NCBI GenBank assembly: GCA_002269645.1 | Contig: NIVC01003474.1 | Span: 1 to 64,000 of the forward strand | From: Macrostomum lignano | Taxonomy: Eukaryota | Reading direction: 5' to 3' | DNA: 64,000 nt | Part shown: piece after piece, positions 1 through 64,000 of the stretch | How the letters are laid out: every line of letters begins with the position of its first letter | Numbering within the stretch: the stretch's first letter is position 1 | Position numbers and translations under genes: made by a program | The notes under the pieces: generated by a model | Seen by the model: only the letters and a program-made list of their open reading frames with translations | Databases searched by the model: none | Told to the model about the DNA's origin: nothing

Positions 1-1235
1 CTTCCCAGCGTTTCTGCGGCTTCAATGCAGTGAAGACAAGCCCAACAGACGCAAAGCGAAGCTTGGATAAAACTAATCGATGTAATTAAGCTCCTGTGCA
101 ATATGGATTTTCAGCAGGGCAGTTGTGTAACGCTGGTCTGTTTCATTTCCTCTATCTTCATGGGCGCCGTGATTAGGCAACAGCCGCATACGAGAAACGG
201 CCTCTTAGCATTTCATTCGGAAGTTGCGAGCGTAGCTCAGCTACCATTCCCCTATAGCTACCTTTAATTGTACGCTTGTATAACATTGGCTTTGGGAGTC
301 GGTGATTAAGCAAAAAAGGCATTGCGTATTAAAAAAGTCAAGCATTAAAGTCAAGCCCAATAGGCGAACGCTGGGGTTCTGTGCTTGGATGAAGCCATTC
401 GGCAACGTGTAATATCGATTTTACAGAAGCAGGGATCGCATGCCCATTTGTTCTTTTTTGTTATTTTAAACAACTAAGCAGGCCAGAAGGCAGCTGATCA
501 CTGGATTTATGGATAACGCCAAGCTGATTTGCCTGTCTTCGTCAGCTGTAATTTTGTAAATAATTTTATAACACAACCCTAAGCCCAGATATTCTGCACA
601 TAAAATAGGCTGTGCGAGCTACAAGTAAACTCCTCAATAATAGCCATATATTACTTCAGAGGTACAACCTAGCTGTTCTGATTGTCAGTGTGCACTTTCT
701 TCCCCATTGTCATTGATTGTCCCCTTCGTAATATGCAGAGCTGTAGCAGCTGCCATAATCATTAATAGTTACTTCATACCTTTGAAATGAATGGGCTGTG
801 AGTGTCTGATTGATATTAAGAACATTAATTTCTTCTTGAGCCGAGAACTTTGTATGCACTAGGTGCATTCTTTCTTGCAGTGGCATTTTGATTTTTACAG
901 TAGGTGAGGTTGGATTCAGGTAGGAGCCTGGTGAGAATATTTTATTTCAGGATTTTAGGGATCATAAATATTAAAATATTGGAATTATGGAGGAAGTGAA
1001 AAACTTTGTACTAAAAGCCCCCCCCCTATCCTGACAGCTATACTATTCTGGGATGGTGTCCATAGAGACGAGGACAACAAATTCTATTCGCTGGATAGCC
1101 CAGCCAGCCAACAGGAAAATGCAGCTGAGACATTATATTTAGAGCTGCAACTGCTCACTGGCTTAGCGACTTTCCTGGCTTAGAAGCATCTGCCAATCTA
1201 CCTCGACAACCAAGCCCTGCTGTCAGCGTCTTGGA

Positions 1236-2694
1236 ATGACACTTCACGAAGTTGCCATAACCTTGGCAGTGCTGATTTCATTCGCCGACGGTACATCTTT
1301 TGTCTTCGACAAGAGGCCGGACTTGTGCCACAATGCTGAGACTGCAGCTGACGGTCCGCGCAAACTGCTGGGCGTTGCCGATCCTCGAGTGTGCGCTGTC
1401 GAATGCGCGAGCAACACGACTCTGTGCTCAGTGTATGAGTACTCGCCTAGCAACAGGTCGTGCATTCTTGGAAACAGCTGCGACCTGCTGCTTTTCTGGC
1501 AACTCAGCGGCGGACCGGCCTGCAAAACGCAGGTGCTGCGAGGCGCAGCAGACTGTGAGACTGCGTCAGTGACTCCGACTACGACTTCAATTCCGATTAC
1601 GACTCCCACAATGACTCCTACAACGACCACTACGACTCCTACAACGACCACTACAGTTCCGACAACGACCACTACGGCTCCTACAACGACCACAACGACT
1701 CCTACAACGACCACTACAGTTCCGACAACGACCACTACGACTCCGACAACGACCACTACGACTCCTACAACGACCACTACGACTCCTACAACGACCACTA
1801 CGACTCCGACAACGACCACTACAGTTCCGACAACGACCACTACGACTCCTACAACGACCACAACGACTCCGACAACGACCACTACAGTTCCGACAACGAC
1901 CACTACGGCTCCTACAACGACCACAACGACTCCCACAACGACCACTACGACTCCTTCAACGACCACTACGACTCCGACAACGACCACTACGGCTCCTACA
2001 ACGACCAAAACGACTCCTACAACGACCACTACGACTCCGACAATGACCACTACGACTCCTACAACGACCACTACGACTCCTACAACGACCACTACAGTTC
2101 CGACAACGACCACTACGGCTCCTACAACGACCACAACGACTCCTACAACGACCACTACAGTTCCGACAACCACCACTACGGCTCCTACAACGACCACAAC
2201 GACTCCTACAACGACCACTACAGTTCCGACAACGACCACTACGACTCCGACAACGACCACTACGACTCCTACAACGACCACTACGACTCCTACAACGACC
2301 ACTACGACTCCTACAACGACCACTACAGTTCCGACAACGACCACTACGGCTCCTACAACGACCACAACGACTCCCACAACGACCACTACGACTCCTTCAA
2401 CGACCACTACGACTCCGACAACGACCACTACGGCTCCTACAACGACCAAAACGACTCCTACAACGACCACTACGACTCCTTTAACGACCACTACGGCTCC
2501 GACAACGACCACTACGACTCCGACAACGACCACTACAACTCCTTCAACGACCACTACGACTCCTACAACGAGCACTACAACTCCTTCAACGACCACTACG
2601 ACTCCGACAACGACCACTCCGGCTACTACAACAACCACTTCAGCTGCAACTACGACTCCGGCCACTACGACTCCGGCTCCACTGGCACTAACAG
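1236..2694 (+). CDS. Exon 1 of a secreted mucin-like protein: signal peptide, PAN/Apple-like Cys domain, Thr-rich stalk
   Basis: Hydrophobic N-terminus MTLHEVAITLAVLISFADG; PAN-like CAVEC...CSVYEY....SCIL pattern; 21-nt repeats encoding PTTTTT(T/V/A). Donor CAG|GTATGC at 2694/2695 is phase 1 and matches the phase-1 acceptor at 6445. Confidence 0.8.
1617..2625 (+). repeat. Coding 21-bp minisatellite, about 48 units (PTTTTTx)
   Basis: Units of CC(T/G)ACAACGACCAC(T/A)AC(GACT/AGTT/GGCT) read directly. Confidence 0.95.
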
Positions 2695-3139
2695 GTATGC
2701 ATAGAAAGAAGTTCAGGTAGCCAAGGTAGACGAGTAGAGGAGCTCAACTTTTGCCTATTCACCGTCATAAGAGACAGGCAACCTGCTAAGACAGCAAATA
2801 TAGGCGCACTTCTGGACTGCGGCCCCTCCAATTAAAATTCCTGCGTACGCACTGACCAGCGATCAGTTATCGGTCCCTGTGGCTTCCGTCAGCGACCATT
2901 CGTTGGGCCTATTTCTTTCGTACCTGATTAATTGAAAATTCTTTTTTTCGTCACGGTTTCTCAAGGGTTCTCAAATATTAATGCAGATCCCATAAAGCAA
3001 TTTGCATATTTTAAAAGCTCAAACTTCGTAATTTTAATCTGTACGTTGCTAAACACTCCGACGTGTGGTCATGATGCATTTTAAATTCGTCTTGATCTGA
3101 CTTGACTTAGCGACAGGGGTTTCCGGGCATCCGGATACA

Positions 3140-3500
3140 GCAGGGAGGGGTCGCCCATTCCGCTAACCGCTGGCGACCACGGGCAGCTGGTGCTGGGGTG
3201 TCGCGCAGGGAGATGCGGTGTGCCGGTGTCTCTGTCCGCCGGGAGAGTGGTTCGGTGGGCCTAGCTGCGGTGCGGCACGTGGGAAAGAGCTGGTGAACAT
3301 GGCGTCCAGCAATTTTCCTGGGTTCTCAGAAAGCGGGCCATCCGGTCTTTTAATTACTGAGAGAGCTTTGACATTTTTGAGAGTGAGAGCCTCGATCACG
3401 CGTCATCACGGGTGGGTGCCTTCTGACTCCGCGCAGTATTGGCGCCACTTGTCGGACTTGGCTTTCCTCGCTCTTCTTCGTCGCTATTAGTACCCAGAGA
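3140..3500 (-). mobile_element. Degenerate non-LTR retrotransposon fragment (region between endonuclease and RT)
   Basis: Minus strand reads RRARKAKSDKWRQYCAESEG..**..LSVIKRPDGPLSENPGKLLDAMFTSSFP, resembling the AK..SW..FC / PDG....P.E.L..L....FP linker of LINE ORF2; in-frame stops. Confidence 0.55.
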
Positions 3501-3589
3501 GGAACATCACGAGCACAGAGAGGCAAAACAATGGCCTTAAAAGCCAAGACGAGCAGAAAACAAAAAAGGGAAAAAAAACTTAAACCAGC

Positions 3590-4910
3590 AACGTTAGCAG
3601 GAGACGCAAAAGAAAGTAGGTAACGCCGTTAAAACTGGACATAGACCCCCCCCCCCGAGCAAAGGAAGCAGACGCCGCCACCGCCTGACAGAGCTGCGGC
3701 AGGTACCGCTGCACCGCACTGCTCCTCCAGTCCCCGATGCGCATGACATCCGACACGGGCGGACCCAGCGCCGACACCCAGGTCGCACCCCCCGCCGCAG
3801 GCTGTGGGTGGAGAAAAACTCGCGATTGAAATTGGCCGCGGCCAGCTTGCTGCTGAGAAAGCGGTCCAGCTGCGGGCCTGTCGGCAGACGCCGGTTGCCT
3901 CGGGCATCGCATAACGACCAGAGGGGCTGATCGGCCGACACCAGCCGATTCTCACAGATGTGTCGCTTGAGGGCAGCGACAGGACACAGTGCCAGCCGTC
4001 GAGCCAGCCTTGGGAGAAAAACCAGATGCACGCCGCTCCTTAAACTTGATGGTCTTTCCGAATCGCAGCGCAGGGCAAGGACCCTGGGGTACCTCTGCGT
4101 TGCATGAGTGCTCGGCCCTTAGATGTTCGACGGAGCAGGTTAGACTTGCGGAGCATAACCGCCAGCAGCAGTTGACTGTCGCCCAGCATGCTAGCTGAAA
4201 CTTGGCCCCGTCGACTTGGTGCTGCAGATCCACCAGCATGAAGAGGGATACCGGCCACTTCTTGGTAGCTGGAAGTTCCAACTCGCGTTTGGCGCCACGT
4301 GGAAGCAGTGCCGTGGCAGCATGGTTGGTCAGGTCTAGCGCAGAGTTGACTCAGAACCAGAGCGACAGGGAGCTGGCCACAGAGGAAACACCGCTGAAGG
4401 AGCGCATCCGGGTGCCCACAAGGTCAGCCAGATAGTTGAGCAGAGCTACTACAGGACAGTGGACCGAGTCCCAATCAAATTGCCGGCAAAACTCACGCCG
4501 ACAAATTGTTGGCGCATACGAGGCGCTCAGCAGCAAGGCGTCGCGGTGGATGAGTGGGTCCGGCGCATCTTGGCGGCCTGTAAATGAAGGGAGGCGGTGG
4601 TGGCGGGGCAGAAAGGCATGCATCTGCAGAGTCGCCAGCGTCCACTGGCACAAAGAAGCATGTCAACGGAGTAAAAAAGTTTAACAACTGGCTAGGCTCA
4701 TGCAGCCGAGAATTCGAATCCGCAAAAAGCTGGAACTCGCCCGATATGTGAAAGGCACAAACACTCATCCCAATGCGCAGTCATTGCCTTCCTCTTGAAG
4801 GTCTGAGGCCCTGTTGTCCATCCATTTCGATTATGTTCTGAGTAGCGGCAGGATTTGAGTGAGAGTCCACCGGAAGTTCCGGTGTTGCAAATGTCTGATC
4901 GAGCCGCGGT
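3590..4910 (-). mobile_element. Degenerate tyrosine-recombinase retrotransposon (Ngaro/DIRS-like): RNase H tail plus YR
   Basis: Minus-strand motifs AFHISGEFQLFADSNSRL (RNase H end), CPVVALLNYLA, LRFGKTIKFKERR, CPVAALKRH and THSLRRGGAT...MRIGDWRSSAVQRY (YR catalytic H-x-x-R, W, Y); multiple frameshifts. Confidence 0.8.
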
Positions 4911-4959
4911 ACCAACCTCGGTTGGCGTTTCAGCAGCATCAATAGACGTGCTAGAAGTA

Positions 4960-5302
4960 ATTAATATGATAATAATAATTGATTAGACCTATCTAATTGG
5001 GCAGATGTGCAACCGACAGCTCAGCCGCAGCTACTGTGCGGCACATCTGAAGGCTGCGTACGGCTGTTCAGTCCAAGGACTGGGGGGTCGCCACACACAG
5101 CCTCAATTACCCCAGCTAGCTGGCCAGCCGGAATGCTGGCCAGAATGCTGGCGCCCATTTTACAGCTGGGTGAACTGAAGCAATGCGGAGTCAAGCGTCT
5201 TCCTGAAGGACACATATTGTTCCGAGTGGGTCGAGAATCGAACCCCCGATTCCAGTCCTACCAATCGTGAGTCCGACGCTCCAACCACTAGACTACAACC
5301 CC
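4960..5302 (-). mobile_element. tRNA-derived SINE (Val-CAC-like head, (ATT)n tail)
   Basis: Minus strand GGGGTTGTAGTCTAGTGGTTGG (A box) ... CTCACGA loop ... GGTTCGATTC (B box) at 5302-5222. The anticodon stem is broken, so it is not a tRNA gene. Short ATT repeats at about 4968-4980. Confidence 0.7.
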
Positions 5303-6059
5303 AAATTACAGGAAGCAATTAGAATACTCAATGAGTCGCTGAAAGGCGAATGCGTACTAAAGGTGAGAGACTGCTAGGCCGTAACCCCAAACCCAACAGC
5401 CAGCCAAAAGATAGCGACCGGGGGTGGCCTAAGCCCTTACCGGCCCAACCGCTAGCAACCGAGAAGCTCCCCAGCTAAGAGCCCCGCTTGTAGAAACCAG
5501 AAGCCGAACCAAAGGTCCACCAGCGCGGTGCTACTCTGGGCCCTCGAGGGAGACAAGAGGGCTGTCTCCGGAGACTGGGGACTGGTCGCATACCCTGTTA
5601 GGTCAGAGGGTGATAACTGTTTCTTAGAGCCGTAACCAGATGTGCCTCATAGGCACAAATTCCCTTCCGGGCAAAGCCGGTACCCAAAACGGCCAAGCCA
5701 AGGCCACGGATGGGTTGCCGCCGTCAATCCAGCAGCCCTAGAGCTGCCTTGAACACATGCTGTTCTGGAGTTCCATTTCTATATAATTTAGGGGTTTTTC
5801 TTGTTGTCTACTCGTAATTGTACATGCATTTTATCTCTTTAATGTACATGAGCCATCCGCTCTCTCTTCTGCTTAACCCACCCCACGTTAAATCTCGTAA
5901 AAAGGCACGATATTTTGATTAAGTGCATTTTAGGTGTTTTTTATGCCTGCGCGAGATCGCAGGATTGGTGAAGGCAAAACCTTTTAAACATCCGATTTTT
6001 CTTTGTTTATTTTTTGTTCTGAAAATATTATTCGATTGAACATGTGGGATGGGAACGCC

Positions 6060-6256
6060 TGGGTCAACTTGTGGGTCAGCTTAGAGAGAGTTCTCCCGCC
6101 ATTCCTGCACGAATGGAGAGGAGTGGGAACGAGATAAAAGAGGAAAGTAGATTAAAAAGAAAAGAGCTGAGAAGAGGCACCAGCCTTGAGCAGACGGTAT
6201 AGAGGATTCAAGCACCGGATACAGAGACTTTGCGGTCGGATGTTTGGCGACCCCTG
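6060..6256. mobile_element. Partial copy of a GA-rich hAT (Charlie-like) MITE family
   Basis: Ends in TTTGGCGACCCCTG (reverse complement CAGGGGTCGCCAAA). Shares CCTTGAGCAGACGG and the purine-rich core with the copy at 49576-49906. Confidence 0.55.
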
Positions 6257-6445
6257 ATTAAAATAGACAAACGCTGCACACGCAATTCGCACAATTCGTT
6301 TTAAGCTTTCTCTGCTGCATTCGCGAGATATATGATATTCACACGTTTTCTAGCTCCAAGCTTCCAAAATTTCCCCTCTGGACTTCCGAATTTCAAATTC
6401 AATTTAAATCAATTCAATTTTCTCCTTTGCGACATAAAATTTCAG

Positions 6446-7191
6446 TGCCAACCTCGGGTTCAAAACAACATGGAACGCCGGTGACCTACACGCCCCCTGT
6501 GGACAATGCCTGCTATCGGTTCGAAGCGCGTGGCGCCAAAGGAGGTTCCGGAAGCGCAGCCGGTGGCCATGGGGCTATAAAAATTGCCCACTTTATCCTG
6601 AACAGCTCTCAGACGTTGACTATTGTTGTCGGAAAACCCGGAAACAATGGCGATGGCGGCGGCGGCGGAGGCGGCACTTTCGTCTACACGAGTGGCGGCA
6701 GTCCCGTCCTGCTGCTGGCGGCTGGAGGAGGAGGCGGTGGAGGAGGCGTCAGTTCGGCTACAGGCAGCCCTGGAATCAGTTCGACCGGCGGCTGCTCCGG
6801 ATTGGCCAATCAAAACGCGGGAAGCAACCCGTCCGAAATTAACTGTGGCGCCGGCGGTGCCGGATGGCAATCACCTGGGACTCCACCTGGGGGCAGCCAT
6901 TGTGGCTCAGTTGGAAGTAACTTGGCAGGAGGTGATGGCGCATCAGGCGGCTTTGGTGGCTACGGTGGTGGAGGCGGTGGAGGCCGATCAATGGGACCAA
7001 ATAAGTCCGGAGGCGGCGGTGGCGGAGGCTACTGCGGCGGCTCCGGCGGGGCGCAAGACAATCCAGGTGGCGGCGGCTCCAGCTATGCAGCTTCTTCAGC
7101 CAAGCAAGTTTCAGGATCGGATGGAGGCAACACCGAAGCTGATGGCAAGCTAGACATATCTATCGTGGCTAGCTCCTTCTGTACACCGTGA
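6446..7191 (+). CDS. Exon 2 of the same gene: ALK/LTK-like glycine-rich domain
   Basis: Acceptor AAATTTCAG|TG at 6445/6446 restores codon GTG in frame with exon 1. Translation YRFEARGAKGG..GGHGA...F.L....LTIVVG..G...GGGGGGTFV....LLLAAGGGGG resembles the ALK/LTK Gly-rich fold. Stop at 7191; no TM segment. Confidence 0.75.
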
Positions 7192-9410
7192 TCACCCGAT
7201 GGAAACGCTACCGTGTCAAGGATCACAAAACACATAAAATTCTAGTAACTTTGTGGCGACTCTTGTAAACTTTAACGACTCAAATGACTGTAATTCGACG
7301 TAGAGGCGAATGTGAATTCAGAAACGTGTCATGTGAGTTGTAGCTTCTTAAGAGTCGCAAAAGAGTCGTCCATGAGTCAATTTTAACAATAAACGCTGTT
7401 GGAATGATAAAGGCGCATATTTGAGGGAAAGAGTCAATTTTTGAAGGCAATGTTTCGTCGATAGACAGAGACGAGTTGGTTTTTACATTTGATTTTAATT
7501 GATACGTTCGTGCCAATCACGTGTATTGCAATCGTCGAGAATGCCATGTTTGCCAGAATGGGAGAAAGGCAGTTGAACTTCCTGGCAGTTTCCTGCCACA
7601 TATTTGCTTGTAGTTTATTCGTTTTGCACACGGTTTCGCCTTAGAGTAAAAATACCGTATTGGTTGTAGACGCGGCTACATCTATCTGTGAACTTTTTTC
7701 TCGCTTTTATGGACAATGTTTGTGGACACGCATTTGATTCCAGCTAATCCACTCACACTTACAGGCAACTCTGTTGCTTTCAAAGCAAATTTACACACTG
7801 TAGGCAGTCAGTCAGTCTCGTGGCTCTTTCCCACTATGCTTTGCTAATGGAATGCAATTAAGAAAAAGCTGCATCGTAAAAGTCTTAGTGATAGTTTTTT
7901 CCCAGAGACAGACCTGATAGACAGAGGCTCTGCGTTTGATGGACTCGCTCGCTCAACAAGTCAACATGCCACAGGGGTTATAAAGTTATCGATGAGGACA
8001 GCCTTTATTGACCGTTTGTCAAAGCTGAAAAGGCATCCTGGACGAGTCGCTGTGCTCGCAACACGGTCTGAAGCTTCTGAAAATTTAAAATAAATTTAGA
8101 TAATTCTCCGGTGTTATACATACGCAGGTTGAAGTTCATGTAAAATTGAGTGGCGCTACTGTCCACAGCTGACTCGTGCGATCATGACTTAATGCAAATT
8201 AAAATAACGAGTTGACTTTCTAATCTGTTGGCGCCTTTTGCTCTTCCTAACTCCTTTCCTGTCTTGCTAAATATAAAAGATGTGTCGCAAATCGGACATG
8301 GATTGACGTCACTAATACTTGCGGATTAAGAAGTGTAAACTACCTTAGCTCGTGTACCAACCGGCCGAGTTCTACTTCGGCAGGGTGTTCCTCGTTCTGG
8401 CGCTGACGTCGGGCACGGTGGTCATCTGCGTGCTGCTGGCCTGGAACAACAGGACCGCTCGGCGAATGCACTCCGACACGGCCGGTGTTAGGGTTTCTGC
8501 TCTCCGGAGTTAAGGATCTCCGGCCGGCGATCCAACCAAAAAAATTACGCGATTTTACAATCGCCCTCACGGATATCAGGAACCATGACATAAGATAAGG
8601 TTACAGATCGCCGCCATGCTAGACTCTCCGGAGTATTATTATCTTAGAAAATTGGAAGATAAGAGATAAATTACATTTCTCTGTTTCTAGAAAGCCCAGC
8701 TCGTGAGCAGCCTGTAGCTTGCGCAACTTTTTCGATGAGTTCATCCATCTAGTGCATCGTACATTTGCATGCCCTGTGAGGGCTAAATTTAGAGTTGGCC
8801 AGACTTGTGCATCATTTTTCGTCTCTGTGCATTTGTCGAGGGATTTGATTGTCATATATAAGCAGTGAAATAAAACATATTGTGAGTAATTGTCTGTTTG
8901 CGGTTATCTTTACTTTCTACTTGTCAAATGGCTACTTTGAATCAAATATTCTTTTATGTACTGAACAATGACTGCGCACAAATTCCTGTTGACTTGAACT
9001 CGAGAGAGAAAAGCAATTTGAAGAGGCGCATCAGGTAAAAGAGCAGAAATTTTAGCATTCACGATGGAGCATTGTTTTACATGGTGAAAAATAAAGATGG
9101 CAGTAAGCGCATGCGGCCCGAAGACAGACGCAAGGTGCTGTTTACCGAGCAAGAAGTGCAAGTAAAGGTTTTGAGCCTTCATTCTCAAGGGAGCCATGTT
9201 GGCTTGAACAGCACCGTGAGTCTTTTCACGGCAAGGTACTATGCCGATATACCTGTAACACCGATTGCCAAAGCTGTGGTTCAGGCGTGTGCGAGGTGCG
9301 AAATGGTCAACAAGAAGTTTTCTTCAGCGCAGAAGGAGCTGCATCCCATTGAAGTTTCCAGGAATGCAGAGCGCCTCTTCGGCTTTTTGTGCATGGACTG
9401 CATCACAATG

Positions 9411-12358
9411 GAGGGCTCATCGGAAGTCAGAGTTTAAGGCAATGGCCTAATTGACACTCGCGGCTACCGCTAGTGTCGCTAGTGTAGCTACCGCCGCTCG
9501 TGTCAAAGGCCATTGCCTTAAACTCTGACTTCCGATGAGCATCATTGCTTAAAATTTCAAAACTCTTACGTAATCTACGCACTTTATGTACACTATCGTG
9601 AATTCTTATCAGTCGATGCTGCTAAGGGGGTTTGAGATAAGGTTGCCTCCACCTCGCCTATGTCTCACCTTTAAGTCGCGCACCTGAAGTCAGCCACCCC
9701 TTACTCTGCACCCACCCCTAAATTAATTAAAAATATAAATATTTGCGTGTCTAGAGGTCAAATCTCAGATAGAGAAAAGCGGATGGCTGCAGAGATGGAG
9801 GCACCGCTTATTAATTGGAAGTATTTGCCCTGCAGTGAGCTGGGCAACGTGACCAAGGACGAATTAAATTTTGTTTCGGAGGCTTCTTACAATGACAGAA
9901 GGGACGACGAGTTCGCTAGATTCTCGAATTCATTCAAAAGGAGCCCGAGCCCGATGAGCATCTGCCGCTCCTGCAGGAAGGCGGCGTAGATATCAGCGCC
10001 ATGGACATCGCCGAGATTGACAGCCTACCAGCAGACAGCAGGAAGCAGATGGACAGCGGTTCAAGACATTCCTCACAGAGGAAAATCTTCAGCGCAATTT
10101 ACAAACCATTCCGAATTCGGTGCTCAACCAATACATTCGCTACTTCTACTTTAAACTGAAGAAGATTGACGGCGAACCCTACTCGCCCGCATCGCTGGTG
10201 TGCATCAGGGCTGGACTGCAGCGCTATTTGCGGATGATCGAGAAGCTAACCGTTGACATCATCAATGGAGAAGACTTTTCTTCTGCAAATAGCATGCTGC
10301 GTGTGAAGGTTCGAGACTTTCACCAGAGTGGTGGGAGGACGCAGCAGTTTGAGCCAATCGAGGAGGGGGACATGAGGAGCTGATGATCTACTTCCAAGGC
10401 AGCACAGCTGAAGTTGAGCAGGACAAATTCTTATTCTACATCATATACAGCTTTGGCGAGCGAGGCCAGGAGCACCTCAAGTTCTTGAAGGATAGAAGCT
10501 CACTTCAATTGCACGTCGACTCTGATGGAAAGCCGTACTACTGTCTGCCTCCGTTGCCCTCGAAAAATAAGTCAGCAGATCCAGAGAAGGCCAAGAAGCA
10601 GCCCGACAACAAGCAGGCCAGAATTTACGACGTGGAAAAGGTGGAGAAATACCTCAAGCTGCTTCCAGTTACAACGAAGGACAACAATCTGTTTCCTCGT
10701 CCTTTGGCCAGCCGCAACGATGGAGGCCCTGTTTTCTCCTCGAAGCAGAACCGTGGAGAGAATTATCTGAGTGGCTTCATGAGAAACTTGAGTACGAAGG
10801 CGGGACTTGCGAAGACCTACCAAGGACGACTTAAGTAGAAGGACGGGAAACCTCGTTTCTTAGAAAATTTTTGAAGGCACTTTTTCCCGAAAAAATACAC
10901 TGCGGAGATAGGAAATTTTCATTTTTTCAGCACAAAAATTGCTATAACTTTTGATAGGAGGCAGATCCAGTGTTGATCTTTTGATATGTTGTGCCTTTTT
11001 TATTGCTCTATCGATATTTATAAAGCTTTCCGTTCAGAAAATTAGGATTGTATGTTAATTTTTTATTCTACGTATATTTTCATGTGTCTTGTGCTTGAAA
11101 TACATTAGAATGCCACGGCTCGGCTCTTTGGTTTTATGAGTCTATTTTATCCTTCTTACTGACTGTATAGCAAATAGTCGTAACATAGATGATAAAATAG
11201 ATTCATAAAACCAAATATTAGAGCTGTGTCATGCATTTTTGTGATTTTTAGATACAGGAAATATCCGTAGAATAAAAAATTAACATAGAATCCTAATTTT
11301 CTGAACGGAAAGCTTTATAAATATCGATAGAGCAATAAAAAAGGCACAACATATCAAAAGATCAACACTGGATCTGCCTCCCATCAAAAGTTATAGCAAT
11401 TTTTGTGCTGAAAAAATGAAAATTTCCTATCTCCGCAGTGTATATTTTTTCGGGAAAAAGTGCCTTCAAAAATTTTCTAAGAAACGAGGTTTCCCGTCCT
11501 TCTACTTAAGTCGTCCTTGAGACCTACACGAATCATTGCATTCGGTAAGACTGATAAATTAATAATAGTAACTTTAATTATGTTATGATACATGTTATGT
11601 TACCAATTACTCATGAATCCAACTATATAAATTTGCACTCTAAAACAGGGTCACGCGAATATGCGATCTCGAGGCGGCAGGGCACAGAATGAGCGATATA
11701 ATGAGCATTACTGGACAGCTGAGCGAGCGAACGACTAGGAGGTACCTAGCCAAGCGTCGCGACCGGTCGCTTCAAAAGACGAGTGAGTCTGTTCAAGTGG
11801 CATTGAATCGTCATGATCTAGAGCAAGAAGCTGGGCCACCCGAACATGCTGATGCTGTTGAGATCGTCGGTGAGACTGTAGTATCGACGGAGGTTAGTGT
11901 TAGCACTGAAGCTGCCTATTCTGTTGGTACGAAGTTTGCCTTCAACAATTGCACCTTTCACGGATGTTCCTTTAATTAGGCATGCAATCTTTACTTCTAC
12001 AGGAATCAGCAAATTGTACTCGTAGAATTACTGAAAGAATAAGAACGACAGTCTAGTTTAATATTTTTTATTTAATGACTTTTAGTACTTTGCTCGACCA
12101 GTATGATGTTCATCACCGACAAAAATTTACATGATATACTGACACTGTGCTTTTTGTACTGTCGATTTTGCAATTCCTGTGCCAGTTTAATTATTTACAT
12201 CTTAAAATAAACGTTTTGAATTGACTGATGCAAGATACGCTCTGCAAGATGCTGGATAAAAACTGGCTTGAATTAATTGGTTGCATTGAAATTGGAATTC
12301 TAGGCAATGGCCTGCCATCGCCATGGGTCATTGCCATGAGGAGAAATTTTGGGCAATG
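9411..12358 (+). mobile_element. Crypton-type tyrosine-recombinase DNA transposon (DUF3504/KCTD1-ZMYM-like YR), degenerate, nested in Ginger
   Basis: YFKLKKIDGEPYSPASLVCIRAGLQRY, SFGERGQEH and YTNHCIR|VTR...IMSITGQLSERTTRRY. Phase-2 intron 11545-11648; 1-nt deletion near 10380. Flanked by CAATG (9406-9410, 12354-12358); removing it restores the Ginger frame MDCITM-PTTTPNG. Confidence 0.85.
10821..11519. mobile_element. Non-autonomous foldback element (about 270-bp TIRs, 8-bp TSD; P/hAT-like) nested in the Crypton ORF
   Basis: TSD AGACCTAC (10813-10820, 11520-11527); termini CAAGGACGACTTAAG / CTTAAGTCGTCCTTG; long near-perfect TIRs. Excision restores AKTYTNHCIR. Confidence 0.93.
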
Positions 12359-14774
12359 CCGACTACCACACCAAACGGTTCGAAGTATATCCTGACTGTA
12401 TGCTGCAAGTTTACAAAATTTTCCATTTTTCGGGCGTTGCCGAACATCAAAGCGCTGACTATCGCAGCCGAGTTAAAAAGCATCTTCGCGCTTTTTGGCT
12501 GGCCATTTGTCATTCTCAGCGATCAAGTACGCGAGTTTTGCAACTCTGTCTTGGACGCCCTGCTGCAGTCCGGAGGAACGAAAAGAAGAGTGACCAGTGT
12601 TTACTACCCACAGGTAACCTTAACAGTAATGTTTTATGCTTCTGATATTATGTAGCAGTGGTGCATCATTTTTAAGTACGAGTAAATAACTAATTTTCTC
12701 CAGACAAACGGTCAGACTGAGCGCCTCAACCAAACGTGCATTAATCTACTGAGAAAGCGGTGTGATTCTGAGGAACCAACTAACTGGGATTCCATGCTGA
12801 ATGATGTTCAACTCGCATACAACAGCCGCCGACATTTGGTGACAGGCTTCTCGCCGTGCAGGTAAAATATGAAAGTAATAAAGTTTATAGAGAATCAAGT
12901 ATATTTTATAAAGCATATTTCTATACTGTAGCAGACAATGTTAGTTCATATGCCTCCATTCATCTTTAGAGCCGCCTTTGGCTTTGAGCCATTGCTAGGC
13001 GATCATGCCGCAGCACTGGCTTCGGTTCCGGAGCCGATGGAAATCAACAGGCGATTGCTTGCCAACAAGGACAAGAAGCGAGCCGCAGCGCGAAAACTAA
13101 TTGCGCGTAGAATCAAGATCGCTCAAGAAAAGATGCGACCAAGGACCTTGGATGCGACAGCGTCACTTGGTTTCGGCTGCTGGAGCTCAAGAGCTAAAGC
13201 GAGGAGACAGAGTTCGGCTTCGAAATCTGCGGAGGAATGATCGAAAGGGTGGCAAGATGCGATACACCTGGAGTCAGCAGGTCTACATCGCGACGAGGTG
13301 CCTCGGTCGCAACGTATATCGATTAGGAGGTCTCACTAGACGTGTCAATGGCAGGCATCTCAAGAAGTGCTTTCTACAAGTACAATGGTTGAGCAAATCT
13401 CCAGTTTTTTATTAGAATCGCATGCGGGATTCTGAACTGACAGCACTCGTACGAGTATTTATCAAAGGTTTCCAGCTCGTATTTTTGCCCTGGTATGGTG
13501 CATCACAGCTGCAAAATATACTGGCTACAGTGAAACGTTAAACTACGATCTTACGGAATGTAAAATGTCTTGAAATGGAAAAAATGACTGACATTGTTAG
13601 CGATTTTTACTACCTTTTATGCTTCGATGAAAATTGTTAAACGGTTAAGAGAAGGAAACTACAACAACACTCGTTGCACGATTACGATTTCGGACTTTAT
13701 AAAAATGGGGAGATCGGTAACCGGAGATCCTAAACCAAACCTTAGTTTTTGCACTCGTGACGGAGATCGGCAAACGGTGTAGAATCTCCGAGGGGATAAC
13801 AGAATCTGGTTTTGCATCTCCGGATAGGGAGACCTGACCATGCCCCGGAGATCCCACAACGGTTACGGATCTCCGATTGTGGAGATCCCTAACCGTTTGT
13901 ATTCTCCGAAGGAGATCCTAAACCCTTTAAGATCTCCGGTCGGAGATCCCAGCCCGTTTGCAGTCCAAAACTGACCAGAGCCCCGGAGTTTCTAAACCGT
14001 AATACCGGCTCTGAGCAGCAGCAGCGGAGCAACCGAGAGCGACAGAGGCCGCTTGTTCGGATCAGCCTCATGCTGGTCTTCATCAACGTCTTCTTTCTGA
14101 TCACGTCTTTGCCGTGGAGCATCGGCGCTCTGCTCGAAGTCCAAATTCTAAATAAGCTCGGACTGAACTTCTTCATATTGATGGTGCGGCACTTCAACTC
14201 GCTGCTGTACGCGAACAACGCTCTGTGCTGGGTGACGTACTTGATGGGACGGAACTTCCGAGAGGCGTTTTGCCGAGTGTGGCTGTCCCTGTGCTGCTGC
14301 TGCTGCGCCTCCTGCCGTCGTCGCTCCAATTTTGCGTAGAAGGTAAAAATATAGCGCTGAACTAAAATCACATGTTTCTGAATTAGTCACAATGAGCGTA
14401 GATGGCTTATAAATATCAAAGAAGACAACATTTTTAGTAAAAAAATAATATTTTACTGCATTGTCGATTCAGCTCTGTCCAAATATTGGTCATAGCGTTT
14501 CCAGCTGCTATCGGCAAAAGAGTGTGTTTGAACACGTCAGGAGTCGGGATACGACATCTTAGTGAGCTAGCAACTAGTGACCTAGCCTGAAGGTTAAGCT
14601 TCAGGCTTAGGTATAGAAATCAAGGTTTTGCATAGGGTTTAGGTTTTAGGGTCAAAGCAGTAAAATTGTCTCGGTAAGGTCAGACAGGTTCACAGATAAT
14701 AAATTACTAGATATTTCACTCTGCATTGAGTTAAGCCATTTTTGTGTTATAGTCTGTGGCTCAAAAAGTGTCTA

Positions 14775-14904
14775 CTCTTTGGATGAGCGTCAGTGTGCGC
14801 ATGGCAAGAAAAATTGCTAGTTGCTCCAAAAAGAATTTTGACGCAAGGCACTGCGTGCCTACGGGTGCACGCATCCATGTTCGTTCACGCTACTAACCAA
14901 AGAG
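14775..14904. mobile_element. Small TA-flanked MITE candidate
   Basis: TA-CTCTTTGG ... CCAAAGAG-TA with weak further inverted similarity. Confidence 0.4.
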
Positions 14905-16613
14905 TAGTTGCAAAAATCTAAACAAGAGTGAACTATCTAGGGTTATAATATCTGTGGACAGGTTTAGTTGTTTAGTTGCATTTAGAATATATGCACCTTT
15001 TTCTCATTTCAATTGCGTCCAATCCTTTAGTACTGGTTTTAAGCTGTCATTATGGAATCTCTCAAGATTGGTTGCCTAGGTTTTACGAGTTCAGAGAGCC
15101 AGACAGCAAGAGATTTAAACTTGTAATACATAGCGTCTAATTGAGACAATCTGAAATTTGACAAACCTCGTATAAGAGTCATCTAATCGAGCAAGTGCCT
15201 TTTTGAACTGTTGACTGCCTTTATGCTTATCTTTCATCGATACAAAGTGTTAAGGTCAGATTCTCTATAAGTGCACAGAAGCTACAGCAGCCAAGAAAGT
15301 TTGGCGCTGACAGCGAAGAAAACCTGCAATAATTTCTTCATGACACGACTTAGACCTTTTATTTGAGTAGGCCATCCTTATGTCAAGGCCAAAGTATAGA
15401 CCAATTTGAGTTCAGTTCCTCCAAGCCTTTAGCTCGGATATAGTATTAAGTCGGAAGAACGAAACCGCGGATAGCAAATATCGTCAATAAATGTGATTAT
15501 CAGCTTATCAGCAGCCAAAATTGTCACCTTAACTCAGCTAACGTACATGTAGAACCAGAGGATTCCGCCAGCGAGACATTATTTGTAGCCGATCTGGAAC
15601 TTAATTGGTCTAAGAGTATAGCTATAACCACAATGGATCAAGAGGGCCAGAGAACTTTAATTGCAAAAATAGCGAGGGTACCATAGATGGAAATTGCGGA
15701 GGTGACAGAGAAGAACAAAAGAGTCATTAAACACAGTAGATAGTACGTTTGGATGCCTTCGATACCGAGCTGATATGAGCGAGGACAAGAAAAACTTATG
15801 AAACAACTTGCAAGCACCGTATCGAAACAATTGTTGTGTGCTGCACTTCGGTATACTACAAGGGCACTCCGTCCTATGCGTGTACTCTTACTGGATTTTC
15901 TTTGTTTATTTACTCTAATTGTTTTGGTGTCTCGGCTCTGGCTGGTTGGCGGCGGGCCCCGGGCTGAGACTTTGTGCCTTCCCCGTCAGGTGTCGCCAGC
16001 TGATTGGTTGAGCCGGGCGTTTTTGTCTCTCCCGCTGTTACTGTAACTTTTTTGCTGCTCTCTGATTGGCTAGGGGTGATGGGCGCTGGGTGTCCCTCCC
16101 CCCGGGCAGGGTGGTGAGCCGTTTTTAGATCCGTACATGCTGTTGAAACCCGCGGATTTTGAACCCGTGAAATTCTAATCCCCGGAACTAGTTTTGCATG
16201 TATTCTAGAATCTGAAGTCATACTAAAAAACTTGTTAATAGTTAGGATAGAGGTACGTAAATATAAAATGGTGTAAATTCGTACAAAATTAAGATTTTTG
16301 GCAAGCATTGATCTCTTTGGCTGGGGTGCTGCGCAGAATGTCAGGCAATGTCTATCTAAAACATGTACGAGCTATTGGCAAACTCTGGCCTCTGCCTCTG
16401 CCTGTACGTCCCTCGGATCCTTGAAAACTTCTATCCTCTCTAGGGAATCCGTCCCTGGGGACACTCGCCGGGGACCCCGGGGAATTTTCACAAAAACCTA
16501 CCCGGGGAATTTTTTTCGGGGACCCCGCGGGCAAATAGGAAAGTGAAGTAGACACGGAAATTGATGTAGCAACATTGTTAAAGCTGTGTGTAATTAATTT
16601 TAAATGATAATGC

Positions 16614-16813
16614 TGTAAGACCGTGGGTTGAATTGCAGTGACGAACACAACAAGTGAGGAGACCTCACTGGCTCACGCCAATATATTTAATATACCAAAG
16701 TTGGGGTGGGTGTAACCACCCCAAGCACGCACACGCTGCAGCTCTAAACGACATCCCCCAAAACAGCCAGACGTGCACATCTAAGTGCACGCGCACCAAC
16801 AAGCCAGCCTACA
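16614..16813 (-). repeat. 3' LTR of the Gypsy element
   Basis: TGTAAGACC...GCCTACA; no differences from 21367-21566 seen by eye. Confidence 0.96.
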
Positions 16814-16816
16814 CTA

Positions 16817-16826
16817 CTTTCCCCCT
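16817..16826 (-). promoter_or_regulatory. Polypurine tract
   Basis: Minus strand AGGGGGAAAG just upstream of the 3' LTR. Confidence 0.8.
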
Positions 16827-16849
16827 AGAAACAAAAGACAGTTCCAGAG

Positions 16850-19800
16850 TCAAGCAAAGCCCGCCATGTACAAGTCAGGTGGCCGCCGCTCTCTCGCCGA
16901 CCGCCGCGGAACCGTTACCGGCTCAGCCGGTGCCGCCGGCTGCTCCTCGGGTGCCTCGTCTGCCTGCAGCTCGGGCCAGAAGGTCACCGTGTCGCCGTCA
17001 GGATCGGCCGCCTGCCCGGGCGGCTCAGCGGCGGTGCCGTCGTTGTCGGAGTCCGCGGCCGGCGGCTGGTGGTCTGCCGCGGCCGGAAGCTCCAGTGACG
17101 CCCGTCGCTGCACGAAGCGCTTGAGGCGGTCGTGGTGCACCACCAGCCGGCGCCTGCGGCCGGTCTCGTCCTGGATGCGGTAATTGACCTCGCCCAGGCG
17201 CCTCAGGACTCGGTACGGCCCCTTCCACTTGGCGCTCAGGCACCGCGTCTGGCCGCGCTTGACGACGGAGTTGCGCAGCATCACGAGCTGGCCCTCTTCG
17301 AACGGCACGAACCGAGAGTCCTGGTTGGCCAGCCGGTTGCGCTCGACCTGGGCGCTCCGCAGTCGGCCGTGCACCGTGTCGAAAGCGCTCTGCAGGTTCT
17401 CCTGAGTCCGCTGCAGGAAGCCGTGATGTCCACCGTCGGCTGCCGGCCGGTCGCCGCTTATCAGCCAGCTGTCGAGATCCAGCCTCGGTGGCCAGCCGTG
17501 GAGGACCTGGTACGGACTGAGGCCGGTGGTGCTGTGCACGGAGGTGTTGTAGGCCCAGGTCACATACGGCAGCTTGCTGTCCCAATCCTGCTGGTTCTCG
17601 GCCACCGTCGTCGCCAGCATATCGCCGAGCGTCCGGTTGCCTCGCTCGACGATTCCGTTGCCACTCGGATGAAACGGCGACGTGCGCGTCTTTTCAACGC
17701 CCAGCTGCTCGCAGAGCCGGCCGAACATCTCGCTCTCGAATTGCCGTCCCTGGTCACTGTGCAGCACCTGAGGAGCGCCGTGACGCAGAACCACCGACTT
17801 GAGCAGTGCATCCGCCACCGTCACCGCGTCGATCTCCGCCAGGGCTGCCGTCTCCATCCACTTGGAAAAGGCGTCGCACATGCTCAGGATGTACGCCTTG
17901 CCATCAGTCGTACGCGGAAGCGGCCCTTTGATGTCGATCTGCACCAGCTGCCACGGAGCCGTCGGCTGGCACGTCGACTGTAGCGGCGCCTTCTGCGGCT
18001 TGGTTGGACACTTCTTGGCCAGGCAGACCGCGCAGCTGGCCACCCAGTTCTCGACGTCCCGTCGCAGACCAGGCCACCAGCAGCGCTCAGACAATCTCGC
18101 TCCGGTCCTGTCGACGCCGAGGTGTCCGCTCTGGTCGCACGAGTGCGCCTGCTGCAGGAAATGCGGCCGCAGGTGACCGGGAATGACTGACCGGCCACCC
18201 ACCAGCAGGACACCCGCCGAGCTCACCGAGGCCTCGTCCAGCAGCTCGCGAACCTGCGCCGCCCACGAATCGGACAGGCTGTCAATCCCTTCGGTCAGTG
18301 CCTGGAACGCCTTGCTCAGCAGCGGGTCTTGCAGTTGCTCCTCGTGCAGGCGGCTGTCGTCCCACCGAGGCTGCAGGCGCGTGCCGGCCACCCGGCTCAG
18401 CGCATCCGGCACGACGTTGTCCCTGCCAGGCCGGTACAGCAGCTCGAACGAAAACTGCTGCAGCGTAGAAAGCCATCGCGCCAGCCGACCTTCGGGGTCC
18501 TTCGTTGTCAGCAGACCTTGCAGTGGCCGGTGGTCCGAGTAGACTCTGAAGCTCGGACACTCAGCAGGTACGTCCTGAAGTGCTTCAGACTCCAGACCAG
18601 CGCCAGCAGCTCGCGGTCGGTCGCCGAGTAGTTGCGCTCGGCCTTGTTGAGGGTGCGAGAGGCGAACGCCACAGGCAGCTCGGCGTCACCGTGCAGCTGG
18701 CTGAGCACCGCGCCGACGGCGAACTGACTGCTGTCGCAGCTGAGCACGAACTGCTTGGTAAAATCCGGCAGCCTCAGCACCGGAGCCGTCGTCAGCCGGT
18801 CCTTCAACTCGCGGAACGCTCGCTCGCAGTCGCTGCTCCACGCGAAGTCCCTCGATTTCACGCTGACGTCGTGCAGGACCCTCGCCGTCTGGCTGAAGCC
18901 TGGGATGAACCGACGGTAGAACCCCAGCATTCCAAGAAACCGCTTCACCTCCTCGGTCGTCGTTGGGCTGGGCATGCTGCGAATGGCATCGACCTTGCCG
19001 GGATCCGGGGCAATGCCCTGCTCGCTGATCAGGTGTCCCAGGTACAGCACCCGGCGATGGCCGAACGCGCACTTGGCCTTGTGCAGCTTGAGTCCCGCGT
19101 CTCGCAACCGCTTAAAAACTTCCGCCAGCCTCTCTAAGTGCTCGTCGAACGTCCTGCTGAAGACAATGATGTCGTCGATATAAGTCAGCACGGACTCCCA
19201 GGACAGGCCGGACATCACCAGCTCCATGAGCCGCTGGAACGTCGCCGGGGCATTGCACATCCCGAAGCCCATCTTGCAGAATTGCATCAGGCCGCGCGTC
19301 GAATAGAAAGCCGTCTTGTACCGGTCCTCCTCCGCCACCTCCACCTGGTGGTAGCCCTGCCGGCAGTCGATGGTGGAGAACCAGGAGCATCCGACAAGCG
19401 CATCCATGGCCTGCTGCAGGTGCGGCAGCGGGTACGCATCCTTGACCGTGCAGGCGTTGAGCTGCCACCAGTCCGTGCACAGTCTGATGTCGCCGTTCTT
19501 CTTGCGGACCACCAGCAGGTTGCTGGCCCATGGTGATGTCGACGGCTCGATGATGCCGCTTTCCAGCATCTGGCCGATCTTCTTGTCCACCTGGTCTCGC
19601 ACAGACAGCGGCAGCCGGCGCTGGACCTGCCGGTGTGGCCGCGCTCCCGGCTCCAGCTCGATCTGGTGCTGCAGCAACGCCGTCGTGCCCAGGTCGTACT
19701 CGTGCCTGGCGAACAGGTCCTCGTTGCTCTCCAGTAGCTGTCGCAGCCTCGCAGCATCCGGTTCGGGCAGCTCCGCGTTTATGTTCCAACCGACAGGGTT

Positions 19801-20565
19801 CTCCTGGGCCGCCTCCTGGCGACCGTCCCCGTCTGTCATCGCGCCTTCGAACGTGCCGACCGCCTTGTTGGCGTACAGCAGCACGGGCTCCTCTGCCAGG
19901 TTGCACATTTTCACCGGGATGCGGCAGTCGTCCGAGACCGCCAGCACGCGGGCCGGCAGGACGGCAGTGGACTTCACGAAGTCCTCAGACGGCTCAAAGA
20001 CTCCCTGCTCGCCGCTGGAATCCACCTTGAGCCACACCAGCTTCTCGCTGCGGGCGGGCAACTCCGTAGTTGCCGCCACCCGCGCCACCAGGACACTCGG
20101 CACCAGGCGACAGTCTGCTCGAGCCGGCTCGCTGCTGAAAGGCACAGCTGTGCTGTCGAACCTGACGACGCCTTCTTTAATGTCAATGGTCATCGCCTGC
20201 GACACCTCGCCGATGAAGTCCATGCCGATGATCAGGCTGGGCTGGATGCCGTCCACGACTGTGAAGCGATGGCACACGCGGATGGTCTGGCCGATCGAAA
20301 CATCCGCTGCTGACAGGCCAAGGCAGCGCAGCCGGGATCCGTCGACGGCCGTCGGCAGCGCACCGATGTCGGTGGAGTCGATCTTGCACTGCAGTCTGTC
20401 GAACAGCGACTTGTCCATCAACGAAACTTGCGCGCCGGTGTCGAGCAGAGCAGGCGCTGACACGCTGCCAAAGTGCACCTTCACGAAGACTGAAGGCGCT
20501 GATCTGAGGGCCCCTTTTGAGCGGGTCGGTGCTGGCCCCAGGCTGCCGACCCTCAGAAGTTTCCC
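16850..20565 (-). CDS. pol: Pol (protease, RT, RNase H, integrase) in the -1 frame relative to gag; one 1-nt frameshift near 18565
   Basis: LLDTGAQVS (PR), YIDDII (RT), CDSSQFAVGAVL (RH), H..H...C..C with IDIKGP, HSDQG, GIVER (INT) and KWKGPY. The missing link CPSFRVYSDHRPL...DALSR lies in the integrase frame. Confidence 0.92.
20507..20565 (-). promoter_or_regulatory. -1 ribosomal frameshift signal: slippery G GGA AAC plus predicted H-type pseudoknot
   Basis: Heptamer at 20565-20559 is in the correct gag phase (CAG GGA AAC TTC TGA); 6-nt spacer; stem GGGTCGG/CCGACCC; loop GGGGCC can pair with downstream GGCCCT. Confidence 0.75.
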
Positions 20566-21346
20566 TGCGGCTGACCAGTTGGTGTCGGGCACACCGCGGC
20601 GGAGTGACCCTTGCCTGAGCACCGGCTGCAGCGGCTGCCGATCGCCTTTGGGCACCGCCTAGCGATGTGACCCGGCTCGCCGCAGCTGAAGCACTTACTG
20701 GGTCCCTTCTGACGCCTGTCTCTTCCAGGTTGTCCCGTTCGCAAGCTGGCTGTCAGCTGCTGCATCTGCTGCTCCAGCTGGCTCAGCCGTCTGTCTTCTA
20801 CCGACACCGCGGCTGATGAGGCTGTAGTTGCGTGGCTCACCAGCTCAAGCTGCGCAGCTCTGTCGACGATGGCGGCCAGCGAACACGAGTCCGCGTCCTG
20901 GTCCTTCAACAGCGCATCTCTCACGGCAGATGGCAGGAGGCGCATCAGGCGAAACTTCACGTCCTTTTCCCGAGCCGCCACGGAGTCGTCCGGGCGGGCC
21001 GAAGGTGGAGAAGCTTCAGGCTGTAGGCGAGCTCCCTCAGCGACTCGTTGGGCTGTCGCTTTCGCTCTACAAAATCCTCCATTGCTCTGTAGCAGCTCAG
21101 ACTGTTGCCGAAGCACTCGATCAGCTTCTCCTTCAGCCTTTCATAGCTGGCTGACACGTCTGCCGGCTGCTCCCAGACGAAGATTTGCGCTTCTCCTGTC
21201 ACCAGCAGTCTCAGCTTCTTTGCCTTCTTCTTGTCGTCCCATTCACAGTCGTCGGCGAAGTCTTCAAACGTGCTTAGCCACATTCTCACGTTGGAGTCGC
21301 CGCTGAACTTTGGAGGCAATAAACTGGCTTGCTCTGATTTGGCCAT
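20553..21346 (-). CDS. gag: Gag with two CCHC-type knuckles; one 1-nt frameshift near 21010
   Basis: MAKSEQASLLPPKFSG...; CFSCGEPGHIARRC and CSRCSGKGHSAAVC. The frame switches around LLH/SARPDD. Confidence 0.88.
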
Positions 21347-21352
21347 ACTGAG

Positions 21353-21365
21353 ACCGCTGCCACCA
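21353..21365 (-). promoter_or_regulatory. Primer-binding site, tRNA-Leu-like
   Basis: Minus strand TGGTGGCAGCGGT, 1 nt from the 5' LTR; complementary to the 3' end ...ACCGCTGCCACCA known from metazoan tRNA-Leu. Confidence 0.8.
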
Positions 21366-21366
21366 G

Positions 21367-21566
21367 TGTAAGACCGTGGGTTGAATTGCAGTGACGAACA
21401 CAACAAGTGAGGAGACCTCACTGGCTCACGCCAATATATTTAATATACCAAAGTTGGGGTGGGTGTAACCACCCCAAGCACGCACACGCTGCAGCTCTAA
21501 ACGACATCCCCCAAAACAGCCAGACGTGCACATCTAAGTGCACGCGCACCAACAAGCCAGCCTACA
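21367..21566 (-). repeat. 5' LTR of the Gypsy element
   Basis: Same sequence as 16614-16813, followed by the ATGC TSD. Confidence 0.96.
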
Positions 21567-22417
21567 ATGCATATACATAGTAGTGTGTACTCGTAGATTA
21601 AAAATTGCCTTAATATATAGCCGTGAGTTAACAACTTCGGGTTGGCAATCTGCATATAACAGCATGACAGTCTATAAAGACAGTAGCTATATTTTACTCA
21701 GACTACGCTCCATACTGTTTTTTACTCATCAACCAATATTCTTCTCATTGTATGACTTTTTGTAGTTTTTTTACTGCTTCTAGCAAATCTAATAAAATTC
21801 TAACAATGTATATGTTGTTTAACCTGTGTGAATAGTATTTTTTTCGTTTTTTGCTTGCAATCATTTAAGATCGAAATGTGACTGACTAACTGTCCAGTGT
21901 CCAGTCCCAGTGTCCACGCGTGCAAATGCAAAAAAATTATCTCATCTTTAGAAGAGATAAAATTTCTACATCCGTACAGTACCTAGCCAGTACCTTCCCA
22001 TACGCCGGCTTGTTCGTCTCGGCGCTGTGCTGAATGTGACCGTCATTACAGCGCCCAAACCACCGGGCATTGCGAGCACTCGCGTCCTGACGCAAGCGGG
22101 TAAGGACCCAGATACTAGTAGAGTACCCTGTACGCCCTCAAGGACCACCGAGGTTAGGGGTCAGGAATACAACACAATGCATAGATAAAACATTTCGGGT
22201 TCTTCTCTGTGAAAAAAACCAGAAAATCAGTAGCCAGTAAATCAGTAGCCAATGATAACTAGCCAAGCATGTAACGCAAGGAATCGGCTTATTCAGCAGT
22301 CTGTCATTGGCTGGCAAGAGTCGATGAAAATTTAGTCATTCAGAGAAGTATATATATAAGTAGCCCCAAACTGAGCCCTCAAGACAAGTTAGCTAAACCA
22401 CAATTCAAATTTTCATC

Positions 22418-23470
22418 ATGAACAGCACCGACAATACTACTCATGTAGCAAATGATCCATGGTTCCACGACACCACCTGGAACTGGTTCATCTGGAACGT
22501 CTTCGTCTGGCTCTTTCCGCTGCTCTGTCTGGTCGGAGCGGTCGCGAACGCCATTTCCTTTTACGTGATCGTGTCCAACAGGAAGTCGTTTCCCTACGTC
22601 ACCAGGCAGTACCTCATCATCATCACTGCCAGTGACTTTCTCATTCTCACGTGCAAGGTGAGCACTCACTACTTTGGCTACATGGCATTCTTCGTGAAGA
22701 CGAACAAGTGGACCTGGTTTACTTTTCCAAGAGACTGGGGACTCGCTTGGTGCCTTGTGTACGACTTCTTTACCTACTATGCTGTCATGGGTGTTCAGTT
22801 CTTCCAACTGGGCCTCATGGCGGATCGGCTGATTGCAGTAGCGGCTCCGATGAAGGCCAAGGTAATCCTGACTCACCGCAGAAGTTGGGTGATGCTGAGC
22901 CTCATCACTGCAATGTCACTGCTATTGCCGATCATGTTCGTCGCGAATCGGACTTGGAACGACGCCAAAAACTCATGCGTTCTACGCAGTAAAGACTATC
23001 TAGTGAACGTGTACCAGCCGGCCGAGTTCTACTTCGGCAGGGTGTTCCTCGTTCTGGCGCTGACGTCGGGCACGGTGGTCATCTGCGTGCTGCTGGCCTG
23101 GAACAACAGGACCGCTCGGCGAATGCACTCCGACACGGCCGGCTCTGAGCAGCAGCAGCGGAGCAACCGAGAGCGACAGAGGTCGCTTGTTCGGATCAGC
23201 CTCATGCTGGTCTTCATCAATGTCTTCTTTCTGATCACGTCTCTGCCGTGGAGTGTAAGCGCCCTGCTAGAGCGCGAGATCATCGAGCGCATGGGAGAGA
23301 AGTTCAACTCTATAATATTATTTCACTTCAACTCGCTGCTGTACGTGAACAATGCTCTGTCCTGGGTGACGTACTTGATGGGACGAAACTTCCGAGAGGC
23401 GTTTCGCCGAGTGTGGCTGTCCCTGTGCTGCTGCTGCTGCGCCTCCTGCCGTCGTCGAGTGTACACTTAG
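22418..23470 (+). CDS. Class A (rhodopsin-like) GPCR copy B, intact, 350 aa, intronless
   Basis: N-glycosylation sequons, 7 hydrophobic segments, TM2 ASD, TM3 DRLIAV, TM6 LPW, TM7 NNALSW..Y..G.NFR, poly-Cys tail. Confidence 0.92.
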   Translation: MNSTDNTTHVANDPWFHDTTWNWFIWNVFVWLFPLLCLVGAVANAISFYVIVSNRKSFPYVTRQYLIIITASDFLILTCKVSTHYFGYMAFFVKTNKWTWFTFPRDWGLAWCLVYDFFTYYAVMGVQFFQLGLMADRLIAVAAPMKAKVILTHRRSWVMLSLITAMSLLLPIMFVANRTWNDAKNSCVLRSKDYLVNVYQPAEFYFGRVFLVLALTSGTVVICVLLAWNNRTARRMHSDTAGSEQQQRSNRERQRSLVRISLMLVFINVFFLITSLPWSVSALLEREIIERMGEKFNSIILFHFNSLLYVNNALSWVTYLMGRNFREAFRRVWLSLCCCCCASCRRRVYT

Positions 23471-23956
23471 GGCAGCAGCTCGACGGCCAGCACTGGGCAG
23501 AGCGTTCGTTGGAGCCCAAAACCTGACTTGGAGGCTGATACCTAACACCTATTTAGCTCGTTTGATGGACTAACTGGATCGCTTTAGAGCAGCTTGACTT
23601 GCACCGATTTTTCATCGCAATCAGTGCATGCGAACAAAAGTGGCTGCAGTCTGCGGTTGATGGCACTGGTATTGAGATAATTCAAAAGCAAACAGCAGCT
23701 AGGTGTATGCGTTGTAGTTTAATGAAAAATGATTGATTGAAGCCTCTATTTTGTCGAGTGCAAATAAGTATAGCTAAGTACAAGCTACGATAGGAATTCA
23801 AATTGCGAAGCCCAGAGACGAGAGAGAATGCTAGTACGGCATCAAAGAAAATTACGTTGAAGAAATCGAAAAACGAATTTGCTCTGCGCGCATTGCAAAT
23901 AACTATTGCTGTGTGTCCATGGCAACTATTACCAAGTTCCTTTTAGTCTCTGTCTG

Positions 23957-24723
23957 CACTAGTAAATATAGCTTTTTGCAGCCCATTTGAGCCTACGCGC
24001 ACTAAATTTAATCCAAGATACGTTTGCCAATGTAATGGAGCTTTTGTCTATGGTAGCAAGGCTGCCACAGCGGCATTTGATTTGGTCCAACAAGCATCAA
24101 TTTGGTCCAAACCTCGTGAGCCATTCGGGAAATTCTTGCCTTCTCGCAACCGTCTGCAGGTTGTTCCGTACCGCTGGAATATCAGCGTCTCTACCAACAA
24201 TTTTCAGTCGCTTTTTCATAGCCCTGCCAATAGTCGAAATCCGATAACCAACTGTAGCTGTTCCTTCAACTTCTGCTGCATTTTTGCTCCGTTAACAAAG
24301 GGTTCGTCTCAACTGCATCGAGTAGCAGTTGGACCTGAGGCTCTCGCAACTTGCCTTGGCGATTTCCACCCTTTCGCAGGCGACGTCTGCCGCCAGTGGT
24401 TTCAACGCGCTGATGGATGCTGTAAACCATCTTTTCTGCAGCCTCGCAATGTTTTTTTGGTGTTCACCTCTGTCGAGTGCTTCGATCACAAGCCAATGGT
24501 TCGACAGCCTAGCACATGGTCCACAATTCTGGGGCTGATCTTGCTCCTCCGCAGCAGTTGCAAATGAAGCTATGGACCGAATTGATGCTTGTTGGATCAA
24601 ATGAAATGCTGCTGTGCCAGCCTTGCTACCATAGACAAAAGCTCCGTTACATTGGCAAACCTATCTTGGATTCACTCCAATGCGCGTAAGCCCAAATGGG
24701 CTGCAAAAAGCTATTTTTGTGTG
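23957..24723. mobile_element. MITE-like element with about 150-bp imperfect TIRs
   Basis: ATAGCTTTTTGCAGCCCATTT...TGGTCCA is mirrored at about 24565-24723; TSD not resolved. Confidence 0.65.
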
Positions 24724-26169
24724 ACTCGTAAACCTAAGCTGCAGCTTTTAGAGAAAAACCAACACTAATTAGCACCTAATACACTTTTCCCTGTAAATTA
24801 ATTGATGCTATATTCTAATGATATTCATCGACTCTATCAACTGATTTATGCAACATTTATCCAGGACTTACAGCCATTACTATACAAAAAGTCAGTATCC
24901 ATGCCTTTTTGCGAGCGCGTAAAAACCCTTTAACAATGAGAGTTTTATTCAGTCCAAATGCATAAATTTTGCTCCAAGTGAGCGGGTTAAAAGAAAAAAT
25001 CTGCGATTACTTTTTTGGAAAAGACTTTCAGAAACTTTTCCTGATGAAGACAAAAATCTGGTTCCGTCAGAATTGAACGGCAAACAGTCCGCTTGTCAGC
25101 ATTGTCCGCCCAACTCCGGATAAACCGGCTGAATCGTTCTTAGCAAAGAGTTTTTTCTTTCCGGCTTGTATCGATTTATACGTTTGTTTTACTAGGCCAT
25201 GCTTCCTGTGGAGTTCAACTTTTGAGCAACTCAAGTTTCTGTTCACGCACGATTAATTGACTCTCGCTGACGCGTCAATTAAAACTTATTTGCACCAATG
25301 AGGAAGTAATTTCTAAAGACAAATAGTAACCTTTAAAAATGACGATTTGTCGAATGCTGAGATAATTTCCGTAGCATTGTCGCAGCCTGACTTACGACTG
25401 ATTCCCGTCGCCAAGCTAAACAGCTTTTTGTGTGCCGCACTGCCACCTACCCAAGCTTGTCTTCCAAGCGACCCCTATCATCTTCGTCCGTCTTGTTGAT
25501 TGAAGTTCAAGACTTGCACAGCAGCCGTGGCGACTTGTACCTACCTGTGAGATCAAGGTGGGTCGATGATTTTTGAGCCATCTAAAGGCCATGCATAGTT
25601 TGGAAAGCGTTTTTGCGCGGGGCTCTGTCTGCAGTTTATTTCGTTCTTTCTGATCGTTTCTGTCTGATTTCTGTTTAGTTCCTTCGTGGCCTTTGAGCCT
25701 GCTTTTGTTTGGTTGTGCGTTTGAAAGACTTAATGACGAGCATCCGGCCCCGCTGATCGAATTCTTGTGCAAGTTTGATGCTTTTCGTTTCCTCATTGCG
25801 AAGGAGACGCAATTGCGAATGAAGTCTCATTGCGAAGGGACTTCCACATGGACATACCAGTATCCATGTACTATAACAAACTACTATAAAATTTATCGTT
25901 GCACCAGGACGTAAGTTTTCTGTTACTTAGCACTAAATTGGAAACCTCTTAGCATTGTGGCTTCGAGAAGTGCAAAATGTGCATTTAAAATCTTACATGC
26001 TAGAGAATGAAGAGTTCCACAACTAAAAAAACAATTAAAAACCGAAATTGCTACTTTAAGTAAAATATTAAAATATCTGAGCATTAATCTTTAGACAATA
26101 AAAGTGGAATCAATAAAGTCTCACCTTTTCCAAGTTATTACGGTAAATGCGCTCATATTCAGCAAAGCA

Positions 26170-27028
26170 AGCGATTCTCATTCTCACGTGCAAGGTGAGC
26201 ACTCACTACTTTGGCTACATGGCATTCTTCGTGAAGACGAACAAGTGGACCTGGTTCACTAATTCGAGAGGTTGGGGACTCGCTTGGTGCATTGTGTACG
26301 ACTTCTTCACCTACTATGGGCTGGTAGGATCCCAGTTTTTTCAACTGGGTCTCACGGTAGATCGGCTGATTGCGGTAGCGGCTCCGATGAAGGCCAAGGT
26401 GATTCTGACACATCGGAGAAGCTGGGTAATGCTGAGCATGTTCATGTTCATGTTCGTCGCGAATCGGACGTGGAACGACGCCACTAACAACTGTGGATTA
26501 CGAAGTGTCAACTATCTAGAGGTATACCAGCCGGCCGAGTTCTACTTCGGCAGGGTGTTCCTCGTTCTGGCGCTGACGTCGGGCACGGTGGCCATCTGCG
26601 TGCTGCTGGCCTGGAACAACAGGACCGCTCGGCGAATGCACTCCGACACGGCCGGCTCTGAGCAGCAGCAGCGGAGCAACCGAGAGCGACAGAGGTCGCT
26701 TGTTCGGATCAGCCTCATGCTGGTCTTCATCAACGTCTTCTTTCTGATCACGTCTCTGCCGTGGAGCATCGGCGCTCTGCTCGAAGACCAGCTGGTTACT
26801 GAACTTGGAGTCAACCCTTTCATATTGATGATGCGGCACTTCAACTCGCTGCTGTACGCGAACAACGCCCTGTCCTGGGTGACGTACTTGATGGGACGGA
26901 ACTTCCGAGAGGCTTTTTGCCGAGTGTGGCTGTCCCTGTGCTGCTGCTGCTGCTGCGCCTCCTGCCGTCGTCGACTGAACGCTTCAAGCAGCAGCTCGAC
27001 GGCGAGCACTCGACAGAGCGTACGTTAG
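26170..27028 (+). pseudogene. GPCR copy C, lacking N-terminus/TM1, with an in-frame TM4 deletion
   Basis: Homology starts at TTCTCATTCTCACGTGCAAG (TM2). TM4 is replaced by ATGTTC repeats. The frame is open to the stop at 27028. Confidence 0.8.
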
Positions 27029-29129
27029 GACTCAGACCGAGCATGATTGCAGGGTCTTTGAGCTGCTTGACTCGTGAACTGACAGAATTTTTAATACGTT
27101 TTCGAGAATCAAGGCAATCTTTATTTCTTTTTTGGCTTCAGCTTTAATGACATAGTTTCTGTAAATGTCTGGTTATTACTCTTTACTGGCTATTTTCTGT
27201 CCATTTTTCTTCTGGCAGTGCTCAGTTCGTTAGCGCTTTTGCCGCCCGAAATGGAAAGTCGAGCATGCTAATTGGCTGTCAGTTGCTGAGTTTGTCTGCT
27301 TGTGAAAGCCGCTTTGAGGAGTGACAAATCAGGCTGAGATGCAATTAACCTGGCTGTTATCTTTTATAGCAATTGAGGTTCAGCTGTAAGATCCGAGTTT
27401 CTTAACTCTGTGCTCAACGTCCGAATGTAAAGCATGTGACAACTGGTCACATATCGTTAGATCGCCTGGCCTAAAACTTACGTTGCACTGCTGACTTGCA
27501 GTGTGCCTAACAGTTTAAAAGTCAACAACTTTAAATTGATAAAATAGATTGGAGTAAATTCATGGATAAAATCGACAGAGAGAAAAGATCAACAATGGAA
27601 TTATACCTATCTCTAAGACAAGTGCGTCTCTATAGAAGTTTCCCTCATTGAGTTCAGCGCCTTTTGTCGATATCGAGCAACCTTTTTGTCGAGAGTTCGC
27701 TGGAGTAACTAAAGCATTTGGCATTTGGCAAGGGTCGATTTTTGCAGTCAGCTCTGGGCAAGAGCTCTTTTCCTGGCACTCATCAGCTATCACCAGCAAG
27801 TTATGTAGCTATCAACTTTCATGTTAATTTATGCTAAAAATTACAGAGCCAACCTAATTAGTAAAACGTAGCCTTAGTTTATTTTCGATAATTTTTCATA
27901 TGTGAATACGAAAAAATAGGGCTTTATTGTACGACTTTACATCCCCGATTAGGTTTTTTAGTTGTTTTTTAGTTAGTTTTTCAACCAAAAATTCTCTCAT
28001 TTCCTGATCGGCCTTGCACAATCCTTTTTTCCGAACACCGCGAGGAAGGGATTCCACTCTGCCATCGAATCGAAAGTTGGCAGCGATTCGGAATGCGGTT
28101 GTTTTTCTGATTTGCAAGATTCTTGCAGCTTCTGCGATGGATGACCATTGTTTGATCGAGTGAGGGACAGAGAACTATAAAATCTCAGTCCGATTCCCGT
28201 ACTTTTCCCGTATTGAATGTCCAAAGTTATTGTCTATGGCTAAGCCTCGCTCAGTAGACATTGCTAAACTGCTAAAGTCCATGACTAGGGTGTGATCTGA
28301 GGCCTGGCTTGAATGTCTTTGGCATCCCATCTTGATATTGTCCTAATTCCCATTTATATCGTCAGAAGCGAGACTATGGATTGCTCATCGGAAATAATCT
28401 ATGGTCAATTTGGCTTCTCGAAACTTGGAATTTACCTCCTTAGGTATCTATTGGCTGATGAAAGTTGAAAATAATCCCCCGTAGGGTTTGACTCGCTTTT
28501 GAGTCGTCAGGATGGGGAAATCCAAAGATCGGGGTGTGAGCTTGACTTTCGATTTCATAGAATATTGTTGCAGTACACAGATAAGCAGCCAAGCTGAAGT
28601 TGCTCCCTCAAGCTCAACAACTCAGAGACATGCACGCTGATGGGATCGCTCGAGTAACATGTTTACTCGAGGTGACGTTGGCCTGCTGCACCTACATAGA
28701 ATACATGTACATGTACACGTATACTTTCAAAATCTGTGACACACATGAGGCACTAATACAACCTTGTAGGCTCGTGCATACATTTAAATCATCGCACCAA
28801 ACGAACCGTGACCACACCCATGCAGGTCCCCGAGGCACATCCTGTGACGCTGTTTTTTCGTCTCTTTTTAAGACCTTTTGTACTCGTACGTGTAGCAGTG
28901 TGTGTGTGTTTTGCGGCTGCTACTTGTACGTCTCAAGTTATTAAACTAGTATAGGTTCATTTATCGCTATTCTATTCATACTACAGCTAGATTGTCTAAC
29001 TACTGAAGCCAGTCATCCACAAAAATTAGGCGTTAAAAATAAAAAAATCGCGATTAAACTGATTATCTGAAGCAAATGTGCTAAACAATTCTGTTTTTAT
29101 TACGTCTGCACATTAAGGAGTGAAAACCT

Positions 29130-29560
29130 GATGCCATTAATCGTGCACTGACTGCCCCCAGTTCGGCTTTGGAAACAAAGTGTCTCAAAGAAAATTTCAG
29201 TAGGAGGTCGTCGTGATCTTCACCCCGTCATGTACCAGGAATGGCCTCACAACAGTGCGGACCAGATCATGATTCCATTGCCTTTTTATGGTATGCACGT
29301 GCATGGTTATAGGAGTCTAACCGGATGGCGCCCAGCTCTGGCCCAGCCATCAGTCTTGAAGTCCCTCTTCCATTTCAGACGCCTCTCACGATAACTTTTG
29401 GTCTGCAACGGCCTTGGCAAAGATCGTGAAATGCTGTGCGATACTGCCCCTTCGGCCCCGATCCGGCTCAAACAGGGTCTCACTGCACAGAACACAGGCA
29501 ACCTCTTGCTTGATCTGACACCGAGACACTAGCTTGAAATTTTTGGAGACAACGTTGCCC
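29130..29560 (-). mobile_element. Tc1/mariner-like transposase remnant (duplicate at about 44620-45040)
   Basis: Minus strand PLQTKSYRERRLKWKRDFKT-DGWARAG..PVRL...GNGIMIWSAL resembles the DGW.RGW...P.R.RRQQGGG.VM.W segment of Tc1-like transposases; broken frames. Confidence 0.45.
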
Positions 29561-30331
29561 ACCCTGCTAGCGTCAGCGAACTTGATTGTTGGATGGTTAC
29601 GACTAATATTGGCTAGAAAATGCGATCTTTTATTAATATGCTGAAAAATTATCAAAATTAGCGGAATTAGCGGATGAGCAGTACCTTCGATAGTTTGGAC
29701 TTAATTTCGAGGTCTGCGTCTGCTTATAATGCGGTCCAATACAAAATTTAAAAATAGACAGCGGACAATCAGCTACAAAAGTCAGCGTTCCTCAACTTGG
29801 GGCCATGGGGCTCGGTCAATCTGAGCTTTTTTGGACAGTGCCATGGTTTTTAGCTTGCCCATTATGGCTCGTGGATGTTGTCAGAGTCGTGATTGCGATA
29901 ACACTCGTAAATTTCTATTATATTAAACTGCGCAAAAGCTTAAGTTTGAGCAAGTTTTGGGAATAAGGTGCGTGAATGTATAGAAATCAATATATGCAAT
30001 ATGAACACTACATGTACATGCTAATTGAGACCATGTGAAGAGATTACATGCAACTTCAAGTCTAGCATTTTTCTCACATGACTGGCTATCGCTTGGTCAT
30101 AGACCCTTAATTCTTTAATTGTACCATGACTCTTTACCCTTTGGGCAAATAATGTCCTTTGATTCCAAGCTCTCGTTACCACCCAAAGAATAAAGTGACA
30201 CAAGTAAAGCAGAAAATGGGACAAATACATGTCTATGGCCGAAACCTCATTATCTTGCAAGTACAGCAACGCCTAGACCACGAGTGCGCGTCGCACATCT
30301 ACCAACATCTCCCAATAGTACTCGTGTATTA

Positions 30332-30648
30332 CACATTTTGCGTTCTATTTCGATAAGGCTACATTCAATTTCGGCATCGCATCGTATATTCAATTTCGGC
30401 AGCCAGCGCCTCGTGACATAGACTGTCTATGGAAATAGACGCATCTAAACGCAGTTTGCCGAATTTGAATATCAGTTTGTCTAAATAGAAACTCGAGTTG
30501 CCGAAATTGGATGCAGTTTGCCGAAATTGGTTCACGGTTTGTCGAATTCGAATGCAGTTTGGATGTGCGGCCATAAGCTGATGCCGAAAATGAAAGCCAG
30601 TTTGCCGAAATTGAATGCAGTTTTATCGAAATAGAACGCATAAAGGTG
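30332..30648. mobile_element. TA-flanked MITE with about 45-bp TIRs and internal CAGTTTGCCGAAATTG repeats
   Basis: TA|CAC(A/C)TTT..GCGTTCTATTTCGATAA at both ends; absent from the duplicate copy near 45810. Confidence 0.8.
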
Positions 30649-32054
30649 TAGTTGTAATGCCTAACGGTTCCCTCTGATTTCCCATTTACGCCCTTAAAGC
30701 ATGGGTATTTCTATACTGCATTAATACCCATGCTTTACGCTCGTAAAGGCGTTAATGGAACGCCGCAGGCGGGCAGGTCAGGGCCAAGATCAGATACACG
30801 CAAGATCTGGGCCACGCATTAACCACTTAATGTGGCGATTGAAGCTAATGTGAAAAAGATTTTGCAACTTGCGACTGCTGAACTGTAGAGACTACTTTCG
30901 TCAGTAGTCTCTAAAATTCCCCTTATTACCGCAATACAAAGTGGCCCATCTAGAGAATATAAGATCCATGGGCAGGGGAACGGTAGCAAAGATTCAGAAC
31001 AATCAGAGTTCACATTTAGCAAGTACACAAACGTAACTGAGAATATCACTGGGCTCATCACGTTACTTTTTGATTGTATTTTTATATAACAGAATGTTTA
31101 CTCCGACGAATATTGAATGAAGTCAAGTGAAAACTAAACTCGCAATAGGCTGGATGAAACTATAAACTTCTGGCAGTGCAAAAGCAGCGCGATGTAAGAG
31201 TGAGAGCGCGATTTTAATACAGGAAATAAAACTGTCGTATACATTCAGAAACAATTACAATTCGTTTTCTATAAGAATGAGGGCAAAAGTCGGAAGTGAA
31301 AGGCTAACCGACCAAACAAAATTATTTACAACTGACAAAACTTTCAAAGGTAGCCAGGGTAAATCGATCGCTCTCATTTAAACAAAAATTATGTTAAAGT
31401 ACGAAAGCTAATTAAGCGATTGCTTCAACACCACAGCAATACGAAGAATTAAACAATAAATCAATTAAATACTTGCAGAGAAATCAGATTCCTGTAATAT
31501 GTAAATCAGATTTTACAAATGCGTACATATTCCGAGAAGCCATAAGTCATTGCAGCACAGTTTTATCGTGCATCTGCATCAGCTATCAAGAAATCATCTA
31601 GATCCACAACAGAGCTGAAACTCGTCAAGCCAGTGGGTGCAATCACAATTCGCTATCAATAAGACTGACAATGTGTCACGGTTTGTAAAAGCGAACATTT
31701 ATGAAAAAGCGATACAATCCTACCAAATTAGTCACTCGACTTTGTAAGCTTTACTTAAAAGCACTTTAAAATTAAACTGCCTACAAAGAAAAGCGTATTA
31801 AGGTTGTGCTGCAGTGGAGCTGGTGATACACAAATACCTCTCGATCAGGACTGCAAATTGGACAGAAAGACCGACATGAACGAAGCCAGTCAGCAAACGG
31901 CCGGGGCGCAACGCGATGAAACAACCATGAGAGCCATCATGATGCACCAAAAACTGACTTTCGAAGCACTCGAGGATCTGCTAAAGGATCTGCGCTGCAA
32001 TAACCAGCTATATAATGGGTTGATATCACCCAGCAACTCTCTGGAGACTTTAGA

Positions 32055-32290
32055 CATGGTATCGGCAAACCTTTTTACCTGGAGGGCAAGATAGAGAATC
32101 CAAGAGCATGACTGTTTGCCAGATGAGAGAGGAAAGGAGAGGGAATAGAGGAGAGAGAAGAGGAAAGATAAGATGAAAGATGAGATGGTAGAGAAGATAA
32201 GAAGAGAGAAAAAGGGAAGAAAGAGTGGAGATTAGAAAAAAGAAAATAGAGGGAAGAGACGAGAGAGAAGTTTCGAAGGACCTAAGGAAT
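32055..32290. mobile_element. Partial hAT MITE, GA-rich family (duplicate at about 47226-47460)
   Basis: Starts CATGG(T/G)ATCGGCAAACCTTTTT; GGCAAGATAGAGAATCC..CATGACTG matches the reverse complement of the 49576-49906 copy. Confidence 0.55.
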
Positions 32291-32719
32291 GGAGAGAGAG
32301 GCCAGAGGCCAGAGTCCAGAGCTTGTAACGCAGGTTTAGACAGATGTGGCCTGTCATCGACATCATTCCGCGCGGCACCCCAGCCGAAGAGATCCAATGC
32401 TTGCCTCAAATTTTGCATCTGTGGCAGTCAGTTAAAAAGCTGCAATTGGGAATCAGCATTAGGGCCGCAGTTTATGGGGATAAAACGGCTTATATCAATT
32501 TTGAGTCCCAAGAATGAAACAAGCATGACTTTACATTTGAGCGAATCTCTAGGAGATGATTCTAAGCCCGATCAGACAGGAATGTGTTTTAAGAATGTAT
32601 GCAAAAACAGTCCCTGGATTGGAATTCAACGGGTTCAAAATCAAGCTTGTCTATATATATATAGATATGAATACTCTGTCTGTGTGTCTGTGTACAAAGT
32701 TGATCACTATGGACTCCCA

Positions 32720-34230
32720 AACCGCAAATATTGTGTGTAATAAAATTGTTGAATTCAGACAATCACTGCCTAGTGCTGCCTGGAGGGCCATTAACCAGCT
32801 GACTGGCAGGAAGCCCAGGCTCAACATAATATTCGGTGCTGATTCCACCGAGCACCGCAAGGCCTTGCTGACCACCCACTACCGCGAGGTGCTCAACGCG
32901 CGTCTTCTGCCAATCCCAGACTTCGCTCCAGCCCAGCCAGGTGCCTTCAACACCGGCCCCTTCACTTCAGGCGAGGTTGGCCGAGCGCTGACGACCATGC
33001 GAGCTGATGCCGCTTCTGGGGTTGACACCATCCGTCCCAGGGTCCTGAAGCTGCCTGAGCTCCACTCCAAGCATCACCAGCTTGCTGAACAAGCACTGCA
33101 GCCTTGGAGGCTACGAGGCTGCCCCAGCTCCTCAGCAATGGCGCACCTCCAAGATTGTCTCCACCAGCCTCCACCAGCCTGGACAACCAGCGGGGCATCG
33201 CTCTGGAATGCACAACGCCGAAGCTGCTGACCGCAATTCTGCACATCCGCCTCCTGCCCGGCCTCAACCCGCTGCTGCTGAGCCAACAAAGCGGCTTCCG
33301 TCCGGGCAGGTCCACCACCGAGCAGGTTGCCACCATCCGCTCTGTCATCGAGGCCTGCAATACTTGCCAGCGTTCCGTGTCAATCATCTTTGTCGACTTT
33401 TGCAAGGCATTTACACGATAGGTGTCCAGGCCTGCAATCGGGTGGCTTCTATCTCACTATGAAGAAACTGCTGCGCTGGTGAGCGCGGTGATGGACCTCT
33501 ACCGCGACTCCAGGGCCTTTGTCGATCATTTCGAGCGATGGCATCACAGAACAGTTCGGCACCAGCTCAGGCGTCCTTCAGGGCGACACGCTGGCTCCCC
33601 TGCTTTCCTTCGTGGTTGTGGACTACATTTACGTGCTTCGTCGGTCCCTTCGCGAGGATGACAGCTACTTGCTGGTCTCACGCCGAAGCTCCAGACGCCC
33701 TGCTGTTTTGCTTCCCGCTCTCCGTATGCTGCCCAGTGGGCTCTCACAAGGCTCTGCGACGTGGGTGCCCGTGTTGGGCTGCTGGTGAATTCTCGCAAGA
33801 CAAAGGTGCTGCACGTGGGCACGAATACCGCCCCAAACTCTCACGCTGCGGTATGCGAGGACTTCCGGTACCTCGGCGCACTGGTGATGAACCTCGATGC
33901 GATTTTCTCTGACAGAAAGAACCAGGCCTGGCGCGCCGCGCACCTCCTCAGGAACATCTTCGATTCAGCTGCCAGAGACGACCTGAAGGTCTGACCTGTT
34001 CTGTTCGGCCGTAGAGCCGATCCTCTTGCAGGGCATGGAGGCGGTGCGGCTGACCGTCACGCGAAGGCGAGCCCTGGACGCGCTCTACCGATCGCTGCTG
34101 CGCTACGCGCTGGGCGTGCACCACGCGGAGCGCCAGCCGACATGCGCTGGAGCACCACCCTGAGCGCTATCCTGCGCCGGCGTCGTCAGATGCTCCTGGG
34201 CCACTGCCTACGGACCCTGGACCGCGGTGT
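32720..34230 (+). mobile_element. Degenerate non-LTR retrotransposon RT (RTE/RTEX/Proto2-like)
   Basis: GPFTSGEV..AL, ASGVD.I, NQRGIAL, QSGFRPGRSTTEQV, IFVDFCKAF, GVLQGDTLAP, GLLVNSRKTK, FRYLG; many frameshifts. Confidence 0.85.
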
Positions 34231-35857
34231 GCAACAGACAACAGAAAACAGGAAACAGACAGCACAGGTAGCTCCGCACAGGCCAGCAGATCGAGTGCAA
34301 GTGCGGCAGAAGGAGAGCAAACCCAGAATAGAAGCCCTCGATCACAGAAAAGATCAATCCCGTCGGCTCAAGGTTGGTGTTATTTTTCAGCTCTCTTTTT
34401 TCTATTCTCTTCTCTCTCCCCACTCTCCTCAATCCCCTCTTCTCTTATCTTATCTTCTATCTTTTCTGTCATCTCTCGCCTCTCTTCTCTTCTGTCATCT
34501 CTTATCTTCTATTCCCTACCCTATCCACTCTCATCAGATCTGCAGCCATGAGCTGGATTCTTTATCTGGCCCATGACGTAAAAAGCTTGCCTATCCTTGC
34601 TCCACTGGAGCTTGCGGGAACGCCATCGCCGCACAACCTCCAGTTAAAAGTGGGTGCACCAATTATACTACTTACTGCGCAATGTAAATGCCAAGCAACT
34701 CTTTTCGAATTGGATTGAGGCAAAAATCGTGACAGAATCTGGCAAAGGGAAATCTTTGTCTCTGACTTAGCTGAGCTGGTGGGTTGAAATGATCTGACGG
34801 AGTCGATGACTTGCAATAATTGCGCCTATTCGGACTAATGAAGCTTCTGTTGAATGTAACTATGCTGTTCCATCCTTGGAGTCACAAAGTAATCATTTTG
34901 GATCCTTTCTATAACGCCATCGGTGCCACATTGAGAGTGTTTGAGTTGATAGAGCGGATCACAAATAGCAATCACAAATGTTTAAGAATCCTCTCGAATC
35001 CTTGATCAGGAGATGAAAAAGCTATTTTTTCTGGAAAGGTTTTAACGGGAAAATACATAATTGCTTAACAAATTGGGGCACATAGTGAAGCCTGGTTCTT
35101 GCAAATAAAAAATCCAAGGCACGAAAAGTACCCCCAGTTTTCCCTAGTCTTTTGGCTTATCTAGCTATTTTTATTGAAAACGAAACGCAAGCAGGTGTTT
35201 TACAAGCAAATCGACTGTTTGCTAAAGCTTATACAGTTACAGCACGCTGGAACATGAGCGCTAAATTTTTTTGGTGCGCAAACAAGAAGCTGTCACACCA
35301 GCCTTTATCATCGCTTTTATACTATGCATGAATGGCGTGAAGGTGTAAAAAAGCCGGATGGTAAGCTCACACGTGGCCTTGAATTTGTACAGGCAAAGCT
35401 TAAACTGTGTGATGCCGCGTGCGTGACTATAACAGCTTAGCTGTTCAATCATTCTCTGGATCGCATAACACATGTGTAGGAGACACAGTTTGTCGAAAAG
35501 CGAAAACGCAACACCAGGCTTCCGGCAAACACACGCGCGACACGCAATATTGTAAGGCAGCTGATACAAGGGACACAACTGAGAATACAGAGACACGTGA
35601 ATTGCATTAATAATTCAAGACCAGCCACTCGAAATTCTAAGCATCCAGCAGTGTCTTTCACAGGACAAAGGACAAAACACCCAATAAAATGAAGATGAGT
35701 TTGCAGCCCACTGATCTGGCTTAATATTTCTATTGCCGGCAGAGGCGTTACGAGCTACGTTGCATGGTTTCATGTCAGGTTCGTGTGTCTCAAGCAGGCT
35801 CGTAGGTTTGTAAACAAAAAATGGTAAAACGTTATCTACGTGTAAGGGAGCTCTCTC

Positions 35858-36082
35858 CAGGGGTTGCTTTCACAAACGTGAAATTTCACAACCGCTAAAT
35901 CACCTACTTTCATTAACGCGAAATTTCATAACCGCGAAACTTCACAACCGCTAAATGTCATCTACTTTCACAACCGCGAAACTTCATAACCGCGAAACTT
36001 CACAACCGCTAAAAAGACTGCCGTATATGAAAGTAAGTGCTTTTAGCGGTTGTGAAATTTCACGCTTGTGAAACCCACCCCT
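35858..36082. mobile_element. MITE rich in GAAA(T/C)TTCA(C/T)AACCGC repeats; its duplicate (about 51075-56660) is the target of the Spy-like element
   Basis: TIR GGGT(T/G)G(C/G)TTTCACAA.CGTGAAATTTCACAACCGCTAAA at both ends; internal short tandem units. Confidence 0.7.
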
Positions 36083-37516
36083 CTCTAGGACTTGACTTGA
36101 GCCGGTGCTGCTGTGGTACGTACGAGCGACCACGAGACTCGAATAATGAATAAAAAACTGAAAACCTGGTTCTCTACATGGATCGATCCGCCCTTAGTCT
36201 TGTTGGATTTTAAATTGACTTCTTCCCTTGTTGGATCCGGACTTCCACCAATAGGCCCTGAAACGTGGCGACTGTCCATCATGAACTGCTGTGGGCTTCA
36301 TATCGGAGTTGCCTGGATGCTTGGGTCTTAGGGAGCTCAGGGAGCGTAATCTCGGATCCAGGCTCACTCACCATGTCTCTGTCCTCAACGATATTGTACT
36401 TTCACCGCGCCATCTGATTACTTTTCACCTCTGAAGTCAACCTCCGAACCGTAGATACGATTGGTGCACGGAAAAAGACCTTTAGTATGACCTTTCCTTC
36501 CCTTCTGCTATGGAAGTGTTGCTGACGATACTGAGACTACATACTTCTCATGATTCCTTTCCAGTACCAAACAGACATAGAGCCCGTTCTATAAAGCCAT
36601 CGTAAGATAAGATCGTTCTTAGCTCCCATCTCCGCAGTGTAAAAGTTCCAACTTACGCTACGACAGCTTTATAGTACATGTACGACCCCAAAATGCTGAC
36701 TCCAGACATCGAGTCTTGGGTGTTGGAATATTCGCTAGGCAATATTTATTTCTCTGAAAGCGTTCTCCAACGATACGATCAAGGGTGTGGTCATGCTAGC
36801 TAGGCCCTCTCGGTGAGTAGCCTAGGTGATTCACTCCACTCATTCATGCAGCAGCGAAAGAAGATCAATAGCAGATCAAACGCAATATAGCAAAGAAGCA
36901 AGTGGGGTTCATTCGAGTGTAATGTATTTCGGCTAAAGTAAAAGGAACTATTGACAGAAGCATCATTGCTCCTCAGTTGCTCTACTGATCGATTAAGCAT
37001 CTCATCGATCAATACTTTCCCAAATTTTCATCCAACAAGCAAGGATAGTTTTCAAGGAGATTGATTGATTTTCAAATCTATGGAAATTTTTCCCAACGAA
37101 ATGTCCCGTTGTTAAAACAATCCGATATTGGTGAACTGAAGCAAATCAATTGAAGGCTCAATTAGACAGAAAACTGTAACAATGGCGTGTGAAAGATCAA
37201 ATGAATGGCACATTTCCGTTCTATACTAAAAACTGTGGGTGTAAAAACTCAAAGGATTAAACAGATTCCAATCGGCCTTGCAATTGTGAACAGAAAACTC
37301 GATGCATCGTTAAAAAATCTAGAAAAAGTTCGCGAAAACCAATGGGAACACCTCACAGCTGCAAAATAGGCTAGGCTATTCAGCACGCACCTAACCTTGA
37401 GATTTTTGGGTATAAATATCAGCTCAAACCAATCATGCACTCGAATGCTGAAGAATCGAATTCATGCTTCATTCTTGCTGAAGCAACACTAAGATTGCTT
37501 TGTTCAAACCGAGCAG

Positions 37517-38559
37517 ATGAACGAAACTAACTCTAGCAATCCTCAGGAGCCCTGGTTCCACGACCCCACCTGGAACTGGTTCATCTGGAACGTCTTCGTC
37601 TGGCTCTTTCCGCTGCTCTGTCTGGTCGGAGCGGTCGCGAACGCCGTTTCCTTCTACGTGATCGTGTCCAACAGGAAGTCGTTTCCCTACGTCACCAGGC
37701 AGTACCTCACCATCATCACTGCCAGTGACTTTCTCATTCTCACGTGCAAGGTGAGCACTCACTACTTTGGCTACATGGCATTCTACGTGAAGACGAACAA
37801 GTGGACCTGGTTTACTAATCCGAGAGGCTGGGGAATCGCTTGGTGCATCGTGTACGACTTCTTTACTATGGGCTGGTGGGATCCCAATTCTTCCAACTGG
37901 GTCTCACGGTGGATCGGCTGATTGCGGTAGCGGCTCCGATGAAGGCCAAGGTGATTCTGACGCATCGGAGAAGCTGGGTAATGCTGAGCCTCATCACTGC
38001 AATGGCGCTGCTACTGCCTATCATGTTCGTCGCGAATCGGACGTGGAACGACGCCACTAACAACTGTGGATTACGAAGTGTCAACTATCTAGTGAACGTG
38101 TACCAGCCGGCCGAGTTCTACTTCGGCAGGGTGTTCCTCGTTCTGGCGCTGACGTCGGGCACGGTGGTCATCTGCGTGCTGCTGGCCTGGAACAACAGGA
38201 CCGCTCGGCGAATGCACTCCGACACGGCCGGCTCTGAGCAGCAGCAGCGGAGCAACCGAGAGCGACAGAGGTCGCTTGTTCGGATCAGCCTCATGCTGGT
38301 CTTCATCAACGTCTTCTTTCTGATCACGTCTCTGCCGTGGAGTGTAAGCGCCCTGCTAGAGCGCGAGATCATCGAGCGCATGGGAGAGAAGTTCAACTCT
38401 ATAATATTATTTCACTTCAACTCGCTGCTGTACGTGAACAATGCTCTGTCCTGGGTGACGTACTTGATGGGACGAAACTTCCGAGAGGCGTTTCGCCGAG
38501 TGTGGCTGTCCCTGTGCTGCTGCTGCTGCGCCTCCTGCCGTCGTCGAGTGTACACTTAG
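37517..38559 (+). pseudogene. GPCR copy D, chimeric (F-like 5' half, B-like 3' half), 4-nt frameshift deletion near 37866
   Basis: TTTACTATGGG versus TTTACATACTATGGG in copy F; ORFs 37517-37921 and 37840-38559 are the two halves. Confidence 0.85.
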
Positions 38560-39045
38560 GGCAGCAGCTCGACGGCCAGCACTGGGCAGAGCGTTCGTTG
38601 GAGCCCAAAACCTGACTTGGAGGCTGATACCTAACACCTATTTAGCTCGTTTGATGGACTAACTGGATCGCTTTAGAGCAGCTTGACTTGCACCGATTTT
38701 TCATCGCAATCAGTGCATGCGAACAAAAGTGGCTGCAGTCTGCGGTTGATGGCACTGGTATTGAGATAATTCAAAAGCAAACAGCAGCTAGGTGTATGCG
38801 TTGTAGTTTAATGAAAAATGATTGATTGAAGCCTCTATTTTGTCGAGTGCAAATAAGTATAGCTAAGTACAAGCTACGATAGGAATTCAAATTGCGAAGC
38901 CCAGAGACGAGAGAGAATGCTAGTACGGCATCAAAGAAAATTACGTTGAAGAAATCGAAAAACGAATTTGCTCTGCGCGCATTGCAAATAACTATTGCTG
39001 TGTGTCCATGGCAACTATTACCAAGTTCCTTTTAGTCTCTGTCTG

Positions 39046-39812
39046 CACTAGTAAATATAGCTTTTTGCAGCCCATTTGAGCCTACGCGCACTAAATTTAA
39101 TCCAAGATACGTTTGCCAATGTAATGGAGCTTTTGTCTATGGTAGCAAGGCTGCCACAGCGGCATTTGATTTGGTCCAACAAGCATCAATTTGGTCCAAA
39201 CCTCGTGAGCCATTCGGGAAATTCTTGCCTTCTCGCAACCGTCTGCAGGTTGTTCCGTACCGCTGGAATATCAGCGTCTCTACCAACAATTTTCAGTCGC
39301 TTTTTCATAGCCCTGCCAATAGTCGAAATCCGATAACCAACTGTAGCTGTTCCTTCAACTTCTGCTGCATTTTTGCTCCGTTAACAAAGGGTTCGTCTCA
39401 ACTGCATCGAGTAGCAGTTGGACCTGAGGCTCTCGCAACTTGCCTTGGCGATTTCCACCCTTTCGCAGGCGACGTCTGCCGCCAGTGGTTTCAACGCGCT
39501 GATGGATGCTGTAAACCATCTTTTCTGCAGCCTCGCAATGTTTTTTTGGTGTTCACCTCTGTCGAGTGCTTCGATCACAAGCCAATGGTTCGACAGCCTA
39601 GCACATGGTCCACAATTCTGGGGCTGATCTTGCTCCTCCGCAGCAGTTGCAAATGAAGCTATGGACCGAATTGATGCTTGTTGGATCAAATGAAATGCTG
39701 CTGTGCCAGCCTTGCTACCATAGACAAAAGCTCCGTTACATTGGCAAACCTATCTTGGATTCACTCCAATGCGCGTAAGCCCAAATGGGCTGCAAAAAGC
39801 TATTTTTGTGTG
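39046..39812. mobile_element. Duplicate of the 23957-24723 MITE (offset 15089)
   Basis: Essentially identical sequence inside the segmental duplication. Confidence 0.65.
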
Positions 39813-40789
39813 ACTCGTAAACCTAAGCTGCAGCTTTTAGAGAAAAACCAACACTAATTAGCACCTAATACACTTTTCCCTGTAAATTAATTGATGCTAT
39901 ATTCTAATGATATTCATCGACTCTATCAACTGATTTATGCAACATTTATCCAGGACTTACAGCCATTACTATACAAAAAGTCAGTATCCATGCCCTTTTG
40001 CGAGCGCGTAAAAACCCTTTAACAATGAGAGTTTTATTCAGTCCAAATGCATAAATTTTGCTCCAAGTGAGCGGGTTAAAAGAAAAAATCTGCGATTACT
40101 TTTTTGGAAAAGACTTTCAGAAACTTTTCCTGATGAAGACAAAAATCTGGTTCCGTCAGAATTGAACGGCAAACAGTCCGCTTGTCAGCATTGTCCGCCC
40201 AACTCCGGATAAACCGGTTGAATCGTTCTTAGCAAAGAGTTTTTTCTTTCCGGCTTGTATCGATTTATACGTTTGTTTTACTAGGCCATGCTTCCTGTGG
40301 AGTTCAACTTTTGAGCAACTTAAGTTTCTGTTGACGCACGATTAATTGACTCTCGCTGACGCGTCAATTAAAACTTATTTGCACCAATGAGGAAGTAATT
40401 TCTAAAGACAAATAGTAACCTTTAAAAATGACGATTTGTCGAATGCTGAGATAATTTCCGTAGCATTGTCGCAGCCTGACTTACGACTGATTCCCGTCGC
40501 CAAGCTAAACAGCTTTTTGTGTGCCGCACTGCCACCTACCTAAGCTTGTCTTCCAAGCGACCCCTATCATCTTCGTCCGTCTTGTTGATTGAAGTTCAAG
40601 ACTTGCACAGCAGCCGTGGCAACTTGTACCTACCTGTGAGATCAAGGTGGGTCGATGATTTTTGCAGCCATCTAAGGCCATGCATAGTTTGGAACGCGTT
40701 TTTGCGCGAGGCTCTGTCTGCAGTTTATTTCGTTCTTTCTGATTGTTTCTGTCTGATTTCTGTTTAGTTCCTTCGTGGCCTTTGAGCCT

Positions 40790-41160
40790 TTTTTTTTTTT
40801 TTTTTTAGAGGCAGGGGGGTTGTGTGCACCCTGGCGCACTTTAATTGCGACATAGGCACACAACCGGCGAGAGGCATTACTGCCCATTCCGCCGACTCCC
40901 CTGAGCAGGCATACAAGCGCGCGGATACGTACGCAGGCACACACTCACACAGGAGTGTACAGCGGCCCTAACTTTATATTATCGTTAGGCATGTACACTT
41001 CACTGTGCCTCGGGGGGTTGGCTCTCAAGGCCGTTAATTGCACGAGCAGAGCCAAGCCGAGATTCCAATTCAGCCCCAAATTAATGTGACTGCACTTGGA
41101 ATCGAGCCTGGGTCGCTGGCACACCAGAGCAGCTGCGCTACCGCTGGGCTACGGCCCCCC
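40790..41160 (-). mobile_element. Young tRNA-derived SINE with poly(A) tail and 14-bp TSD
   Basis: TSD TGGCCTTTGAGCCT (40776-40789, 41161-41174); poly-T on the plus strand at 40790-40806; minus-strand A box TAGCCCAGCGG and B-box-like GGCTCGATTCC; empty site at about 25687-25700. Confidence 0.93.
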
Positions 41161-41644
41161 TGGCCTTTGAGCCTGCTTTTGTTTGGTTGTGCGTTTGAAA
41201 GACTTAATGACGAGTATCCGGCCCCGCTGATCGAATTCTTGTGCTAGTTTGATGCTTTTCGTTTTCTCATTGCGAAGGAGATGCAATTGCGAATGAAGTC
41301 TCATTGCGAAGGGACTTCCACATGGACATACCAGTATCCATGTACTATAACAAACTACTATAAAATTTATCGTTACACCAGGACGTAAGTTTTCTGTTAC
41401 TTAGCACTAAATTGGAAACCTCTTAGCATTGTGGCTTCGAGAAGTGCAAAATGTGCATTTAAAATCTTACATGCTAGAGAATGAAGAGTTCCACAACTAA
41501 AAAAACAATTAAAAACCGAAATTGCTACTTTAAGTAAAATATTAAAATATCTGAGCATTATATTTTTTAGACAATAAAAGTGGAATCAGTAAAGTCTCAC
41601 CTTTTCCAACTTATTAAATGCGCTCATATTCAGCAAAGCAAGCG

Positions 41645-42519
41645 ATTCTCATTCTCACGTGCAAGGTGAGCACTCATTACTTTGGCTACATGGCATTCTA
41701 GTTAAGACGAACAAGTGGACCTGGTTCACCAATCCGAGAGGTTGGATACTCGCTTGGTGCAATGTGTACGACTTCTTTACCTACTATGCTGTCATGGGTG
41801 TTCAGTTCTTCCAACTGGGTCTCACGGTACATCGGCTGATTGCGGTAGCGGCTCCGATGAAGGCCAAGGTGATCCTGACTCACCGCAGCAGCTGTCTGAT
41901 GCTGAGCCTCATCACTGCAATGTCACTGCTACTGCCGATCATGTTCGTCGCGAATCGGACTTGGAACGACGCCAAACACTCATGCGTTCTACGCAGTAAA
42001 GACTATCTAGTGAACGTGTACCAGCCGGCCGAGTTCTACTTCGGCAGGGTGTTCGTCGTTCTGGCGCTGACGTCGGGCACGGTGGCCATCTGCGTGCTGC
42101 TGGCCTGGAACAACAGGACCGCTCGGCGAATGCACTCCGACACGACCGGCTCTGAGTAGCAGCAGCGAAGCAACCGAGAGCGACAGAGGTCGCTTGTTCG
42201 GATCAGCCTCATGCTGGTCTTCATCAACGTCTTCTTTCTGATCACGTCTTTGCCGTGGAGCATCGGCGCTCTGCTCGAAGTCCAAATTCTAAATAAGCTC
42301 GGACTGAACTTCTTCATATTGATGATGCGGCACTTCAACTCGCTGCTGTACGCGAACAACGCCCTGTCCTGGGTGACGTACTTGATGGGACGGAACTTCC
42401 GAGAGGCGTTTCGCCGAGTGTGGCTGTCCCTGTGCTGCTGCTGCTGCGCCTCCTGCCGTCGTCGACTGAATGCTTCAAGCAGCAGCTCGACGGCGAGCAC
42501 TCGACAGAGCGTACGTTAG
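41645..42519 (+). pseudogene. GPCR copy E, 5' truncated, 1-nt deletion near 41698 and nonsense TAG at 42157-42159
   Basis: Same 5' truncation point as copy C; GAG TAG CAG replaces GAG CAG CAG. Confidence 0.88.
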
Positions 42520-45500
42520 GACTCAGACCGAGCATGATTGCAGGGTCTTTGAGCTGCTTGACTCGTGAACTGACAGAATTTTTAATACGTTTTCGAGAAT
42601 CAAGGCAATCTTTATTTCTTTTTTGGCTTCAGCTTTAATGAGAAAGTTTCTGTAAATCTCTGGTTATTAGTCTTTACTGGCTACTTTCTGTCCTTTTTTC
42701 TTCTGGCTGTGCTCAGTTCGTTCGCTTTTGCCGCCCGAAATGGAAAGTTGAGCATGTTAATTAGCTGTCAGTTGCTTAGTTTGTCTGCTTTGTGAAAGCG
42801 GCTTTGAGGAGCGACAAATCAAGCTGAGATGCAATTAACCTGGCTGTTTTTTTATAGCAATTGAGGTTCAGCTGTAAGATCCGAGTTTCTTAACTCTGTG
42901 CTCAACGTCCGAATGTAAAGCATGTGACAACTGGTCACATATCGTTAGATCGCCTGGCCTAAAACTTACGTTGCACTGCTGACTTACAGTGTGCATAACA
43001 GGTTAGAAGTCAACAACTTCAAATTGATAAAATAGATTGGAGTAAATTCATGGATAAAATCGACAGAGAGAAAAGATCAACAATGGAATTATACCTATCT
43101 CTAAGACAAGTGCGTCTCTATAGAAGTTTCCCTTATCGAGTTCAGCGCCTTTTGTCGATATCGAGCAACCTTTTTGTCGAGAGTTCGCTGGAGTAACTAA
43201 AGCATTTGGCATTTGGCTTTGGTCTTTGCAGTCAGCTCTGGGCAAGAGCTCTTTCCCTGGCACTCATCAGCTATCACCAGCAAGTTATGTAGCTATCAAC
43301 TTTCATGTGAATTTATGCTAAAAATTACAGAGCCAACCTAATTAGTAAAACGTAGCCTTAGTTTATTTTCGATAATTTTTCATATGTGAATACGAAAAAA
43401 TAGGGCTATATTGTACGACTTTACATCCCCGATTATTTTTTTAGTTGTTTTTTAGTTAGTTTTTCAACCAAAAATTCTCTTATTTCCTGATCGGCCTTGC
43501 ACAATCCTTTTTTCCGAACACCGCGAGGAAGGGATTCCACTCTGCCATCGAATCGAAAGTTGGCAGCGATTCGGAATGCGGTTGTTTTTCTGATTTGCAA
43601 GATTCTTGCAGCTTCTGCGATGGATGACCATTGTTTAATCGAGTGAGGGACAGAGAACTATAAAATCTCAGTCCGATTCCCGTACTTTTCCCGTATTGAA
43701 TGTCCAAAGTTATTGTCTATGGCTAAGCCTCGCTCAGTAGACATTGCTAAACTGCTAAAGTCCATGACTAGGGTGTGATCTGAGGCCTGGCTTGAATGTC
43801 TTTGGCATCCCATCTTGATATTGTCCAAATTCCCATTTAGATCGTCAGAAGCGAGACTATGGATTGCTCATCGGAAATAATCTATGGTCAATTTGGCTTC
43901 TCGAAACTTGGAATTTACCTCCTTAGGTATCTATTGGCTGATGAAAGTTGAAAATAATCCCCCGTAGGGTTTGACTCGCTTTTGAGTCGTCAGGATGGGG
44001 AAATCCAAAGATCGGGGTGTGAGCTTGACTTTCGATTTCATAGAATATTGTTGCAGTACACAGATAAGCAGCCAAGCTGAAGTTGCTCCCTCAAGCTCAA
44101 CAACTCAGAGACATGCACGCTGATGGGATCGCTCGAGTAACATGTTTACTCGAGGTGACGTTGGCCTGCTGCACCTACATAGAATACATGTACATGTACA
44201 CGTATACTTTCAAAATCTGTGACACACATGAGGCACTAATACAACCTTGTAGGCTCGTGCATACATTTAAATCATCGCACCAAACGAACCGTGACCACAC
44301 CCATGCAGGTCCCCGAGGCACATCCTGTGACGCTGTTTTTTCGTCTCTTTTTAAGACCTTTTGTACTCGTACATGTAGCAGTGTGTGTGTGTTTTGCGGC
44401 TGCTACTTGTACGTCTCAAGTTATTAAACTAGTATAGGTTCATTTATCGCTATTCTATTCATACTACAGCTAGATTGTCTAACTACTGAAGCCAGTCATC
44501 CACAAAAAAAATGGCCGTTAAAAATAAAAAAATCGGGATTAAAATGATTTTCTGAAGCAAATGTGCTAAACAATTCAGTTTTATTACGTCTGCACATCAG
44601 GGAGTGAAAACCTGATGCCATTAATCGTGCACTGACTGCCCCCAGTTCGGCTTTGGAAACAAAGTGTCTCAAAGAAAATTTCAGTAGGAGGTCGTCGTGA
44701 TCTTCACCCCGTCATGTACCAGGAATGGCCTCACAACAGTGCGGACCAGATCATGATTCCATTGCCTTTTTATGGTATGCACGTGCATGGTTATAGGAGT
44801 CTAACCGGATGGCGCCCAGCTCTGGCCCAGCCATCAGTCTTGAAGTCCCTCTTCCATTTCAGACGCCTCTCACGATAACTTTTGGTCTGCAACGGCCTTG
44901 GCAAAGATCGTGAAATGCTGTGCGATACTGCCCCTTCGGCCCCGATCCGGCTCAAACAGGGTCTCACTGCACAGAACACAGGCAACCTCTTGCTTGATCT
45001 GACACCGAGACACTAGCTTGAAATTTTTGGAGACAACGTTGCCCACCCTGCTAGCGTCAGCGAACTTGATTGTTGGATGGTTACGACTAATATTGGCTAG
45101 AAAATGCGATCTTTTATTAATATGCTGAAAAATTATCAAAATTAGCGGAATTAGCGGATGAGCAGTACCTTCGATAGTTTGGACTTAATTTCGAGGTCTG
45201 CGTCTGCTTATAATGCGGTCCAATACAAAATTTAAAAATAGACAGCGGACAATCAGCTACAAAAGTCAGCGTTCCTCAACTTGGGGCCATGGGGCTCGGT
45301 CAATCTGAGCTTTTTTGGACAGTGCCATGGTTTTTAGCTTGCCCATTATGGCTCCTGGATGTTGTCAGAGTCGTGATTGCGATAACACTCGTAAATTCCT
45401 ATCATATTAAACTGCGCAAAAGCTTAAGTTTGAGCAAGTTTCGGAAATAAGGTGCGTGAATGTATAGAAATCAATGTATGCAATATGAACACTACATGTA

Positions 45501-47899
45501 CATGCTAATTGAGACCATGTGAAGAGATTACATGCAACTTCAAGTCTAGCATTCTTCTCACATGACTTGGCTATCGCTTGGTCATAGACCCTTAATTCCT
45601 TAATTGTACCATGACCTCTTTACCCTTTGGGCATATAATGTCGCCCATCGATTCCAAGCTCTCGTTACCACCCAAAAAAGTGACAGGAGTAAAGCAAAAA
45701 ATGGGACAAAGACATGTTTATGGCCGAAACCTCATTATCTTGCAAGTACAGCAACGCCTAGACCACGAGTGCGCGTCGCACATCTACCCACATCTCCCAA
45801 TAGTACTCGTATATTAACGCCTAACGGCGCCCTCTGATTTCCCATTTACGCCCCTAAAGCATGGGTATTACTATACTGCATTAATACCCATGCTTTACGC
45901 TCGTAAAGGCGTTAATGGAACGCCGCAGGCGGGCAGGTCAGGGCCAAGATCAGATACACGCAAGATCTGGGCCACGCATTAACCACTTAATGTGGCGATT
46001 GAAGCTAATGTGAAAAAGATTTTGCAACTTGCGACTGCTGAACTGTAGAGACTACTTTCGTCAGTAGTCTCTAAAATTCCCCTTATTACCGCAATACAAA
46101 GTGGCCCATCTAGAGAATATAAGATCCATGGGCAGGGGAACGGTAGCAAAGATTCAGAACAATCAGAGTTCACATTTAGCAAGTACACAAACGTAACTGA
46201 GAATATCACTGGGCTCATCACGTTACTTTTTGATTGTATTTTTATATAACAGAATGTTTACTCCGACGAATATTGAATGAAGTCAAGTGAAAACTAAACT
46301 CGCAATAGGCTGGATGAAACTATAAACTTCTGGCAGTGCAAAAGCAGCGCGATGTAAGAGTGAGAGCGCGATTTTAATACAGGAAATAAAACTGTCGTAT
46401 ACATTCAGAAACAATTACAATTCGTTTTCTATAAGAATGAGGGCAAAAGTCGGAAGTGAAAGGCTAACCGACCAAACAAAATTATTTACAACTGACAAAA
46501 CTTTCAAAGGTAGCCAGGGTAAATCGATCGCTCTCATTTAAACAAAAGTTAATTACAAATGGCGAAAGCTGTTTAACCGATTGCTTCAACACCACAGCAA
46601 TACGAAGAAAGCTAATTAAACAATAAATCAATGATTGAATACTTGCAGAGAAATCAGATTCAAGTAACATGTAAATCAGATTTTACATGTGCGTTCATAT
46701 TCCGAGAAGCCATAAGTCATTGCAGCACAGTTTTATCGTGCGTCTGCATCAGCTATCAAGAATTCATCTAGATCCACAACAGAACTGAAACTCGTCAAGC
46801 CAGTGGGTGCAATCACAATTCGCTATCAATAAGACTGGCAATGTGTCAGGGTTTGTAAAAGCGAACAATTTATGAAAAAGCGATACAATCCTACTAAATT
46901 AGTCACTCGACTTTGTAAGCTTTACTTAAAAGCACTTTAAAATTAAACTGCCTACAAAGAAAAGCGTATTAAGGTTGTGCTGCAGTGGAGCTGGTGATAC
47001 ACAAATACCTCTCGATCAGGACTGCAAATTGGACAGAAAGACCGACATGAACGAAGCCAGTCAGCAAACGGCCGGGGCGCAACGTGATGAAACAACCATG
47101 AGAGCCATCATGATGCACCAAAAACTGACTTTCGAAGCACTCGAGGATCTGCTAAAGGATCTGCGCTGCAATAACCAGCTATATAATGGGTTGGTATCAC
47201 CCAGCAACTCTCTAGAGACTTTAGACATGGGATCGGCAAACCTTTTTACCTGGAGGGCAAGATAGAGAATCCAAGATCATGACTGTTTGCCAGATGAGAG
47301 AGGAAAGGAGAGGGAATAGAGGAGAGAGAAAAGGAAAGATAAGATGAAATATGAGATGGTAGAGAAGATAAGAAGAGAGAAAAAGGGAAGAGACATTGGA
47401 GATTAGAAAAAAGAAAATAGAGGGAAGAGACGAGAGAGAAGTTTCGAAGGACCTAAGGAATGGAGAGAGAGGCCAGAGGCCAGAGTCCAGAGCTTGTAAC
47501 GCATGTTTAGACAGATGTTGCCTGTCATCGACATCATTCCGCGCGGCACCCCAGCCGAAGAGATCCAATGCTTGCCTCAAATTTTGCATCTGTGGCAATC
47601 AGTTAAAAAGCTGCAATTGGGAACCAGCATTAGGGCCGCAGTTTATGGGGATAAAACGGCTTATATCAATTTTGAGTCCCAAGAATGAAACAAGCATAAC
47701 TTTACATTTGAGCGAATCTCTAGGAGATGATTCTAAGCCCGATCAGACAGGAATATGTTTTAAGAATGTATGCAAAAACAGTCCCGGGATTGGAATTCAA
47801 CGGGTTCAAAATCAAGCTTGTCTATAGAAATGAATACTCTGTCTGTCTGTGTGTCTGTGTACAAAGTTGATCACTATGGACTCCCAAACCGCAAATATT

Positions 47900-49380
47900 G
47901 TAGTATAATAAAATTTTTGAATTCAGAAAATCACTGCCTAGTGCTGCCTGGAGGGCCATTAACCAGCTGACTGGCAGGAAGCCCAGGCTCAACATAATAT
48001 TCGGTGCTGATTCCACCGAGCACCGCAAGGCCCTGCTGGCCACCCACTATCGCGAGGTGCTCAATGCGCGTCTTCTGCCAATCCCAAACTTCGCTCCAGC
48101 CCAGGCAGGTGCCTTCAACACCGGCCCCTTCACTTCAGGCGAGGTTGGCCGAGCGCTGACGACCATGCGAGCTGATGCCGCTTCTGGGGTTGACACCATC
48201 CGTCCCAGGGTCCTGAAGCTGCCTGAGCTCCACTCCAAGCATCACCAGCTTGCTGAACAAGCACTGCAGCCTTGGAGGCAACGAGGCTGCCCCAGCTCCT
48301 CAGCAATGGCGCACCTCCAAGATTGTCTCCACCAGCCTCCACCAGCCTGGACAACCAGCGGGGCATCGCTCTGGAATGTACAACGCCGAAGCTGCTGACC
48401 GCAATTCTTCACATCCGCCTCCTGCCCGGCCTCAACCCGCTGCTGCTGAGCCAACAAAGCGGCTTCCGTCCAGGCAGGTCCACCACCGAGCAGGTTGCCA
48501 CCATCCGCTCTGTCATCGAGGCCTGCAAGACTTGCCAGCTTTGTCGACTTTTGCAAGGCATTTACACGATGGGTGTCCAGGCCTGCAATCGGGTGGCTTC
48601 TATCTCACTATGAAGAAAATGCTGCGCTGGTGAGCGCGGTAATGGACCTCTACCGCGACTCCAGGGCCTTTGTCGATCATTTCGAGCGATGGCATCACAG
48701 AAGAGTTCGGCACCAGCTCAGGCGTCCTTCAGGGCGACACGCTGGCTCCCCTGCTTTCCTTCGTGGCTGTGGACTACATTTACGTGCTTCGTCGGTCCCT
48801 TCGCGAGGATGACAGCTACTTGCTGGTCTCACGCCGAAGCTCCAGACGCCCTGCTGTTTTGCTTCCCGCTCTCCGTATGCTGCCCAGTGGGCTCTCACAA
48901 GGCTTTGCGGTGTGGGTGCCCGTGTTGGGCTGCTGGTGAATTCTCGCAAGACAAAGGTGCTGCACGTGGGCACGAATACAGCCCCAAATCTCACGCTGCC
49001 CAATGGAGACCGCATCTCGGTGTGCGAGGACTTTCGGTACCTCGGCGTACTGGTGATGAACCCAGTTGCAATTGTCTGACAGAAGAAACCAGGGCCTAGC
49101 GCGCTGCGCACCTCCTTAGGAACGTCTTTAATTCAGCTGCCAGAGACAACTTGAAGGTGCGCCTGTTCTGCGCAGCCGCAGAGCCGATCCTCCTGCACGG
49201 CATGGAGGCGGTGCCGCTGACCGTCACGCGAAGACGAGCCCTGGACGCGCTCTACCGATCGCTGCTGCGCTACGCGCTGGGCGTGCACCACGCGGAGCGC
49301 CTGCCGACCCGCGCTTGAGCACCACCCTGAGCGCTACCCCGAGCAACCGCCGTCAGATGCTGCTGGCCACTGCATGCCTA
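47900..49380 (+). mobile_element. Duplicate of the degenerate non-LTR RT
   Basis: Same motifs with independent indels. Confidence 0.85.
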
Positions 49381-49509
49381 CGGACCCTGGACCGCGGTGT
49401 GCAACAAACAACAGAAAACAGGAAACAGACAACAAAGGTAGCTCTTCACAGACCAGCAGATCGAGTGCAAGTGCGGCAGAAGGAGAGCAAATAGAAGCCT
49501 TCGACCACA

Positions 49510-50000
49510 GAAAAGATCATTGACATCAGCAGCCGGCGCCAACAGTTTCCCATTGAGTTCTTCCACTCCCAAGAGCAGGGTCGGCAAACTCCGGCCCCGC
49601 GGGCCACATGCGGAATGCGAAGTCTCTATCCGGCTCTTGGTTCCTTGAAACCTAACAATCCCGTCTGCTCAAGGTTGGTATTTCCTTTCAGCACTCTTTT
49701 TTCTATGCTCTCCTCTCTCCCTTTTTCTCCCCCCTCGATCCCCTCTTCTTTATCTTATCTATTTTTTCTGTCTGTCTTTTCTGCGTCTCTTCTCTTCTGT
49801 CATCTCTTATCTTCTATTCCCTATACCCTATCCACTCTCATCAGATCTGCGGCCATGAGCTGGATTCTTTATCTGGCCCATGACGTAAAAAGCTTGCCTA
49901 TCCTTGCTCCACTGGAGCTTGCGGGAACGCCATCGCCGCACAACCTCCAGTTAAAAGTGAGTGCACCAATTATACTACTTACTACGCAATGTAAATGCCA
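49510..50000 (+). mobile_element. Helitron/PIF1-helicase coding fragment split by the hAT MITE (right half also at 34600-34690)
   Basis: QQFPIEFFHSQE before the MITE and LELAGTPSPHNLQLKV(G/S)APIILL after it match the PIF1 motif YP.EFLNSL...G.PPH.L.LKVG.PI.LLRN. Confidence 0.6.
49576..49906. mobile_element. Near-complete hAT (Charlie-like) MITE; partial duplicate at about 34355-34599
   Basis: Termini CAGGGTCGGCAAACT..GGCCCCGCGGGCCAC and AAAAAGCTTGCCTATCCTTG; TC-rich core; TSD degenerate. Confidence 0.7.
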
Positions 50001-51963
50001 AGCAACTCTTTTCGAATTGGATTGAGGCAAAAATCGTGACAGAATCTGGCAAAGGGAAATTTTTGTCTCTGACTTAGCTGAGCTGGTGGCTTGAAATGAT
50101 CTGACGGAGTCGATGACTTGCAATAATTGCGCCTATTCTGACTAATGAAGCTTCTGTTGAATGTAACTATGCTGTTCCATCCCTGGAGTCACAAGGTAAT
50201 CATTTTGGATCTTTTCTATAACGCCACCGGTCTAACATTGAGGGTGTTTGAGTTGATAGAGCGGATCACAAATAGCAATCACAAATGTTTAAGAATCCTC
50301 TCGAATCCTTGATCAGGAGATTAAAAAGCTATTTTTTCTGGAAAGGTTTTAACGGGAAAATACATAAAGTACCTCCAGTTTTCCCTAGTCTTTTGGCTTA
50401 TCTAGCTATTTTTATTGAAAACGAAACGCAAGCAGGTGTTTTACAAGCAAATCGACTGTTTGCTAAAGCTTATACAGTTACAGCACGCTGAAACATGAGC
50501 GCTAATTTTTTTTTTGGTGCACAAACAAGAAGCTGTCACACCAGCCTTTATCATCGCTTTTATACTATGCATGAATGGCGTGAAGGTGTAAAAAAGCCAG
50601 ATGGTAAGCTCACACGTGGCATTGGATTTGTACAGGCAAAGCTTAAACTGTGTGATGCCGAGTGCGTGACTATAACAGCTTAGTTGTTCAATCATTCTCT
50701 GGATCGCATAACACGTGTGTAGGAGACACAGTTTGTCGAAAAGCGAAAACGCAACACCGGGCTTCCGGCAAACACACGCGCGACACGCAATATTGTAAGG
50801 CAGCTGATACAATGGACACAACTGAGAATACAGAGACACGTGAATCGCATTAATAATTCAAGACCAGCCACTCGAAATTCTAAGCATCCAGCAGTGTCTT
50901 TCACAGGACAAGGACAAAACACCCGGTAAAATGAAGAAGATAAGTTTGCAGTCCACTGATCTGCCTTAATATTGCTCTTGCCGGCAGAGGCGTTACGTTG
51001 CATGGTTTCATGCCAGGCTCGTAGGTTTGTAAATAAAAAATGGTAAAACGATATCTACGTGTAAGGGGTCTCTCTGGTTGCTTTCACAAAGGCGAAAGAG
51101 GATGTGAACTTAAGCGCGATTTGGAAGCCGTGAGTCCAGCAACCAAACCGCTGCGAAATTCTCCCTATTCAGACCCAAAAAAGACAAGAAAAGCGTAATT
51201 GATCTTTCTTCCACCCCGGCCGCTTCTGCATGGGATAAATGGGGAAAAATGGGGATTTCATGTGAACTTAAGGCTCTGGAATGGAAGCGCTGGCCGATTG
51301 AGCCGGTTTCTCTATCGGATCTCTCTACTGGACCGAAAATGAGACAAGAATCGTTAAAAACCGCATCCCTTTTGTGTTGATGATTTTTACGGGCCATACT
51401 TGGGATTCTACATTAGTAGGCAAGATAGGCTGACAGAGATGCCGAGGGTGCTGTGCCTTTGTAATCATATGCCTAAATCTTATGGACCTAATATTGAAAT
51501 CGTCATTAATCGAGGCAGCCTCATTATATCCCGCACCCATATGTGCACGTAATTCTTGGCTAGCCAATATCATTTTATAATGAGTGTTCTTCACTTTTTA
51601 TTGTCCTGACACCTTGAACTTTTTTTTGCTGGGCAACGAGCATTTAAGTATTGATTACGCAATCTGAATCCCGCACCCATATGTGCACTGCATGTACATT
51701 TGCATGGCCGACGCTAAGTGTGTTAATAATACTGCGATTATCATTATAAAAGTGTTGAAGTATTTGGGCAGAAAGTTATTTTATATGTCAAAAAAGCTTG
51801 TCAGTAGCCTTCAAGACAGCATGCTGGACTCTAAAGTGCGTGACCATTAGCCATTTATATTTCGAAATCTATGCGTGCAATAATTTGGTGATGCACATTT
51901 TCTGATCGACTCTTGCGGCTCATTGTTACCTTCACTTTTCAATCTATGTAACTTAGCTTTGTC

Positions 51964-53719
51964 ATGTACTGGGCATGCCATCGATGTGGTAAACAGTTCA
52001 GCAATGAATTCAACCTCAAGAAACATCAGCAGACAACCAGGTGTTCGGTTTTAAAGGAAGCGACTTTCTTTGGCTCCTGCAAGTCATTCGCAGATGTGAG
52101 AGGTGTGCTGCAGCGTTCTCCAACCAAGGTTAAAAATTTTTTAAACCCGAATCTTTTTCCTGAACTTTTGGCTGACAAGCGCTTTAAGAAAGTCGTTGGA
52201 ATGTCTCGAGAGAACTTTGACAGCTTCAAAAGCCTCATCTCTGGCTCAGTACGCACTAGATTTCTAAGTCAAGAGAACAGAGTATTTCTTTACCTGAAAA
52301 AACTCCGCCCATGGCGTCAGCTTTGAAGCCATAGGAAACGATTTCAACATTTCTGCGCGCCGCGCTTGTGAAGTCTTTTGGGAGGTGGCCAAGGATCACT
52401 ACATCAACGACCCTTTTCAACCAAGGCTACTGTCATGTGCTCCGATTGAGCCAAGGAACTGGCAAAAGAAATTCAGCAACTGGCAACCGTCGTGGATATT
52501 TATGGCCGTTTTGTTTTCGAGGCACACATCTCGAACATATCGAGTCCTTCTTCGCCTCAGCGATTTACCGAATGGAAACCCTTTTGGATTCCACGATGCC
52601 GGTCTAAGGAGGCTACATGCCTACTACTCCTCGTCCAAAGTGGGTAGCCGAACAGCTGGCTGTGACTGCCATGTAATGACAGTTCTTTTGGTCCTAGGTC
52701 ATTATGCCTACGACCCAGATTCCTTTCGCCAACGATATCCTGAGCGCCGCTTCGTTGATACACAGCTTCCTAAAAGCCTCAACGCTAATCTTTACACCTC
52801 TCTACCTGCTGAGGAAAATTTTAGAACAGAGCCTCGTCAAGAGCATCGTTTAGGAGCAAAGGATGCCAAACAAACATCATCAAGAAGTTCAGAGCCGCAG
52901 CCTCTCTGTGGACTAAGAAATAGCGGAGCAGACTGCTATGCCTATTCTGCTATTCAGCTTCTTTACTGGATGGAGCAGAAGGGCCCATTAATGAGACGGG
53001 ACATAGCTAGCGACTTGCAAAGATCTTTACAGCTACTTTTTCATCAAATGCTAGCTCTAAAAAATACTTCTGCCGCAGAAGTACAAGGAATTATCAGGCG
53101 CATCTGGCCCGGCAGATTTGCTGCTGGTGAGCAGCACTGCTTTCTGGAGTTCTTGGAAGCCCTGCTTTCGACTCTCTCGGTTGCTAATGGCGCCCTTGCA
53201 GATGTTACTGCGCTCCGTAATTGTCGACGTTGTGGCTACAGCGCAGCCTCGATTCAAACAGGAACAATCAGAGAACAAATTCTTTGCGTTCCTCTCTCAG
53301 AGTACAGCAGGGCTCCGATTAGCCTTTACGATCTTTTGGAAGAGCGACTGCGACCACGCATTTCGCAGTGCGGCCAATTAGGATGCGAAGGCTTGATTGA
53401 AGAGCAGATTATTCTGTCAGCGGCCAAGTTTGCAATTACGAGTATTTACTTCAGCAGAACTCCAGAAAACTATAACACCGAAAAAATCAACACCCAAATA
53501 CGGTACTCACCAAGATCTGAGAGTAATTCCGACTTCGGCAGTCCTGTGATAGTGATATGCCACTATGGCAGATCTCTCCATCGCGGGCACTACACTACCA
53601 GTGTTTGGCATGACAATGTATGGTGGTTGATTGGCGATTCCAGAATTGTGCCCAACTGCAATCCGTTTCTCCGGGATGCACAAAATATCGTTGCTGTAGT
53701 TGTGCAAAAGAAAGACTGA
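51964..53719 (+). CDS. Transposase-derived zinc finger + HTH + SWIM-like segment fused to a USP (peptidase C19) domain; one extra C near 52309 splits the ORF
   Basis: CHRC..H..C finger; LSQENRVFLYLKKLR|HGVSFEAIGNDFNIS (Harbinger/ISL2EU-type HTH); SRH..TY and KVGSRTAGCDCHV..VL..LG; Cys box GLRNSGADCYAYSAIQLL; EQH..EFL; CRRC; His box HYGRSLHRGHY...W...GD. About 584 aa if the extra base is removed. Confidence 0.8.
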
Positions 53720-54128
53720 TCGTCCTTTCACCAGATCGTAGACCCGAGCTAGACAAGTTTTAGTTTTTCCTTGCGATGCACTCCAAATTTCAAAAGATTT
53801 ATACCTACCTATGAACTTTTGCTTGCCACTACTTGCTCTGTTACATGTACATGCTTGTTAATATTTGCTCATGTACTTCTGCTTGAAAATATTTGCTCAT
53901 GCACTTTTGGTTCCCCTTATTTGCAAATGCACTGTATCATACATTACTAAAATCGTGCGTTTTAATATTTCATTAAACCTGTTCAGAAAAGTCTAATACA
54001 GATACTTAAAAAGATATTTTAAGTACAAAGATCGTTAAATACAATTACAGAAATTTTTAAAACATTCTTCAACATAAAGACTCAAGGCAGCTTTACCGGC
54101 CTGTTTCATCGGTCAGATTCTGATTGTC

Positions 54129-56322
54129 GGTCCAGTAGAGAGATCCGATAGAGAAACCGGCTCAATCGGCCACGCTTCCATTTCAGAGCCTTAAGTTCAC
54201 ATGAAATCCCCATTTTTCCCCATTTATCCGATTCAGGGAGACCAAATGATACAGAGATGCGGTTTTCGACGATTCCTGTCTCATTGTTGGTCCAGTAGAG
54301 AGATCCGATAGAGAAACCGGCTCAATCGGCCACTGCTTCCATTCCAGAGCCTTAAGTTCACATGAAATCCCCATTTTTCCCCATTTATCCCATTCAGGGA
54401 GACCAAATGATAGAGAGATGCGGTTTTCGACGATTCCTGTCTCATTGTTGGTCCAGTAGAGAGATCCGATAGAGAAACCGGCTCAATCGGCCACTGCTTC
54501 CATTCCAGAGCCTTAAGTTCACATGAAATCCCCATTTTTCCCCATTTATCCCATTCAGGGAGACCAAATGATAGAGAGATGCGGTTTTCGACGATTCTTG
54601 TCTCATTGTCGGTCCAGTAGAGAGATCCGATAGAGAAACCGGCTCAATCGGCCACCGCTTCCATTTCAGAGCCTTAAGTTCACATGAAATCCCCATTTTT
54701 CCCCATTTATCCCATTCAGGGAGACCAAATGATAGAGAGATGCGGTTTTCGACGATTCTTGTCTCATTGTCGGTCCAGTAGAGAGATCCGATAGAGAAAC
54801 CGGCTCAACCGGCCACTGCTTCCATTCAAGAGCCTTAAGTTCACATGAAATCCCCATTTTTCCCCATTTATCCGATTCAGGGAGACCAAATGATAGAGAG
54901 ATGCGGTTTTCGACGATTCTTGTCTCATTGTCGGTCCAGTAGAGAGATCCGATAGAGAAACCGGCTCAATCGGCCACTGCTTCCATTCCAGAGCCTTAAG
55001 TTCACATGAAATCCCCATTTTTCCCCATTTATCCCATTCAGGGAGACCAAATGATAGAGAGATGCGGTTTTCGACGATTCTTGTCTCATTGTCGGTCCAG
55101 TAGAGAGATCCGATAGAGAAACCGGCTCAATCGGCCACGCTTCCATTTCAGAGCCTTAAGTTCACATGAAATCCCCATTTTTCCCCATTTATCCGATTCA
55201 GGGAGACCAAATGATAGAGAGATGCGGTTTTCGACGATTCCTGTCTCATTGTTGGTCCAGTAGAGAGATCCGATAGAGAAACCGGCTCAATCGGCCACTG
55301 CTTCCATTCCAGAGCCTTAAGTTCACATGAAATCCCCATTTTTCCCCATTTATCCCATTCAGGGAGACCAAATGATAGAGAGATGCGGTTTTTGACGATT
55401 CTTGTCTCATTGTCGGTCCAGTAGAGAGATCCGATAGAGAAACCGGCTCAATCGGCCACTGCTTCCATTCCAGAGCCTTAAGTTCACATGAAATCCCCAT
55501 TTTTCCCCATTTATCCCATTCAGGGAGACCAAATGATAGAGAGATGCGGTTTTCGACGATTCTTGTCTCATTGTCGGTCCAGTAGAGAGATCCGATAGAG
55601 AAACCGGCTCAATCGGCCACTGCTTCCATTCCAGAGCCTTAAGTTCACATGAAATCCCCATTTTTCCCCATTTATCCCATTCAGGGAGACCAAATAATAG
55701 AGAGATGCGGTTTTCGACGATTCTTGTCTCATTGTCGGTCCAGTAGAGAGATCCGATAGAGAAACCGGCTCAATCGGCCACCGCTTCCATTTCAGAGCCT
55801 TAAGTTCACATGAAATCCCCATTTTTCCCCATTTATCCCATTCAGGGAGACCAAATGATAGAGAGATGCGGTTTTCGACGATTCTTGTCTCATTGTCGGT
55901 CCAGTAGAGAGATCCGATAGAGAAACCGGCTCAATCGGCCACCGCTTCCATTTCAGAGCCTTAAGTTCACATGAAATCCCCATTTTTCCCCATTTATCCC
56001 ATTCAGGGAGACCAAATGATAGAGAGATGCGGTTTTCGACGATTCTTGTCTCATTGTCGGTCCAGTAGAGAGATCCGATAGAGAAACCGGCTCAACCGGC
56101 CACTGCTTCCATTCAAGAGCCTTAAGTTCACATGAAATCCCCATTTTTCCCCATTTATCCGATTCAGGGAGACCAAATGATAGAGAGATGCGGTTTTCGA
56201 CGATTCTTGTCTCATTGTCGGTCCAGTAGAGAGATCCGATAGAGAAACCGGCTCAATCGGCCACTGCTTCCATTCCAGAGCCTTAAGTTCACATGAAATC
56301 CCCATTTTTCCCCATTTATCCC
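54129..56322. repeat. 161-bp tandem satellite (about 13.6 copies) inside the right arm of the Spy-like element
   Basis: Unit CGGTCCAGTAGAGAGATCCG...TTGTCTCATTGT with few substitutions; a single inverted partial unit at about 51231-51367 in the left arm. Confidence 0.97.
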
Positions 56323-57934
56323 ATGCAGAAGCGGCCGGGGTGGAAGAAAGATCAATTACGCTTTTCTTGTCTTTTTTGGGTCTGAATAGGGAGAATTTCG
56401 CAGCGGTTTGGTTGCTGGACTCACGGCTTCCAAATCGCGCTTAAGTTCACATCCTCTTTCACAACCGCTAATCACCTTCTTTCATAAACGCGAAATTTCA
56501 TAACCGCGAAACTTCACAACCGCTAAATCACCTACTTTCATAAGCACTAAACTTCACAAACGCGAAACTTCACAACCGCTAAAAAGACTGCCGTATATGA
56601 AAGTAAGTGCAAAAATTTTAGCGGTTGTGAAATTTCACGCTTGTGAAACCCACCCCTCTCTAGGACTTGACTTGAGACGGTGCTTCTGGTACGTGCGAGC
56701 GTAATCATATTGGCTTCTAGTTTTTAAAGCAACCACGAGATTCGAATAATGAATAAAAAAACTGAAACCCTGGTTCTCTCCATGGATCGATCCGCCCTTA
56801 GTCTTATTGGATTTTAAATTGACTTCTTCCCTTGTTGGATCCGGACTTCCACAAATAGGCGCTGAAGCGTGGCGACTGTCCATCATGAACTGCTGTGGGC
56901 TTCGTATCGGAGTTGCCTGGATGCTTGGATCTTGCGACTAAATTATCTTAGGGAGCTCAGGGAGCGTAATCTGGGATCCAGGCTCACTCACCATGTCTCT
57001 GTCCTCAACGATATTGTATATGTACTTTCACCGCGCCATCTGATGACTTTTTTCACCTCTGAAGTCAACCTCCGAACGTAGATACGATTGGTGCACGGAA
57101 AAGACCTTAAGTATGACCTTGCCCTCCCGTCTGCTGTGGAAGTCTTGCTGACGATACTGAGACTACTCTCATGATTCCTTTCCAGTACCAAACAGACATA
57201 ATGCTGACTCCAGACATCGTCGAGTCTTGGGTGTTGGAATATTCTCTAGGCAATATTTATTTCTCTGAAAGCGTTCTCCAACGATACGATCAAGGGTGTG
57301 GTCATGCTAGCTAGGCCCTCTCGGTGAGTAGCCTAGGTGATTCACTCCAATCATTCATGCAGCAGCGAAAGAATGTCAATAGCAGATCAAAAGCAATATA
57401 GCAAAGAAGCAAGTGGGTTTATTCGAGATGCCTGGATATTGATATGTGTAATATATTTCGGCTAAAGTAAAAGGAACTATTGACAGAAGCATCATTGCTC
57501 CTCAGTTGCTTTACTGATTGATTAAGCATCTCATCGATCAATACTTTCCCAAAGTTTCATCCAACAAGCAAGGAAAGTTTTCAGGGGGATTGATTGATTT
57601 TCAAATCTATGGAAATTTTTCCCAACGAAATGTCCAGTTGCTAAAACAATCCGATATTGGTGAACTGAAGCAAATCAATTGAAGGCTCAATTAGACATAA
57701 AACTGTAACAATGGCGTGTGAAAGATCAAATGAATGGCACATATCAGTTCTATCATAAAATCTTTCGGTGAAAATACTCAAAAGATTAAACGGATTCTAA
57801 TCGGCCTTGCAAGCGTGAAGAGAGAACTGGATGCATCGTTAAAAAACCAAGAAAAAAGTTCGCGAAACCAATGGGAACACCTCACAGCTGCGGAATAGGC
57901 TATTCAGCACACACCTAACCTTGAGATTTTTGGG

Positions 57935-57942
57935 TATAAATA
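57935..57942 (+). promoter_or_regulatory. Candidate TATA box for GPCR F (paralogous site 37411-37418 for D)
   Basis: TATAAATA about 100 nt upstream of the ATG, conserved in both paralogous flanks. Confidence 0.4.
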
Positions 57943-58039
57943 GAAGCTCAAACCAATCATGCACTCGACTGCTGTATATCGAATTCATGCTTCATTCTTG
58001 CTGAAGCAACACTAAGATTGCTTTGTTCAAACCGAGCAG

Positions 58040-59116
58040 ATGAACGAAACAAACTCTAGCAATCCTCAGGAGCCCTGGTTCCACGACCCCAACTGGAACT
58101 GGTTCATCTGGAACGTCTTCGTCTGGCTTTTTCCGCTGCTCTGTCTGGTCGGAGCGGTCGCGAACGCCGTCTCCTTCTACGTGATCGTGTCCAACAGGAA
58201 GTCGTTTCCCTACGTCACCAGGCAGTACCTCACCATCATCACTGCCAGTGACTTTCTCATTCTCACCTGCAAGGTGAGCACTCACTACTTTGGCTACATG
58301 GCATTCTACGTGAAGACGAACAAGTGGACCTGGTTCACTAATCCGAGAGGTTGGGGAATCGCTTGGTGCATTGTGTACGACTTCTTTACATACTATGGGC
58401 TGGTAGGATCTCAGTTTTTTCAACTGGGTCTCACGGTAGATCGGCTGATTGCGGTAGCGGCTCCGATGAAGGCCAAGGTGATTCTGACACATCGGAGAAG
58501 CTGGGTAATGCTGAGCCTCATCACTGCAATGGCACTGCTACTGCCGATCATGTTCGTCGCGAATAGAACGTGGAACGACGCCACTAACAACTGTGGATTA
58601 CGAAGTGTCAACTATCTAGTGAACGTGTACCAGCCGGCCGAGTTCTACTTTGGCAGGGTGTTCCTCGTTCTGGCGCTGACGTCGGGCACGGTGGTCATCT
58701 GCGTGCTGCTGGCCTGGAACAACAGGACCGCTCGGCGAATGCACTCCGACACGGCCGGCTCTGAGCAGCAGCAGCGGAGCAACCGAGAGCGACAGAGGTC
58801 GCTTGTTCGGATCAGCCTCATGCTGGTCTTCATCAACGTCTTCTTTCTGATCACGTCTCTGCCGTGGAGCATCGGCGCTCTACTAGAAGACCAGCTGGTT
58901 ACTGAACTTGGAGTCAACCCTTTCATATTGATGATGCGGCACTTCAACTCGCTGCTGTACGCGAACAACGCTCTGTCCTGGGTGACGTACTTGATGGGAC
59001 GGAACTTCCGAGAGGCGTTTCGCCGAGTGTGGCTGTCCCTGTGCTGCTGCTGCTGCGCCTCCTGCCGTCGTCGACTGGACGCTTCGGGCAGCAGCTCGAC
59101 GGCGAGCACTCGATAG
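58040..59116 (+). CDS. Class A GPCR copy F, intact, 358 aa
   Basis: Full 7TM ORF with the same motifs as copy B. Confidence 0.93.
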   Translation: MNETNSSNPQEPWFHDPNWNWFIWNVFVWLFPLLCLVGAVANAVSFYVIVSNRKSFPYVTRQYLTIITASDFLILTCKVSTHYFGYMAFYVKTNKWTWFTNPRGWGIAWCIVYDFFTYYGLVGSQFFQLGLTVDRLIAVAAPMKAKVILTHRRSWVMLSLITAMALLLPIMFVANRTWNDATNNCGLRSVNYLVNVYQPAEFYFGRVFLVLALTSGTVVICVLLAWNNRTARRMHSDTAGSEQQQRSNRERQRSLVRISLMLVFINVFFLITSLPWSIGALLEDQLVTELGVNPFILMMRHFNSLLYANNALSWVTYLMGRNFREAFRRVWLSLCCCCCASCRRRLDASGSSSTASTR

Positions 59117-61899
59117 AGCGTGCTCTAGGACTGATCGACTGGGCTGAGCTGATGGATTGAAAGATCTTATAGACTCAATGATTTGCGATGCGCATCTATT
59201 TTATTCTGACTAATGTGACTGCAGTCATCTAGAGGAAAATTCGAACTTTAAAAAACTATAGAATAATTCGTTCAAATTCTTATTGAAATAAAGCAATGAG
59301 GCTGAAAGTTTTGATTATTGTGGCTTAGTTAATTAACTTAATATTTATCATAATGCAAAAAACTAAGTCTGGACAAATATGTCTTATATAGAAATGTTGA
59401 GAATAAAAACATTCGAACGGGAAAAGTATAAAATGGAAATAGACTCGTTTGTTTCGATGCAAATTAACGAGGATGCAATGCGAGCTCTACTTATCCTGCG
59501 GCTTCGTTTTATTTACACTTTCCTTTGCTGGGTTTCCACTGGGCTTACTCGACTCCAGGAGTGCATGCTTACAGTTTTACTTTCGGTCAAGCATATACCC
59601 GAACTGTTTTCCTATGAAAGCCAAAAGTCTGATTGATCAGGAACAATCAGATTACTGTCTTGTAGTCGTTGGAAGTAGAAAGCGACACAAAATCAAGACT
59701 GAACAAGCTTCAGGATCACAAACACCTTCTATCAATAATCGAAGCGACATCTTCATTCATCTTACGCTCGTAAAACACGCAATATTACGATATTTTGTTT
59801 AAAATGTTTTACACGCTGTTATCTGACAAGGTATGGTATAACTATAGGTACATTCAGTCCTGCTGGTCGTTGCTTGAAAGCTTAAGCCGAAGACTAAAAT
59901 AAACTGAACTGTAGCCCCCATGCGACGTCAGCCGATCTTGCATTATTAAAAATTAATTTCTAACATCAGCAAGATTAATTCGCTGCTTCAAAATAAGCGA
60001 TAGCCACTACGAGCTTAGGAAGAAAATTTGTTTGAGCCAATCTTGTTTACTCAGCCTGTATGTATAGCTTTCGCGGAAGCAATTTTTGGCAGAGAATAAT
60101 CACCCGTCAGTCCTGTGCGGTGTTCGAAGTTATTTTTTACAAGCTGCAGCCCTATATTCAGATGTAGTCAATCCGAAGTCAGAGTCGGCCTTTTTATTTG
60201 TTATTGCAGAATACTCGCTGCAATTCTTGTTACTCGTATACTTTTAAGGAAATGAGAAGCAGATTTGAGTGTCATTCCACATTGCAGATACGATACTGAT
60301 TACATTTCTCAGCAGAGCAAATGAAAGCAACAGATGAAGAAGAAAAGCAGCAGTGCTTAAGGAGTCTGCAAGTGTCCTCGACCGTTTTTTTATTATGCCA
60401 GCCTCCTTGCAGCTGTTGCAACTTTTAGCGCGAATGCATATTGCGTTATTGGTTGGCAGTCATGATTCTTCTTTGCCTTCTTCTAGGTTTTGAAGTGACG
60501 AAAAATTTGACGCACTCTTAGAGAACGGTGTGGCATACTATACTCTCGTATATTAGTTTTTGGGTCGTCGTCTGACATGGGCTGGAGGGTAGAGGACAAA
60601 ATGGTGCACCTTTTGCATCAACGAAATATATGCAAAATTTACTTTAAAGCTTCTATCGTCCTACTGATAGTAGAGTAATTGGCGAGCTTACTGTTGGACT
60701 GGTCCTTATGCAACAACAAGTGCCATGGAAGTCCTCAACAAGTATTATCTGCGAAGTAGCATGCACAGGTCCGATTACATTTTAGCATAAAAAAAAGATG
60801 CATGCTGAGCTGGCTCGGGGTTTATTTAAAGGCAAATAAAATGAAAATAGAAAAAATAATGATTTACTTATAAAAATCAACATCATCATCACTCTTTTTG
60901 TAAAGATTTTTGCATTCCATCTGCAATCGCAGGAACTCCCTAATTACGGATATAATTACACGTTGCCTATAGTAGTATATAGTGTATAAGCTTGTCCAAT
61001 TGATTTGCAATCTTATATTAATAGTTAATATTTGGCTAGTGCGCAAGAACCGGTAGACAACAAGGACTCCTTGGAAGGCGCGCGTGACTTCCTGTTGTCA
61101 GATGAGGCTCAAGACAATCCGGCACACGTTGGACTGAGGTTTTAGCTCAGCCTGCGAGGACACGTACACGCTGCACGCAGACAAGACAAAAAGTACAAAG
61201 AAAGCAGAGACCAAGCAGGAGGCGACACAGGCCGGTAGAATTCCGCGTTAGCGAATGAGAAGCGCTCTTGCTGCTTTTTAAAGACTGCTTGCTTGTAGCC
61301 TTGAAAAACGCTTCTGAACGTCATTTAGACGTTGAGCCGCGCGTTCAGTATTCGTTGTCCATCCGTTCTGGTTGAATTCAGTTCCTTGTTGGCTTCTAAT
61401 ATCAGGTAAGTCCGCTATTCTACGTATATTTCTTACATTGGAGTTGACTACTACACAAACTAGGGCGGCAATTCTCTCTTTTAACGCCACAGCTCTAATT
61501 TAATTCACCAAAATATTTTTAGTTCTTTAGTACGAGGGTACCAATGAACTTCATAACCGTTATTGGTCGTTTTATTTCTTATTTTCATGCACTTTCGACG
61601 TACAAGCACATCTTCCTGACAACTGGACTGTATTTTTGGCAGACCACATTTTTAGAAAACAAATACAATAATGGCAGTAATATAACCATAAAGTTTGTCT
61701 ATTCATTATATATAGGATGGTACACGTAATACTGCATTCGCGATGAATTTATTCACATTTACTGCGTATATTGCCTTGCAGAAGAAACTTCAGTGGAAAG
61801 AGTCTCAAATAAATAAAATTTAGCTTGTAGCTACTTTATACGTGTGGCTGAAGGCTACCGAATAAGAAGCACAAGCACCTAGAGTTTTCAGCCGGAAGA

Positions 61900-63015
61900 A
61901 TGAATAACACAACAGCTGCTGGCCTAGAGAGCGAAAGAAATACAACCAGCGACTTTGGCGATCCTATATGGAACCAGTTTGCCTGGGCCGTCTTCATATG
62001 GCTGTTTCCGCCGCTCTGTCTGGTTGGAACAATCGCCAACGCCGTCTCCTTCTACGTGATCGTGTCCAACAGGAAGTCGTTTCCCTATGTCACCCGGCAG
62101 TACCTCAGCATCATCACTGCCAGCGACTTTCTCATACTCACGTGCAAAGCGAGTACACATTATCTGATCTATATCAAAAGCGTATCGGACTCCAACACTA
62201 TCTTTCTGTCACCGAGAGCCTGGGGACTCACCTGGTGCATTGTTTACGACTTCTTTACCTACTATGCGCTGGTGGGATCCCAGTTCTTCCAGCTGGGCCT
62301 CACGGTGGATCGCCTAATAGCCGTAGCCGCTCCGATGAAGGCCAAGGTGATTCTGACGCATCGAAGAAGCTGGGTGCTGTTAGGCCTCATCACTACGATG
62401 TCGCTGCTACTGCCAGTCATGTTCGTCGCGAACCGAACGTGGCATAACGGCAATTGTGTGTTCCGCAGCCAACAGTACTTCGAAATTGTGTACAAGTCGG
62501 TAGAGTTCTACTTTGGCAGGGTGTTCCTGGTCTCCGCTTTAACCTCTGGCACAGTGGCCATCTGCCTGCTGCTGGCCTGGAACAACAGGACCGCTAGGAG
62601 GTTGGACATCGAGGTGAATGCCACTGAATCGCAACAGCTGCGTCACAAATATCTGGTCCGCATCAGCCTGATGCTGGTCTTTATAAATTTAATCTTTCTG
62701 GCAACAGCCCTGCCATGGACCATTTCAATTCTAACGGAGGACCAGTTGACAATAGTAATGGGCCAGGATTTTTACTATCGAATGCTCCGCCATTTCAACT
62801 CGATCCTGTACGTAAACAACGCAGTAAGTTGGATTGCCTATTTCATGGGCCGCAATTTTCGCGAGGCCTTCTGCCGCTCTTTGCGAACAGAGCAGCTGCG
62901 CCGCCGCTGGCAACAAAGGAGCGGTCAAAGGCCGTCCGGCCTGGCGCCGCAAGCAAGGGCCGCCGAGATCGAGGACTTGCAGGTGGAAACGACGCGGTTT
63001 TTAGCGGAACCATAG
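61900..63015 (+). CDS. Class A GPCR copy G, intact, 371 aa, the most diverged paralog
   Basis: Full 7TM ORF; DRLIAV, ALPW, NNAVSW..YFMGRNFR; different ICL3 and no poly-Cys tail. Confidence 0.93.
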   Translation: MNNTTAAGLESERNTTSDFGDPIWNQFAWAVFIWLFPPLCLVGTIANAVSFYVIVSNRKSFPYVTRQYLSIITASDFLILTCKASTHYLIYIKSVSDSNTIFLSPRAWGLTWCIVYDFFTYYALVGSQFFQLGLTVDRLIAVAAPMKAKVILTHRRSWVLLGLITTMSLLLPVMFVANRTWHNGNCVFRSQQYFEIVYKSVEFYFGRVFLVSALTSGTVAICLLLAWNNRTARRLDIEVNATESQQLRHKYLVRISLMLVFINLIFLATALPWTISILTEDQLTIVMGQDFYYRMLRHFNSILYVNNAVSWIAYFMGRNFREAFCRSLRTEQLRRRWQQRSGQRPSGLAPQARAAEIEDLQVETTRFLAEP

Positions 63016-63719
63016 ATCGCTGTTTTATCCAGCCTTCTGTGCTGTCAAGTGGAGAGGACAATCCAAGCCTGGCAAGATGGATACAAGGGAAAGGGAGTCC
63101 ACAGGCAGAGGAGACTCACTGATTCTTCAAGTCAAAGACAGGAGATACCTCCCGAAAGAAAGCGGAAATATAGCAAGAGCATAGCACGAGCCAGTTAGGG
63201 GTTCACTTAATCTTCACTGGCCCGATAAGTTGAGCTGAGAAAGCAACTCAAAATGACACATGTTTCATATATGGACCCAGTGTATTATGACGACAGAATG
63301 TGACTTTAGTATCAGACTATCACATTACCTCTCCTTCCTTAGGTTTTGCTCCAAGCCATTTCGTTACTGGTGGAAAGCAGACGATTATCATTTTCTTTTT
63401 ACCGTTGAAACAACATAAAATTCGTGAATATTTTTCGACCTTTATTTCATTGATTCGAGTGATTATCGCTGTCGTGGCGCTGTTAAATATGAAGCAGATT
63501 TTTGCCACTATGCTAAAATTTTGAGTTGTTGACCTACCTAGGCATCTAGGTAGACAGGAATTTGGTTTAATTTCCTAAAAACGGCTCAAACCATTTCATG
63601 AAATTAACTTGCACCGTACGATCAAATTTTTTCTGGTGACGGTACACGTGTTGTGGCTAAAAAATTGTCAATACTAGTGACAAAATATAAAAAACATGTT
63701 TTTTTGCAAAGGTCAAGCG

Positions 63720-64000
63720 ATGTCAAGACTCCTGAGGGGATTGCTGAAATGCTGTGATTGCCTAAATTTATTTGGGAAATTGCTGAGATTATCAAAGACT
63801 CACGAGGAGAGTTGCTGAGATGTCAAGGCTTATGGGGGGATTTGCTGAAATGCGGTGGCTCATGGGGTTGTTAAGAAGCCAAGGGTTTACTGGGAGTTGT
63901 TGGTAGATCAAGCATCAAAGGGAGAGTTAGGGTTAGGCCATGGCTTAAAGGGAAGCTTTGATGCCAAAAGCTCACAGGGGATGCTGGTATCTTAGGTATC
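63720..64000. repeat. Degenerate short-period repeat (GGGG..TTGCTGA(A/G)ATG-like), runs off the window
   Basis: Recurrent TTGCTGA(A/G)AT and TCAAG(A/G)CTC motifs. Confidence 0.4.

Follow-up and report, generated by a model that had tools for sequence, protein, structure and literature searches.

A non-autonomous Spy-like PHIS transposon in Macrostomum lignano and a transposase family with a built-in USP domain

Structure and insertion site of the element

The window, the 64,000-nucleotide stretch of Macrostomum lignano DNA that was analysed (contig NIVC01003474.1), contains a TIR-bounded DNA transposon of 5,359 bp at positions 51098-56456 (Table 1). Its two TIRs pair with 6 mismatches over 273 nt, the outer 191 nt being identical, and the terminal 32-mer occurs twice in the whole window, both times at a TIR end, and not at all in shuffled sequence. 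Both flanks of the element match a paralogous empty site contiguously, reading ..CGTGAAA/TTTCACAACC.. across the junction, at 89% for the left flank (50600-51097 vs 35357-35883) and 86% for the right (56457-57000 vs 35884-36380). The empty site carries an unbroken AAATTT at 35881-35886 with the junction at 35883/35884, and this comparison within the window places the insertion precisely at the AAA/TTT boundary, with no TSD, which is a hallmark of Spy elements. The target sits in a 16-bp satellite, and AAA also directly precedes the related copy of the element on contig L001. The first-pass annotation had drawn a single TIR-bounded element between these borders, and its outline is borne out by the TIRs, the unique termini and the empty site.

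Repeats are prominent in the non-coding parts. The 13-mer ATGTGAACTTAAG is present twice in the left TIR, at 51102 and 51260, while the right side of the element is dominated by a tandem array whose 161-bp unit is the inner part of the TIR, with inverted matches to 51226-51370. Each unit bears the terminal 13-mer, which reads CTTAAGTTCACAT on the + strand, bringing the element to 17 oriented copies (15 at the right end), and the array units are candidate reiterated transposase-binding sites. Similarity between the 5′ internal non-coding region and the relative L001 was not detectable, and an Rfam search of the window found nothing.

Table 1. Features of the element, its insertion site and the USP motifs (nucleotide positions in the window; aa positions in the 444-codon ORF)
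Feature	Position	Strand	Evidence or details
Paralogous empty site	35357-36380	+	both element flanks match contiguously
AAA half of AAA/TTT target, host left flank	51095-51097	.	paralogous empty site
Left TIR	51098-51370	+	starts GAGGATGTGAACTTAAGC; 273 nt
5′ internal non-coding region, presumed promoter/5′ UTR	51371-51963	+	
Transposase N-terminus: start codon, C2H2 zinc finger (51976-52026), first HTH half	51964-52326	+	Pfam zf-C2H2 E=4.4e-5
Rest of HTH region and deletion junction ..LLSCAPI/EPRNW..	52385-52453	+	ISARRACEVFWEVAKD starts just upstream, same frame
Conserved transposase C-terminal Cys/His module NW..WQPSWIF..RVLLRLSD..GNPFGF..SKVGSRTAGCDCHV..LGHYAYDPDSFRQRYPERRFVDTQLPKSLNANL	52454-52792	+	C-termini of relatives
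Low-complexity linker, transposase to USP	52793-52906	+	alignments
USP (peptidase C19) domain and stop codon	52907-53719	+	Pfam UCH, AF2, Foldseek
Cys box CGLRNSGADCY	aa 175-185		N179, C184
GEQHCFLEFL	aa 248-257		
Zinc-ribbon motifs CRRC, QCGQLGC	aa 280-283, aa 328-334		C280, C283, C329, C334
His box VICHYGRSLHRGHY	aa 390-403		H402
WWLIGDS	aa 413-419		D418
3′ internal non-coding region	53720-54118	+	includes 28-bp direct repeat 53852-53913
Tandem array, 13.7 copies of 161-bp unit	54119-56328	.	TRF score 4217, 97% matches
Right TIR	56184-56456	-	pairs with left TIR
TTT half of AAA/TTT target, host right flank	56457-56459	.	paralogous empty site

Reading frames and damage in the window copy

As had been read at first pass, a frame without stops runs from transposase sequence into the USP, in an ORF of 444 codons at 52385-53719. 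The transposase N-terminus lies upstream at 51964-52326, where the product is 61% identical to aa 7-164 of the relative P0001, and a +1 frameshift (1-nt insertion) near 52309-52322 separates it from the long ORF. An in-frame deletion of ~1.2 kb has removed the equivalent of P0001 aa ~165-550, including D197, D291 and E372, which is the entire DDE core. The Cys/His module that follows the deletion matches the C-termini of 750-1075-aa DDE_Tnp_4-type transposases (P0005, P0007, P0026, P0029, P0033, P0034 and P0050). The first-pass description of the sequence before the USP as transposase-type therefore stands for the zinc finger/HTH region and the C-terminal module, but not for the catalytic core, which has been deleted. 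As read from its frames and from local blastn and tblastn comparison with L001, the window copy is a dead, non-autonomous derivative, with its DDE core gone and its start codon disconnected by the frameshift, and it probably expresses neither transposase nor USP. At best, it would be mobilised in trans, via its intact TIRs and many subterminal 13-mers.

The USP domain

The C19 domain of the window copy is genuine and complete, and its frame continues that of the transposase sequence. The Pfam UCH profile (PF00443) matches aa 175-422 of the ORF with E=2.1e-10 and a score of 41.1 bits (cut-off 23.9), and the match spans positions 1-236 of the 254 in the profile. The catalytic residues C184 (codon 52934-52936), H402 (53588-53590) and D418 (53636-53638) are present alongside N179 as the oxyanion Asn, and an alignment of 18 relatives shows little or no variation at the N, C, H, H, Q, E and the four Zn cysteines. 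In the AlphaFold (AF2) model of the domain (pLDDT 86.6, pTM 0.87), the predicted structure has the palm-thumb-fingers USP fold. Foldseek with this model retrieved USP35, USP2, USP46 and USP21 at E~1e-16 (TM 0.66-0.73), and the top 50 PDB matches listed were USP-family chains throughout (TM 0.64-0.73, E 1e-13 to 1e-16), with USP15 the best match in a PDB sequence search. Because the domain aligns colinearly with its relatives and shows no interruption, it has no intron. The first-pass annotation had recognised a complete, intronless USP fold from its Cys box, EQH..EFL, CxxC pair and His box, and had proposed profile search and structure prediction as checks; a UCH score above cut-off, a position for every motif and a model that matches solved USPs all agree with it.

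Transposase-USP linkage in related elements

Features of PHIS-type DDE and HTH domains were read in relatives, the window copy having lost the DDE region. P0034 matches DDE_Tnp_4 with 32.4 bits against a cut-off of 24.8, while P0001 falls below cut-off for both DDE_Tnp_4 (E=0.011) and HTH_Tnp_4 (E=2e-4). The related transposases share conserved R(3)E and DxGY motifs, the catalytic triad has a spacing of D(93)D(80) in P0001 (D197, D291, E372) and D(93)D(81)E in P0007, and a single long transposase ORF is found in P0007, P0026 and P0050.

Linkage of the USP to the transposase extends beyond the window copy, a check that had been proposed at first pass, to three further lineages from public metagenome or read assemblies (P0002/L003, L008 and the P0007 cluster). 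P0001/L001 contains the full zinc finger-HTH-DDE sequence, followed by an in-frame TGG>TGA ‘stop’ and then the C-terminal module as in the window; an intron between this stop and the module was rejected, as TGG>TGA is in frame and P0004/L008 read through. L003/P0002, which comes from the same sample as L001/P0001 and is 95% identical to it in the overlap, continues into a USP with 43% identity to that of the window (E=2e-87). L008 is a single contig with the C-terminal half of the DDE domain, the C-terminal module and the Cys box of the USP. The P0007 cluster comprises ~15 near-identical intact ORFs (1048-1050 aa), each reading in one frame through HTH, DDE, module and UCH (E=2.8e-12), and the UCH profile scores 55 bits in P0002 and 47 bits in P0007. 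In the P0007 (ENA) family, a 580-aa ORF lies upstream and directly abuts the 1048-aa ORF. No TIRs of this ENA/TARA family were found in L002 and L004-L007, whose contigs are colinear to their ends, and the family is treated as a putative TE. Its USP is only 22% identical to that of the window, and a single origin of the fusion is not proven.

Several related transposases (P0026, P0029, P0050, P0033 and P0034) end right after the C-terminal module without a USP, so the transposase clade, taken as a whole, does not depend on the domain. In a search of 1.84 billion proteins, the PIF1-helicase+UCH proteins P0036 and P0053 were among the nearest relatives of the window USP. Upstream of the stand-alone USP family P0006/P0067, a transposase was not found, only tandem repeats. 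A word-indexed protein search with the 584-aa frameshift-corrected protein, a type of search nearly blind to this family, matched only P0001, while word-indexed searches with alignments gave 3 matches (A3) and, for the trimmed transposase (A5), P0001 and one weak DDE_Tnp_4 protein. A scan of JGI metagenome contigs with the window+P0002 alignment returned 334 pattern sites and 0 relatives. Taken across lineages, the alignments show the fusion to be ancestral and recurrent, and the USP not to be a one-off capture. The USP had first been described as cargo; because autonomous members encode one long protein, it is rather a built-in C-terminal domain of the transposase polypeptide itself.

Selection on the USP

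Between the window and L003 USPs, synonymous differences are saturated (pS=0.77) while pN is 0.36, and pN reaches 0.47 between the window and L009; outside the coding sequence, the element cannot be aligned from one lineage to another. The substitution pattern shows that the USP has been maintained under long-term constraint, because in these deepest comparisons synonymous sites are saturated while non-synonymous divergence is only 0.36-0.47, in line with the purifying selection for which the first-pass annotation had suggested looking. Within the ENA family, whole-ORF dN/dS is 0.21-0.27, except in the two closest pairs (only 3 and 7 differing sites). Over six informative pairs with only ~20-25 substitutions, dN/dS of the USP segment is 0.33-0.87 vs 0.15-0.20 for the transposase part, and in some lineages the domain may be drifting or no longer needed.

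Proposed mechanism and alternative explanations

We consider it likely that the element is a non-autonomous copy of a Spy-like PHIS transposon, belonging to a family whose transposase has a built-in USP acting in cis. The autonomous protein is ~950-1050 aa long, with a C2H2 finger, HTH, DDE core, Cys/His module, low-complexity linker and USP (C19) in that order. Its N-terminal fingers and HTH would bind the terminal and subterminal repeats, and the DDE core would make blunt cuts and then insert the element at AAA/TTT. The tethered USP, with its intact Asn/Cys/His/Asp centre and zinc-ribbon ‘fingers’, would take off ubiquitin in cis. The likeliest substrates would be the transposase or the transpososome itself, with protection from proteasomal turnover as the outcome; alternatively, the USP may act at the donor or target site on chromatin or repair factors that carry ubiquitin. 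Protection of the transposase and removal of histone ubiquitin, as suggested at first pass, would be functions of this kind. A stabilising effect on transposition proteins has been proposed for the DUBs of transposons (PMC9741609), and deubiquitination in cis probably aids transposition. A further-reaching version, to which we give slightly less than an even chance, is that a deep, multi-host Spy-like DDE lineage has permanently fused an active USP from a pool shared with Helentrons, with transposition being DUB-dependent through either transposase shielding or the erasure of ubiquitin at the donor or target.

The USP could instead be a non-catalytic ubiquitin-binding or scaffold module, or a decaying one, that targets the transposase to ubiquitinated chromatin. 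In the ENA family the USP part is less constrained than the transposase part (dN/dS up to 0.74-0.87), the QQD/E box of P0007 is degenerate (GRFQEARLFF) and many related transposases have no USP, all of which fits such a role. However, pseudo-enzymes usually lose their catalytic residues, and the catalytic Cys, His, Asp/Asn and oxyanion Asn are retained in every lineage examined, P0007 included, leaving this explanation unlikely. It is also hypothesized, with very little probability, that the USP is a self-processing protease, freeing the transposase from its C-terminal domain or from the L002-type N-terminal acidic ORF. Among viruses, DUBs frequently serve as polyprotein proteases as well (PMC9741609), and in the ENA family a 580-aa ORF adjoins the 1048-aa ORF, but the linkers of P0002, P0007 and the window copy show no visible LRGG-like or GG cleavage motif, and a fold with zinc-ribbon fingers is suited to holding the body of ubiquitin. 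Least credible of all is a one-off transduplication, in which a single copy took a host USP fragment in the style of Pack-MULEs and the in-frame junction is accidental: the window copy is rearranged by internal deletion and frameshift and DNA transposons are known to capture host fragments, but the same module-to-USP junction recurs at the same place after the ..SLN..L motif in three other lineages from unrelated samples, intact 1048-aa fused ORFs exist, and the nearest relatives of the USP are element-borne copies rather than cellular USPs.

If the further-reaching version is true, the family would provide the first DDE transposase of the cut-and-paste type to have a deubiquitinase of its own, and would offer independent evidence, from an unrelated mechanism, that escape from host ubiquitination is a general need of eukaryotic DNA transposons. 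Helentrons, Ginger, MULE and CACTA elements and, with the present case, a Spy-like DDE family are unrelated transposons, each of which has acquired a ubiquitin/Ubl-directed protease. For learning the role of such proteases, the cleanest case is a USP joined covalently to a simple cut-and-paste enzyme, and Spy transposition can already be assayed in human cells (PMC11304231). The architecture of PHIS transposases is extended by a new C-terminal Cys/His module and a USP, and the USP pool that rolling-circle and cut-and-paste transposons have in common suggests that domains were exchanged. For annotation, an intronless ‘USP gene’ in an invertebrate genome may be a piece of a transposon.

Comparison with known systems

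Spy transposases are ~580-700 aa long and consist of a DBD and DDE only, with the signature D(79-80)D(44-62)E (Han et al. 2014, PMC4122938; cgSpy, PMC11304231). Shared with Spy are the AAA/TTT insertion without a TSD, variable-length TIRs that appear to have a G(G/A)(G/A) start in common, one long ORF whose product has DNA-binding motifs at its N-terminus and an IS5/Harbinger-type DDE, and invertebrate-type hosts. The element terminus, GAGGATGTGAAC, compares with the Spy TIR consensus 5′-GGANNNNG-3′ with GGA shifted by 2 nt; GAG likewise stands at the start of the TIR of oyster cvSpy. In contrast to Spy, the window family has D(93)D(80-81)E spacing, adds the Cys/His C-terminal module and C-terminal USP for ~1000 aa in total, and has prominent subterminal repeats, while no subrepeat structure is reported in long Spy TIRs (PMC4122938). 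The first-pass label ‘Spy-type’ is thus upheld by the insertion mode but not by the DDE spacing and, because D(93)D(80-81)E misfits the published signature, ‘Spy-like PHIS lineage’ is the safer name, as set against published descriptions of Spy. Repbase at first listed the Spy families of oyster under ISL2EU, which is the sister group within PHIS (PMC4122938). ISL2EU elements have a 2-bp AT TSD, a THAP domain and a second ORF with a YqaJ exonuclease (PMC4482050), whereas the window element has no TSD, a C2H2 finger in place of THAP, and no second ORF.

Deubiquitinase domains of the UCH, OTU or VTD type occur in Helentron/HLE2 elements (PMC11417382, PMC9741609), where UCH (USP) domains are reported to be stable components (PMC11417382). 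As in Helentrons, a USP-fold DUB shares the reading frame of the transposition enzyme, but Helentrons are rolling-circle elements with a RepHel HUH nuclease/helicase, no TIRs and another target, while the mode here is DDE cut-and-paste. Among the ORFs and Pfam matches of the window element, there is no Rep (HUH) or PIF1-like helicase, such features occurring only in the separate proteins P0036 and P0053. Ulp1 (C48) and OTU proteases are known from the Ginger1, MULE (KI-MULE) and CACTA DNA transposons (PMC2836005, PMC8978399), which are likewise cut-and-paste DDE elements stably bearing a ubiquitin/Ubl-directed cysteine protease. These proteases belong to the CE/C48 and OTU clans rather than USP/C19, their transposases to other superfamilies, and the protease often has its own ORF, whereas here it is a C-terminal fusion.

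In the searchable literature, no report was found of a USP in Spy, ISL2EU or PHIS elements, or fused to a PHIS/Spy DDE transposase, which leaves the first-pass claim of an undescribed combination standing. The novelty is narrower than the ‘new system’ that had been proposed, because UCH domains are already reported in Helentron-type transposons (PMC11417382). Transposon DUBs were known in the form of OTU, Ulp1, VTD and the Helentron UCH; what is new here is a USP on a PHIS/Spy-type DDE transposase.

A complete USP domain behind a transposase tail

The first-pass annotation had described a C19 deubiquitinase (USP) domain inside a Spy-like transposon, and this observation was confirmed by the TIRs, the stop-free 444-codon frame, a match to Pfam UCH and the predicted fold. 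The UCH profile (PF00443), whose cut-off is 23.9 bits, scores 41.1 bits (E=2.1e-10) and aligns its positions 1-236 of 254 with residues 175-422 of the frame, and the closest solved structure by sequence is USP15. Modeled by AlphaFold2 with an 18-sequence alignment (pLDDT 86.6, pTM 0.87), the domain gave 204 Foldseek matches in the PDB at E<=0.001, the best 50 of which are all USP-family chains, with USP35, USP2, USP46, USP21, and USP18 in the lead (TM 0.64-0.73, E 1e-13 to 1e-16). The oxyanion Asn179, the nucleophile Cys184, Gln250 and Glu255 of the QQD-EFL box, His393, the catalytic His402, and Asp418 are present, as are all four zinc-ribbon cysteines (280, 283, 329, and 334), and in the alignment of relatives these residues are invariant or nearly so. 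The domain is uninterrupted and therefore contains no intron. Judged by sequence and model, it is genuine and complete.

An exhaustive HMMER search with the 444-aa frame against 1.84 billion representative proteins returned 61 matches of two kinds. One kind covers residues ~22-145 and represents the C-terminus of 750-1075-aa transposases (P0005, P0007, P0026, P0029, P0033, P0034, and P0050), where a Cys/His module has the consensus ..EP.NW...FG.W.PRR....PS.HS..(12-30)..N..GF....GY.C....C..G.R..GCC.HV.....LG.Y...P..F.S.YK..H..D.....SLN..L, of which the window lineage retains ..SKVGSRTAGCDCHV..LGHYAYDPDSFRQRYPERRFVDTQLPKSLNANL. A SWIM-finger match in P0005 is marginal. By this homology, the sequence preceding the USP domain is a conserved transposase tail.

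Element structure and insertion site

The terminal 32-mer has only two sites in the window, the two element ends, and none in shuffled sequence. The terminal 13-mer ATGTGAACTTAAG occurs 17 times in the window, always inside the element and oriented inward, with two copies at the left end and 15 at the right, one per 161-bp unit. Reiterated transposase-binding sites typically look like this, and the 13-mers are candidates for that role.

The insertion locus has a segmental duplicate within the window, in which the left flank (50600-51097) is matched at 89% by 35357-35883 and the right flank (56457-57000) at 86% by 35884-36380. In this empty site the two matches are directly contiguous, ..CACAAACGTGAAA running into TTTCACAACCGC.., and since they abut exactly, the insertion postdates the duplication and falls exactly between AAA and TTT. 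By this comparison, the element runs from 51098 to 56456; the target lies inside a 16-bp satellite unit, with neither duplication nor loss of any base. Insertion between AAA and TTT without base duplication is the defining behavior of Spy (PMC4122938), shown experimentally for cgSpy (PMC11304231). A related element on a metagenome contig (L001) begins, as the window element does, with GAGGATGT(C/G)AACTTA(A/G)G immediately 3′ of AAA.

The satellite (TTTCAYAACCGCGAAA, 16 bp, with a higher-order unit of 56 bp and then an inverted self-copy) occupies 56458-56648 and 35868-36073, and its unit junctions generate AAATTT sites, one of which the transposon struck. The duplication that supplies the empty site (35357-36380 versus 50600-57000) is 86-89% identical, and a pair of identical ORFs of 161 aa (24082-24567 and 39171-39656) suggests larger duplicated blocks. 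The element lies within the duplicated block between two paralogues of a tandem cluster of intronless rhodopsin-type GPCRs, some of them truncated. Elsewhere, the interior of a Ty3/Gypsy-type retrotransposon has long open frames and a GC content of 59-64%, against ~45% for the genome, and encodes a gag-like ORF, aspartyl protease, RT, RNase H, and integrase; in a 494-aa ORF, a PAN-like N-terminus is followed by ~40 mucin-like TTTTTP(T/A/V) repeats.

Parts of the Spy-like element and other features in the window
Feature	Positions	Strand	Remarks
Left TIR	51098-51370		273 nt; 6 mismatches in the pair, outer 191 nt perfect
Leader			0.6 kb, non-coding, 5′ of the first ORF
First ORF	51964-52326		C2H2 finger and start of HTH
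444-codon frame	52385-53719		no stops
3′ non-coding DNA			0.4 kb, 3′ of the 444-codon frame
Tandem array	54119-56328		161-bp unit repeated 13.7 times; the unit is the inner portion of the TIR
Right TIR	56184-56456		inverted partner of the left TIR
GPCR paralogues	22418-23470, 26147-27028, 37840-38559, 41659-42159, 58040-59116, 61900-63015	+	Pfam 7tm_1, E 1e-10 to 4e-14
Ty3/Gypsy-type LTR retrotransposon interior	16850-21421	-	RVT_1, RT_RNaseH_2, rve, Integrase_H2C2
494-aa ORF	1236-2720	+	weak N-terminal PAN_1 (E=3.4e-4; 20.8 bits, just under the 21.4-bit cut-off)
254-aa glycine-rich ORF (GGGGG runs)	6427-7191	+	no Pfam match

Defects of the window copy

The C2H2 finger of the first ORF is a Pfam match at E=4.4e-5. 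A 1-base insertion near 52309-52322 breaks the frame of this ORF, and translation from its ATG consequently ends at 52326. With the frames joined, residues 5-161 share 61% identity with P0001 (residues 7-164), a metagenomic protein of 560 aa whose DDE core comprises D197 (GDHTY), D291 (FDRGY), and R368(3)E372; its matches to HTH_Tnp_4 and DDE_Tnp_4 are weak, while its relative P0034 exceeds the Pfam cut-off for DDE_Tnp_4. The DDE core is missing from the window copy, in which ..LLSCAPI runs straight to EPRNWQKKFSNWQPSWIF.., equivalent to sequence around and after the end of P0001. The deletion kept the frame, spans ~385 codons (~1.2 kb), and may have occurred at a short stretch of LSC microhomology. 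What looks like the stop codon of P0001 is a TGG>TGA change in frame, and the homologues P0004 and L008 are uninterrupted at that point, indicating that the native protein is a single ORF. The 444-codon frame has no in-frame ATG upstream, and its earliest Met is residue 40. From its coding sequence, the window copy is non-autonomous and most likely does not express the USP domain, and its long open frame reflects youth (97.8% identity between the TIRs) and not selection acting on it. The intact ends and the candidate binding-site array would permit mobilization in trans.

Recurrence of the fusion

P0002, a related protein on metagenome contig L003, is 43% identical to window residues 101-441 (E=2e-87) and has the same order, a transposase tail (..LGHYSYEPDSFRQRFPSRRF..NLNASL) followed by USP (Pfam UCH 55 bits). 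L001 and L003 derive from one sample, with the 3′ end of L001 overlapping L003 at 95% identity, and jointly the two contigs reconstruct a predicted zf-HTH-DDE-module-USP protein for that family. On a single 1.3-kb contig from an unrelated sequencing run (L008), the module and the USP Cys box (..GLRNRGLQCYAN..) accompany the C-terminal half of the DDE region, which shares 59% identity with P0001 aa 362-560, and the adjoining run accession holds a further USP copy (L009, 33-37% identity). The P0007 cluster comprises 20 sequences at a minimum of 90% identity, of which ~15 are intact ORFs of 1048-1050 aa from several ENA/TARA metagenome assemblies, each containing HTH, a DDE core D(93)D(81)E, the module, a basic linker, and full-length Pfam UCH (E=2.8e-12, profile 2-253 of 254). 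The P0007 USP is only 22% identical to the window USP, yet colinear with it end to end; a single origin of the fusion in both lineages is plausible, though unproven. Five transposases of the clade (P0026, P0029, P0050, P0033, and P0034) end directly after the SLN motif, without USP; the domain is an addition in part of the clade. On these predicted architectures, the fusion is recurrent and not an accident of the window copy. The interpretation of the first-pass annotation is supported in part: the term cargo does not fit a fused transposase domain, and the copy in hand is defective.

In the ENA/TARA family, a 580-592-aa ORF with two C2H2 fingers and long acidic GDPN repeats lies just 5′ of the 1048-aa transposase-USP ORF, across a 60-nt gap (L002 202-1944, L004 115-1893); the equivalent region is fused into the same ORF in P0026, P0029, and P0050. 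The family's true protein may therefore reach ~1650 aa; readthrough and a short intron are other possibilities.

Selection on the USP domain

Between the window and L001/L003 lineages, the non-coding DNA of the element is unalignable except at the termini and synonymous sites are saturated (pS 0.77-0.85), while non-synonymous differences are far below saturation, with pN of 0.16 in the transposase tail, 0.29 in zf-HTH, and 0.36 in USP; against L009, USP pN is 0.47. These comparisons indicate that long-term purifying selection has kept the USP domain, which evolves somewhat faster than the DNA-binding part. In six informative pairs of the near-identical ENA family, the transposase part has an NG86 dN/dS of 0.15-0.20. 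The USP part has 0.33-0.87, from ~20-25 substitutions only, which we read as weaker constraint on USP and not as a proven difference. In the same contig pairs (L002, L004-L007), USP-segment dS (0.035-0.05) is about half of transposase-segment dS (0.08-0.10), and recombination or gene conversion between copies may be responsible.

Proposed mechanism and comparison with known systems

If the protein works as other PHIS transposases do, its fingers and HTH would bind the terminal and subterminal 13-mer repeats, and its DDE core would excise the element and integrate it between AAA and TTT. The tethered USP, with its complete catalytic center and ubiquitin-holding fingers subdomain, would most likely deubiquitinate in cis. 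We favor a role in shielding the transposase or transpososome from ubiquitin-proteasome turnover, as has been proposed for the VTD and OTU domains of Helentrons (PMC9741609). Alternatively, USP could deubiquitinate local chromatin or repair factors, act as a non-catalytic ubiquitin reader, or serve as a self-processing protease. Protection of the transposase remains our preferred reading, and with this architecture a transposition assay that already exists could directly address the long-standing question of why DUBs occur in DNA transposons.

In the protein search, the top USP matches include three PIF1-helicase+UCH proteins (P0036, P0053, and P0054) and an endonuclease/exonuclease/phosphatase+UCH protein (P0057), which by domain content are Helentron-type architectures and agree with HELIANO, where UCH was reported as a stable component of HLE2 subgroups (PMC11417382). 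The Spy-like USP thus has transposon-borne USPs among its close matches, which suggests a possible domain exchange between transposon classes. The search with the 444-aa frame also recovered P0041 (1918 aa; Pfam UCH 723 bits), which has an unusual architecture: six USP domains in tandem, nearly identical and repeating every 307 aa. On contig L010, a tandem array of ~100-bp units without a transposase (1-740) lies upstream of a stand-alone USP family (P0006/P0067, seven near-identical members).

The window family shares with Spy the target-site rule, TIRs, and single-ORF organization, but differs from it in DDE spacing as published, and the GGANNNNG terminus is an ambiguous match; "Spy-like PHIS lineage" is a defensible label. 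In contrast to ISL2EU, the window element has no AT TSD, THAP, or YqaJ ORF. No protease or ubiquitin domain figures in the papers on Spy, PHIS, and cgSpy, and full-text literature searches combining ISL2EU/Harbinger with ubiquitin, or transposase with USP/UCH, found nothing relevant. The element had been put forward as a candidate new system, and we likewise found no report of a USP-bearing Spy or PHIS element in the literature; the novelty is narrower than claimed. DUB domains are well known in transposons, with Ulp1 and OTU in Ginger and MULE, and VTD, OTU, and UCH in Helentrons. The transposase-USP fusion is a variation on this known theme and not a new category.
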